DNA of 58,631 nucleotides, counting the filler, from Catajapyx aquilonaris (Eukaryota), in NCBI GenBank assembly GCA_000934665.2. It is 3 parts of 3 records of this genome, joined end to end, with 100 filler letters (N's around TTAATTAATTAA, not from the genome) between each part and the next. Parts side by side here need not be neighbours in the genome. Positions count along the whole stretch, not along the records: positions 19,599 to 39,079 come from JYFJ02006454.1; 2 more parts are not named here. The stretch is one strand, 5' to 3'. Below are positions 1 through 58,631 of the stretch, one piece after another. The position numbers and the translations under genes are program-made. Numbering within the stretch: position 1 is the first letter of the stretch; each line of letters opens with the position of its first letter. Below the pieces are notes generated by a model that saw only the letters and a program-made list of their open reading frames with translations, ran no database searches and was not told the DNA's origin.

Positions 1-430
1 TTAATGACGCCACTTCCGCCTTGAGGTCCTATTGCGTCATCATTACATGTTGTTGTGGCTGTTGCCATTGGCACTGATTATTGGTGCGAATATTGTCAAC
101 TGTGATTGTTGAGAAATAAACAACGATTTCAGTCTGGCAATTGTCGACTGGCCACAGATACAAGCTGAAATCGTCGTTTATTTCTCAACAATCACAGTTG
201 ACAATATTCGCACCAATAATCAGTGCCAATGGCAACAGCCACAACAACATGTAATGATGACACAAGGGGACCTCAAGGCGGAAGTGACGTCATTAAACTT
301 CCGAAATCTTAAGGGCGTCGTACGCAAAAACTATGCAAGTTAGCCCAAAACTACTTCCACATCCCTATATTAGTTTTGCGAGTCCTATCAGGCTACCTGG
401 CGACTTTCCGCGAGTTTTTGAGCACCCTGT
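1..430. mobile_element. Tc1/mariner-type MITE (left end outside window) with long internal fold-back
   Basis: 1-133 is a near-perfect reverse complement of ~163-296. The element ends in ...gagcaccctg followed by TA (~428-430), matching a TACAGGGTG-type TIR. Confidence 0.65.
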
Positions 431-483
431 ATATTACTGTCTCCATAATTTTATACACATTTGCAAAAAGTTTTATATGCCAC

Positions 484-937
484 TTTTAATATGATAGACT
501 AGGAAAACACTCGCTCCGCTCGCATTTTCCTAGGGCGCAGCCGTGCAGGCCTAGAAAACCACTCGCTTCGCTCGCTCTTTTCTAGGCCTGCGGCCTGGGG
601 TACCAATTCGGCGCACCATATCGCCGGGGGAAGGGTGTAACGTTAACCCTCCAGCAGTCTTCGAACGGCCCGATTTAGTGAGAAGTGAGAACATCGTCTG
701 TCCTGTGTCTGTCGTTCCATAAAGGGAACTGACGACTCTGTCAACAACGTCACAGTAGTCCCAACTGGGCAACAATACAGAGAAAGGAATGGACAGTTTC
801 CCCGGCAACTCAACAGAGGAGTTGTTTACACCCCATTGCGCATAAGGAGAACACGGACCAATGGGGTGGCGGTAACAATACGCGGCGGACCAATCAGAGG
901 GCTCGGTCAAACACCGCAAGGATTTTAATATGATAGA
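484..937. mobile_element. Non-autonomous element bounded by 15-bp direct repeats, possibly Crypton-like
   Basis: TTTTAATATGATAGA occurs at 484-498 and 923-937. Two tandem hairpins carry ACTCGCT(C/T)CGCTCG loops (499-533, 546-590). There are no TIRs. Confidence 0.4.
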
Positions 938-2196
938 TGCACAAAATAATATGATGAACAAACATATCATAGCCTATAGGCCTACATATCGTACATTCCT
1001 CCTCTTGGAAAAGAAAACAGAATCATGGCCAAAGTACAAAATCCACATGTCGCCTATCATGTCCCAATCACTATAGGCCTACAAGCTGTACGCAAAGATA
1101 AGTAATTGCTGTACTAAGGCTCACTGTAAAGGCTGAGACGCTTGAATTTTTTAAAAAAAGGCCCGCAATGATTTTGTTCCAAGACTTCCAACCCATTCCA
1201 ACCAACGTTAATCTCCTCTAATGGAGCGCCCTAGACGGCTATTCTGGAAAGTGAGTATAAACTGCGAAGGGTTCTGCAGAGAGGCCCTCCCCGAGAGGAA
1301 GGCAGTGGCCCCGATCAGTCATGTGATGGGGGATGCCTCAAAGAGCATGTGGCATAAGCAGTGACTGGCACATCACAGTTACCGTGCTCGAAAAGGAACT
1401 AAAGATCCACGGAATTGCGGTAGATCTCATTTTTTAGGGGAGCGAGGACCGTGACATGACGAGGCTCAATTCCCTACCGACCATTATTAAGTTGGAGAAT
1501 ACACCTCGTTAGTGTTGGATGATTGATAGATAATTGGATATCTTTATCCACATTCTAGTGAGAGCAGCGAGGCGAATTGTGTTCCTCCTCATTATATGAG
1601 ATTGTGGTAAGTTAGTTGTTGGGGAGCGAGGCCCCGTGACGATGAGCAGCGGTGTCGTGGTCTGGCGTTGCTGGTGCACCACGTATGTAGTAGGCCTGGT
1701 CCGGACTGATATGAGCTGCGGGGCATCGGGACGGGTCGTCGTCGCCGCTGCCACGGTGCGTATTGTGGTGGCCTTTTGCCTTCTCTGGGTGGTTCCTCCT
1801 GTGCAACCATTAGCCAGTACACACTGTCTGCCCTCCCCAAACTACGTCCTACTACGGCCTTCACGTCATTCTGTCTGGATTGCAGGTGTGAGAGACATGC
1901 GTCGACGTCGTCCCCTGCATGCGCCACAAACCAGCACCTGCTACAGGAATGCCGCCACTTGGGACACCATCACGCTCACCACCACAACCACTGCTGCTGG
2001 TCATCCTTATCAGCTGCTGTTGGGTGCAGGTGGCAGGGACCAAGTGGCCCATATTTACAAATGGTAACATACACTTTCTCACCTGGCCATGGCCACTTGG
2101 GTTATGGAGATGGGAAGGTTGGATTAAGTAACCGGCTCCCCTAACTAGTTTGAGGGCTTATAGGCAGCAATACCACAGCAATACTAGGGTGGTTTT

Positions 2197-2529
2197 AGGG
2201 AGGCGGAGTGGCGCTACGGTAACGTATGTGCCCACTGATGTTAAGGTCTCGGGTTCGATCCTAGCCCGGGTTACCCCCTTCATCTCGTGCAGAGTTCGGG
2301 GTCATCTCTGGCTTCGTCTCGGGTGGTATCTCCTTTAAGACAAACCCCCCGGGGGGAGTTCACAAAATGACCACAGCAACGACATTGCACTGCACCTTGC
2401 ACATTCCCTCCTGCTCATCCCCTATCGCTCGTCGTACCCGGGCGTTTCGGAAAAGGACCAAAAGTGTATTTACTTGTACACCTAAAGGTACCGTGCCAGA
2501 TGCCCATCAATGGGCGGTGCACTTACCAC

Positions 2530-2577
<48 letters not shown>
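2197..2577 (+). mobile_element. tRNA-derived SINE (family 1)
   Basis: A-box-like TGGCGCTACGG (~2209), B-box GGTTCGATCC (~2252), (TTA)n tail at 2530-2577, and TSD TAGGGTGGTTT at 2185-2195 and 2578-2588. Confidence 0.8.
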
Positions 2578-2579
<2 letters not shown>

Positions 2580-2649
2580 GGGTGGTTTAAAAAAATGGCA
2601 CTTGATCAGTTGTTTTATCCCGTTGATGTTGGGATGACAGCAGTGTGAA

Positions 2650-3167
2650 CCATGCAAACACAAAATTGCTACATATACCCTAAGCAAGCTAAGCAAAGCT
2701 GATAAAGCCTAGAGAGAATTGCTACACATACGCCTTATTTACCGGTAGTTATTTAGGCTACTGTTCCGTACCAAAAGTAATAAACAAATACAAAGAGGAA
2801 AAAAGTTTATTTACCTCAGAAGAAAGCTACAAAGACAGGCAAGGCAAAATTTATATTAAAAAACTGGTAGCTATAATATAATCCGCGCACCGAAGTGATC
2901 GGAAAATAAGTTTTGGCCAGGTGTTATGAAATATGTGTGTACGGCTGTGATTATTTTCAGAAACATCCAAGATGGTGTAGCAACATTTAGGCCCACTTGA
3001 TTGGGAAAAAAACTGCTACATTTGAGGACTTTGGTTTTTTGACTGCCCCGAGGTCAAAAACAAATCAAAGACAAAATGAATGCCCATTATGAGTTACTTG
3101 TGACCTAAGGAATGAATATGATGATGAATTTCCATGGACAAAAACAGTCAAATTTTGTTGCATAGTG
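2650..3167. mobile_element. Non-autonomous Chapaev3/Transib-like DNA transposon remnant
   Basis: The right end ...aaattttgttgCATAGTG followed by TAA resembles the TIR of the Chapaev3 element at 26558 (aaatttgttaCATAGTG-taa). The left end is degenerate. Confidence 0.45.
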
Positions 3168-3619
3168 TAATGTAGGCTAACTTATGTGAAAACCTCGCCA
3201 TATGCCGGCATGCCAGTATAGCCACCAGATCATGCATTTCTAAAAACTGGTCGACCTCGACTACACTGGCATGCCGCTTTATGAGAGGTAATAGGTATGA
3301 AAATATGTATTGTCAGAATTGCCAAGACAAGGACAAAAATAGAGTCGTTTACAAATGAAATCCTGCTGGGCAGAGGATTGAAATTTTTGTGTGTGCCAAG
3401 GCCATGCGGCAGCATTGACCTTGACGGTGTATATGTGGTCATATTTCATGATTTCCATTCATAGGTGAATGGTGGTGTCATAATATGATATGTATTATTG
3501 TATATTATGTTGAGCAATGCAATCATACTGCATTACCCTGCATAATACAAGCATGCTAATCATTATTATTATTATAACAGAGTGACCAATTTTTAAAAGC
3601 ATTTGCACCTTTTTTCCAG

Positions 3620-6600
3620 ATCTGAAAGTGAAAGTGACATGTGATGGTCCTGCTGTTTTGGATGCACCTATAACATTTAATGCCAGTATATATGATAGTT
3701 ATGGAAGCGATACTTCACATACTCAGTTTTTCTTTGTGTTTTCGGATGATACTAAGCAACAACATAAGATGACGGTAAGGCGCATGCTGCATTTTAAAAT
3801 TGTTACATTGCTAAGAAACCTGTAGCACTTCCTTTGTAGTTTTTTCCTGATCATTCTTCCTTTGTAATTTTCATATCATTCTCCCATTGAACTCGACTAT
3901 AATTAATAAACAGTGAAATATGTCTGTAGTGAGGCCTGAATATAGTGGAAACTAGTCTACTGCTGAGAAGTTTTGAAGGTCGGTCAGTGAGATAGTGTTT
4001 CCTGTCTCCTTTTGTCAGGTACAGTGAAACTAATACAGAAATGGACTGAAATTTTAGGTTCCTCAGTAAGGAAAACACTTTGTATAGTGGCATTAATAAT
4101 GCATTAAAGGCCATGCCGCTACTTCAGTGAGTCAGGATATGGAGATGTGAATGGATGAGAAAAATCGTCCATGTCTGATATAGAGTGGGTACTGGAACGG
4201 AGTTATTCCACTGCAGTCTATGCAGGTTTTAATAGTATGCCATTCCACAGATGTTTTACTTTCTATATTTAAAAAAACAACAACAACAACAACATCACGA
4301 CATTTCCCTATGAGGGGTAGTCAGCGATGAAGGGAGACGCAAGCTAACCCAACATATGAACTAATAAAACTCATGAAAATAAACCTAAAAACAACCTGTT
4401 CCCACCCCCCACCCCTGCCCACCTCAGACATCACCTTATCCTCAGACATATTTACCTAGTTACCCATTAATTAACCTACGCCATTTACACCTATCCAAAC
4501 AAACAACCCTAGCCTCAGCCACGTCCATGGTCCTATTGACACAAGAACGTCTCGGCTTAACACTAGCAACACCCTTAAGACATTGCCCCACCTGGTCCAA
4601 CCATGTCTTCCTAGGCCTCCCCTTGCCCCTCTTACCAACTACTCCACCCAAATAAACCTTCTTCACAATCTCCTCCTCCTTCATCCTCTCCACATGGCCA
4701 AACCACCTTAGAGTAGACCTACACACCTTATCTTTAACTAAAAAAAACCTATAAAAAAACAAGCCTGGGGGATATTGTCTTACCTTGCTTTACCCTGCTT
4801 CTAATGCCCTGGAAGTATAAAACAAGGTTCAATCAGGGGTCAGTGTACCCTAGGGACATGGCTCACCCAGTCACCTGTGTAAAGTGGGGTAATTTTGTGA
4901 TTTCACAAACAGCTTTAAATGATTTCTTCCTTGAAATGGGGGCTTGGGCAGTTGACCCCCTTGTGTACATGTAGTAGTGTGTGCTACTTAACGGACATCA
5001 TTTGTGTGTTTGAATGCGATGTGGCAATCGGTTATAGGCTGCATTTTTTTTTCAGACTGATCCTAGTGAAGCAACTAGTGTTACTTATACAGTAACATAT
5101 CCAGCCTCCGAGTACAGGGCCAGACTTTACACAATGTTTGTTGATGCTTACTGGCAGTTCTGGACTATGAAATACAAGATTGGATCTGCACATGTTCAAT
5201 ACAACATCACAGGTGAGCTTTGCTACATAAATTTGTGGTGAAAAAGTCACCTTACACAGCACAGTAATATTGTGCTAGTCGTTTGTGGGGGGCTCTGGGG
5301 TATATTGCATTTTGGATAATGATGGCTGAGTTTCATGTTTTCAATTTTCCCCTATTTTACAGATAACTTAATGGGTGGAATTGAAGTTAACCAACGAGGG
5401 AAAAGCTGCCGTGAGAACTGTGACGTGTCAACTTCCAGTGAAACTGAGTTCAGGGCATTGCTGTATGATCCATTCAATTTTTTTCATACAAATGCAACCC
5501 TTACCTACTTCTGGCTGGTGGACCATATCAACTATGGGCCCAGGAGGGAGAATTATCTCAGGTGGAACTTCACCAAGCAGAGCACCTACACAGTTGAGGC
5601 CATTGTTGTCGCAGAACTCAATAATACTGATGATGGAACAGAAAAGGAGGACATTGGTGGTAACTCAACTGTATCAGACTTTACAGGAAAAGACACTCGG
5701 ATAGGGATTTTTCAGATGGAGGTGGATGCAGAAGGTAGGCATTGTTGGCAGTAAATGCATTTTTCATTTTAAGCTGACCTTGGCTTGTACCTGTACTGTA
5801 GTAGGTTATATTTTTTTCCTCCATGACTGGAAGTGAATGTCACAGGTATTTGTTATTTCACAGATCCAGTGAGCAGTGTGGTTGTATCTGGTCAGACTTG
5901 GCTGAAGCATGGGGATTTGCTCAACTTGAATGTCTCCTGCAAGGGCACCCCACCCTGGAGCTATTGTTTCCACATTAGGTCTGGATCTCACAATGTTACA
6001 GGTGTGTGTAAATATACTGATGTTGTGTTATAATTGTAATTACCTCATGAAGTGTAAAATGGTGAAGGAATTTTACGTGATAAAATGCTGTTATTTGGAA
6101 CTTGCTTACGTGATGCATGAATATTGCTTCACATACCGGTATTGCTGTTGTGATGCAATTAGTGTTTGCAGTAAACATGTTTCAAACAGCTGTTATTAAT
6201 TTATTGCTATATTTTAATTTACTGTTATATTGCACTATATGATTAGCATGAAATATTGTAGGTCTTCTAGGTATTATTAGACCATTTTCATTCATAATAA
6301 CAGCCTAATAATGTGACATACACGCATTTGGACAAATTGCTGCTTATGGGACTGTTTAGAAGAACTGTACACTCAATCTTTGCAGGGCTGTTGCTCCTAA
6401 AGCAACAAAATGCCAGGTGACTTTTTGATGTAGAATATTACTCTGTCTTCTACCTATAGCATCAAGCTTGTCTTTTATTATTACACTTGGTAATTAAACC
6501 CTTGTCATCTGAATTATCCCACAGATAATGAGACCTGTACCAGTACTGAGACAACAACTACAACTGATTGTCAGTTCTTCATAATCCGCTACTTCCCAAA

Positions 6601-9600
6601 AGCCACTTCCTACACTGTGGCGGTTGTGATTGAAAATGATGTCAGCAAGAAGGTCCAGGGCATTCCAATCAACATATACTTTGGTAACTTTGCATGGCTG
6701 TGTTTTTCATTGTTGTCATTTAACAGTTAAATTTGTCTGCAGCAGACCCCAGACTCAGCAGAAACTGCCTGTTATGGAACATGATTTTGCTTGGTCCCAG
6801 TGCAGGATTTACTACTGATTTTTGTCACATATAATAGCAACCTGTTTAGTGGATAACTATTTTGTACAGTAGAACAGCAAATCCATGCTAGACAAATTTC
6901 TTTGTAGAGATTATTTATGTTTGTTAGGCAGAATCTCATTTAACCCTAGGGTGCCCAGTGATGTGCAAGAAGTTCTTCCTCTGGTGACGTGGGCACTTTT
7001 TGTGACCAAGTCACAATTTTTGTTATAACGTGGGAAATGTAACACATGTGGTTACTTCATCTTTGAAACGATCTTGGGTTGATTCCTTCTGCAATGAATG
7101 GCATTTAGTTTATAATTTTTTAGCAGATAGTACGATCGTTAAAAAATCAATTTTGCACTGATATTTGGGACCATAATGCGCGCGTATCACCTGAGAGGCG
7201 GAGCAGGTTTCCTTTAGAAAGCCCAAAACCAGAGCTGGCTTCATGAATCACTAAGCTTTCCAGAGGGGGGACCTGAGCGTATCAGTACTGATAAGCTCAG
7301 GTCCCCCCTCTGTAAAGCAGGAATTGATGGAATGCAGTCTTGACCTCAACTACACATCTGTACATGAGAATTTTTTTCCTGATTGTGCTATTTACTGGTA
7401 AGCAACCTAACCTCTGGGGGAACAGCATAAGACCCCTTTACAGACCTTGTACTTGCACCGTATGTTCCCGCCTCAAAAATCCCTATCCTTACCCATGTCC
7501 CTGTCTCCTTGCACCGGTGAGCGAAGAAGAAAGAAAAAAAAGTAGAGAGTTACTAGAAAACTGAAGGTGGTGTGCCACCGCCCTGAAAAGGCTCCGCCTT
7601 ATCACGTGGTAATATTTAAACAAAATCATCTTAAGATTTAAACTAAATGCCATTAATTACAGAGGGAATCAAACTAAGATGTCCTAAAAGATGAAGCTCA
7701 TATGTGGTAGATTTTCAATGTTATAGCCAAAATAGTGGCGTTAGTCACAAAAAGGCCGACGTCACCATGGGAGGGTTAAGTAGGCTTATTTGTTATTGTA
7801 TTTTTGAACTGACTTTATTTTCTGTTGTACATGCTTTTGTACTGCTAATTGGTTTCTGTCAGTGGATATTAATTTTCTTTTTCTTGTTTTTCAGTGAGCA
7901 AGCAGCAACAACTCTCAGTGATAATAATTCCCCTGACCTGCACTGTGTTTGCAGTGATTATAGTTATCTTTGGGGTTGCATACTACATTCAGAATAGAAG
8001 AAGGTATGTTCCAGCATGTCCGAATTTTAATTACCTCAGGCATACCTATTTTGGCATGTAACAAATTGGAGGTTCATCATTTCTGTAATGTGTGAACTGA
8101 TTAAGTGTATGAGGATCTCAAAATGGAGCATTAGCAGTTTTCTTGATTGTGTTTGATGAGAATATCAAGGCAAATTGTCTGGCACATTAGCAAGCATGGT
8201 AAGAGAGGGAATGGTACAGTGCTGGACATATTAGCCGTCGCTGAATGTTTTTTTCTGGCGGCGGCGGCGTTACCTGGCAACCCTGTCCGGCGGGCCAATT
8301 CAAACATGAGCCCATGGAGAGCGCTTCCATTGTTGCCACTGTTTACAGATCGAGTGAGTGACACGGACGACCCAGCGACGGGTCTCTTCCGCCTGCGCAC
8401 TCACTCACTCGATTTGTAAACAGTGTCAACAATGGAAATCGCTCTCCATGGGATGGTGTTTGAATTGCCCCGCCGGACGGGGTTGCCAGGTAACTCCGCC
8501 TCCGCCGGAAAAAAACATTCAACGATGGCTATTATGTCCAGCACTGTACAGTCAAGTTTTGCAACCTAAATAAGCAAAATTGGACATGTGCCATTTTATT
8601 CACAACATTAGGTACGTTCACACGAGCGTGAAATTCCTAGGAACGTGCCTGGAAAGTTGAATTCCAGGTTTTGTCACCCCTTCCAAAGAGGAAAGTACAA
8701 ACTCGGAATGTCTGCCCCAAGTTGGAAAAGATTCCTAGTTGGAGAAAGTAGGAATCTCACTCCAACATGGAAAGTGGGGTCACGTGACTTATGAGCGCAT
8801 GCGCTTCATGGGCGCTCACCACCTCCCCCCTGCTCCATTCTCCCCTCTTGTTGGGTTGCGCGGGTGGTGCGTTTCATCTGTTTTAACCTGGCTAGTGTGG
8901 ACTACTGTCACTGGGAAGTTGGAAATCAGTCACTTGGAATCTACTTTCCAGCACTTTCCTAGGAATTTTGCGCCCATGTGAATGTACCTATTATGTGTAA
9001 CTATCAGGATATCCGGCGTTGCTCGGGTTATGAAAAACTTTTCCACAGCAGTAACTCATTGATAACTACATGGTATCATACATATACCAGACCTTATACA
9101 CGTTATACCTTCCCCTACCCCTAATCATTCCCCTGGGGCATATGTCGAGGCCTTCGTATGGATTTGAAGAGCAGACAACGGGATATACGTTGTGAAATAT
9201 GTATTAGATGACCATATTCAGTACCTTGATTAATTTTAGCAATGTAAACTGTGCATAGAAATTGGGAGGTCAGTGATGTGACCTTTGAAGCATGACCAGT
9301 GAGAGAAATCTGAAGGAAATAGCCATGTGCACCTATACGTAGAGAAAAAAGAGTTTCCGATTGAAAAAACCTTTTATTAATCCTGAAACATAACCCCACC
9401 TGTCCCACACATATCCTTGCCTTCGTTCTGCTCACATACTCGTACAGTTGACCTCTTGACCAGAATTATTAAGAAGCAATAAGAATGAAAACAATATACA
9501 GACTATACTATACTGTGAGATGCAAGAATAGATCAACAAAATAGTAGATTGGGTCTAGTTTTCTCGGCTCTGTCTAAATTACTGCATTATGTTATCAGTA

Positions 9601-10452
9601 CCAGAGTTGCTATGCCTGTTACAGACACAGGAGTATGCATTATTGTGGCTCTCTACCAACATCAAGTTAATCTAAATTATCAATATGGCAAAAATCAACG
9701 TAGAAATCATCCGAGGGGTGTTCAGAAAGTCTATACACTTCTTTTTCGGCAGATAGGCACACATTATCAATAGAACCCTGCTGGAGTCGAATGCACTAGC
9801 ACCATGGGTGTGGCACACTCACTCCCGGACAACTGCTTCCTGTTCAACAATGTCCTGGAAAGGGCATCAGTGAAGGGGGTTTTTCATGGCTCTGAACAGT
9901 TGAAAGTCACTGGGGGCCAGGCCAGGGGGGTCCGGCAGGTGTGGAAGCACCGAAAGCCAGATCTATTTAAAAAAACCTTTGCCAAAACCATTTGCAGGAC
10001 ATTGTGACAGTTGTTGACAGTGTGCAATTGTCCGGGAGTAGGTATGCCACACCTCCAAAAAGTTGTTCCAGGAGCCCTGGAGAGGTTACCACACCCATGG
10101 CTCCTGTGCATTCAGCTCCAGGAGGTTTATTTCGATAATGTGTGCCTATCGGCCAACCTGCATGGGCCCTGTATTTGTGGCAAAAAAATAAAGTGTAAAG
10201 ACTTTCCGAACGCCCCTCGTAGTGTAACTTGTAGTTGCTTCATCAAGTCTCTCTTTCCTTCATTTCAGATTTAGTGTGGAAGTAGCAGATTTTGACTTTG
10301 GGCAGAGTGAAGACATTGAATATAAAACCTTTTATGAGCATCTACAAGAGTCCATTGTTGGTGCTTTCAAGAGAAATCCTCGTGGAGATGAGGAGCCTCT
10401 TTGCGATGACAACAATGTGAGGTATGGGACCTTTTCTAGGTACAAGATGTAG
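3620..10452 (+). CDS. TMEM130: Transmembrane protein 130-like (PKD-like ectodomain, single TM); 5' exon(s) not located
   Basis: Phase-consistent GT-AG exons 3620-3774, 5056-5212, 5363-5734, 5864-6001, 6525-6683, 7895-8003 and 10269-10452 (TAG). They translate to DLKVKVTCDGPAVLDAPITFNA...TYFWLVDHINYG...CKGTPPWSYC...IENDVSKK, a TM segment LSVIIIPLTCTVFAVIIVIFGVAYYI, and the cytoplasmic VEVADFDF motif characteristic of TMEM130. Confidence 0.88.
4278..4740 (-). mobile_element. RTE-clade LINE 3' fragment (intronic)
   Basis: LRWFGHVERM...KRGKGRPRKTWLDQV is the conserved C-terminus of RTE ORF2. A (TTG)n tail lies at 4278-4293. Confidence 0.85.
6944..7775. mobile_element. piggyBac-type MITE containing a SINE 3' fragment (~7400-7610)
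   Basis: TTAA-CCCT...AGGG-TTAA ends, long imperfect inverted arms (7043-7113 vs 7638-7706), and an internal segment sharing GCAACCTAACCTC, ATCCCTATCC and GGTGGTGTGCCACC with the SINE at 13401. Confidence 0.7.
8217..8546. mobile_element. Fold-back Tc1/mariner-type MITE
   Basis: TA-CAGTGCTGGACATA...TATGTCCAGCACTG-TA, with ~145-bp inverted arms. Confidence 0.8.
8611..8988. mobile_element. MITE (PIF/Harbinger-like termini)
   Basis: GGTACGTTCACAC...GTGAATGTACC imperfect TIRs of ~55 bp, flanked by TA. Confidence 0.65.
9712..10219 (-). mobile_element. Internally deleted mariner element
   Basis: TIRs CGAGGGGTGTTCAGAAAGTCT and AGACTTTCCGAACGCCCCTCG-TA. The minus strand retains a LAPSDFQLFRAMK remnant of the mariner YSPDLAPSDF motif (~9885-9930). 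Confidence 0.8.
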
Positions 10453-10634
10453 TGAAATCATCTCTCTTTATTGGGGTTATGAGAAAAGAATTATGGTACT
10501 CATCACCTTCCAAGCATGAGCTTTTCTTCTTTTGCTGTGTACAGTACATTTTAGAACGAGTGTAGTATGAGTGCTTGGGCTTATGCAATGATTAGTGTTG
10601 GTCATGGTGGGTAATGGTTTAATGCCTCTACAGA

Positions 10635-11118
10635 ATGATCAGTAAATGGCACACAAGCTTCACATGATGAGATTCCTTGGGAAAAACCAGTATAGGTAGG
10701 TAAGAGTCAGAATGCCCTATGATGCATGGTTAGGGCTCACGAGGCCTCCAAAAGTTGGAGCCAAATCATGACGTCACGTCCGCCCACGAAATTCAAGACA
10801 CTACCGTATCGCTACTGTACGTGACGCGTTGCCATGTCGCCGACCCCCATATACCCACCCATTCCCACCTACTTCCCACCCAACACTTGAACCTTACAAA
10901 CTCGGGGGACGGCGACATGACAACGTATCGTATGCAGTAGCGATATGGTAGTGTTTTAATTTTGCAGGCGGACGGGATGTCAGGATTTGGCTCCAACTTT
11001 CGGAGGCCTCGTGAGCCCAATCCACTCATCGTAGGGCACTCTGACCTTCACTTACCTATACTGGTTTTTCACAAGGAATCTCATTACGTGAAGCTTGTGC
11101 ACCATTTACCAACCATTT
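10635..11118. repeat. ~480-bp fold-back inverted repeat (MITE-like) downstream of the TMEM130 stop
   Basis: 10635-10850 pairs with ~10903-11118 (e.g. CACAAGCTTCAC/GTGAAGCTTGTG, GGGCTCACGAGGCCTCC/GGAGGCCTCGTGAGCCC). Confidence 0.8.
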
Positions 11119-12552
11119 AACAAGCAGGAACTGACAAGCTAGTTTTTTGTCCTGTCCTTTTAACAAAAAAGAATGTCATTACTGACAGTTGGGTTAGTTT
11201 ATGAGATAAGGGCATAAATGAACAGACTCAGGTTTACATCATGTCAGTGCCTCTCTGGTTGGAGCTACAGTCATACCATGTAATTATTTCAGCAGAGTTA
11301 GAGCAGGTTAGAGTGAAAGTCCCTGTCATTGTTTCCATGGCAACTTAAATACTGGGAAATTTTTTAGAAAAGACAAACAGCATTGCCTGCATGACATAAT
11401 GCTCATAGGTGTTTTTTTTCATTTGAAGTGTGAAAATATTATTATAAGTATAAGGATTTTAATATAGATTATTCAGCATATTTATTTTAAAGGAGTGAGG
11501 GTTTTCAATAGTTACTTGTTTTTAACACTTTTTTATTATTTTTTTGTATAATGGATTTATATAAAACTTCATTTGGTATGTATCACGCACATCCATGAAA
11601 TTAGTTATGCTTATTTTGTACCTTGGTTGGCAAATAAATGATTTGGCTGTGTAGCTGCATGACATGGAATTTTATTGCTTTCAGTTTCTCTAAATCGTCA
11701 CTTGGATCACTTCCTGGAGCCAATCTATTTCTGCCTCTTAATGCACATACGCATGACTAACCAGCTAACTTCAAGCATCATTTTCCACTTGGTTTGTTCT
11801 TTGAATTGGTGCCATGATCTTATTTCTTCTCAAATTGGTTCAAGAGATGCTTGCACAGTTGTATCTGCAATTTTATTTCTTTCAGCTCAATTGAAACAGC
11901 ATGAAGCGGAGCCTTAATACCAAAGTGTGAAGTAATTTAAGTGAAGTACTGTATTTGGATTGCCAAGTTTGAGTGTACCAAAATGCAAATCAGAGATGAT
12001 ATATTTTCATTAAGGGCTGTAAATATTTCTCATGGTGTAATTATTTGAAATAATAACTGTGACATGGTAAATGTCCTGTGAATTAATGTGTACTAAATAA
12101 ACATTTGAACTTAATCTGTTTGTAGTGAAAGCAAGAAATAAGTTGTTTGTCATTTTGTCCAGTGCAATGTTGCAGAATTGAACCAGGTGGTGAGTAACTG
12201 TAGCCTATATTGAAATATTTTACATTGTACTAAACTCCTGAGTTAGTTGTGGGGCAAAATTTGGTTACTTGTTTTATCAATGGATACTTCCAGGATGCTC
12301 CTGAGTTATGTTGGCTGCCTGGTTGCAGTCATGAGGGAGTGCTGCTTGCATGCCATCTTCGCTTCTTTCATCTGCGATATGTCTTCTGACTTTTCATTCC
12401 AGAGCAGCAAAATAGTCGTAATAATTTTGTTGATGAGTGCTTTTGCTATCATAGATGGTTTGATGAGATGATAGCTCAGCTGTTCTCAACCTATGCCACA
12501 TTGGGGGCTTCTGGAAATTAATTTCTCTCTCTCCCCCCCCCCCCATTCGTCC

Positions 12553-12650
12553 NNNNNNNNNNNNNNNNNNNNNNNNNNNNNNNNNNNNNNNNNNNNNNNN
12601 NNNNNNNNNNNNNNNNNNNNNNNNNNNNNNNNNNNNNNNNNNNNNNNNNN
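12553..12650. other. Assembly gap (N run)
   Basis: Run of N. Confidence 0.99.
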
Positions 12651-12878
12651 AGGAAACTCTTCAGCATGGAGGGCATAAGATCCAGTATGAGAGGGTGCGA
12701 AAGTCCCCACCCATATGCTATATTTTAGCATGTCAAAATTGCCTCCAGAATGGCAAAGGGGGAAGATCTAGACTTACACCTTTTCCATGCTGAAATTGCT
12801 GCTTCGGAATGAAAATGCACTTGGTCCATCGTGTCATTATTCGGTAAATACCTACATGTATTCAGGAAAATGTTGAAG

Positions 12879-12985
12879 TAAAGGGACGGGACTTACATCC
12901 TTTTCATTCTGAAAGATGGCAGGATGAGAAAATCTGCCATCCTCCCATCTTTCAGAATGAAAAGGACGTAAGTCCCGTCCCTTTA
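12879..12985. repeat. Short palindromic MITE-like element
   Basis: TAAAGGGACGGGACTTACATCCTTTTCATTCTGAAAGATGG...CCATCTTTCAGAATGAAAAGGACGTAAGTCCCGTCCCTTTA. Confidence 0.7.
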
Positions 12986-13400
12986 AATCGCTCTCACGAA
13001 TCTGTCATGACGTGTTTTCCACCGAACTCTGCTCAACAAGATGCCAATGTCGACTAAGATTAACATTCCCGCGAGTCCGACCACCTTGACGAATTTACAA
13101 TGCCGCATTTCAGTTTTTTGTCTCCCCTGTAAAATTTTGTCTCATGGACTTATGACCTTTCCATTCTGGGTCATTCAATTGTAAAAATGGTTTCATGCTT
13201 CAATTAAATATGGAAGAAAACATAAATTGCATGAGAGGGGAGAAAGTATGGGTGAATATGAATAATATGAAGTAACTAGTGGCAATATATTGATGAATTA
13301 CAAAGGGATGCTGATCGGTGACATGAGAAAAGTCATGTGCTATATGAAAAGTTTCAGCGAAGTATTCACCAGTCTCGGGCATTATCTAATACATGATAAC

Positions 13401-13763
13401 GGGGGAGTTGTGGCCGAGATAGTAATGTCTCGGCTTGCTGAGTGAAAGGTCCCAGGTTCGATCCCTGCCTGGGGGCTCCCTTTCACCTGCGTCGGGAGGG
13501 TCACTGACCCGCACCTTGGAGGTGTCTGGCAACCTAACCTCCTGGAGAACTGCACATGGCCCAAATGTTTCAGACATTGCACCTGCACAAGTGTCCCCTC
13601 CCCAACAATCCCTATCCCTACCCTACATCCTGAAGTCCTCACGGTGATTGAAGAAAAACAAGTTTGAAAAGTGATGGTGGTGTGCCACCCCCCTATAACG
13701 ACTTATAGTTGTATCACAGGGTAAAATAAATATATATATATTTTAAATAATAATAATAATATT
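13401..13763 (+). mobile_element. tRNA-derived SINE (family 2)
   Basis: A-box-like TGGCCGAGATAG, B-box GGTTCGATCCC, an AT-rich (TA)n/(TAA)n tail, and TSD ATGATAAC at 13393-13400 and 13764-13771. Confidence 0.8.
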
Positions 13764-14525
13764 ATGATAACAGAGGAGGCAGGAGACTCAACATGGCATT
13801 GGGAGGAATTCTTGTCGTGTGCATTGGCTTGAGGGTCAAATCTCAAAAGAAAGATTTCAGTTCATAATTGCGAGCTGCAAGAAAATGTAGTGTATCTCCA
13901 CCTTCAATGCTAGCAATAGAAGAAAAAAGACTGCTTCACCTTGGTAGTACTAATCCGTAATAACTCCCTGATATGCGACTGATGTAAACATCCCTTTATC
14001 CTTATCTTGTTATCTACCCTCTAATCCAGGTGTCACTTAGATCCCAGTCTTCGTGCAACATTCAAGACAAAGAAAAAACTGCCTTATTACTTCTTTTTCT
14101 CTACCAGTATTGATTGCTACTTGTCAGAGGATAATGATAGTGTCAAAATCAACTGGGTTATAGTAATTTGTGTAGACCACCGTAATATTTTGGGAGAGTA
14201 ATGTGAAGTGCATTATTGTGTTTGCCTACTAGTGGTGAAGACAAGGATGGCCAATAGTGAGTTTCTTCATTAAGCAAGGGTAAGTTGACAGCCTTCAGCA
14301 TCTTCACATGATACTGGTTTAAATGGAGTGTCAGCAGGTCTTAGATTCCTTTCATTTCTAAGCTGAAATACACTGCAATAACCAATATTGAATTTGTTAC
14401 ATAACTTCATGTGGTGAAAATCTGCTATTAGACCAACCAGATCTGATCAATCTAGCAGCACTCTAAACATGGACTTCTTATAACATTTAAGCCTTTTATG
14501 GGGTTTATAGTGTAGGAAATGTCTT

Positions 14526-14627
14526 GGGGTGGAATTTTCGTCCCACTGCTAGTTACTGCTAATTTAGCAGTACCAGTGTTGGGGATAAGTTAGCAGTAAC
14601 TAGCAGTGGGCCGAAAATTCCGCCTCG
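14526..14627. repeat. Short inverted repeat / mini-MITE
   Basis: GGAATTTTCGTCCCACTGCTAGTTACTGCTAA...TTAGCAGTAACTAGCAGTGGGCCGAAAATTCC. Confidence 0.65.
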
Positions 14628-15018
14628 TAATGATACAGGTAGCTTAAAACTAATATTTTGTTAATTATTAGCATCCGAGATCCCTCTGCAACTGGCTCAC
14701 AACAAAATGATTTCTGTAGGCACTTTGCCTACTTATCACACCTCGTTGATGAAGGTATAGACTTCTCTCTGCCAACCTCTTGAAAGGGTGTGATCGTCAA
14801 GAAGCATTTCGCATTTTGTCCACAAATGGTCTTGCCTACAAGTCAAATAATATTCAGAAAAGCTTATGACAGTATCAATATTTCAATACCAAAATAAACC
14901 ATTTTCCTTCTGTAACACTACAGTTGCTTATCTCTTTACTTCATAAAATACTAATACATCATGCAGTTGCTTTTAAATGTATTATGGCAATGTATCGGTG
15001 CTTCTTTTTTTTGGCAGG

Positions 15019-17841
15019 ATGTGGGAGTCAAGTGACGAAGTTTTTCTTATGGAAGCAGTTCCCTGCTGTGCAACAAATCCAGTCCAGTTTGATATTGGCA
15101 AAGGACTATCACTGGAGGACAACAAGAATCCTGGAAGTTGGCAGAATATTTTGCAGTGCATATCCAAACAGAGCACTGTGGGGCTACCCTCAGATACAGA
15201 CATTGAGAACTTCTTAGCAGAATTGTAATAAAATTTTGTTAATTTATTTTTAAGTTACAAATATTATTCAAAATTTGATAAGCATTACATTTCGTCACAA
15301 ATATTGCCTTACTACCTGATGTTAAAATGATTACAATAAGATAAACAGGGATTTGAATAACTTCCTTTGCTTTAATAGGTCAGAGAAAAATGAGGGAAAA
15401 AACCCTCATGGTACATCACTCTCAAATATGGTAAATATGTCAATATTATGCCAGATAATATTATGCAATGTTTTATATAGTTGCCATTTTTGCAGCACGA
15501 TGGCTACATAGTGGACATGAGTGAGGAGTCCCAAAGACTGGCAACACAAGACAGCATACAAGGAAAATCTCACAGATGTTCTTCTGACATTCAAGAATTG
15601 AAGGACTCTGGTACAGAAGATAAACAGAGTCTGACACCTGATTCAGCACTACTGCGATGTGGTTCAAGACATGGCTCAGTTTCACATAATCAGGAAGATC
15701 ATTTAGGCCCTGATTACCATGTGACTCCTTTGGAGGAACATGATCAGGCTCATGCACTTTTGGAAGAAGGAAAATATGCTGAGGCGATCAAGGCTTATGA
15801 GGAGGTCTTTAAAAAACAGTTAAGCACTTTAGGTTCAAATCACTTGGACACATTGAGGACGAATCATAACATGGGTGTTGCACTTTTGAAACTAGGAAAG
15901 TACAACAAAGCATTAGAAGTGTTTCAGAACGTCTTAAAGCAACAAGCAGAAAATGTTACAGCAGGTCATCCTGACATTTTAAAAACAAAACATAGCATTG
16001 CATTCACACTTCATAAGACTGGAAAATATGCAGAAGCATTACTAAAATATGAACAAGTTCTCAAAGAACAGGTACAAAATATTGGTGATAATCATCCAGA
16101 CACAATAAGGACTAAGCAAAACAGAGCTGTTGCACTCCATGACCAGGGTGATTATGTTCAAGCATTGAGATATTTTGGGGAGGTGTTAGAGCAACAAGAA
16201 CAGAATTTACCAGATGATCACCCAAATGTATTGAACACAAAGTGCAAATTTGCTGGTGCACTTGCAAGCCAAGGCAAATACACAGCTGCATCAAGAGAAT
16301 ACAAGACAGTTTTGCAGAAGCAAAGCGCTATCTTAGGCTCCAACCATCCAGATATTTTAGAGACTTTACATGGCATGGCTACTGTACTGCAAGGAAAAGG
16401 GGAATATAATGAAGCATTAGATGCCTACAATAAGGTTTTTGTCAAGCAAATGGAGATGTTAGGTCCTGATCATCCTGACACTCTGAAAACCAAGCACAGC
16501 ATAGGTGATGCAACCTACGCATTAGGAAAGCTAGAAGATTCTCAAAAAACATTCAGAGGGGTGCTAGAAAATCAGAGTAAAATTTTAGGAGCAAATCATC
16601 CAGATACTTTGCGTACCAAATATAGCATAACCAGAGACAGCTTTGAGAGAGGAAACTATGACATGGCTTTAGATGCTTTTGAGGAGATTTTGAAAACTCA
16701 GATAGAAACTTTCAATAATAATGATCATGCAGATGTTCTACGGACAAAATGTAGCATAGCTGCAATACTTCATGCCAAAGGAAAGTATGATGAATCATTA
16801 ATTGATCATTTAAAAGTTTTGCAAAAACAAGAGGAACTTTTAGGTCCTATTCATCCTGATACTCTTCAGACACAGACTGGTGTAGCACTTGCTCTTCATG
16901 GCAGAGGTATTTACAATGAAGCACTGCATATTTATAAGCAGGTTTTAGAGAAGCAGCAAGACTTTTTGCGTCCCAATCATCCAGACACTCTCAGAACAAT
17001 GCTTAATATTGGTGTTATACTTCATGGCCAGGGAAAGTATGATGAAGCTTTAAACGCTTATACGTCTGTTTTAGAGAAACAGAAAGTGAACTTTGGGCTG
17101 GACCATCCAAAATATCTTACCACTAAACATAATATAGCCACTGCCCTTCTTGACCGAGGAAATACTGAAGAAGCTTCCGATGTTTTTAATGAAGTTTTGA
17201 TCAAACGGGAAGATGTACTAGGCCCTACTCATCCTGACACTCTGAACACAAAGTACAGTCTTGCCCTGGCATGTAGAAGTGACATAAAAGGCAAGGAAAG
17301 ATATCAGTTCTATAATGAGTTGTTAGATAGGCAGAAAGAAGTCTTAGGTATTGATCATGTAGTTACTTTAAGAACAATGCACAGCATTGCGGTACATCTT
17401 CACGAGGAAAAAAAGTATGATGAAGCATTAAGAGGATTTAATGAAGTTATAGAAAAACGGGAAGAAGTATTAGGTGCGTTTCATCCAGAGACTTTGAGAA
17501 CAAGGCATAGAATTGCCCTTACATTTGAGGGCCAAGGAAATTATAATGAAGCGTTGCATCATTATAAAATTACTGTACGTTACCAGACAAGAAGCTTGGG
17601 TGACAACCATCATGAAACTCTCCTGACAAAGCACAATATGGCCTTGGCACTCTCTGCCCAAGGCAAACAAAAGGAGGCTTTGGAAGTTCTGACAGATGTC
17701 TTGGAGCAGCAGGAAAAGAGTTTAGGTCATAACCACCCTCAGACTATGAAAACAAGGGAGAACAAAGACATTATATTTGAGAACAGCCAAGGTTTTTTGC
17801 CTCGACTTCTTGGACTACTGGGTCTAAACTTTTATAGATAA
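15019..17841 (+). CDS. Tetratricopeptide-repeat protein (nephrocystin-3/kinesin-light-chain-like 42-aa TPR array)
   Basis: Phase-consistent exons 15019-15224, 15379-15430 and 15496-17841. The final exon is a stop-free 2.3-kb frame with about 16 tandem 42-aa repeats (GKYxEALxxYxxVLxxQxxxLGxxHPDTLxT). Further upstream exons are possible. Confidence 0.85.
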
Positions 17842-19498
17842 TACATGTAAATAAGCGTGTGTGTGTGGAAACCTATTATGCAATGGTTAGACCAAGGTTA
17901 GACAAGCATTTTAATGGTAAGACTGTTGTCATAGGGTTTCAGTTGTTGTCCTTTGTGATAAATGAGTCTACATCTATCCGTCTAGGCTGTGTATAGTTTA
18001 GTAAATACTGTATATTTGACATCATTCTGTAATCATAAGAATGCTGTTGCTGTATATTGAGGTTGTGCAGTACTGTACATGTATAAGAAAGAACTGCTGT
18101 GATTTTAGACATATGTTACCATATTACCCTAATACCCTCCCTCAATAAGCCACATGCCAGTAAGATCAGGACTGACCAGATTTGAGAAAGCACACTTCTG
18201 GTGGCTGCACCAGCATGCCAATATTAATATGGGGTTGTCTGTGGTGTGGAATAGGGTTTTGTCCATATTTCACCTGTGAATAGCATTTTTTTAGCAGTAA
18301 AATTAAGGATAACACATTGCAGGTTTACATTCTCTTCCCTCATGATCATCACCAGTCAGGAATAGCTGCTGTAAATCACTTGCCAAATAGACTCCAAATA
18401 TAATAGTTCAGACTTCAAGGAACTGCAGAAATCAGTTTGCTAGCTCTAACTGAGATCTGTTACAGCCAAATACACAGGCCACATAATGGAAGTATATGCT
18501 GAGACCAGCCTTTCAAGTCTGTCATATAATAACCAAAAATGTTATAGCCAACTTCCCTGAGGATGTTATATCCAATCAACTGTAATGTGCCCTCCAATCC
18601 ACTCCAAGATCTAAGTCGACCAAGTCGACCGTGCTGGTCTAACAATTAGTAGCCAACAAGGTGTAAAGAGGGTTTTATAGGGTATGTTGGCATTGCACTT
18701 TTCTATCCCCTCCTGCCCTTGAAACTAAATTATGGGCAGTCCTACTTACAGCAAAACAATCTTTAATGTCCCTACAACCAGCAGGAAAGATTTGTTTGAA
18801 AAAAAATATGTACTGCAAATGCCTTAGAGGACCTCCTGAAGTAGGCTTGTACGATATAGGGTATATACAGAGAATAAAAATACATATGGATATGGTAATA
18901 ATGTTATGGTAAGTGAACCATTGTTTTAGAATTTGATTTATATAGTCAAGAGCTGATATAGTTCATACCTGCGCGCGTGATTTCGAAGGGACGGAGAAAA
19001 TAGTGAAAATTATCTCACTTTATCCCCCCCCNAGGATATCACGCAGCACATGCCGGCACATGCATTTGAATGACATTCAGAGTGTTATAGTGATACCAGC
19101 TCTTGGTGATATATTTGGTGTCGGTGTCTTGTTTGCTGCACATGGTGCACATGATTCCTACACGAAGTCATAAAATATGTCCACAATCTGCACTGCCTTG
19201 GGGGGTGTGACCCCGGCAGATATGTGGCTGAGCGCTGAGAACAGGTTGAACATGTGGATAAATTGTGGACTTTTGCCATCAAACCTCCCACCTGGTACAT
19301 GTGTCGCCATCTGCTGGCGGAGAGGTGAAGTTCTGGAGCCGGGGTATAGTACCTACAAGACCTAGTATGCCAACCGGCCTATGCCTCCAATGGAAAGCTC
19401 GCCCCCAAAAAAGTTGAAAATCCGCCAGGTGGCACTGCGATCGACAGGATTGCTACTCCCCTGCCTGCCGCTTATGGCGGGATGCCTGGACGCGGGCA

Positions 19499-19598
19499 NN
19501 NNNNNNNNNNNNNNNNNNNNNNNNNNNNNNNNNNNNNNNNNNTTAATTAATTAANNNNNNNNNNNNNNNNNNNNNNNNNNNNNNNNNNNNNNNNNNNN
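19499..19598. other. Artificial scaffold linker (44N-TTAATTAATTAA-44N)
   Basis: A 12-mer with stops in all six frames, centred in exactly 100 nt. An identical linker lies at 39080-39179. Confidence 0.95.
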
Positions 19599-19917
19599 CA
19601 AAGTCCCTGTTACAGGGTGAAAGATGTGCAAACTGTGACAGGAGTTATGAACCACTCCTTTTCTGGTGTCAGACACCCACTATCAACCTACTGTCCCGTA
19701 TTCTCTCCAGCCGCAGCAGCCAGCAGGACTACAACAGGCTCCGCGTCCTCCAACGGATCAACTGTGCCCGGATGCCATGCCACATCGCCCGACTGAACGC
19801 TGCCTTGTTCCGACGTACGATTCCATGATGTATGGTCGACGACTCAGCACGTCAGTGCCGATCACGGTGCTTGCCTTTTGGGCGCCCTTTTGCCTTAAAT
19901 AGAAGAGCAGGAACAGG

Positions 19918-20223
19918 ATGACATTAACCTGTGCTACTGGCGATAAACTCAAAACGTCTGGTTGTTACTGGTTCAATCTGACAATAGGTAGTCATAAACT
20001 ACAACACAACTTTTGGGTCTCTGACATTAACATTGGTACAGATATTGATGGTATTATTGGAGTCGATTTCTTAGACTATTATCACGTCAATATTGTGTTA
20101 TCAAAGAAAGCAATAGACATATCTGGAGACTTAATTCCGTTAGTAGGAGAGAAGATTCCTCAGAGTACTAGTATAGTAAGGTTGGATGGCAAATTTTCCC
20201 AGCATTTTTTTTTACAAGGTTAG
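19918..20223 (+). mobile_element. LTR retrotransposon (Ty3/Gypsy-like) aspartic protease fragment
   Basis: ...HNFWVSDINIGTDIDGIIGVDFLDYYHVNI resembles the C-terminal half (D-x-I-I-G-x-D-F-L) of retropepsins. Confidence 0.6.
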
Positions 20224-20374
20224 GTTCACCATTTTAACCTAAGTTTTGGACCAATGCCATTTTTCAAATATCCTTCACCGTAAGTAAATAATATATTATC
20301 CTTTTCACGAGCATGCCAAAAATTACATGTCATTACGACTGCATACATTAAAATTTTGCATGGGTGTGCAATCC

Positions 20375-21835
20375 CTTGAGGTTTCTGCTCTTACTATAAA
20401 TCGACACACAGTCTTCTAAAACATATAATGAATTCTCTCTGGCAAAATTTGTACTGAACATTCGTACAAGATACTAAATGGTCTAACAGGAACTGGATTG
20501 GATCACAATCGAATAATCCTCTGAGAAATCGTCTGGATTTCAATCTAGATCCCAATTTAATAGCCGCTTCTAGTTCTTTATTCTTAACCAGGTGAATCAA
20601 TTGTTTTCTCAGCCGGTTCTGAATCATACCATCCCCTGTTTGGTCTTTATAAAGAGCTACGCGGTAGGGATTGATTGGAAGTTTCTCACCGGGGCGATCT
20701 CTTCTGATATTACTACTAGCCTTCGAAAGGAGAGCTTGGGACAGGTCCGGATCAACTGGGATCAAGAACATGTAGAGTGATAACCATACTGTCAGAAGAT
20801 CATTTTCTCCCTTTGTTAGGTAGGATTGGTATTCCTCCAAACTCTTGAGGGTCCAGCAACATTAACAACAGAGATCTAGTTCTCAATTGCCTTATCTCGG
20901 GATGTGACAATTGGCAGTAATGAAGACATGACATAAATGAGACGATGGTGGGTTCCATATCCACACACAGACACACATTCAGCAAATACTCCCTTGATCA
21001 TTTCGAGAGGTGTCGGAATGAGCAGGTTTGACAATCCGTGCATTTTTGCCCCTTTCTTTAATGTTATTGCCACCCATGCTCCGTCTAGAAGATACACTTT
21101 CCCGAACCCCAGGAATCTTCGAGTCCAGTAAGTCTCTGTCAATCTGACCTTAAATCCAAATTGATCATGTAAGTGGTTGTTGAAAGTTTCTAAGTATGCC
21201 TTTGGATCATCTTGGATGTCATGTTTCTGCACACTGACAACAAGTCTTGAGATCATCTCCATTTGCCATCAGAAAAGCAGTAACTCCAGCCTGGTCACAG
21301 ACATAACGAGCAACTGATTCATAAATCCAAGTCCAAAATTTCTGGTTCAATCCCTCTATGCCTCCCTGTTGACCATCCCAAGAGTACATAGATGAAAAAT
21401 CAGACAAGAAAACCAGTGACCTGTTAAATACATGCATTATATGCTGGAATTGTTATTGATCAAAAATTCTGTCAAATATTAATCTTCCAACAGGCTCACA
21501 TAATTCATTCCGGAAACAGTTGTTCCAGGCATCAATGTCAATTGATGTAAAAAAAAAAAACACACGAAATAGTCATCTGATCTGTTTATCAGGCTATAAT
21601 AAGCGTTCATCTTCTCAAACTTGCTTAACTCATTGGTGGTCATTGCTTGTGATGGGTTGTACAAGTCCATAAGGGTAGACATGATCTAATATGCATCTGC
21701 GGGCTCTCTCAACGGCTGGTGATGATCCAAACATTCGTCCTTCCTGCTTTAATTATAATTCTTTTTGAGTCAATATAATCACAAAATAATCAATTGCTTC
21801 AGGATCTTCCAAGTGCAATTTGCTCAAAATACTTC
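20375..21835 (-). pseudogene. Endogenous viral element: chuvirus-like (Jingchuvirales) L protein RdRp core, frameshifted
   Basis: Motifs in order across frameshifts: QKEL*LKQEGRMFG (premotif), SIDIDAWNNCFRNE (A), YSWDGQQGGIEGLNQKFW (B), MANGDDL (C, with GDD as in chuviruses rather than the mononegaviral GDN), ETYW...FGK, KKGAKMHGLSN and LLDPQEFGGIPI. Confidence 0.85.
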
Positions 21836-21865
21836 CTGACGGCTTGATGAGGATATTTGGTCGTT

Positions 21866-22185
21866 AAAAATCAGGATTCTCTTGATCATATGCCTCCAAC
21901 AGCAGCGTGTGTAAGACGGCAGCCGTCACTTGGTGTGCCTCTCTTGCCTTTTTAACGTGTGTCACCTGCAATGAAAGGCTCTTTTAGCGGCGCCGTAACC
22001 ACACTTCAAAATAATAATTACTAAACCTAAAGGAACACTCACCTTGAGTAAGGCATCCGCTGCGCCACTCGTTGTGATTCCTGCGTTGACCACAATTGAT
22101 GTCCATCCACAACCCTCCATATAACTACCCAGGACGCGAAAAAAATTCATTTCAATATGCAGAGGCCCAAGCAGGAACATAAATT
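21866..22185 (-). mobile_element. Fragment of a large invertebrate DNA-transposon protein (superfamily uncertain), intron retained
   Basis: LGPLHIEMNFFRVLGSYMEGCGWTSIVVNAGITTSGAADALLK, then a GT-AG intron at 21966-22042, then VTHVKKAREAHQVTAAVL. This matches the widespread GxLHIEM...GSGW...HAHQVT transposon protein family. Confidence 0.65.
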
Positions 22186-23149
22186 GAATCGAGCAAAAGA
22201 AGAACAGCACATGTCACCAAATGCAACTTTTTCAGGAGAGACAAAAAAACTGATTACAGAGCTTACCGTTCACGACTGACAGTCCATACTTTCGGCTATA
22301 TTAGCAGACAGGCATACGCTTCCAGAAATGTAATTTGGTTCTCAATACATTAATTAACTATTGAGATAATGTAAGTTAAAATGTGGACTTGTGCTGTTCT
22401 TCCTTAGGTTTTCCTTGAATTTTATTAACAAAATTAGAACAATGTGTCAGAATTAGAACACATTTATTGTAAATCAAAACATGTGGTCAGGAAAAGACTC
22501 TGGTATAATTTATATTTTATAACATTCATTGGATCAAAGGATATTGAAAGAAGAATATGGTAGCTATATGCTTGATGAAATGTGAACTCCTACTGGAAAA
22601 GTTGTTTATTTTCCTGACTAAGAAAATATCATTACAGTATTTCAGTACCCTTGGACATTATAAACTTGAACATTCTCTTATTTAGAATGCTTCCATTTTT
22701 TTAGTTGTGTAGGCCTATAGTTTATTTTTAACTTGACTTATTAAAGACATTGTACCACCGACTTCCTGTACCATACAGCTAATTCATCCCAGATATGTAC
22801 AGAGCAATTTGCCTGCAGAATCTACAAATAGTAGTGAATCCACTTTTCGTTTTACTGATAATAAAGCAGATAACTGGATTGTCATTGACTGCAAATTAAT
22901 GTAATGGACAGAACTCACTACATGCTTTGTTGGGCAAGTTATACCAATTTATAGACCATCTCTACACATTATAGACAACATGTACATTGTAGTATAGCCT
23001 ACATACACATTCCGTCTTCATGGCATTATATCCCATGACAGGGTGGCCAGCGATGACCATCAGGTATCACACCTGGCCATATCACATGATGGCAATACAA
23101 TGAATCCACTGCTGTCTGCTCAGGTACACACATAATAGGTATGCATTAA

Positions 23150-23308
23150 GGCCATTTCACAAAAAAATGTCGCGCGGCAAACGGCGCGCGTTGCGGCAAA
23201 GTTATTATTTATATTTATTATTGCCAACAATTGGCAACAATAAATATAAATAAAAAATTTGCCGCAACGCGCGCCGTTTGCCGCGCGACATTTTTTTGTG
23301 AAATGGCC
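23150..23308. mobile_element. TTAA-flanked palindromic MITE
   Basis: TTAA-GGCCATTTCACAAAAAAATGTCGCGCGGC...GCCGCGCGACATTTTTTTGTGAAATGGCC-TTAA. Confidence 0.8.
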
Positions 23309-23312
23309 TTAA

Positions 23313-23715
23313 GTCACGTTTCGAGTGTCGTGTAAGTCACGAAAGAAATGATTTATTTCTTGTAAAATTAATAACATAACACCAAGTTCACAATAATATT
23401 TTAATTTGGGTTTTTGAAAATATCCGCACCCCAATAACACTAACATTCAAGGCATAAATGTGAAGAATTTTACATTCATATCTGAAGCCTCTTTTACCAG
23501 TGGCTTTCTTCTCGTGTAAGTCACAGATTACTTTATACATTTATATAACTCAAATGAAATGTGCAACTGTTAAAATCAAAACATTAACACTTAGATACAG
23601 GCTGCATATTTATGTTTAAACACCATTTCCTTAAATGCTACGTTTGTGCTTTAAAAAATTAAAAGTTAGGCATAAACTGAGTGACATGTCGTGTAAGTCA
23701 CACGTGGAATTAGCC
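23313..23715. mobile_element. DNA transposon terminal fragment with repeated CGTGTAAGTCAC motif
   Basis: The motif occurs at ~23329, ~23514 and ~23690, and the segment ends in GTGGAATTAGCC. Confidence 0.4.
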
Positions 23716-23771
23716 AAATATAATCTATTCTCCTTCATTCACGCCAACTTTCCTCTGTAGAGGTCAATGAG

Positions 23772-23940
23772 CTCTAGACATTATTTTGGCTGCGATACGA
23801 AAAAAATGCTCTCCTGAAAAATGTGTCACCTTGCAACTGGGCCCTTTTGCATATCCATGCTTCGATCTTTTTCGTTGTTTTGTTACCCTCCCTCGCGACC
23901 CCAAATATTATGATCGCGACCCACAGTTTGGGAAGCCCTG
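23772..23940. mobile_element. hAT-like terminal fragment
   Basis: Ends in ...CACAGTTTGGGAAGCCCTG, a CAGGGCTTCCCAAACTG-type hAT TIR. Confidence 0.45.
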
Positions 23941-24033
23941 CCCTAAAGAAATACCTTACCTCACAAATCATCCGGTCGAATTCTTTCTGAATCACTGCCA
24001 CTCCCTGCGGAATTTCCTCCGTTTGAATAATAG

Positions 24034-26558
24034 CACTATGTAACACACTTTTTGTGTTTGGCAAGTGAGTGTTATGTCCTGCTTTCTTATGCCTAAAAAC
24101 TTGAGATAATGGCCATTATACCTGCCAAAGTTTGCCTTTGTGCTCAGGAGAATGACTTATATATTTTGCATATCCCCATATACGTACTTGGGTAACAAAT
24201 GTCAATTTTTATAAACAGACAATATTTAGAAATGTGTGGTTTTTCTAGATTTACGATTGTACTGCACATCACTTTCCCGAATTAGTCCCCATATGTAATC
24301 TCCCATCATGCTACCATTGTACTGTCCTTGGTATCGACGTTCAAAGGTCATCATATCTTGATGGAAGCGTTCGCCGTGCTCCTCTGAGTAATCTCCCATG
24401 TTCCGCTTGAAGTGATCCAAGTGAGCATCAAGGATATGGAGTTTGAGAGACATCCTGCAACCCATCTTGCCATAGTTCCTAACCAGAGTTTCAACCAGCT
24501 TCACATTGTTGTGGGCCTTATGATTCCCAAGGAAACCTTTCACTATTGCCACAAAGCTGTTCCCCTGCTATTTGTCGCGCGGCAAACGGCGCGCGTTGCG
24601 GCAAAGTTATTATTTATATTTATTATTGCCAACAATTGGCAACAATAAATATAAATAAAAAATTTGCCGCAACGCGCGCCGTTTGCCGCGCGACAAATAG
24701 CAGGGGAACTTCGTAAAACCACCTTGGAGACCCATCAGGAATGCCACAATTTTAAAATCTCCTATGACCTCCCACCTGTGCTCATCATACCTCAGTCGGT
24801 GCAGTAAAATCTTCACATTTTCATAGTCCTCTTTGAGATGCACTGACAGTGAGTGCGCCAGGGGAATAGTAGGTAACGTGTTCCCATTATGAAGCAGGAC
24901 AGCCTTGAGGCTCTTGCACGAACTGTCAATGAAAAGGCGCCACTCATTTTCACTGTATGTGATGCCGATTTCATCAAAAAGTCCTCTCACATCGCTGCAG
25001 AAACATAGTCCATCTTGACTGTTGAAGAAACTTGAAAAAACCTGGTGTCGCTTCCTCTGGTCTGTTATATGTACACTTTCGTCCAAAAGGTTCCACTGCT
25101 TGAGCCTGGAGGTCAACAGCTCAGCATTAGATTTTTTGAGTCCAAGATCTCTTATCAAATCATTCAGGTCTTGTTGATTCGGGAAATATGGCACTTGGTC
25201 CGAAGCAGAGTCGGTGAAATTAGCATCTTCATCTCCGTCGCTGTCTGATTGGCCACTTTCATAGGAGGATAACTGTTCTTTTGCTGCTGGTGGAGTGGGC
25301 ACTGGGTACTCTGTGCTGTGTGGCACTTGTGCGATTGATGAAGGAATGTCTGGATACACCGCTGCTTTTGCATTTTTACCAGATCGGCGTTTTGAAGGGT
25401 CCACCATGCAGAAGTAACAGTTGCTTGTGTGGTCAGTAGGTTCCCTCCAAATTCGTGGAATTGCAAACCTCATGGCCCTTTTCTCTCCTCTGTACCATGC
25501 TGCAGAGGAACAAAATTAAATGAATGTAAAACTAAGATATCTAGTGAGCAACAACTACCTTAATTTTACCTTACCTTCTAGAGTTCTTATGCAGTTCACG
25601 CAGGTGAAATGAGGTGCCCATGTTTTATCCTGATCTCCAACTGGCATTCCAAAATATGCCTTGTAGGCCTGACACATTCTCGATGATTCTTGTACAGGGT
25701 ACTTTTTCGCTCTTGTCTTGAGGAATTCACCACACACATAGCAAAATGAGTCCACTGGATGCTTGCAGCCTCTTGACGCCATGCTATGTACCTAGGTATA
25801 CAGTATAGTGCGTTTGGTGTGCAGCATGCTCCAGCAAAGCAAACCATACTGTCACTGTTGAGGGCGCTGTAGGAAACCGGAGCACTCTGAAATGATTGGC
25901 AGCTCGAAGAGGGGAGACACGAGGGAAAAACTTATTTCGGGAACCACCTGCATACAAAAAATTGCTAGGGTTGGGAATAAGAAATGATTGGAAGGTCAAC
26001 GAGGGGACGAGATTCAGAGACGTGTGGTCACCCAAATCACATGGCCCCAACATATGGTGTGACTAGTGCAGTTGTGTTTATAAGTACAAGGGGGACATTT
26101 CCCGACATCTTCTGTGACGTGGGTCAAGCAGGTCAGTCTGATCTTCAATTTTAATGCATGCGGCTTTTTGTCGGCAAGTGAGCGGGCGCCGAGCAGATCC
26201 GTCGGTGCGAAAAAAAAAGAGACGAAAATATGGGTACCCCTCAGGGAAAAAGAGTCATTACCCAGCCCTAATTGATCGGATGGCCTTGGAAACCACTCTG
26301 AAATCTGATAAACAGCTAAACGCAACTTTTTTGTGCATTTTCCAAAGGGAAATAATTTTAATTACTCTAATAAGTTAAAAAGAATTTAGCCGGGTCCCCT
26401 TCTTCTGTGATCGCCCTGTATACATATGATTGTCCTGGTCACAAAAGCAAACTTTTTACACCATAATTGCCATTTTCTGTACTTTCTAGACACGGGGAAA
26501 CTGAAACACACAATAAATGCCCAAACACAAACATAAAGTTAAAATTTGTTACATAGTG
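24034..26558 (-). mobile_element. Chapaev3 (CMC) DNA transposon with internally deleted transposase
   Basis: TIRs CACTATGTAACA...TGTTACATAGTG with flanks TAG/TAA. Transposase: MASRGCKHPVDSFCYVCG (25782), intron 25500-25574, RFAIPRIWREPTDH..CYFC, WRLFIDSS, GGFTKFPCYL, then a break, then WNSFVAIVKGFLGN...HILDAHLD...SEEHGERFHQD (to 24226). Confidence 0.8.
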
Positions 26559-26561
26559 TAA

Positions 26562-26735
26562 TCAACGAAATGCATAAGTGGCCTGAGAATATAGACCATA
26601 ATAGCACTAACATGATGCGTAACTGAATGCATCCCTTGTATAATAGGTCGCAACACTATATCCTGCGGCAACCCAGAAACTAACTTATGCAACTTAGGGA
26701 TGCCATAAACCAGTGGAATTTGGAAATGCGTGAAT
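26562..26735 (-). mobile_element. Penelope-like retroelement RT fragment
   Basis: IPLVYGIPKLHK...LRPII matches the Penelope PxxYGLPKIHK...LRPIV motif. Confidence 0.7.
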
Positions 26736-26744
26736 TCCAAAAAC

Positions 26745-27490
26745 CTATTCACTAGCAAAAATGTGCAGAGTGTCCGGCAATTTTTTGGCTGGTCTTCCCC
26801 CAGTTTGGAAGAGTCCAGAGCCACCGACGTCCAGCTCAAAAGTAGCCCCGTCGATCTTGAGTACATCTACTCGCAGTGAGACACGATAGCCCCTATCTCT
26901 TGCAAGTGATAAGAACGGCATCAGCTTCCTCCGCCTTGCCCTTGTCAGCTGGGAGAAGTCTTCACTTATGTGTATGTTAGTGTCCTTCAAATTTTTGCCG
27001 TTGAAAAGTATCGCTTGCTTGTCAGGAAAACGTAAGAATTTTGCAATAACCGGTCTGGTGTACGGCCCAGTCGGTGGACCCTCTCAAATTCTATCTTCTT
27101 GGGGTCATCGTGCAGTTTGAATTTAGTGATGATGTTTCTAATTAGTGTCTCAGACTCCGCCCAGGATTCTGTTGTTTTATCCTCTACACCGGCGTGAATG
27201 GTTCTGAAGGGTTGCCAACTGGTCGGTCAAATCACGTACGCGGTGGTCCGTATCACTCAACTGGGACTCGATAGTGGTTACCTTCGTGGACACAATTGAG
27301 AGGTCCTCCTGAATCCGGCCACAGCGGTCTTCAAGCTTCGATATCACCTGGTCCAGCCTGTCAACGATGCTTTGCTCCATCTTTGACAGGAGTTCCTGGA
27401 TCTCGGTGATTGACGCCATTTTTTCGGAGTCGAATAGGCAGAGCGAGACGAGAGGCGTGCGTCCAGGTCAGGAGCTAGGCGGCGTGTGAT
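26745..27490 (-). mobile_element. Non-LTR retrotransposon ORF1 (L1-type coiled-coil/RRM/CTD), frameshifted
   Basis: A coiled-coil ending LQNHSRR, then ESWAESE, IEFERVHR, RPVIAKFLRFPDKQAIL and IHISEDFSQLTRARRRKL. Confidence 0.75.
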
Positions 27491-27757
27491 TTAGTTTACA
27501 TTATTGTTAACAGTGCTTACAATTTGGTTTGTGTTCGATTGCAATTTTTCCATTGTATTGTTCATAGTATTCAGAGTTTTGTTGGTTTTTCATTGCTATT
27601 TATTGTTCTGCCTATGGCGCAGAGTTTGGTAGGTGCTTGGTCCGATTTTGGTCGTACTTACTTTTGAGTACGCAACTATTTCTCTCTCTCTCTCTCCCTC
27701 CCCCTCCCTTCCCCCTCCTCCACTCAATCTACTCCTCCTCCTTATCCTCAGCAGCCA

Positions 27758-28425
27758 TCATCTCATCCTGAGCAGCCTTCTTCTTATTTTTTTGTCATCA
27801 GCAGCCATCTTCTTGGCCAATAATATTCTATCCGGTTCCCGCAGAGCCAACACACTTATAGATGGAGAATCCGTAAGTTCCGGAAGCATGCAGTCAAAAT
27901 AAAATTGCTCCAATTTGAGAATTATCTGGGAAGTAAACTCCTCGTCTCGGAATATCTTGACCGTGACCATGTCACTGGGAAGCCAAACCACGAAGTCAGT
28001 GAATTAGGTTGCAGCACAGTAATTGCATCTGGATTTGATAATAATATGAATGCTGCTTCGGCAAATATAACTTTCCCTCCTCTTCCACCTTTTTGGAGGG
28101 GAAAATGGCTGATGCTTTCCACTGCTTCCGCGATGCTAACACATCTCCTTGACGTCCATGGGCACTTTACCTCCAGGATGAAGGAATCATCTATGTTCTC
28201 TCCATGGACAATCCCGTCTGGTGTCGCTCCGAGGAAGGGGTATTCTTTATCCACGTAAAGCCCGTACTTACTGCCAGTTTCCATTTCATATTGAGCTATT
28301 GCCTGTTCCTCATGGGCAAGGCCCCATGCCATGGCTTCTGTTTGCTTGAGGGATGAGTACAAAATCCTCCGCACCAGACCTGCAGAGAAGGTAGTAGACT
28401 TCTGGCACGCCACCTGCTTTGCGTA
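27758..28425 (-). mobile_element. YqaJ/lambda-exonuclease C-terminal part of a Kolobok(E)-type transposon protein
   Basis: AMAWGLAHEEQA...PFLGATPDG...ILEVKCP (PD-(D/E)XK) followed by FYFDCMLPELTDSP...LREP. Confidence 0.75.
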
Positions 28426-30563
28426 CACTCTTAGTTGCGGAGGCCATGACGGTAAAATCCACATCAAAAGGCCGGGGATACAGAGACTTGCTGACTGATT
28501 TGTGAAAGGGAAAACTCATAAGCCTGGCATTGAGTTGTTTCCGAGTGAAGATGTGCCTTTCAGAAACAGCTACCCTAAGAAAAAGCATAATTTCTTTTGG
28601 TCCGAAGGCTTCTAACACAACATGCATGGGGTCATACAGTAGGTCTTTTGTAATCGAAAAGTGCGCAATATCATTTAAAGACAGACCGACCATTTAATCC
28701 ACACTCTTGAGACATGTGTCGCTTGTCTTTCGCGGACTTGCAGTTTTCTATGGCCTCTACTTGTCTTTTCACTTCAGCATCTGTGCGCAGGTGGCATTGC
28801 CCATGATACGTGAGAGTGGCATAATCAGCACTACGTGCTAAGCAGGACCTACAGGGTCGTAAGACATTTGGACTGAATGATTCCTTGAACCCTGCGATGT
28901 TGTGGCATGCCAAAGCATCGCCAGTGTGACAGGGATGGACACAAAGACGAACAAACGTGGGTTTCGCTTAAATGAATGGTGTTTATTTTACCGTAGCTCA
29001 GAGGTACAAAAATAGGGGTAGGGAGAAATAGGAATATCAGAAGGATGGGAGAAGGGAGTGACCAGTCCCCGGGATATTGTCCCAGGAACTGGCCACGAGC
29101 GAAACGGGTGACGGGTTTTTATAGTGGGCAGAACAGGAGTGATGCATTGTGGGTACTAGGCATGTATTAGGCGAGAGTGTGGGTTGAATTATAATGGGTC
29201 GGAGAAGGGATCAGTACGGGGAGTGGTGCACTGTGGGTAGGAGGTCGAGTTTGATCGTGTAAAAAGAGGCACGGGAGTGGTGCACTGTGGGTGGGATGTA
29301 AGTTTGGTCAAATAGGGGGTGTTCCAGAAACAGCTCAATACTGTGATGGGTAATACTGTTACACCAGCATATGCCAGGAGGCACCCATGAAAACGTTCCT
29401 CTCCCTCGCATGTCTTCAACATAACCCCCTCATCCATAGATAAATTATTTACAGTAGCCACAAAATCTTGCAATAGTTCCTTTTTCATGCTGGCCAGTTT
29501 TAGGTCACTAGACTCTCCTACACCTAATAAATGAATATGGCACAGCTTAGATCGTAGAACAGGTGGGACATTCAGGAACACCACATAAAAGAAACACATT
29601 TTACCCCTTCCGCCACGTTTCATCCCCAATGGATTGGCGAGTTCTACGTCATCATTGTAGAGGAGCATCTTAATCAGATTTCCCTGCTCGTAATACTTTT
29701 GTGCAATGGGATGTGTATGAAACTTACAACCATCTGTAAAGTCTTTCATCAACCCTGCTTCCCCTTGGTGTGATGATTGCCTAAAAATGGTAAGCATTTC
29801 CTTGCATTTCAGCAAATGTTCTGATAGAGCCACAAGAGGGATTGCGTATGCTTTTCGACTACTAACAGAGAGCAAAACCTCACGTGGTTCTACATACAAG
29901 CCCTGCTGACGATACAGTGCTTTCCTGCTTTTGTCCCTTTTCAACCGCTTCAGGTCAAGCTCAATACCACTTATGTCAATGATGTTTGATACATGAGCCA
30001 CCACAGAGTCAATTAGCACTTTTGAGGCTCTGTGATGTCCCTCTAATTGCCTGCACATTTTCTCTACTTCTAACTGCACTTTTTCTTCTACTCGCACTGA
30101 ATAATCTTTTGATCCACCAATATTACTACCATTTGTCTTTCCGCTATGTCAGTTGCCTGAGTAGCACTCGGCACTAAAAAGCATCTATCATGCCGATTAT
30201 GTGCTTCATACCGTACAGGGTACTCAAAAGTAACCGCTTATTTTGGCTGATACCGCTATAATGCATGCGCGCATCGTCTCCGCGCATCACGTGATATACA
30301 ACAACGAATTCAAACGTTACCTGTAACATCTAGATAATATCTAAGCCTGCTTACTTAGACGTTACATGAGAGGTCTGCAACGTCTCCGCCTTGGAGACGT
30401 TACAACGTAATATCTAACCCTGTATATATTCGACCAGACGTTCCCAGATACGTTTAAAACATGTAGTAACGTCTAACATTACACAATTCACAGCTTTTGT
30501 AACGACTAAAGTGTGACATGAACGTTACATGGACGTTACATGGACGTTACCAGTCTAAGAGTG
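28426..30563 (-). mobile_element. EnSpm/CACTA (CMC) transposon, truncated transposase interrupted by a solo LTR
   Basis: LYNDDVELANPLG...FLNVPPVLRSKL...AYAG/DALACHNIAGFKESFS..RPCRSC...DPMHVVLE. The ends are CACTCTTAG (28426) and CTAAGAGTG (30563), with subterminal ACGTTAC repeats at 30315-30550. Confidence 0.78.
28925..29363 (-). mobile_element. Solo LTR
   Basis: TGTGACAG...CTGTTACA termini and a 4-bp TSD CCAG. TATAAAA precedes AATAAA on the minus strand. Removing it restores the EnSpm frame A-G-D-A-L. Confidence 0.85.
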
Positions 30564-31245
30564 CATGAACCGTTCAGCTGGGTTGCTGGTCTTATGCTGA
30601 ACCAAAGAGTCTGAGAGAGAAGAGAGCCGAATGACGGCGGATCCTATTATTTCAGCCAACATTCCCACTTTTTTTAACGTGTCCACTTGACTCTCGCTTC
30701 CGTCTTCTTTCTGGAGGCAATCATCTGCACAAGAGGTATGCTGGCCAAATACGTGTAAGGGCAAGTTCTTTAAATCCATTTTCAGTTTTTCTGCATCACC
30801 TTCATCGGTCACATTGTCTATCATCGACTTGTCTGTATACGTCAATGATCCCATATTGGTCTTCAGTAACTTTCTAGCGGCAAGTCCATCTGGGCCTGGA
30901 TAGGAGCGAACGTTTGCGGCTGTCCTCTCCAGTTTGCTACGAAAGTTTCGCAGAGCATGATTTACGCACTCCACCTTCGTAACTGGGAGATGTCCTGCGT
31001 ATTTGACGCGTTCCCTATGAATCCCTATGAATCACCGATAAATCGCCGTCACCCACGATGCTGTTGCAAATTATGCCGTGCTCTTCATAAAGCCTATTCA
31101 AACCGTCAACAATTATGTCAGATTCCATGGGCGTGGAAGACTCGGACCAGTCGGCATTGCAAGCATTGTCAAGGGGAGTCCTTTGGCTTCTGCATATTTA
31201 TATATTGCGCACCCCCGCAAAGAGGACTTTCCCTGTGACCCTGTT
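30564..31245 (-). mobile_element. Kolobok-type (Mutator-like) DDE transposase fragment
   Basis: VTGKVLFAGVRN, SSTPMESDIIVDG...IVGDGD, KVECVNH, HVFGQHTSC and TSNPAERF. Confidence 0.75.
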
Positions 31246-31882
31246 TAGAGGCTACCATTTACGTGCAATCCGAACCAAAGTGCATTATTATGTCAACGAT
31301 TAGGCCGTAAGCGGACTATGGCGGGAGCACATTTTTGTACACGTTTTCTCTATTATTTTCATGCCAAGGCATCGGAGGATCATAACACCCTCTAATTGAT
31401 ATCTGGGGAATGATTTGGTGATTCCAACGATGTGAAAAAATCGCACATGTTTTTGTTTGACAGTATAGTAAATGGTGGGGGAGAACCCAGCTGTCCTTCG
31501 TCCAGATGTCAATCACTTATTCCCTCGAAATTATCCACTCTGATTTAGATAACACTGATCTACAACGCGCCTAGGGCAGGCAGGTAAACTCAAAAGGGAA
31601 TAGGTAACATCGCACAAAAAGGGAGGGGGGGGGGAGGATGCTTGCATCATTCGGCCCCAGGTCCAGCGGGGTCCTCCTCCATCGGGCTGGCACCCAGCTG
31701 GGTGTCTTCCACCGCCGTCGCAGTCACAGGAGCAACACCGCCGTCTGCCACTCCCACTGCTGCTGCTGCCCGCGGGTCGCTGGTCCCCAGATGACCGGCC
31801 CGTCCCCTCCAGCCGGTTACCTCCGTCCGCAGGATGTCCAACTGCCACCTCAAGGCTCGGATCTCCTCCCCAACAACTGCGA

Positions 31883-32650
31883 TCACTGGCGGACGATCTC
31901 TCTCAGTTGGTGCAGCCATCGAAAGCTTACGCACGCCTGAGGTATGTCCTGTGGTGGCAAGTCCACAGGGTTGTGGCCCGCATCGAGGGTGATCCCCATC
32001 TCTGCAAGCAGCCTGGCCTGTGAAAGTGTCAACTTCTGGGCGGGGTACCACCCCAGTAAGTTGACGTTCGCTTGCCACGTCTCTTGGGCACCGGCTACCG
32101 GTGCACCAAAGTGAGCGTGTCTCCACACGTCCAAGTTCCATTCCGGGTCGAATCCTGGATTCATGGTGGCCATCAGATCTGAGTACAGCCTCGCGACGAG
32201 CACACCTGGTGTCATTACACCCATGTACATCGGCAGGGTATCGTCTGTCATGTTCCCCCACATTCCAGGAATCCGCACGCCGCCATATCGTGCACTGTGC
32301 ACTGGCACTCTGTCCACATTCCAGTACATCGTCTGGCCTGATCGGGTATCCAGATCTCCTATCATCGATAGGGCGTAGTAAATAGGGAGTGGTGTTTCGG
32401 TCTTTCCCAATTCCATCCCGTGGATAACATTGAAGTACCGTGGTGGTAGCTGTCCATGGTGCTCCAATAGGGCGGCTTTCCGTGCCCATAGCAGCATTGA
32501 GCAAAAGAGCTCGAACTGCGTCAGACTCATCCTCTCTGCCCAGGCCGGCGCGTTCCTCGCCATCTGACAGTATGTCTCTCTGACTATTGAGACGAAGCCT
32601 GAATCGTCGGTGGTATAGTCGTTTCCACGTTGGGCGCCACTTTCGCGATG
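31883..32650 (-). pseudogene. Endogenous viral element: partitivirus-like capsid protein fragment
   Basis: An open frame of ~250 aa: DDSGFVSIVRETY..M, FELFCSMLLWAR, PLPIYYALSMIG, PGVLVARL..DL, WNL and NLLGWYPAQKLT..Q..L...GIT. The pattern is recalled from invertebrate partiti-like virus coat proteins and has not been searched. Confidence 0.65.
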
Positions 32651-32663
32651 GATTAACTCGTAG

Positions 32664-32899
32664 GTCTTACCCAGGGCGCTGAAACCGAAGTACACACTCA
32701 CTGTTTCGGGACAATCTCTCCTTTTATTCCTCTAAGCGTCTATATACATGTCTAGTCTCTTATGCTCTCCTGGGCTCTCTGCCACCTTTCCCCCCTTTCC
32801 CCACCTCCACGACCCACAACCCCCAACACGAGGGTGCGGCCGAGGAGGGGAGAGGGACCAGCGGCGGGCGGCGCAAACTCCCGCCGTTATAATCTGTCA
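32664..32899 (-). mobile_element. LTR-like fragment abutting the capsid EVE
   Basis: On the minus strand it starts TGACAG and carries TATATA then AATAAA before a U5-like tail. No clean CA end or TSD was found. Confidence 0.4.
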
Positions 32900-32972
32900 A
32901 AGGGGAACACCATCCCGACGCCTTTTGATGATCTTCTCTCTCAGTGCAACAGACAACGCTCTTCTCGCCATG
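32900..32972 (-). mobile_element. Tc1-like transposase N-terminal HTH fragment
   Basis: MARRALSVALREKIIKRRRDG. Confidence 0.4.
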
Positions 32973-33099
32973 GTTCTTCGCTGTGATGAGTCATAGGCAG
33001 CGATTTATCATGCCTTTTTTAGCCAAGATGGGCTGATTCCCCCCTTCCACCAATTCCAAGCACAGTATATAGTTTCGTAAAGCATAATGAAATTGATGA

Positions 33100-33627
33100 T
33101 CATTCATTGCACCTCTTCCTGTCCTGGTGTCTCCTCTTCAGACTGATGGCAGAGTACGTATCCCATACGACGTCTACGCGGAGCACGCCCAGCTTTACAC
33201 TGGCATCCCTGATGTGCTTCGCTAGGTAGGCAGCGTAGTCACTGAAGCTGCGCATAGTGTCAGGAGGTTTGAAGCTGTGGACTAGTACTGCTCCATCAAA
33301 CACGATGCCGTCTGCAAATTCAGGATTTGTGTTTGGTGCCAACTTTTACAGGACTTGGACTAAGTGTGACTTGTTGCCACTTCGCATCATTCCATTCACT
33401 GACACTGAAGGAGGATAAGCTTGATTTTCATATTCAAAGAATGAGTCTAAATTGAGTGCCCTGGCAGTAGAGATTGTGAACAATCTAGAGTACAGCTGTA
33501 CTTCAGATCTAAGTGTCCTTAAAGGCGACGCTCCGCTAAATATATGAGGAGTTGGATCGAAAAACTTGATAACCCTCACAGGCACACTTTTGAGAAAAGT
33601 GCATTTTTGTATATTTTTGCATCGCAC
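33100..33627 (-). mobile_element. C-terminal fragment of a large DNA-transposon protein (same broad family as 21866-22185)
   Basis: LYSRLF...LDSFFEYENQAYPPSVS.NG.MRSGNKS.L and DGAVLVH...RVDVVWDTY..SLK. Confidence 0.65.
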
Positions 33628-33739
33628 GAATCACAATCCTCTCACAAATGTGAAATCCGGCGTGAAGTAGCAATGACCTTGGTCGTGTCCAAGGTCATGA
33701 ATGCCAAGATTGTAAGCCCAAATTTTGCTCCTCATCCTC

Positions 33740-34740
33740 TCCAAGTCGTCCATTTCAGACAACTTCGCGTCACAGATGAAGCATTTCATAGATGTTGTTG
33801 TCACCCAAACGGGTGTAAGGATACGACAGGGTTCAGCTTAAGGTATATAGTCTGGTGACCCGGGGTAGCTTGCCCCCTGGGGTAACTGGTTGTTTACTGC
33901 TATCCTTTTACATATGTTGTCATGGTGTTTGCTTACCCGGGGTCATCAGACTAGGGCCCTAAGTCCTCTTTTATTGGCGTGTCAAGGGTTAGGAAATGAT
34001 ATCAAGGTAAGGTATAGGGTGGAATGACCAGCGGGTCCCCCATCAAGGAGGAGCACCGACTGGCCTCGAGTAGTATAATGCGACAGTATTTATACCAACG
34101 ATATAATATGGCATGATGGGTAGATTTATCAAGGCGAGCGGTCAGGATAGCCAAAGTGTATATCGGTTGATCAAGGACAAAGTGATGGACAGGAGGAGAG
34201 AGTAAAGTTGGTTCAGGGAAGCATTGAATCGGCGTCAAAAAGGACTTTTGGTCACATTGTGTTTGTCAACTCATTGCCAACCTGTCAAGAATGTAATAAT
34301 AAAATTATGCCTCTAGATATCAACATAACTTGCGTGTATACGGAAGAATGCTAATAATACTGACCTTTCCGTCCACCATTGTCATCATTAGGGAAAAATT
34401 GATGGTATCTGGTTCCACTTGAAGGGGCTGCAGGTTGGCTATTTGGTTCTCTATGTACTCTTCTTTTTTAATGGTTTCCTTTGATTCTTGTATCCATTGC
34501 AAGTGGATGGGGCGGCAGAATGAGGACGGGCGAGGGTTTTCCCAATGGTGTTGTCCGGTGTTGTCATCAGTGAGACGGAGAGTAACCAGGGCAGTAGTAA
34601 ATAAACTTTCATCTGAAGAAGCAGTACTTCCTTATTTCCATTTCTGCTTATATCGGGAGTGACCCGAGCTGCCATCAAATCCCCACTTGCAAGTACAGAG
34701 TGCAAGTCGTTGGAGACTCAAAAGGAGGCAACATTTCCAA
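33740..34740 (-). mobile_element. Transib transposase fragment (RAG1-related) interrupted by a solo LTR
   Basis: KWGFDGSSGHSRYKQ, WENPRPSSFCRPI and TMVDGK, then an intron at ~34284-34365, VGNELTNT, the LTR insertion, and TSMKCFICDA. Confidence 0.8.
33799..34256 (-). mobile_element. Solo LTR containing a small MITE (33848-33953)
   Basis: TGTCACCCAAA...TTTGGTCACA termini with 4-bp TSD TTGT, and TATAAA then AATAAA on the minus strand. The inner TIRs are TAGTCTGGTGACCCGGGGTA and TACCCGGGGTCATCAGACTA. Confidence 0.8.
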
Positions 34741-34761
34741 AATCCTGGTGGTAGTGTGATA

Positions 34762-35112
34762 TAGTGGAGCATCGATTATCCGAACAGAGTCTGCCAAGGG
34801 GGTGTTCGGATAACTGATTGTTCGGATAACCGATCATTTACGGAAAAAAATGTACCGGTGTCATAGGAGCAATATGAAACTAAGAAACAGTGATATTAAC
34901 CACAAAACTATATTTTCTGCACAGGCAGGTCTTAAAAATACTGTACATATACCTTACTGTCCTTACATGTAGTCCTGCAGTTTAGGGGGGGAAACGGCGT
35001 TTTTTTGTTTTTTGGGTGGTTTTGGTTGTTTTTTTGGTTTTTTGCCGACCCGAAAACGTTCGGTTAACCGATGGTTCGGTTGATCGGTGTTCGGATAATC
35101 GATGCTCCACTG
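34762..35112. mobile_element. Tigger/pogo-type MITE
   Basis: TIR (C/T)AGTGGAGCATCGATTATCCGAACA, flanked by TA, with internal TTCGGATAA repeats. Confidence 0.8.
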
Positions 35113-35354
35113 TAGTATAAAACACGGCACTCGGGAGTTAAGAAGTGAAAAAAAGCACACAAGGCCCGGTATGTTGGGAATCCAGTATAGTACCTTACGT
35201 CCGAGTCACTTTTGTGGAATCTCAGTAAGGTGAAGCTGGTCTTGTCACGCATGTGTAGCAAATCCACGTACTTTTTTCGTATTTCCACATCACCACCCGA
35301 ACTTTCACTTGATGATTGCCCGTCACTTGCCTTTTCAGAATCGGAATGCACCAC
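35113..35354 (-). mobile_element. THAP/ISL2EU-Harbinger-type transposase fragment
   Basis: DSDVRYYTGFPTY...FFHFL motif, which typically precedes the HTH/DDE_Tnp_4 domain. Confidence 0.5.
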
Positions 35355-36054
35355 CTACTTCTCTCCCACACCGGCCCTCACCCCAGGGCACCTTTGACAA
35401 ACAATCTAACCTCAGCGATTATCCTGCTCATGTCCCAGTTGCTAGACAACTGTTAGAACAACAATATTACCCAAGATGCCTCAGCCTGGCTAATGGAAAA
35501 GGATAGGGAGTAGGTCCTCTAGGTATACATAGCAGAACTCTTTGAGCACAACACGTACCAAGCACATTTCCGCTGTCCCTCCATTTATCATCATGCTGAG
35601 TTCTGCCACGTAGCTGGCTACATTGGGAGAAGTGTCATTCGAACAGGGCCTGCAAGAACAAATAGAAGTGCCTCGCTCTCGTTGAAACTCAACCCCTCCA
35701 GCTGCCCGACGACTTGCTGCTCGCAGGGACACCCTCTGCGCCGGGATACCGGGGAGTTTATCCGTTTTCACAAATTACTGTGGGTGATGGTAACCCGCTA
35801 CTTGTGCGGCTTTAGTGTGCAAACAATGGAGAGGTTTTTTTCTGCGGAGTTGGGCGAGTTCACAGGACCCCCCCCCCNCCCCCCCCCCCCCCCATCTAAT
35901 ATCCACCCTGCTATAAACCCTAATCAGGTTATCACGGGCAAGCTCTTTGATCACGGGGTATTAGATTTTTTTTTTGTTAAAAAAAAGCACCAATAATTTA
36001 CCGTGGGTGAAAAATGCCAGCTGAGCCTCCAATTCAGTAATCCTTTTGGCTTCA

Positions 36055-36430
36055 TCACTGATCGTTTGCTTCATCAAGCTTTCCGTAATGGAATTGTAAC
36101 CCTGCGTTTTTAGACATGTCCCCACTGTAATAGTACAGTACTTCAACAGATTCTGCAACAAAGATGTCATCAATTTTGTTGCCAACCAGGCAGATGAGGA
36201 TCAGAACACCAGCTCCCATCCTCAGAGCTGCCTGCTCCACTTCTGATCCTGTGGCTGTGGCTCTAGCCAACTGGCAGAGAATATCCGATGCTTCTTTTCT
36301 GGCTTTAGCAGCCTCAATTAAGGGCTTGACAATAGGCCCAAATGAACCCAAAAACAGCCTGTCGGGATTTTCGATACCTCTGAGTCTGCCAAACTCCTGC
36401 ACTATCTGCATAAAGTGAATATTGAACATG
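36055..36430 (-). pseudogene. Probable transposon accessory-protein exon (EnSpm ORF2-like)
   Basis: An acceptor precedes the protein-like frame IVQEFGRLRGIENPDRLFLG.... The family assignment is tentative. Confidence 0.3.
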
Positions 36431-37056
36431 TTGTGAATGTTGGACAGCAGATACCTAAAAAGATTCATAATAGACAACATTGGAAAAATATGCTAGTTAT
36501 TATTATACCTCCTCTGGAGTGAGCAGGGCTGAGTACATAACTCGAATCTCCGAAATTGACATGGCCTTATTTTTCACCTGGGTTCTCCGGTGATAACAGA
36601 GTGGCTTGCATCCCGACATCGAGTCGCTTCATGTCTGGATGTCTTTGTGCGAAAGAGAGAGTGATTGCAATTCATCCCATAGCAAAACCATTATACCAAT
36701 TGAAGGCCTTGGGGAGAGAAGAACACAAGTCCATGAGAGCAAATTTTTCAGGAGAGCTGTTTTTATGTTTTACGGGCCATTGAAGAATCTTATCGTAACC
36801 AAAGTTTGCACAATGGTATTGCGACTAGTGCCTCATGTTCCTATCACACTTAGGTACCATTTATGTTTTTACCACTGATGACCTTGAAGGTATTGCCCTC
36901 AACAATGGTTGTACTTGTGCTGTTTTCTTCGAAATCCTGAAATATATCAGTACAAAATATTCTTCCCAGTGTGTGACAATCTTTATTTCCATTATTCTGA
37001 CTCTTTCAAGTACAGCATAATATTATTACACGCCCATTGACTTGCATGATGCCATC

Positions 37057-37570
37057 TCAGCTGCTTTCTGCTTCCTCGTCTTCCGACTGACTGTCATGTC
37101 CCTCGGCAACCAAACTCCGATAAGATGCAACACTCTGTGGCTTTCTCAAGAATGGGATAAGCCCGAAGAGATCCCGTAGCTTTCCTGGTTTGATGGGTAC
37201 ATGACCCGAGTAGAGAGGTGCGAACATGCTGACATCACCTTTTGTCCCGGATTGTACAAGTTTGCCATGGGCCATTATATGAAAACCTCACGTCTACTGT
37301 GTTTCTCTTCTGTGCAGTGTACCTAATCATTATGATGTCTCTTAGTTTCAAGGGAGGTCGCGGAGTGTTCAAATAATGTGGCTTGAGAGCTGCCTTAATA
37401 TCGCAAAACACATTTCTCTCAGGCTTCACGAGTCCAAAGGCGGAAGGTTGCTGTCTTGCCGTTACAACAATGTCATCCCACTCATTCGGTGTTTCAGCAA
37501 TATTGAGTCGCACGGTGTGGAGAGATCAGTTGAAAGTCTTGATCATTAGCCATGAATGAATGGCCTTGTC
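37057..37570 (-). mobile_element. Sola-like transposase C-terminal fragment
   Basis: GHSFMANDQDF, TPNEWDDIVVTARQQP and PIKPGKLRDL. A short YNLGIHD fragment of the same type lies at ~33640-33730. Confidence 0.6.
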
Positions 37571-38448
37571 ACCCATTTCACTGCCCCCATTTTCTGTGTA
37601 GAAGGGAGCCCCATGGTCGGTGCCCCATTGTATGATGGGTGCGGGTGCCGATCATGGGGTATTTAAGGAAACCTGCTACACTGCCTCTGGGGAGTAGAGG
37701 CTGGTCGGCCTCTGCTTCCAAGGCTGCTAAGCGTGCTGCCATCGCCGCCCTCTGAGGCCCATCCTCCCCACCCACGGAGCCGGGGCCGCAGCTTCCGGGT
37801 TCTTCGCCCCCTCCTCCTTGTACCCCAGTGGCCGGACCCACTCAGACAAAGGCGGCAGGGCCGCCAGGGGAGCGGAGGATCCGATGCGGGGGACCACACT
37901 ACGTTCCACTATCCGTGGCGGCTCCATAACATGCCGTTCCGGCCAAGCCTTCCAAATGGCCGAAACAATGGTAAACGTGAGCCCCCACAGAACCACGGTC
38001 CACTTCCTGGGCGTACACCGGGGTGGGATACTGGACCCCCACGGAGTGGGTCACCACAGGAGCCACAGGACCCGGGGCCGGGCCCACCGCAACAGCGCCC
38101 CCAGGACGACCCGAGCGCCGGCGGTTGCCCCGGGCACGGGTCGGAGCGGACGAGCGACCGCCCCAGGCAGACGGGCGGCCACCTCCCCGGCCACGACTGG
38201 CAGCAGCAGCATGCTTAGGACCCATGTTCAGGCAGGGTGGCACAGACAGTACCGGCACACACTCAGCGGGCGAGGATGCAGGCGGATTCCGGGGAAACGA
38301 TGCGACGCACAGAGCCACGAGGCCAGCCCAGCCAGGAAAGCAGGGGGGGACAGGTAGCACAAAGAGGGGAAATGACGTCACAGCGAGGACACCGACGCCA
38401 GGAGGAGCGCTCTAGCTCTCCTAGTGGTGGCCCATCCCACTAGATGGG

Positions 38449-39070
38449 GTGATGAGTCTTCAGAAAAAAGTGCGTTCCACCCGCGCCCTTTTTGAACGAA
38501 AGACATTCAGATGCTGGTGCAAAGCTATTCAAGCTCACATTCTTCAAATATGCAAGGATGTTTTCGTTGTTGTAGGTCTCGGCCAGTTTTTTAAAGGCGA
38601 TCTGACACTTGCCTGTAAACCCGCTCTTGTCGCGGTCTATCCTCTCGTTCCAGGTGAGCCATACGAATGCGCTGCACAGCAATTTCTTTTTTAAAAAAAA
38701 TAATGTCCATAAAAATCCATGGGCTAGGGTGATTTGCAGAAAATTTTGACCCAAAACCGTGATGCCATCCTTCCAGGCTGTTATTGGTTCTCATATAACC
38801 ATGCAGTGAGGCCACCCTCTTTGTCAGAGAACTTGATTGTGACCTGGTCCGGTATGCGGGCCTCAAGCCACTAGGTGGCCGCAAGGGTGATCCGTTGAAT
38901 TGAATCCCCTCAAAAACGCACTCGTAAAAAACGCGCCAAGTCTTCCGCCGAAAAAACCTGTGAGATAGTGTCTGGGAGCCGAGCCTTGTCCACTCCGCCG
39001 TACAAAGTCGTGAGATCGTGGTGGACGCCAAGCCTTTCTTCGAGGCTATAAGCTAAGTGAGATGACTTGG
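38449..39070 (-). mobile_element. MULE transposase C-terminal fragment
   Basis: RTNNSLEGWHHGF...HPSPWIFMDII. Confidence 0.7.
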
Positions 39071-39079
39071 CCGGACTTG

Positions 39080-39179
39080 NNNNNNNNNNNNNNNNNNNNN
39101 NNNNNNNNNNNNNNNNNNNNNNNTTAATTAATTAANNNNNNNNNNNNNNNNNNNNNNNNNNNNNNNNNNNNNNNNNNNN
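39080..39179. other. Artificial scaffold linker (44N-TTAATTAATTAA-44N)
   Basis: Same design as 19499-19598. Confidence 0.95.
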
Positions 39180-39407
39180 GCACCAGTGTTCCAAACAAAT
39201 GGTCGCCAACACAGAAGCGTTGTAAACAAAAAGTCGCCAACGCAGCAGCGTTCCAAACAATGGGTCGCCAACGCACCAGCGCAGCGTTCCAAACAAAGGG
39301 TCGGCAATACAGAAGCGTTGTAAACAAAGGGTTGCCAACGCACCAGCGCAGCGTTCCAAACAAATGGTCGCCAACACAGCAGCGTACCAAACAGAGGGTC
39401 GCCAAGA
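39180..39407. repeat. Tandem minisatellite, ~7 units of 31-36 bp
   Basis: Unit approximately GCAGCGTTCCAAACAAATGGTCGCCAAC(ACA/GCACCA). Confidence 0.8.
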
Positions 39408-39460
39408 CGCCAACACAGTACGTACACCACAGTGTACGGTGTAGTCAGGGTGTAGTAGTA

Positions 39461-39622
39461 CAGTACTGGCCAATAATCGAGGCAACGACTAGCGACATTT
39501 TCCCGAATCGGCAGAAGAAGGAATCGAAGATAAGCATGCTTCAAGCCGGGCGAGCATGATTCCTTCTTCTGCCGCTTCGGGAAAATGTCGCTAGTCGTTG
39601 CCTCGATTATTGGCCAGTACTG
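39461..39622. mobile_element. Fold-back MITE (CAGTACTGGCC termini)
   Basis: ~65-bp inverted arms with a terminus similar to the MITE at 8217. Confidence 0.7.
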
Positions 39623-40019
39623 TGCATGCAATTTCTGAAACTGGCCTACTTCTTCGTTCAAAAATAGATCACAAGTGACTGGTTTAATAGAAGGAATTTC
39701 AATTTTCTTTTGAGCAGGAAAAATGTTGTCATTATAAGAGTGTCGTCACAAAACCTAAAGAGGGGGTTTTATCTTTGCAACCTGGTATTATACCGCCTTC
39801 ATCTTATGATATTGCTTTGTGTATCCAACAACACCTGATTCAGCGCACCTCATCTGCATTGCCCCCATATTCATTGTCTGCTGTCAGGATGTGTACAGTT
39901 GACAATCACATGAAGGCCTGCTTCACATCTGCCTGCAATGCTCAGCATAGCTCAATTTTTTAGCAAAAATGAGAATACAGCATCTAACCTCTAACGTATA
40001 AGAATGAAAATTGTGTACA

Positions 40020-40181
40020 GCGCTTGTCCAACTTATGAGGAAAAAATATCCAACTTTCAAGGTAGACAGGTGTCCAACTTAGCAATATTATACAGGGGCG
40101 TTTTGACGGTTCCAAAAATAATGTTCAACATAGGGAGGTGGCCAACTTATTAAGGTATCCAACTTCACAGGTTTCACTGTA
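40020..40181. mobile_element. Tigger-like terminal fragment
   Basis: Repeated (T/G)CCAACTT motifs ending in AGGTTTCACTG-TA. Confidence 0.5.
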
Positions 40182-40220
40182 TTAGTAGCAACTTTCATTT
40201 TAAACTATTATTGGACACTG

Positions 40221-40334
40221 AAAATTCAATCCTAATGGAGATAACTATTAATAGTTATCTCCATTAGGATTGAATTTTTGAAGTTCAATGTAGCCATAAG
40301 TGGAATTCCACTTATGTCTACATTGAATTTCAAA
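40221..40334. repeat. Two abutting 58-bp loopless palindromes
   Basis: 40221-40278 is perfect. 40277-40334 has 2 mismatches. Confidence 0.85.
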
Positions 40335-43300
40335 TTGACGGAAAGCATTAAAATGCAGACATGAAATGCAGAACGCTCTCAGTCACATTTTGGTCGAAAA
40401 TTCGTTATACTCTTCTCTCAATGTAATATTTGAATGATGCTCTCTCATAATATGTATTCGGTCATGTTACCAGTTATCTGTTACAAAGTCCTGTAAAGTT
40501 TTAAAAAAATCATCAAGCAATCTTCAAACCCTCAGTCAAATTCATCAAATTATATTCGGAGCCTTCTCCATTTTATAGGTAATGTAATAGATTGATTGGG
40601 TTTTGGTAAATTATGATGAATTTTTCTCTCAAAAGTAATGGGTGTTTTTGGAAGTGTGTGGTTGTTCCACTTCAAAATAATTCAATTATTGGTTAGCGAT
40701 TTCTGGTTATAACTGTTCATTTTAAGCAGCTATTGTAGCGTAGTTTCTTTCAGTGGACGGTACCAAAAGTATCAGCTACCAATATTAGGCTGAGTTGTTC
40801 CAACCTTGCAAAAATTTGGCTCTGTCATTGCAATACTATACAAAAAAGTTTGATCACCCTGTAGATTCGACCAAATGTTATCAAGTAATACAATTCCATA
40901 GCCCCTAAAAGTAAATGCGCAAAACGGGATTGTTCGATAATAAGAAGCATAACATAATGTCAGCACTACAGATATTTATGTGGAACACACTGTACACTAT
41001 AAGACGAGTCACTTCAGCAAGAGAGAAAGCCGAGATTTTGAGATATTATGACAAGCTGAAGTTACGTCATTTATTATCATCAGTATACTGCATTATGTGA
41101 TCCACAATTTCCCCAAACATTTTTTTATCTGGACCTAACATAAGAATCGCCTGACAATGAGCATTTATGCGTATTACAGAGTGCCTTGACTAAATTCCAA
41201 GCAGAATATGATGGATCGTTCTACATGTATGGTACATAATATGCCAGAGTTTCATGTGTGCCAGAAAATGTAGCTTAACACAGGGGCAAGTCCCTAAAGA
41301 TGACAGTCAAAAAATGTTAAACTTAATATTTATTTACGTTCCCACGGGTTGCATCAGGTCTAACAGTGCAGGACTCCGTTATTGTCTGACTCCAAGCACT
41401 TTCGCGACAGGCTAATGGACGTGGGGTCACCATTTATGACGCGAACGCAAACAAGTCTCGCTCCTCAAACTCCGTCCCTATCAAAAGGTATAAATCCAGG
41501 CAGGCCCTGGTGTTTTCAGTGCTGGGAGCCTCCAGAAACGAATGAGGGTGATAGCGGGTGACCCCCATCGACCCCTGGTTTCCATCATGCCCTCGTCACA
41601 CCAAGCCTTCCACTCCCTGGATACATTTTCCTTCCAGATTTCCCACCATCCAGTCAGCCTTGGCATTACCTCCCTGTCCCAACCGGTCCTGTTAGATGAG
41701 ACACTCTGTCCTTGTTTCCAACCCCCAGTAGGCCTGTTGCAGGTGTAGAGCGATCCAAGCAAATGGCTGCCATCCCTGATAGGCCCAGGGCATAAATTAT
41801 CTCCGGCTTCTGGTGCCTGGATGTGTCTCTTGGGGCACCATCACGAGATTACTGGAACATCGTTGTGGTAGGCGCCCCTTGGATGACAATAGGCGCCCAC
41901 CACCCACCCATCCTCCCCAAAAAAAACAGCGTCTGCCACTGCGGAAAGGCATTTCGTAGGCGGTGGGAAATCTAAGGGATGTCTGGATATCGTCAGGGCC
42001 TGTGGAGTTTTGCGCGGGGCAATCTCTGCTAGGAAGTCGGCGCCGGACCCATCTCCTGGGGTACACCCTTCCGACGCCTGTCTGCCCCCCACCCATCCGA
42101 ACCACCCACCCCATAGAGCATGTTGTACACCCAGCCAGATCCGCGGGTGCGTCACACACATTTTTACAAGAAGCCCCTGCGATTGCCCCGTGACCGTGTT
42201 TCTCACGTGGGACAATCCACTTGAGGTTGCGACCCATGACCCGGATAGAGAAAGAGCCTTGCTCTATTTTTGGCCGCATTAGATGGGGGGGTTTACTACC
42301 GGTAATATCTCTTGCAGTGACTGCTGGGAGTGAAGAGGCATTACACTGTACTGTACATCGCAGAAAGCGAGGCAGAAAGTCTATACTAATAAATGTGCCA
42401 AAATTCGCGAACCACTCATTATATTCCAATTGTAACACAATGCACATTGCAATATTCCGGGGAAACACGTAAAAATCATTTACTGACGAAAGAATGGCGT
42501 TTGTTCATACCGGCTGTTGTCGGTTAATATTTTTGGCAATTCTAAGCCCAGTCAATACGTGTCCAATCCCAAAATATTAGAGTGAATTCTTGTCAGTTTA
42601 TTGTGTCATTAATAATATTAAAGATGCCGGAATGATACCTTTTACACTCCGTGATTTGACATCATGTATAACATTGTTAATAACGACAGATATGACAAAA
42701 AAAACTGAAGAGTGAAAAAAATGGAAGGCAATTTTTCACACCGTACAATGCTCATGATTGTGAGTTTTGATTCATCATTGTCACTGTCTTCTATGTTGGT
42801 TATAGGACACTAACTTAAGAGCTTCATTATAAAATGGCTTGCACTCTCCAAGTATTGGTAAGTAGCCTAGGATGGGTGACTTTTGAGATGTCCTGTAACT
42901 TTTTCAAGTTTATTCTAACTTTTCTCTACCATATCGAAGATGAGCAATCAAAAGCACCATATGTTACCACCGAGGGGCCACTAACTGGTGTGTTATAGGC
43001 GAGGTGAGGGTAAAATGAGTCTGTTATATCAGGAGTAAAAGTACATAGGGCTTATGGAAGTTTGCAGTGGCCGGCCTTTCCAGTCTGTTATAACTGAGGC
43101 TGTTATATCCTGATTCAACTATGGATACTTATGAAAGGACATTAAGTGAATCCCTTCAGACCGTTAGTATTATTTTCCTACACGATACTATGCTACTATA
43201 GTCAGTATACATATTTTTCGTAAGGTATGGATGCATGCTGCAAGTGTTATGCACCTGAATATCTCCCCATTCGCTATGTATGTGACAGATGAGGTGTTAG

Positions 43301-46300
43301 TCACTCTGTATTTCGCACATTTTACTGGCAGTCCGGCCATTGTTTGACTGGACTTTCTCACACAAGTTCGCAGGGTAAAGATTTTGTCTAAATCAAGTCC
43401 TGTTAGACTTCCATTACTCAGACGTCCGAATTTTATATATGTGGTCCGACTGAAATTCGGCATGTCTAGGCCTACAACTGACTTTCCACCTTTCTGAAAG
43501 AGGCCTAATATAATGATATTACCTTCGATGAGCGTAATAATTTGGTCGCAGCCATATTCTAAAATACTGTGCGAATATGGGGCGTTTTTAAATACCTTTT
43601 GAAACTGACGGATGTATAACCGGCTGTATATACTCCATAACAACGAGTTGTACGTACTCACCATGTTCAGGCTTGATGTCAAGGAAAGCTGGCAGTTATT
43701 GCAACCCTGAAAGAAGGAGAAAGGAAAAGAATGCACTTTGTACATTTTAATATCAGTTATAATTATTATAAAGCTGTATCTCGCTATGTCCCGAGATGAT
43801 TTACGCAACCGTTAGTGCGCTTTGAGTTTATCTAAATTTCCCTTGGCATCCGGAGCAATAATGGCAAACAAATGGAGAGGCCTTCTGGATAACGTGCTGG
43901 TGTGGGTGAGCAAGAAAAGTTCTCTCTCTCCCTATCCCCCCCTTCTCGTGTGCGATGTGAAGTATCCTCCCACAGATTTCTTTTGGCGGGTCGGTTAGTC
44001 TAGGCCAGTTTGGCGTCAGTGGCCCTGAGTGAAAAATCCAGCCCACAATGGCCTTCTTTCAACGCATGTAATTCGGTGGCCATTTGCGTTGCTTGCCTGA
44101 GACTATACACCAACACACCACCCTGGGAGGCAGCACAGGTTGGCTCACAACCCCAAGTCAATCCTCCAAACTGATTTGTTCGCCTCAGAAACCAATTCAA
44201 GCAGCAACTATAGCTGGAAATGACATTCACTTGTGGTGATTTAAGTAGTTGGTGGGGGTCAACAATCTGCATATTTTTTTCCTTTAAAGTGTGCTTGGAA
44301 AATGCGCCACCCTGTATTTTGTCTTATCCTGGCGCACATCTCACAACATGCTGGTCTCAGTTAGGCCTCTGAGTTATGTGCCGTTGCTTATTCTCAGGAA
44401 GTGAGATGAACTTTTCAAAAAATCACTTCTTTTTTTTTCCTTCTTCATCAGAAAAGGCTTCTGCACATGGATTATGCTACTATAAACGGAAGGGTTGAAG
44501 CGTGAAGTTAAACTTGTGGGCAGGCCTTTTTTGGAGCGGCTAATTAATATCTGCTAAAGTCAAAGGACTGCGCTTTTTTGTTAACCGGTTTGCTGGATGG
44601 AAAAGCACCGGGAATGAAGCAAAAGAACTCTCACGACGAGTTATTAATCATTAGGTGCAGTGAAGCATGGCAGCGGAAACTGTTTTTATTTCAGGTTGAT
44701 TTAGTTATCACATCCTGCCAATAATTACAGATCAGCTGGTAAAACAACAGTAAATCAGGCGATGCAACGGTGCCTAAAACCTATTACTTTTCAACAACAC
44801 GAGTGATAAGACTGCCACCCAGTTCAAGACGCCTCATTTTCAAGCCACATCAAATTAGATCTTAACTAGCATTTGTATAATTAGGACAAACCGAGTCTGT
44901 AATTTTTGTACCAAGTCATGGCCATCGTATTGATTCGGTTGTTGAAAAGCGCGGTCCACCAGATGGTATGAGAATATTCTAGCCAGAAGCAAAGTTTGAG
45001 TCGTGAGGAAACCAACGGGCAGATGGCGTGCACAGCATGAGAGGCTCCTAACCAGAGTTGGCTGAACACACACGTTGTTTCTCTTTCCAGTCACTAGATG
45101 CAGCCTGCAAGACCAGTTTTCTCCTGATCGCATTTTCTTAGCAGTCTACAGTAGTTACGCCATCATGGAAAGAAGCAAACATGTAACATGCGCATCTGGT
45201 TAAATTTATTATGCCAGTTTGAAGTACAAGTATGCCAAGTGTTTAAGTGTCGACACTGTGACCTCAGGACCTGTTTTTCTAACGTTTCAAGAAACGCAAA
45301 GCAGTTGGTGTACACAAAGTTTACTACAACTCGGCCGTAAAATCAATCAAACATGCTTTACAGGAACCTTGTATTAAATTAAGTTTGACAATTATACGAA
45401 ACCAGTGCAACACTCTACAGGACACATAGGTATAATAGTATTGTGTTTTTTGTTGCCAGATTACCAATTGTCAGCCAACAATACAATACAATAGTGTTCA
45501 TACTTTAGACGTTTAGAGTCACCATGTATAAAGGTCAGGTCGCTGTAATCACAAAACATGCTGCCTTTCTAATTAATAAAGAACCTCTAGTGTATAGGCT
45601 ACTAATCTTACACCTACACGCAATAACAATAATCACTTAGAGCTTTTGAAAGAGTTGAAAAGGCTTTCACAAGAAGATAAAACCTTACGCTGCTTGGTTC
45701 AAATATTATTATGAAGGCCTAACTCTATTCCCATCACTCTCGGGAATAAACAACTGCAACGTATCTCCTCAGATGCCAAGTGAGGCGACACAGGCATACA
45801 TCACAACTCCATTAAAGTAAACCAATTAGTGCCGGCAACTCTGTATCCGTCAGGCCCGCCAGCACACATCAAGCACATACGTCATATTTTTGGCCCAAAT
45901 CAGCCATCATTATATCCGCCGAAAAAAAACACAGTTTAAAAAGGCCTCCTGCTTTCCGTCCATCGAAATAAAAACCCAAATACATATCCCGTCCCCTCGG
46001 CATGTTTTTCATTCAGTTTCCGGAGCAACATCTTCATCCGAGTGTGGTGAAATTCCCCACCGAGAGAGTGTTTGTCTATGAACCATGACACACACTCTCC
46101 ATGGAAAATATGAAAAAAAAATATGAGAGGAGCTTGGCACAGCGGCGCTTCGGGGACGTCGTGATTGAAACGCAGCGACCCAGAGGCCTGAAGTTAACAG
46201 CTTGTTAAGGTCGGTTCCTCTTTCCGCATTGAAACCCAGCCCAGGGTTAGAAAGGGGTTATCGAGGGGACCAGTCCCGTCGTCAAACTTGTTGTTTGGGG

Positions 46301-49300
46301 GAAACACATCATGAAATATGTTGCCGTCAGTCTTGCTTAACGTCGGGAAAAACCTCCCTCAGTCTCCTGTGTATATTCAAACCAGAGGCCAATTGCTGCC
46401 TGGGGAATAATAGTTGCCAGCAAGGATCTGGATTTTTTTTAAACCGCATGAAACATGTGTCGCCAGATTGAATCCTACACTTTCTTGGCATGCAAAATGC
46501 GGTTTATAAAAAATAATTGGGGCTGAATAATATTAGATGTTTCCTTGAATCACTCTTGCCAATGGTACCGCGGTACTGATATGAAATTGAATTCTAAGAA
46601 CTAATCGTATAAAAACTCCTCACGTTTACTAAGAATTCACGACCTTGCAAATAGTTTTCGAAGTGCTTCATCCTAAAAAAAAGAAGTTGTGGTACAAAAT
46701 TCCGGCTGGGCCGTAACACGCTCATGAACTTGAAAGTAATGTTACCTGTCGCATCGTAGCAAACAGCAAAACCGTGACGAGGCAAGAAAGCAGCAAAACT
46801 CAATTTATTGAGAAAACAACCTTAATAACATGTCAGAAGTTTCAAGCCCCATTCTCACCATAATTGAATTTGATATGTCGCTAATTAAGCAATGCATAAT
46901 TAATTAATCCCGCTCTTAACTTTTTTTCCACATATACCGCAACAAAGCATGATTCGGCTGACAAACGGTAGCAAGCAATAATTAGGAAAATTCCGCTCTA
47001 CACCTGCCTAATTTTTTATTATCATTTTTTTCCATACGAAACTACAAAAAGGTCCTTGAACTCATTATACGAATAAGTTATTAGACATGCTGGTATTGGC
47101 TCATTATGCAACATTGATGAGTGAGACTCGGTGTGGCCCGACTATTTTTTCAGACCAGATCAACCGACTATTTATTTTTTCCGACCCGATCAAGAAACAT
47201 AAGAGATCAATTAAGACTGGACGACACAGCAGGTGTGTACACCTAAGTGGACTTGCAAATAGAGAGTAGGTGCTGCAATTAAAATTTTTATCTAGGTTGA
47301 TAATAACGTACATGCCGCACAAACACGTGCCTCCAATATTTCTTATCCCGCCTACACTCCCAAGTCTTCATATGGAAACTAGTCTTGTACTTGACATTAT
47401 TTCCATTAATTACTCCCCATTCAGCTGATGATCTCTATAAAAAAATACCATCCAATCATAACCTTGCCTACTATATTAGCTCGAGTGGGCAATTTATTTG
47501 GACAAGGCCTATATATAGAATTAGAGGTCAGGTTTGTGGTTCCGTGCGAAACTTTGTGATCGGCTCATTACTCAGGCGTAATTAAAAAGCGCGCGTACCG
47601 GTACTTTGTCAGTAACTGCACGCATTACTTAGCCGTCTTAAGCGCTGTTGACATTCACAAGCCCAGTTTACATTTTTACTGTTCTTTGATGAGCCACCAT
47701 GAAAACCTCGAAAAATCCATCAGTGGTCTCGTAACCTCATCACTTGTACTCATTAGCCACTTTCAACGATACCTATCGCACAGTTCAGCCCAATTTACCA
47801 GTCTGTAAAAAAAAAGAAATACTCAAGGCAGCAGCAATGTTGCTCCTTGCATTTTTTTTGAAACTGTATCTAACCTTGCAAATGTTCTCATGGCGATTAA
47901 CAATCGATCGACCTTCAATTACAGGCTATCAGATCCTACCTGGACACCGGTGGCATGTTCGGTTCCCCTCTTGAAGACATGTTACGATTTTTCGGTACTG
48001 CCCGACAACTTCGTAAATCACGCGTTTTCGACCTGTAATAGTGACACTTACTATCCAAGTAATACGGGAGCTGATGGTTTCGACCAGGTCATACAAATGG
48101 TGCTAACAACGACTCCACCCCCCTTCATATAACCCAACCTTTGCTTGGAAGAGTCGTTCAACTTTTTTTTTTTTTTCGAAACTTTTTTTTTTTTCAAGAG
48201 TGAGTTCAACTCCTCCGTCTTTTTTTTATTACGCCCATGCTTGGGCTCGCTAAGAACTTTTTTAAAGGCTGGAAGGTAATTCCCGGGGATTTATCTGCTA
48301 GCTTATTACTGGATTTAAAATCCGAGGAGGGGGGTTAAATATGCTCTCCTGGCCCCGCCGTCCTGATATCAAATTACCCCGCACTGCTGTTTCATGATTA
48401 TAGTTGGGAAAGTGGCAATAAATACTCTAATGATGCCGTTTTTTATCAACTAATATTGCTTAATTTGGGACTGGAGCATGGCGAGAAGCTGCGAAAAACT
48501 TGCGACTCACACCCGGTTTTTTTTTTTTCCTTTTTTGAAAAAATATGCCGGCTCCTTCTTGAGCGATATGAATTTAAATCGTGCTTTGAATAATATATGC
48601 AATTACGCAAGGAGGGGTTATTATTCACTCAAGAAGGGTCAATCGATAGGGATATTATATATTTTTTTGGTAAGTTATGGAAATTGGGGCTGGACTAGTC
48701 CGCTTGCCAGATACTATACACGGAGCAAGGCAAGGCTATCTATGTCAGCAATAAAAGGAATTAGGTCGCATCTTTATTAAGACAAGAGTGATTAATATTG
48801 ACAATAGTTGGCCTATAACTTAGGGGGTTAATGAAGGCAAATCTTCATAACCTATTCCTGCAATCAGTTTGGCCCTATCATCAAGCCTCAGAGTACCTTT
48901 ATTAAAAAGATAACATCACCCGGAGGTCGAAGCAGTTCGGGCCGATTAGATAAAATTAGTCAATTAATAATAGTGCGAACTACATATTCCCCTGCTGGTA
49001 AGTGGACATGTGCTGCAAATACTTGTTTGTAACATATGTCTGACGTTCAAAAATTGAAAAAAAATATGAAGATTGTGTCTGTGATTCCAGAAGTAAATTA
49101 ACATGGATATGAATATTTTTAAAAAAAATTACCCAGAGATAGCCCTATATGAATATAAAACGATGTTTTTGGATTAACAATGTAAATATATCCTCTATGC
49201 TCACGAACTGTTGAATTTTACAATACGTGACATGGTCCAATTCACATTTTAAATTCAGCGTAGGTACTGTCCACGAATTATTTTGACTGAATTTGGATGA

Positions 49301-49849
49301 TTTTTAAAAATAGTTGGGTTTATGATCGTTTTATAGCTTTTCATTAGATACTCCAATTCACTCATAATGTAACTGGACCACTCATTATCCCGTGCTGTGG
49401 AAACAAACTTCAAAAATTATTCTAACATTTTAAAGTCTATTGCCGTTCTTGTAGCAGTTGTTTGGTGCATAACCAGGTTTGCAAGAATTGGCTTGCAAAA
49501 ACGGGGTGTGCCAGAGGTCCATGAGTGAGCGGTGCCTGCTTTCGTAATATGTATGAAAAAGTCAGTTGGGGAGTGAATTTTGATGAAAACGAGCTGGAAG
49601 GAGGAGGCAGGGCCCAGAAAAATTTTAAAAAAAGTCGAAGAAGAAGAAGAAAGAAAAAAGAAAGAGATTGCTAGGCACGTCGCATCAATTACCAAGCCTA
49701 ATTGCTCCTTCGTCTAGGAGGTGGAGAATCCTCCTCGGGGCCCTCTTTGCGTGAACCCTGGCCGGGTAGAAAGGCACGAAACATACTAATTACTGGAATT
49801 AAAACATTGCATTAGGTTCATAATCGCGTCTCACGGACAAGGCAGCCTC

Positions 49850-49882
49850 GAGAGAGAGAGAGAGAGAGAGAGAAGAGAGAGA
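49850..49882. repeat. (GA)n microsatellite
   Basis: Visible directly in the sequence. Confidence 0.9.
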
Positions 49883-52800
49883 AAATTTTCTCTATGGCCT
49901 GAGCGCCGGGGCTTCATATTTATTACCCCTGCCCTGGTACCGAATTGTTCCCAGTAACCCCCACCGACTCTATCATTTCCTAGAATAATAAACATATCTT
50001 CATTTTCTCCTTACTCCCCGGGGGTTATTTGTCAGAGCGAGAGCGGGGCACAAATTCATTTAACGCCTTCTCTTTTTCTGGGGGAATGAAAAGGCTTGCG
50101 GACTAATCAGTGCTTTTTTGACGCAACCACATATTAATTTTACTGGCGGTTCAAAATCGTCTTCATCCATTGGAGGTGGGGGGAGGCCCGCAGGCTGGGA
50201 ATTAGAGCCGCATAATTTGTCAACGTGTCACTGCTGGAACTACCTAGCAATACATCATTCAGAAAACATTCTTCTTCTCAAAGCAAGCCAACCCCTCTCC
50301 CTTCTTTCTTTTTTTTCATATTTATATCCCCCCCCCCCCTTCCAGACTTGATCCCACCCAAAATTGAATCGTGATGCGCCATGGGAAACCCCAGCGGGGT
50401 ATGTCTTCGATCCGATTCTCATTTACCTAAATACACACACACTCTCTCTCTCTCTTTTTTTAAAAAATATTTGTAAAAAAAATAAATTTGTGTCGGGGCG
50501 GCTCGAATCAACAATGGGGCTTGAAATTGAGACGTGATTAATGCAATTGGAGGTCGGCTCGTGACACGGGCATCATCATTTCCGCCATGTGTGTGTCCCC
50601 TGAATATCGCATGCTGGACCACCACCCAGGTGATTGACAACTAATCATTGGGCTCATTGGCTTTTACCTGAAGCGCAAGCAAGCCCTAGCGTGCATTTTA
50701 CCGGGGATATTTAATTACACTAATTATCCGTCCTCTTCGGAGCCGAGATGCCAAATGGTCATTAAGCAACCACCTTCTTCCTTAATTACTTCGGCCTGTA
50801 ATCTCGTGACTGCAACCAATAAGGAGAGAGAAAGAGAGAGCAATGTTGTCTGAAAAAGGAACAGCTTACAGGCAGGTCAGTTGTTTTCTACTTTTTATAC
50901 CACAATAATCTTTCCCTCGAGTCTACTCTTCTTTTTTATTATATTCTCTGGATAAAGATCGGGATGAGATATGGGATTAAAATTGTGCGCAAACCGAGCA
51001 ATTTGTACCAACGTGCGTGACGACTAAGCGTATATGCAAAGTGTTGCCCTGATATTATGTTATTTCCATTTGCAATTCCAACTTAATTTCGGGGTTTCCT
51101 GTCACGGTGACTTCCACGACATGCTGTTCAGAAAAAAACTTCCCCGTAACGGACAAATTAATTAACAAATTGTCCAACGCATTGTTGCAACACGCTTGTC
51201 ACATTAGTTGGCAAAAAAAGTTTCGGACAACCATTTTGTTCCTATCGGGCGATAAATGTTCTAATATTTTTCACTGCACAAGTAGACAGTTCTATAGAAC
51301 CTGGAGCAACCAGTAACTCTACATGAACTTCTCTGTATAAAAAGCCGGTGGCCCAACAGGCTTCAAAGTGAAACGTTACTCGCAGCAGTCTGGAGCATCA
51401 TCACTGCGTGCCCTATTTGGAAAAGCCAAGTTCATCGGTCACGTTTGAAAAACTTATGGGGCAGGTTAGCACCACCACATTTCACACACACACACACAGT
51501 TGACCAAAATGCTCGATTCCTTCCCAGGCAACCTTTGGCGGCCCACTCAGCAATTGCAATCACTGCAATTAATGACATGAGAAACGCTTGTTCATTTGGC
51601 CCTGCCAGAAGTCCTGACTGGCTCATGCTTAATCATAGCTTAGAGGCTCACACGCAAAAGATGAGGAAATTACAGGGTGTGTGGAACGCAATGCATGTTT
51701 GCGGTCGGGGACTCGGGAGGGAAACCCGCTCTCTCATGTCGCCTAGATGATTGAGCGTGCTCCTGCTCTTCCTGCTCTGCTCCCGCACACACTATGACCC
51801 CTGACCTCATGCCCGCATACCTGAAGGTTTCAATCGGACACCAATAAGCCATACCAAAAGAGTGTGTCCATCACTTCATTTGGGTGACTCTCACTGCGAG
51901 CCACCTGGTAGGACGCTCCGGTACTAACGCCCGAAGGTAGTGTGCTAGGCCTAGCAGCCAGAATTAATTTGGAGATGTCTGAACCAGCGCAAATCTCTTT
52001 GCAAATAACACCTCGGTATCAGTAAATGGTTGCTCGCAACTGGTTTTGCCAGAAATTCGCATTATTCATGCACACATACATCCCCGGGGGCGAATCCTTC
52101 TAAGGAAAATATTTTGGCGAATAGTAGCTTATTAAAAAGGCCCTTCGGTAAACTGATGTATTAATTAGAGCTTACAAAAGCCCTGAAAATTGGAGCGTGC
52201 GTGACTGTATCAAATTATCTGAGACGATGATTGGGCAGTTACATGAGGCAAGAAAACGGTTTTATAGGTATAGCAAGAAGAGAAGGTAGAACAAAAGGAA
52301 GGGGGGGGGGAGGGAGAGATCGAGCCAAGTAAAAAAAAGAAAGAAAGAATGTTTGGAGATGGGGATCAATTTCTTGACTCCACAAGCAGAACCTTTCTCG
52401 AAGGTGTGCAGGCTTTTTGCTCCCAGGCACGTTAATTGCCGACTTGCACCCTATGGGCGGAAATAATTGGAGACAAATGATGGCTCTAATTATCTGAATA
52501 AAAAAAACACACGCAACACTATATACACACATAGCCAACAGACCCCCACAGTGTTTCTAGGACCCGACCAAATCAGTCCTTCTGACACTTTGGAAGTCAC
52601 AACTTGGGCGTATCCCCTCCTAGTGTCCACCTCGGCAAATGCCCCTAACTGCCAAAGCCCAGGGAAGGGAACAGAGAAAAAATGCCTTCCGAGGCGACGA
52701 CAAGGCGACCAAAGGTCGCTCCGACGCACTTGTCTTCTCAAGGACCCAATACCCATATTTCATGGTCCTCTCGACGCCCGCCTTCCTATTTGTATTGATG

Positions 52801-55800
52801 CTAGGCTTTACACGAATACATGGGACCACTCTTGTCGGGGTCCAGTTTGTCACACTTCTTTTTTTGTCTGTCTTTTTTTTATTTAAAAAAAAAAACTCAG
52901 GACATACCTGCGCAAATGGCGGCCACAGCAAAACGGAGTGAGAAATAAGGACACCGCCCGAACCATTATAGCCGATTTGAATCCCTGGACCATCCATCAG
53001 TTTCAGTTCCATGTCGAGACTTCCATAAACTCTGATGAAGAAGGAGCCCAGCGGGAGGCGCCGTTTTTATCGGCGACCCCCGCGAACAGAACAAAACTAG
53101 CGCGGGCAGTTCGACTGCATACCGAAGGGCTTTTTCGGGGAGGGCCAACCATTATCGGGACATAAGGCACAGATTTTTATCTCCTTTCCTTCCGAGTCGC
53201 AGATGGTTACAAAAAAAAATAAAAATAAAATTGGGGATGAAAAATTATACTGTTGTTTTGCGTACGGCTGCATAGCCACACCGACTTGTTTATTGCTGTC
53301 GATGCAACTTATGGAACTTGGGCCGGTAGATATTTGTTAGGGAGAGGATTTTAATAGGCGGGGGTCGTTGTGGGTGGGCGGAATGTCTGATCGCTGTCAG
53401 GTAGATCCAGGAGGTTGGTCAAAAAAAATGTATAGCCATACTCCAGGTAATTAACTCGTACCTGGAGGTTAATTTAACACGTACGGACATTTACTGCCCT
53501 AGTCCTAAGTTACGTACAGGTTTTAAAAATCAAGATTTTTGTTGGCCACCAGGATACCCTCTAGGCCCTGTCAATATTTTTTTTTACTTCTTCAGTTACA
53601 TTTGCCTTGTAGAATTAATGATAATAGCAGACCTATAAGGTCCTTTCTGAATTTTTTCGCCCTTCCAAAAACTGTTAGGTCAAGTAGTCAGGCTGCGATT
53701 CGTCAGTTAGGGCGTGGTTCACGGTCCGCATTCCTACCCACAAATTAATAGTATAAGAGTTGTGAGTTTTCTCTCTGCCGCTTGCCAGGCTTGGTCTGTC
53801 TCCCCCCCTCTATCCCTCGAGGGCCCCTGTTCGGTGAAACAGGCTCTCAGACACCTGATGGCTCCGAAGCAAAAGCCCGCGCCAGGTAATTTGCCACCGA
53901 TGAAGCCCCGGAGCTTGTGCAACTGTCAGCGCACCTAACGGAGCCTTCTCTTTCAACTTGTCAATCACTGAAGGTTTCCTATGGCATATGGAACACGTTG
54001 TTCAAGAAGAAGAAGAAAATATATACAAAAAAATAACAAAATTGCGAACGAACCGGAAGTGCATTACTATGTATAAGATACGCCGCCAGGTAATAATAAG
54101 TAAGTAGTTGGCTCCGGGTGTGAAAGGTTCAACCCATACTAATTACAGAGCAGGCGGATCAAATTGCTCGAACACATATTTATTTCATAATATAGCAGTT
54201 GGCACTATCATTTTTCAGTGTGATAAATGCAGTACGCATCAGTGTACCTTATGATTGTACCTATTATATTAACGTAACCAGTAGTGTACTTACCTTTACT
54301 CAAGAAAGTGTTCTTACAGGTGCACTGACTATAAGTATACTACACTGCACAGATATTTAATATCTATGGTACACTGCCCATATATTAATATAATATCTAT
54401 GGCACACTGCTCAATAATTATTATGAGAGTAGCAAAGGACACTGATTAAATCTCTACTAGATAAAAATGTGAAAACCACTCGTGCAGATATCCATAATAA
54501 TTACATCGAGTGGAAAATCAACCAAATTAGTATAAAATCACTCAAAATATTTTACAGCCCCGAGTGTGGCATTTAGCAGGCCGAAAAGGCAGTATATTTT
54601 ATAATAGAGAACCATTAATGCTGACCACATTAAGTGTAACTTATATTTTGGAAGTTTATCGCCATTTCGCCCAACAATATTGCTGCCCCCGTTGCCCTCA
54701 AGATTTATGAAGCTTTAACTTTTGACGTTTGAATTATTCAGTTCGGATTGGAAATAACTTCTAAAAGAGCTGCCGCTTTTTTTCCTCCCAAAACGCCATG
54801 CACCTGTGCATGTGCACACTGCCGGAACAAAAAAAAAATTAAAGAGAAAAAATAAATCTAAATAGCCGAGAACTGCACGGTGCGCAATAATCACATTTCA
54901 CGGTGAATTGGTCACACTCAAAGGTATACCCCCATTGCAAAGTTCCGCTCCTGCTGCCCAATAATAATGTCGCAATGGTCGCTATTTTCCACTGTTCCTG
55001 CAACTTGGCAAAGTCCAGCACCTTGACTGTGTCCAAATTTGGGAATAGCCATATGCATCACATATCCACGATTTTTTTCCCCCTGCCGTATTACCGTGTC
55101 CAGTTATATTCACGTGTGCTGCGTTGGAACGAACGCGCAGCCTTGCCATTCATTAAGTTGTAAGAGTTTGAATAATTTTTTAAAAAAGGCTCAGCACCGT
55201 GCTAATATGCGGAAAAGATGCACATAAATGCGCATTTGAAGTATAGTTACGTGATTATTTTTAAAAATCAATTTGGATATTTTGTGAAATATGCACAACG
55301 ATGCGGAATATCCCAATAATTTGTTATTTTTCCACCAGCACTTAATGTTGGCTTCAGTTGATGGTTCCAAGCACAATGAGATTGGTTCCAGCTTGACAGT
55401 GGTGACACGGTACGACACAAACGTATTTATTTCGTCCCCCGGTCGACACTCTCAAATCATCATGGGTCTGTGTAATGGCAACACGGATATAAACAGACGA
55501 GTCGTGAGTCCAGTCGAGATGGCATGAATAGGTTCCTCTGATAAAAGGGGATCCTGCTCATTAATAACAACTTAAAAAAAAGATCGGGTCCTCTCTCTCC
55601 CTTTTCCATACCCCCTCTAACCAAGTCGATTTTTCTCCAGGCCATGTCCCTGCAGACAAAGATTTCACACACGGCCTGTGATTGTCCTCTTCGAGGCCGC
55701 TAATCGGGCAACAAGCACCATATATCTTTTGCGGGGCGGAGTTGACACCTGTCCCCAACCGATGATGGCGACAATCACGGCTCGTGAGAGATGACGATTA

Positions 55801-58631
55801 AGGTGACAACCCCGATTAAACGTTCCTTTTTCTCGATGCATCGATAACCCTGTCTCCTTATATCCTCAGGTGTGTTTGTCCCACTGACAGTTGTATGGGC
55901 AACGAAGTGAAATCCGTGTCAGACGTGTAATCCCACACATGCTCGCGATTCATCGGCTGCGAACACAATGGTCAGATTGTTTACCACATTTTTTTTTCTT
56001 CTTCTTCTTAACTCTAGAGTTAATAACTGGTGTGTAAACTAATGAAAAGCGTTCGGTCAATGTCGCAAGGTACTGGGAAACCCGGACAATAGACAAGGTG
56101 GCCCTTTTCTGTGCCTCTAAAAGTGCAGGACTTCATAGTCTGAGAATGGGAGAAGAATAGAGCGAGGTTTGGCCACAAAGGAAAAGTCGGATGGGAATGT
56201 TTGGATTTTTGGGTTTAGACCCCAGCTTGAAAAGAGACGGGTAGGAAAAAGGAGGTGGGTCCGAACATACTCTTTTTCCTCCACCGACAGATTTACGATA
56301 GGTAATATAATTGGAAGGTGATTCTTCTCCCGGGGACTGCAGGGGGAGAAAAGAACCAGTCCACTTTTACGTTTTCTCTACAAATTGCTCTCTCCTCCTG
56401 TGGCCGAATGACCAGCTATAGACAGGGACAAATGGGGCTGGGCTCTTGTTGGACGAAACCCCGACTGCTCTTCAGGAGGGCGCCCCTATATACCTCGCGG
56501 CTCTAAAAACAAGTGCTCCAAAATACTCGGTTGACACTCTATCATTATGGGACCCTGCTCAAAAGCTGTAGATGGAGAGAAAAATATAAGAAATTTTTAG
56601 GTTGATCTTGGGTTGGATTTACCTCCCAACTATAAAGCATAATTTCTTATATTTTTGGCTGTATGATAAGAGTCAAGGTCATTTTAGTTCCTTACTGTGT
56701 GGCCTCCTAATATTTCCCTCGCCCGCACACTATTCGCATATTGGGTTATTCCGTGACACAATTTGAATGCATGTCTATCGTGAGAGGCGGTTGCATCATG
56801 CAGCCCGCAACCTCCCCTAGTGCTCCATCCAACTAACCAACCAACCAACCAACCCTAAGCATGTGTTTAAGATTTATGCGTGCCTGCCTATGCCCAATTT
56901 GACTCTGTGGAGTCTCGTGCGCCAATTCCGCTAATTCTAGGTTTGCAATTGAAATGCGGATACGAGTATGGACTGCAATTTCCTTTGCAGACAAGCATGC
57001 AATTACCTGTGACGCGACCCAAAATATTGAACTACCGGGATACGGTAATTTTTCAGGGGCCCTGGGAAACGATCCCTAGAGCCAACACGTTCTCTTGATG
57101 CGAATTCGGCGCAAAATACAATTCCGAAAATAGCAACCAGCACATTCAGCTATAAAAAATCCTTTAATCGCCGTAATAAATAACCGTATGGAAATTAAAT
57201 GTTCCGTTTCCTCTTTCTCGCTCATTACTGCAGCCCTTCTTTTTTTCTCTCTCTCTCTCTCCTCGCTTCGAGGTTGTTGTGCGCGACTGAAAAGCATGAC
57301 TTAACCCCTTTAGCTTGCGGATTCCTAGTGGATCGTAATGGAGTAGAGAACCGAGGGGGTGTAGCTTTGTTTATGGCACATTAGAGCCCACACTCACGGC
57401 TCACTTGCTCCTCTGACACGCTTGTTGTACACACACACCGCGCGGTGCCATCTTGGCAACCCTTACCCTCCTCTCCCCGTATCCGATCCGGGGCATTTCA
57501 CTCCTTGGCCCCCCTTTGTGCCTGCCGCCTCTTTTTTTGGGGCCCCCCTTACCAAAACATGGGGGTGTCAATTATGTTTAGTGATAGATGGCCCGCAGTT
57601 GGGATCGCACGGAAATTGCCTCAAGCTAGAGGGTGAACTAAACAAATTGTTGGCCATTTTTTGAGGGGGAAGTTGCAGCAGCAGGCTCTTCACCGGATCT
57701 CTCTATACTGCTGGGATGACTTCATCCTTATTCTTCCAGCCTCGCCGTAAACACAGGGGTTAGGTTGCGATGAACCAGCTTCTAACGTAGCCAAAGGTCA
57801 AGGTGGGGTAAAATTGATAGGAGGCTCCGGCATTATCGGCCGAATGAATTTGAAGCCGGCCACCCGAGCTCAGGACATATAAATAGCCAGATGATCGCAC
57901 ATTTTCGAGCCATTACGAAATACAAGTGCCTCAAAAGCCGATTGGCCGTGACCAGGAAATGGACCAGCGTCCCTCACCTACTCTTCTTGCTGATTTTTTT
58001 GTAGTCAGAAATGGCGTGTGCGGATAGAGGAGGGAGTGGAAATGGTCCTAATAAATATTCATTTGTAGCCGGAATGAAGGCCGTGACAGGTCATTAGGTC
58101 GCCAGCAGTGAGGCTTCAAATGGAGCGTGAGAAGGCGGACTTGCTATTCGGATGGGGACTGGCAAAACCAGAAAGAGACTTTGGGCGCCGGCGCCAATCA
58201 CCGGATAGGAGGAGCCCTGCCCCGTATATGCATCTCATCCGCCATCATCCCAATTCCACCGATATTATTGCATACATCGATGCAACATTCTGTAAATAAT
58301 TCCAGTTTAAATCGGTCTCGACAATTTTTGAACATGTAAGTTAGCAACTTAGGTCCTTACAGTTTGTATACACAATGCCATTTTCAGTAATATCGCAACA
58401 ATATAATCTGTGCATCTGGGCGTACTAGTATTGCCCGGCCAGGCAAGGACTCCCCAGCTAAACTGCAGGATATCTCTTTTTTTTTAGCCGCAAAAAAGTT
58501 TGTCAATCCCACGCAAGCGAATGTATCGGTTTGTTGCCCTGACCCAACATCAATCGCACACACAGATTCAGCCCCTTTTTTAGGCCCGGAGGGGGTGGGT
58601 GGAGGGGGTGGAGGGGAGGTCCGGGCTTGCC

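Follow-up and report, generated by a model that had tools for sequence, protein, structure and literature searches.

Unistrand piRNA clusters are recognised by abundant 24–31-nt, 1U-biased small RNAs that come from one genomic strand, and each is served by one promoter, at one of its ends, over a length of tens to hundreds of kb. Several arthropod examples have been described. Drosophila flamenco and the flam-like unistrand clusters are arrays of transposon remnants strongly biased to one strand, the flam-like loci being hundreds of kb long, selectively enriched in antisense env-bearing Gypsy elements and validated by small-RNA sequencing (PMC10643416). The main cluster of endogenous viral elements (EVEs) in Aedes is reported to hold TE-EVE hybrids "in the same coding strand" and to give one long antisense transcript and phased piRNAs (PMC7161354). 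For Daphnia, "as for other arthropods," the account is of fragmented TEs in long RNAs transcribed in one direction (PMC9175491), and a survey of 48 arthropod genomes gives primary piRNAs from 81.4% of the EVEs within piRNA clusters vs. 35.7% of those outside (10.1101/396382).

One-strand clusters of fragmented transposons with viral fragments are a kind known from mosquitoes, flies, and Daphnia, and the scaffold of Catajapyx aquilonaris presented here is a plausible, DNA-only candidate for the same kind. It resembles Aedes aegypti EVE cluster 38 ("flamenco-like") in having remnants of non-retroviral RNA viruses among co-oriented transposon fragments in a gene-free, repeat-rich region (PMC7161354), and, outside the Diptera, it resembles the loci of the arthropod Daphnia magna, where fragmented transposable elements likewise form a long one-direction array (PMC9175491). 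However, for the Aedes cluster, described as ~143 kb long, the antisense transcript has been mapped, the piRNAs are phased, and a putative promoter carries a Cubitus interruptus site (PMC7161354), and the Daphnia loci were defined by small-RNA reads (PMC9175491), whereas the scaffold is known from DNA alone. The Aedes locus also contains blocks of LTR retrotransposons (PMC7161354), while DNA transposons dominate the identified part of the scaffold. The array of remnants and its strong strand bias are shared with flamenco and the flam-like clusters, but of gypsy-type elements there is here a single weak candidate, on the opposite strand.

The scaffold and its boundaries

The window, that is, the whole stretch of DNA analysed (58,631 nucleotides, filler included), is made of three pieces ordered by size (19498, 19481, and 19452 bases), with the scaffold in the middle (19599–39079, JYFJ02006454.1). 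Artificial linkers, each consisting of 44 N, TTAATTAATTAA, and 44 N, join the preceding piece to it (19499–19598) and lead from it to the following one (39080–39179); neither the linkers nor the scaffold are assigned a strand. Because these linkers measure exactly 100 bases at both ends and the pieces are size-ordered, these 19,481 bases are one whole small scaffold, in which remnants of transposons and viruses are piled up and nested. Neighbours in the window are therefore not genomic neighbours, and the linker-bounded edges make the 19,481-base extent uninformative about the size of the locus, any promoter or flanking genes being out of view. A blastn comparison of the scaffold with the two other pieces gave no common repeat at E ≤ 1e-5, and Rfam and tRNA scans of the whole window found none of either kind. 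With a TPR ORF of the neighbouring piece as query, the only matches were repeat-driven ones to bacteria, fungi, and Hydra.

That the scaffold lacks a recognisable host gene, as proposed in the preliminary description, was borne out by Pfam searches covering all 133 stop-to-stop ORFs of at least 56 aa (69 plus and 64 minus) and 150 of the 199 ORFs of 35–59 aa, this shorter set giving nothing credible. A search of 79 ORFs at E ≤ 0.5 added only a weak RVP_2 match (see below). When 32700–35601 was translated on both strands in read-through frames, with X at stops, all 12 frames came out without a family, and the right third (33–38 kb) had no protein-family match on either strand. Single-copy stretches are found at 20261–22208, 31854–32983, and 35879–36871. 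A search for sequencing runs that contain the scaffold listed four runs of one sample, apparently of DNA, and one of unstated kind (X5), with no RNA run among them. X5 matched the repeat parts only, a fraction of 0.46 of the aligned part continuing unlike the scaffold, and so carries no information on expression.

Viral fragments and nested transposons

Two RNA-virus fragments had been recognised before, and both were recovered, the first by Pfam and translation, the second by HMMER and a structural model of a relative. The first (20397–21848, minus strand) is an endogenous viral element with stops and frame shifts, identified by its sequence as a Mononegavirales-type L polymerase, within which the chuvirus label first given to it would be a narrower, putative assignment. 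It matches PF00946 in ORF 21222–21452 (E 6.6e-8, 31.2 bits against a cut-off of 27, profile positions 671–714) and again in ORF 20879–21268 (E 3.1e-6, 25.7 bits, positions 736–836), both on the minus strand, its end at ~21848 being a by-eye reading of the printed read-through frame. The second (31850–32850, minus strand) probably derives from the capsid of a partiti-like virus and contains an open frame of 282 aa (31886–32731). An HMMER search with this ORF gave 47 relatives (the best, P0121, at E 3.8e-11) with about 23–30% identity, which are located either alone on 1.5–1.8-kb contigs or within wasp and sawfly genomes; the ORF has no Pfam family, no PDB sequence match with either the ORF or the capsid profile as query, and no match in a word-based search. 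The model of the best relative (pLDDT 86.7) matches partiti-like capsids in BFVD (E 1.7e-26, TM 0.72) and, weakly, the solved partitivirus capsids (best E 0.19). Judged through this model, the ORF would be a distant relative of the capsid family represented by Verdadero virus, Galbut virus, Orestiada partiti-like virus, and insect endogenous copies, and it differs from the arthropod partiti-like viruses in being partial (approximately residues 20–346 of ~470) and integrated in host DNA. Both viral fragments are of low copy number, the capsid one appearing as a single copy, and both are covered exactly by DNA contigs (20261–22208 at a depth of ~34, 31854–32983 at ~26).

Among the transposons, the one at 24111–26479 (minus strand) is nearly full length, with imperfect terminal inverted repeats (arms at 24127–24163 and 26419–26455, extended by eye) and a gene for a protein of ~560 aa at 24229–25782. 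At E ≤ 1e-3 this protein has 195 relatives, and identity to the best of them is 70%. By tblastn, aa 1–338 and 446–562 could be mapped, and at the site of the missing residues ~339–445 lies a second copy (24559–24709) of a MITE-like repeat. The other copy, at 23146–23312, is palindromic and has no assigned strand, with 82-nt arms that are 96% complementary and a very high copy number; depth in its bin (22849–23498) is 5200–6600. Joints expected of deletion derivatives of the transposon, 24330>26418 and 24965>26367, are present in DNA contigs.

A second group of pieces had been described as two separate insertions and turned out to be one element. A Mutator-like transposase part (30564–31197, minus strand; PF20700 at E 1.6e-11 and 1.4e-9, 44.2 and 37.9 bits, cut-off 26.5) and a YqaJ-type exonuclease part (27925–28425, minus strand; PF09588, E 3.5e-12), the latter being its 3' half, are directly connected by the joint 28425>30564 in DNA contigs from three runs of one sample (depth 41–52), and hence form a single element with a nested insertion. 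The insertion, bounded by this joint at 28426–30563 and coding on the minus strand, retains both termini, CACTCTTAG starting at 28426 and CTAAGAGTG ending at 30563. CACT(A/G)-type terminal inverted repeats mark the CMC/EnSpm (CACTA) superfamily, and with termini of the CACT type the nested element appears from its sequence to be EnSpm/CACTA-like. Elements of this superfamily are expected to make a target-site duplication of 2–3 bp; the flanks here, GTA and CAT, form no direct repeat. The ORF inside it (29192–30148) has neither a Pfam nor a PDB sequence match, and its nearest Atlas clusters (0.93, unnamed; 0.91, with Plavaka on 13% of members) are a lead. The earlier view of the remnants as mostly terminus-less is thus correct in part, at least two elements having kept their termini.

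Retroelement-type sequence is scarce. A possible retropepsin-like ORF (19903–20220), the only candidate on the plus strand, matches RVP_2 weakly (E 0.18, 12.1 bits where the cut-off is 20.3) and had no relevant match in a PDB sequence search; Pfam found no other retroelement domain in the scaffold, with no RVT, integrase, gag, or env. On the minus strand (26552–27467), 26552–26866 resembles by eye the N-terminus of a reverse transcriptase and 26748–27467 a LINE ORF1, likenesses of motif without tool support: neither ORF matched Pfam at E ≤ 0.5, PDB searches brought no relevant match, and 27180–27467 gave weak coiled-coil matches only. The antisense enrichment in env-bearing Gypsy-family LTR elements is not seen here. 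At the end of the scaffold, a very high-copy repeat (depth 4600–7800) carries what may be the C-terminal remnant of a MULE-like transposase (38443–39052, minus strand), a lead from the first Atlas match, which scores 0.95 and shares 180 features (the clusters are unnamed), and from one cluster at 0.94 with PF10551 MULE on 11% of its members. No tool supported the labels Penelope, LINE ORF1, Tc1, Sola (two pieces), Transib, ISL2EU, or two solo LTRs that had been given to parts of the scaffold.

Before reading anything into this arrangement, one could ask whether it exists in the genome, as the scaffold might be chimeric or haplotype-specific, with pieces in an order or orientation unlike those of the genome. 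It is small and comes from a 2014-era sample, DNA contigs are interrupted at each repeat, none of them spanning it, and depth is bimodal, ~25–35 in some unique parts and ~55–65 in others, which could mean haplotype-specific sequence. We nevertheless regard such an artefact as very improbable: exact contigs of 1–2 kb cover the unique parts, the orientable units are internally consistent, the nested insertion has matching termini, and random mis-joins would scramble orientation rather than align it.

One-strand orientation and its possible origins

The relic coding capacity of the scaffold is one-stranded, on the minus strand. All significant Pfam matches are minus (Mononeg_RNA_pol in two ORFs, YqaJ in one, Mutator in two, making five of the 133 ORFs of at least 56 aa). 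By units, those with tool support number six on the minus strand (the L fragment, the transposon with the ~560-aa protein, Mutator+YqaJ, the EnSpm-like element, the partiti-like capsid, and the MULE-like tail) and a single weak one, RVP_2, on the plus. The transposon remnants are therefore strongly biased toward one orientation, six minus vs. one weak plus, and the two viral fragments are co-oriented with the transposase remnants, as in EVE-bearing clusters. A count of 17 minus insertions out of 18 had been put forward; the minus bias holds in the Pfam matches and in a shuffle test, while the 18 supposedly independent insertions were not reproduced, nor with them the binomial probability of 1.5e-4. 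Our own two-sided calculation gives 0.031 for 6/6 and 0.125 for 6/7, and independence of the units is incomplete, the EnSpm-like element being nested inside Mutator+YqaJ, so that the homology-based statistic by itself is marginal.

A homology-free measure was obtained from 300 local dinucleotide shuffles. ORFs of at least 100 aa number 24 on the minus strand (3796 aa), vs. 7.1 ± 2.3 in shuffled sequence, and no shuffle attained 24; the 11 on the plus strand are at chance level (10.0 ± 2.6, attained by 123 of 300), so the excess is on the minus strand only. The surplus is distributed from 20.4 to 39.05 kb, stop trinucleotides are balanced between the strands (866 and 850), and on the plus strand pyrimidines are in excess (purine fraction 0.483).

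It could still be that this is an ordinary repeat-rich scaffold, heterochromatic or unplaced and without small-RNA function, in which few independent events, nesting, and a post hoc choice of the window produced the co-orientation. Tool support for only six or seven units, the fusion of Mutator and YqaJ into one, at least nine further labels left unconfirmed, and ends in very high-copy repeats, as its depth indicates and as is typical of short unplaced scaffolds, all speak for this. But an excess of long minus ORFs along nearly the entire scaffold that no shuffle reproduced, with the plus strand at chance, is hard to accommodate, and unrelated families that include two viruses can have no common insertion mechanism, which leads us to consider this explanation unlikely, if the more serious of the alternatives.

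Another possible origin is a host transcription unit, be it a long intron, read-through at the 3' end of a gene, or a long non-coding RNA, from which sense insertions would be purged for their splice and polyadenylation signals while antisense remnants build up. An orientation bias against sense insertions is established for transcribed regions. The study of the flam-like clusters itself proposes that sense insertions may bring in polyadenylation signals (PMC10643416, Fig. 8 legend). Neither strand of the 19.5 kb, however, has an exon-like ORF with a family match, and the bias is near total, extending even to decayed DNA-transposon genes. Intronic orientation bias is usually moderate. Polyadenylation motifs give no clear strand signal either way (AATAAA, 10 plus vs. 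13 minus; ATTAAA, 4 vs. 8). Overall we find this origin decidedly doubtful; mosquito core piRNA clusters are nonetheless reported to rely on read-through from upstream genes (10.1101/2022.08.22.504762), so it may overlap with a piRNA source.

A candidate piRNA source locus

The reading that we tentatively favour, at a little short of an even chance, is that the scaffold forms part of an arthropod piRNA source locus of the one-strand (unidirectional) type. Six units were identified, and their common orientation, the nesting, and the low copy number of the viral fragments are observed; transcription, its direction, small-RNA output, and any silencing or antiviral effect are inferred. A promoter beyond the scaffold would drive a long plus-strand transcript that crosses nested DNA-transposon remnants, some retroelement debris, and two RNA-virus fragments, all minus-coding, and its processing would yield piRNAs antisense to transposon and viral messages. 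Against a piRNA locus stand the length of only 19.5 kb, the near absence of gypsy-type retroelements, whose sole candidate is on the opposite strand, and an ascertainment bias, the window having been chosen by a pattern-seeking reader. Of the flamenco-like character first attributed to the scaffold, it is the architectural half that survives, namely unrelated transposon remnants and two unrelated virus fragments in one orientation, and not the 18-insertion statistic.

If small RNAs do arise from the plus strand, this would be a one-direction piRNA locus of a non-model arthropod, dominated by DNA transposons and containing a capsid fragment from the partiti-like viruses, a group that persists in insects, and it would bear on how far heritable small-RNA memory reaches cut-and-paste elements and dsRNA viruses. 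It is also possible, though we hold it with less confidence, that the genome carries many one-strand piRNA loci, composed mainly of DNA-transposon rather than gypsy-type remnants and also archiving RNA-virus fragments, of which this scaffold is one piece. The flamenco principle would then also apply to cut-and-paste elements and to dsRNA viruses that persist in arthropods.

Extent of the block and its read support

The window contains four runs of N (19499-19542, 19555-19598, 39080-39123, and 39136-39179), and each pair of runs encloses TTAATTAATTAA, giving 100-base linkers of the form 44 N, TTAATTAATTAA, 44 N. The stretches between linkers measure 19498, 19481, and 19452 bases and so decrease in length along the window, as in scaffolds joined after sorting by size. 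Since the block under study (19599-39079, JYFJ02006454.1) coincides exactly with the middle of these stretches, it is one whole small scaffold whose edges are ends of the assembly. The flanking DNA in the window does not represent its surroundings in the genome, and findings crossing 19499-19598 or 39080-39179 would be artefacts. The third piece starts with a tandem array (39184-39405; periods of 31, 67, or 98 bases, matches of 74-82%).

In a run search, four putative DNA runs from a single 2014 sample matched 0.68-0.74 of the sampled words, and a 2022 run of kind not given matched 0.01. Contigs from three of these four runs, which are probably the assembly's own data, and from the 2022 run were compared with the block. 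Exact contigs were found over the fragment of a Mononegavirales-type RNA polymerase L (20261-22208, depth 24-34) and over a capsid region (31854-32983, depth 25-28), with further exact contigs at 26536-27579 and 35879-36871. The contigs at 24919-26196, 29395-30213, and 30564-31130 showed depths of about 40-67, and depth was in the thousands in the bins 22849-24148, 33249-33898, 34549-35848, and 38449-39079. The exact single-copy contigs at depth 24-34, compared with the other low-copy contigs at 40-67, could represent haplotype-specific as opposed to shared sequence, or one copy as opposed to two. No contig among these DNA runs extended across the whole scaffold, so the order of its pieces is without independent confirmation.

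Viral and transposon remnants

Stop-to-stop ORFs of at least 60 aa from 1 to 56132 (n = 300) were scanned against Pfam, together with 150 of the 199 block ORFs of 35-59 aa, and 79 ORFs were scanned again at E <= 0.5. All significant matches within the block lie on the minus strand: Mononeg_RNA_pol at 21222-21452 (E 6.6e-8) and 20879-21268 (E 3.1e-6), YqaJ at 27925-28515 (E 3.5e-12), and Mutator (PF20700) at 30558-31031 and 31018-31197 (E 1.6e-11 and 1.4e-9). The sole plus-strand hint in the block is a weak RVP_2 match at 19903-20220 (E 0.18). Outside it, the only match among the ORFs of at least 60 aa was to TPR_12, in a neighbouring scaffold, where an uninterrupted 786-aa ORF (15481-17838, plus strand) consists nearly entirely of TPR_12/TPR_10 repeats; its best database matches, from bacteria, fungi, and Hydra, are only about 30% identical, and it may be a host gene, a member of an expansion family, or a contaminant.

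Pfam supports the L fragment, and stops and frame shifts interrupt its reading frame. The capsid-like ORF (31886-32731, minus strand) gave no match in a word-based search or among PDB sequences. With HMMER against 1.84 billion representatives it gave 47 matches at E <= 1e-3 (best 3.8e-11); among the ten best of these 47, seven lie on contigs of 1.5-1.8 kb, short single-gene contigs being the expected outcome for a small viral RNA segment, and two lie in wasp or sawfly genomes. The ORF was aligned with 35 of the 47 matches, and tblastn placed the fragment at about 31850-32850 on the minus strand, covering roughly residues 20-346. A structural model of the best match (pLDDT 86.7) found 46 fold matches in BFVD at E <= 1e-3 (best 1.7e-26, TM 0.72), to predicted capsids of Verdadero virus, Orestiada partiti-like virus, Galbut virus, and fungal partitiviruses; among solved structures, partitivirus capsids again ranked first, but only weakly (E 0.19-1.1). 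Both the best HMMER matches and the fold matches point to arthropod-associated relatives, which makes an arthropod host likely. Because the relatives of the ORF and the modelled fold of the best one point to partiti-like capsids, the partitivirus label of the preliminary description is supported, albeit indirectly.

A 301-aa ORF (24613-25515, minus strand) is related at E <= 1e-3 to 195 proteins that are about 560 aa long, lack a Pfam domain, and are 43-70% identical to it. Their distribution over fish, a mantis shrimp, wasps, a mosquito, and a leech suggests horizontal transfer of this transposon protein family. With five relatives as tblastn queries, residues 1-338 aligned at 25782-24694 and residues 446-562 at 24579-24229, so that the gene spans 24229-25782 on the minus strand. 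Its missing middle (about 107 codons) is filled by a palindromic MITE-like repeat (24559-24709), of which a second copy lies at 23146-23312. This hairpin, of about 165 bases with arms 96% complementary and a 3-nt loop, has a k-mer depth in the thousands and is a very abundant element. Inverted arms at 24127-24163 and 26419-26455, extended by eye, bound the transposon, which is therefore nearly full-length rather than a terminus-less fragment.

One minus-strand element (27925-28425 and 30564-31197) carries both the Mutator-like transposase (PF20700) and the exonuclease domain of YqaJ type, as shown by the joint 28425>30564 in DNA contigs of the source sample. The piece between the joint ends starts CACTCTTAG and finishes CTAAGAGTG, termini which we take to be of the CACTA/EnSpm type. 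Joint and terminus type together place a 2138-base EnSpm-like element inside a Mutator-then-YqaJ element, so the two flanks, labelled separately in the preliminary description, are a single insertion split by a nested piece. For a 319-aa ORF in the nested piece (29192-30148, minus strand), the nearest Atlas scores are 0.93, without a name, and 0.91, with Plavaka on 13% of cluster members; these give only a lead to its identity. A MULE-like tail includes a 153-aa ORF (38594-39052, minus strand) near unnamed Atlas clusters at 0.95 and a cluster at 0.94 with PF10551 MULE on 11% of members. Searches of Pfam (also with read-through frames) and PDB did not support the labels Penelope, LINE ORF1, Tc1, Sola, Transib, ISL2EU, and solo LTR. 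Some of the ORFs behind them look transposon-like in their motifs.

Strand bias and candidate piRNA source

The tool-supported minus-strand units number six (the L fragment, the transposon with the ~560-aa protein, the Mutator and YqaJ element, the nested EnSpm-like element, the capsid fragment, and the MULE-like tail), with one weak unit on the plus strand; the 17 minus-strand insertions out of 18 counted previously could not be reproduced. The two-sided binomial probability is 0.031 for six of six and 0.125 for six of seven, so the homology-based bias alone is marginal. A clearer, homology-free measure came from 300 dinucleotide-preserving shuffles in 1-kb windows. In the block, 24 ORFs of at least 100 aa lie on the minus strand (3796 aa) and 11 on the plus strand (1530 aa). 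Shuffles gave 7.1±2.3 on the minus strand (maximum 13), with 24 reached in 0/300, and 10.0±2.6 on the plus strand, with 11 reached in 123/300. The two strands are equal in stop trinucleotides (866 and 850), and neither neighbouring scaffold has an ORF excess on this scale (9 plus and 7 minus; 8 plus and 9 minus). As the excess over shuffles is confined to the minus strand while stops are equal, relic coding capacity is essentially minus-strand only from 20.4 to 39.05 kb, and the one-strand bias proposed for the block holds.

This layout matches descriptions of one-direction piRNA source loci such as flamenco and flam-like loci (PMC10643416), those of Daphnia "as for other arthropods" (PMC9175491), and Aedes cluster 38 of endogenous viral elements (EVEs), where transposon-EVE hybrids on one coding strand give rise to a single long transcript in antisense and to phased piRNAs (PMC7161354). 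Among arthropod EVEs, 81.4% of those in piRNA clusters are reported to yield primary piRNAs, versus 35.7% outside (10.1101/396382). Gypsy enrichment, which defines flamenco-type loci, was looked for in the block and not found, so it is not a strict member of that type. We tentatively regard the block as a candidate part of a one-direction piRNA source locus, giving this reading slightly less than an even chance; the remaining probability is divided among a repeat scaffold with no function, an intron or read-through region that is transcribed and under selection for orientation, and an assembly artefact. This kind of locus is already known, and the block's own points are its DNA-transposon-rich content and the partiti-like capsid fragment in the array.

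What the first reader, a model, noticed from the sequence alone, without database searches (positions are those of the whole stretch)
20375..21835. Endogenised chuvirus-like L polymerase core
About 1.45 kb covers premotif A through the post-D region with several frameshifts and stops, and motif C is GDD. It is a fossil of a negative-strand RNA virus. It lies antisense to the inferred cluster transcript, so derived piRNAs would target viral mRNA or antigenome. The divergent motif context suggests it may represent an undescribed Jingchuvirales lineage in this host (inference).
Basis: partly seen in the sequence, partly recalled or inferred. Interest (0 to 1): 0.7.

Follow-up and report, generated by a model that had tools for sequence, protein, structure and literature searches.

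The report
Decayed chuvirus-like polymerase fossil
A broken 1.4-kb piece of the polymerase gene of a chuvirus-like (Jingchuvirales) RNA virus sits in this arthropod-type genome; it is an ordinary kind of viral fossil, but it comes from an unsampled lineage next to the little-known family Crepuscuviridae.

Summary
On the minus strand, about 21870 to 20496 (weakly to 20452), lies one contiguous fragment of a jingchuviral L protein. It matches residues 471-941 of the 2135-residue L of megalopteran chu-related virus 119 and carries pre-motif A and motifs A, B and C. It is broken by at least six frame changes and two TAA stops.

An exhaustive HMMER search found 238 relatives, best E 2e-57. All five named hits whose taxonomy I checked are Jingchuvirales. 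In a careful ML tree the fossil is sister to eight Crepuscuviridae-like L proteins (bootstrap 100, SH-aLRT 99). It is 41-45% identical to them and 24-30% identical to other families.

GDD at motif C is not divergent: 134 of 134 aligned relatives have it.

In contigs of three DNA runs from one sample, a 1948-base contig covers the fossil without a difference. Its depth equals that of the unique flank, and high-copy repeats lie on both sides.

The piRNA-cluster reading is untested. No RNA run is listed, and only four mobile or viral remnants could be oriented.

Verdict: a new member of a known kind, of modest interest.

The parts
21823..21870 (-). Piece a: weak first stretch of L homology (16 residues, matching L residues 471-486 of P0006)
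   Evidence: tblastn 62% over 16 aa; HMM positions 465-483, i-E 0.081. Weak when taken alone, but collinear with the rest.
21681..21827 (-). Piece b: pre-motif A region (KQEGRMFG at 21726-21749) with an in-frame TAA at 21753-21755
21563..21676 (-). Piece c: 38 residues in another frame (NPSQAMTTNELSKF at 21617-21658). It ends at an A12 run (21549-21560) where the frame changes again.
   Evidence: HMM positions 529-571, i-E 2.2e-5
21246..21560 (-). Piece d: motif A (21519-21545), in-frame TAA (21453-21455), motif B (21330-21365), motif C NGDD (21252-21263)
   Evidence: Pfam PF00946 E 6.6e-8. Pieces b and d together match HMM positions 480-671, i-E 2.1e-64. Motif places.
20915..21247 (-). Piece e: region after motif C (FGFKVRLTETY at 21128-21160, LGFGKVYLLDG at 21080-21112). 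Calling these motifs D and E rests on recall.
   Evidence: Pfam PF00946 positions 736-836, E 3.1e-6; HMM positions 671-782, i-E 1.1e-32
20818..20904 (-). Piece f: short stretch in a third frame, ending FGGIPILP (20818-20841)
   Evidence: HMM positions 781-822, i-E 0.014; tblastn. Weak alone, but collinear.
20496..20831 (-). Piece g: last clear stretch (matching L residues 830-941 of P0006). A 16-17-residue match in another frame may extend it to about 20452.
   Evidence: HMM positions 823-934, i-E 7.7e-22
20171..20292 (.). High-copy repeat flanking the fossil on the low-coordinate side
   Evidence: Contig depth 340-570 in this part, against 14-34 over the fossil (tables 2 and 8)
22190..22335 (.). 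High-copy repeat flanking the fossil on the high-coordinate side
   Evidence: Contig depth 250-570. It is the only part also present in run X5 of another sample.
20261..22208 (.). Single-copy island that holds the fossil, covered by one 1948-base contig in each of three DNA runs
   Evidence: 0 differences; depth 26.5/33.8/14.5, against 29.6/44.7/14.3 for the adjoining unique contig 20061-20290

Best explanation
This is a non-retroviral endogenous viral element. It is a DNA copy of an internal part, about 22%, of the L (polymerase) mRNA of a jingchuvirus that once infected the germ line of this arthropod-type host. The source virus belonged to a lineage that branches at the base of the Crepuscuviridae-like clade. 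The copy is single in the genome, sits in a repeat-rich stretch, and has since decayed neutrally (six or more frame changes, two stops), so it cannot make a polymerase. Shown: identity, placement, decay, and presence in genomic DNA at single-copy depth. Inferred: germ-line integration through a host reverse transcriptase. No RT domain, poly(A) tail or target-site duplication was found at its ends, so the route is unknown. Also inferred: it is now inert or at most a template for small RNAs.
For: Homology: Pfam PF00946; 238 relatives, best E 2e-57. Collinear pieces cover profile positions 465-934 of a Crepuscuviridae-like L profile, and nothing else in the window matches. In tblastn, 0 of 89 HSPs from 38 L queries fall outside 20300-22100. 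Names: 16 hits carry virus names. The five whose lineage I looked up are all Jingchuvirales. The nearest named is megalopteran chu-related virus 119, Crepuscuviridae (E 4e-50). Motif C is GDD in 134 of 134 relatives and in the fossil. Tree: careful IQ-TREE, 47 rows x 507 columns. The fossil plus 8 Crepuscuviridae-like rows get 100/99, and the 8 without it get 100/99. The same topology appears in FastTree on 135 rows and in a quick tree with 3 added IMG/VR L proteins. Identity is 40.8-45.3% to that clade, 23.6-30.4% to other families, and 52.3-78.8% within the clade. DNA: a 1948-base contig is identical to the window in 3 runs at the depth of the unique flank, with high-copy repeats on both sides.
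Against: The three DNA runs come from one sample and one study and may be the reads the assembly was made from, so they are not independent proof of integration. Their kind is marked 'DNA?', which is a guess. No whole genome is held, so single copy rests on depth alone. The tree has no Mononegavirales outgroup, so 'basal' means sister to the sampled clade and is not a rooted statement. Part of the fossil's long end branch (0.94) is decay after integration. The A12 run at one frame change could be a homopolymer sequencing error rather than a true indel.
Confidence: 0.88

Rival explanations
1. The fossil is a working unit of a one-strand piRNA cluster. The plus strand is transcribed, and the resulting piRNAs are antisense to the L mRNA of the cognate virus and restrict it, as described for Aedes EVEs.
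For: All four mobile or viral coding remnants that I could orient lie on the minus strand, like the fossil. They are the L fragment, a YqaJ-domain ORF at 27922-28515, Mutator-like pieces at 30555-31197 and a multi-copy arthropod ORF at 24610-25515. The stretch is repeat-rich. EVEs in piRNA clusters are documented in mosquitoes (abstract of PMC13643977 in the listing; passages of PMC7642597).
Against: Four of four is not significant (two-sided binomial p 0.125, my arithmetic). An uninterrupted 786-codon TPR frame lies on the plus strand at 15481-17841. In Limulus nearly all EVEs lie outside piRNA clusters, and no EVE-derived piRNAs were found in horseshoe crabs (passages of PMC12282059), so the Aedes pattern is not general.
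Confidence: 0.2
2. It derives from a member of Mononegavirales (for example a rhabdovirus) and not from Jingchuvirales.
For: Pfam names the family Mononeg_RNA_pol, and the best solved structure by sequence is VSV L (5a22, E 6.6e-5).
Against: That Pfam model also covers jingchuviral L proteins: PF00946 is precomputed on all 22 hits. All five named hits whose lineage I looked up are Jingchuvirales, and all 134 aligned relatives share GDD. VSV and rabies L show GDN in the alignment. E-values to jingchuviruses are about 50 orders of magnitude better.
Confidence: 0.01
3. It is not integrated. It is either a contaminating viral cDNA or DNA form, or an assembly chimera.
For: Only one sample holds it, and no independent genome could be searched.
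Against: Frame changes and stops exclude a replicating virus. One contig runs 190-340 bases beyond the viral part on both sides into sequence that overlaps the flanking contigs. Its depth equals the unique flank in three runs. G+C of 0.400 equals that of the flanks, 0.398 and 0.410.
Confidence: 0.02

Closest known systems
L protein of megalopteran chu-related virus 119 (QPB73986.1; Aqualaruvirus sialis, Crepuscuviridae, Jingchuvirales)
   Same: It is the nearest named relative (E 4e-50; named; lineage). The polymerase core has the same order of pre-motif A and motifs A, B and C, with NGDD at motif C. The two fall in the same clade with 100/99 support.
   Different: Identity is only 41% over 434 aligned columns, against 52-79% among the sampled members of the clade. 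The fossil branches outside all 8 (11 with the IMG/VR rows) sampled members. It is a 22% fragment, broken and in host DNA.
Chuviridae-derived RdRp EVEs of mosquitoes (Dezordi et al. 2020, PMC7642597; abstract and passages read)
   Same: It is the same kind of object: a fragmentary L-derived EVE of the same virus order in an arthropod genome. In that study L-derived EVEs were the minority class (18 of 428 chuvirus EVEs in 37 genomes).
   Different: Those derive from Chuviridae. This one derives from the Crepuscuviridae side of the order. No BEL-Pao or other LTR-retrotransposon domain was found beside this one. The only hint, an RVP_2-like ORF at 19903-20220, has E 0.18 and no homologues.
Limulus polyphemus LpEVE1 and LpEVE2 (chuvirus L-derived nrEVEs; PMC12282059, passages read)
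   Same: They are L-derived jingchuviral fossils in a non-insect arthropod. No small RNAs from them were detected there.
   Different: They are nearest to Tacheng tick virus 4 and Herr Frank virus 1 (Chuviridae). This fossil is 24.5% identical to Tacheng tick virus 4 L in the same region.
Vesicular stomatitis virus L (PDB 5a22)
   Same: It is the best solved structure by sequence (E 6.6e-5). Motif B is shared, GGxEGLxQKxWT.
   Different: Motif C is GDN in VSV and GDD here. The relation is only at class level.

Membership tests
Jingchuvirales L protein (as the source of the fragment) | Sequence homology to the monjiviricete L polymerase core | tested here: met
   PF00946 E 6.6e-8 and 3.1e-6; 238 relatives at E<=1e-3
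Jingchuvirales L protein (as the source of the fragment) | Nearest relatives are jingchuviruses, not mononegaviruses | tested here: met
   16 virus-named hits. The five lineages looked up are all Jingchuvirales. The taxonomy of the other 11 was read from their names only.
Jingchuvirales L protein (as the source of the fragment) | GDD at motif C. That this separates the order from Mononegavirales' GDN is partly recalled; one search shows GDN for two mononegaviral L proteins. | tested here: met
   134 of 134 relatives and the fossil have GDD
Crepuscuviridae | Forms one clade with Aqualaruvirus sialis L, to the exclusion of other families | tested here: met
   100/99 in the careful tree of 47 rows; 100
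Crepuscuviridae | L-protein identity above the ICTV family threshold | not testable with these tools
   The paper that sets the thresholds (Di Paola et al. 2022, PMC8939347) is not held. The fossil is 41-45% identical to the clade and lies outside its sampled diversity, so 'member' versus 'sister family' stays open.
Crepuscuviridae | Genome organisation (linear, segmented, according to passages of PMC10084718) | not testable with these tools
   Only an internal L fragment is present. No other viral gene was found in the window. Non-L ORFs of IMG/VR contigs L001-L005 gave no tblastn hit.
Non-retroviral endogenous viral element | Viral sequence contiguous with host sequence in genomic DNA | tested here: met
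   A 1948-base contig spans the fossil and both unique flanks at flank depth in 3 runs. Caveat: one sample, possibly the assembly's own reads.
Non-retroviral endogenous viral element | Same locus present in other individuals or related species | not tested
   No genome is held. The only other sample of the species label (X5) is too small to tell.
piRNA-cluster-resident EVE | Small RNAs of piRNA size and 1U bias from one strand of the locus | not testable with these tools
   No RNA holder is listed
piRNA-cluster-resident EVE | Strand-coherent array of transposon remnants around it | tested here: inconclusive
   4 of 4 orientable remnants are on the minus strand, but n is small and a long open TPR frame lies on the plus strand

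The most novel reading that the evidence does not exclude
The fossil records an otherwise unsampled family-level lineage of Jingchuvirales, sister to Crepuscuviridae, in a host outside the insects. It also sits in a transcribed one-strand small-RNA source locus, so this arthropod keeps a heritable antisense record of that virus.
Probability: 0.12. Interest if true: 0.5.

Novelty: new member of a known kind. Interest (0 to 1): 0.3.

Why it matters
EVEs derived from chuvirus-like L genes are already catalogued in mosquitoes, ticks and horseshoe crabs, so the kind is known. This one adds a data point for Crepuscuviridae. In the NCBI taxonomy copy that family has one genus. In the held literature it co-occurs with 'endogenous' in only 3 papers. 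In the one of these whose passages I read, PMC10084718, the two mentions of the family are taxonomic. The fossil shows that a lineage branching below all sampled Crepuscuviridae-like viruses once infected this host's germ line. It gives a probe for finding the living relative in the host's RNA. If an orthologous locus is found in related species, it also gives a minimum age for that lineage.

Tried and rejected
1. Word-indexed search with the 130-residue piece, 'longer' proteins: none found. The tool stops at 2000 residues, which is shorter than most L proteins, so this is uninformative.

I replaced it with open frames. All 34 frames of 120 aa or more and all 143 frames of 75-119 aa were scanned. 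Of the 199 frames of 55-74 aa, 150 were scanned. I left out 11 that lie inside the TPR frame or the fossil. The 38 from 50422 onwards were not scanned.

3. Whole-genome search for further copies: no genome is held.

4. RNA evidence: no RNA holder is listed. Run X5, from another sample of the same species label and with 32 million letters, holds only the right-hand repeat. It says nothing on presence or absence of the fossil.

5. LTR-retrotransposon neighbour: the ORF at 19903-20220 (+) resembles a retroviral protease only at E 0.18 and found no homologue. Not supported.

6. A possible host exon with a GT donor on the minus strand at about 22045-22130: no Pfam support (best E 0.15). Dropped.

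7. Shared repeats, LTRs or a target-site duplication on the two sides of the fossil: none.

8. Other genes of the virus: non-L ORFs of five IMG/VR contigs gave no hit in the window. Glycoprotein and nucleoprotein genes of true Crepuscuviridae-like viruses could not be fetched.

9. The ORF at 31647-32666 (-) had no usable Atlas hit.

10. Earlier notes of this scan by sequence: no look-alike stretch.

Full report
**Observation.** The minus strand between about 21870 and 20496 encodes a recognisable piece of a monjiviricete L polymerase.
- Pfam PF00946 (Mononeg_RNA_pol) hits two of the six open pieces I gave it: 21219-21452 (E 6.6e-8) and 20876-21268 (E 3.1e-6).
- The best solved structure by sequence is VSV L (5a22, E 6.6e-5).
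- I read one frame through by reference with X at stops (P0001) and had HMMER read 1.84 billion representative proteins with it. It found 238 proteins at E<=1e-3, 167 at E<=1e-10 and 8 at E<=1e-30, the best at 2e-57.

**Anatomy.** tblastn with 38 L proteins gave 89 HSPs, none outside 20300-22100. A profile of six Crepuscuviridae-like L proteins, run over all six frames of the window, gave seven collinear matches covering profile positions 465-934 and nothing credible elsewhere.
- The fragment matches residues 471-941 of the 2135-residue L of the nearest named virus, about 22% of the protein.
- The pieces alternate between the three minus-strand frames, so there are at least six frame changes. 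One of them lies at an A12 run (21549-21560).
- Two in-frame TAA stops lie at 21753-21755 and 21453-21455.
- Motifs: pre-motif A at 21726-21749, motif A at 21519-21545, motif B at 21330-21365, motif C (NGDD) at 21252-21263.
- A 16-17-residue match in yet another frame may carry the fossil on to about 20452.
- The longest open stretch is 155 codons. No polymerase can be made.

**What virus.**
- Sixteen hits carry virus names. The five whose lineage I looked up are all Jingchuvirales. The nearest is megalopteran chu-related virus 119 (Aqualaruvirus sialis, Crepuscuviridae; E 4e-50).
- All 134 of 134 relatives that cover the region have GDD at motif C, as the fossil does. VSV and rabies L show GDN in the alignment. 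GDD is therefore the normal state of the order and not a peculiarity of this copy. The exact context NGDDLR occurs in 7 relatives.
- For a tree, I translated the pieces each in their own frame, aligned them as fragments and kept them as one gapped row.
- In a careful IQ-TREE analysis (47 rows, 507 columns, LG+C20+F+G4) the fossil groups with eight Crepuscuviridae-like L proteins at bootstrap 100 and SH-aLRT 99. Those eight group without it at 100/99.
- The next relatives are the flatworm-associated jingchuviruses (99/96), then Myriaviridae.
- FastTree on 135 rows and a quick tree with three added IMG/VR L proteins give the same placement.
- Identity is 40.8-45.3% to the clade over 322-434 columns, 23.6-30.4% to other families, and 52.3-78.8% among the clade's members.
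- The source virus therefore lay outside the sampled diversity of the clade. Part of the long end branch (0.94) is decay after integration. Two stops and six indels in about 1.4 kb suggest only a few per cent of neutral change. That is my rough inference and was not computed.

**Is it in the genome.**
- Four runs of one sample and one study hold the stretch. In each of the three I laid, a single 1948-base contig covers 20261-22208 with no difference. Its depths are 26.5, 33.8 and 14.5. The adjoining unique contig at 20061-20290 has 29.6, 44.7 and 14.3, and overlaps it by 30 bases.
- On both sides the depth rises to several hundred (about 20171-20292 and 22190-22335). The fossil is thus a single-copy island between high-copy repeats.
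- G+C of the fossil (0.400) equals that of its flanks.
- Caveats: these runs may be the assembly's own reads, and their kind ('DNA?') is guessed. No whole genome is held.

**Surroundings and the piRNA claim.**
- I scanned all 177 open frames of 75 aa or more and 150 of the 199 frames of 55-74 aa against Pfam.
- Besides the L fragment, the only mobile-element domains are a YqaJ-type ORF (27922-28515) and Mutator-like pieces (30555-31197), both on the minus strand.
- A 301-codon minus-strand ORF (24610-25515) resembles a large, mostly arthropod, unnamed protein cluster.
- That gives four remnants out of four on one strand. This is suggestive but not significant.
- A 786-codon open TPR frame lies on the plus strand at 15481-17841.
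- No reverse-transcriptase or integrase domain, shared flank repeat, target-site duplication or poly(A) tail was found at the fossil's ends. A protease-like ORF beside it is unsupported. The route of integration is unknown.
- No RNA run is listed for the stretch, so transcription and small RNAs could not be tested.
The premise is open.
- Earlier notes of this scan made the same one-strand-cluster inference for other pieces of this genome and also found no RNA data.
- In horseshoe crabs no EVE-derived piRNAs were found, and that paper cites an earlier survey that nearly all Limulus EVEs lie outside piRNA clusters (PMC12282059, passages). The mosquito pattern cannot be assumed.

**Comparison and novelty.**
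- L-derived chuvirus EVEs are known. There are 18 among 428 chuvirus EVEs in 37 mosquito genomes (PMC7642597, abstract and passages), and LpEVE1 and LpEVE2 in Limulus.
- Jingchuviral EVEs are reviewed for glycoproteins in PMC10084718 (passages).
- The order and its five families are set out in the ICTV profile PMC10770922, which I read whole.
- This fossil is a new member of that kind.
- Its one distinctive point is its lineage. 'Crepuscuviridae' and 'endogenous' co-occur in only 3 held papers. In the one whose passages I read, PMC10084718, the two mentions of the family are taxonomic.
- I could not decide whether the fossil belongs to the family or to a sister family, because the paper with the ICTV thresholds is not held.
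- That the host is arthropod-like rests on earlier notes and on the taxa of the Atlas hit. I did not test it further.

Noticed in passing
window 15481-17841 (+): An uninterrupted 786-codon frame made almost wholly of TPR_12/TPR_10 repeats (E 3e-109; weaker match to the nephrocystin-3 TPR domain). It looks like an intact host or expanded-family gene, 2.6 kb from the fossil and on the opposite strand.
   Followed up: no
window about 22700-25515 (-), with 23146-23312: A long transposon-like reading frame. The 301-codon part at 24610-25515 resembles a 670-member 'hypothetical protein' cluster, mostly arthropod (Atlas score 0.92). In the translation printed it appears to continue below an 82-nt-arm, 96% complementary hairpin at 23146-23312, which may be a small palindromic insertion. 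The high-copy repeat at 22190-22335 may be this element's end.
   Followed up: partly
window 27922-28515 (-) and 30555-31197 (-): A YqaJ-type recombinase domain ORF (E 3.5e-12) and two pieces of a Mutator-like transposase (E 1.6e-11 and 1.4e-9) lie on the same strand as the fossil.
   Followed up: no
window 19499-19598 and 39080-39179: Two places each have twin runs of 44 N separated by 12 bases. These look like scaffolding gaps of one pattern. The first lies 0.85 kb from the fossil, so the long-range linkage of the fossil to the TPR frame depends on a scaffold join.
   Followed up: no
L001, L002, L003 (IMG/VR contigs of 7.6, 8.2 and 4.8 kb): These carry L genes 49-51% identical to Aqualaruvirus sialis L in the core region and fall inside the Crepuscuviridae-like clade. 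With the unnamed Logan and ENA proteins P0002-P0005, P0007, P0158 and P0159, this makes at least ten unnamed members beside the single classified species.
   Followed up: partly
tree: Beihai hermit crab virus 3 is filed by NCBI under Chuviridae, genus Mivirus. Its L core groups with the Aliusviridae-like rows (100/100) and not with the Chuviridae rows. Xinzhou nematode virus 5, which I took as an outgroup, fell beside the Chuviridae rows (100/98). The database labels and this tree therefore disagree in places.
   Followed up: no
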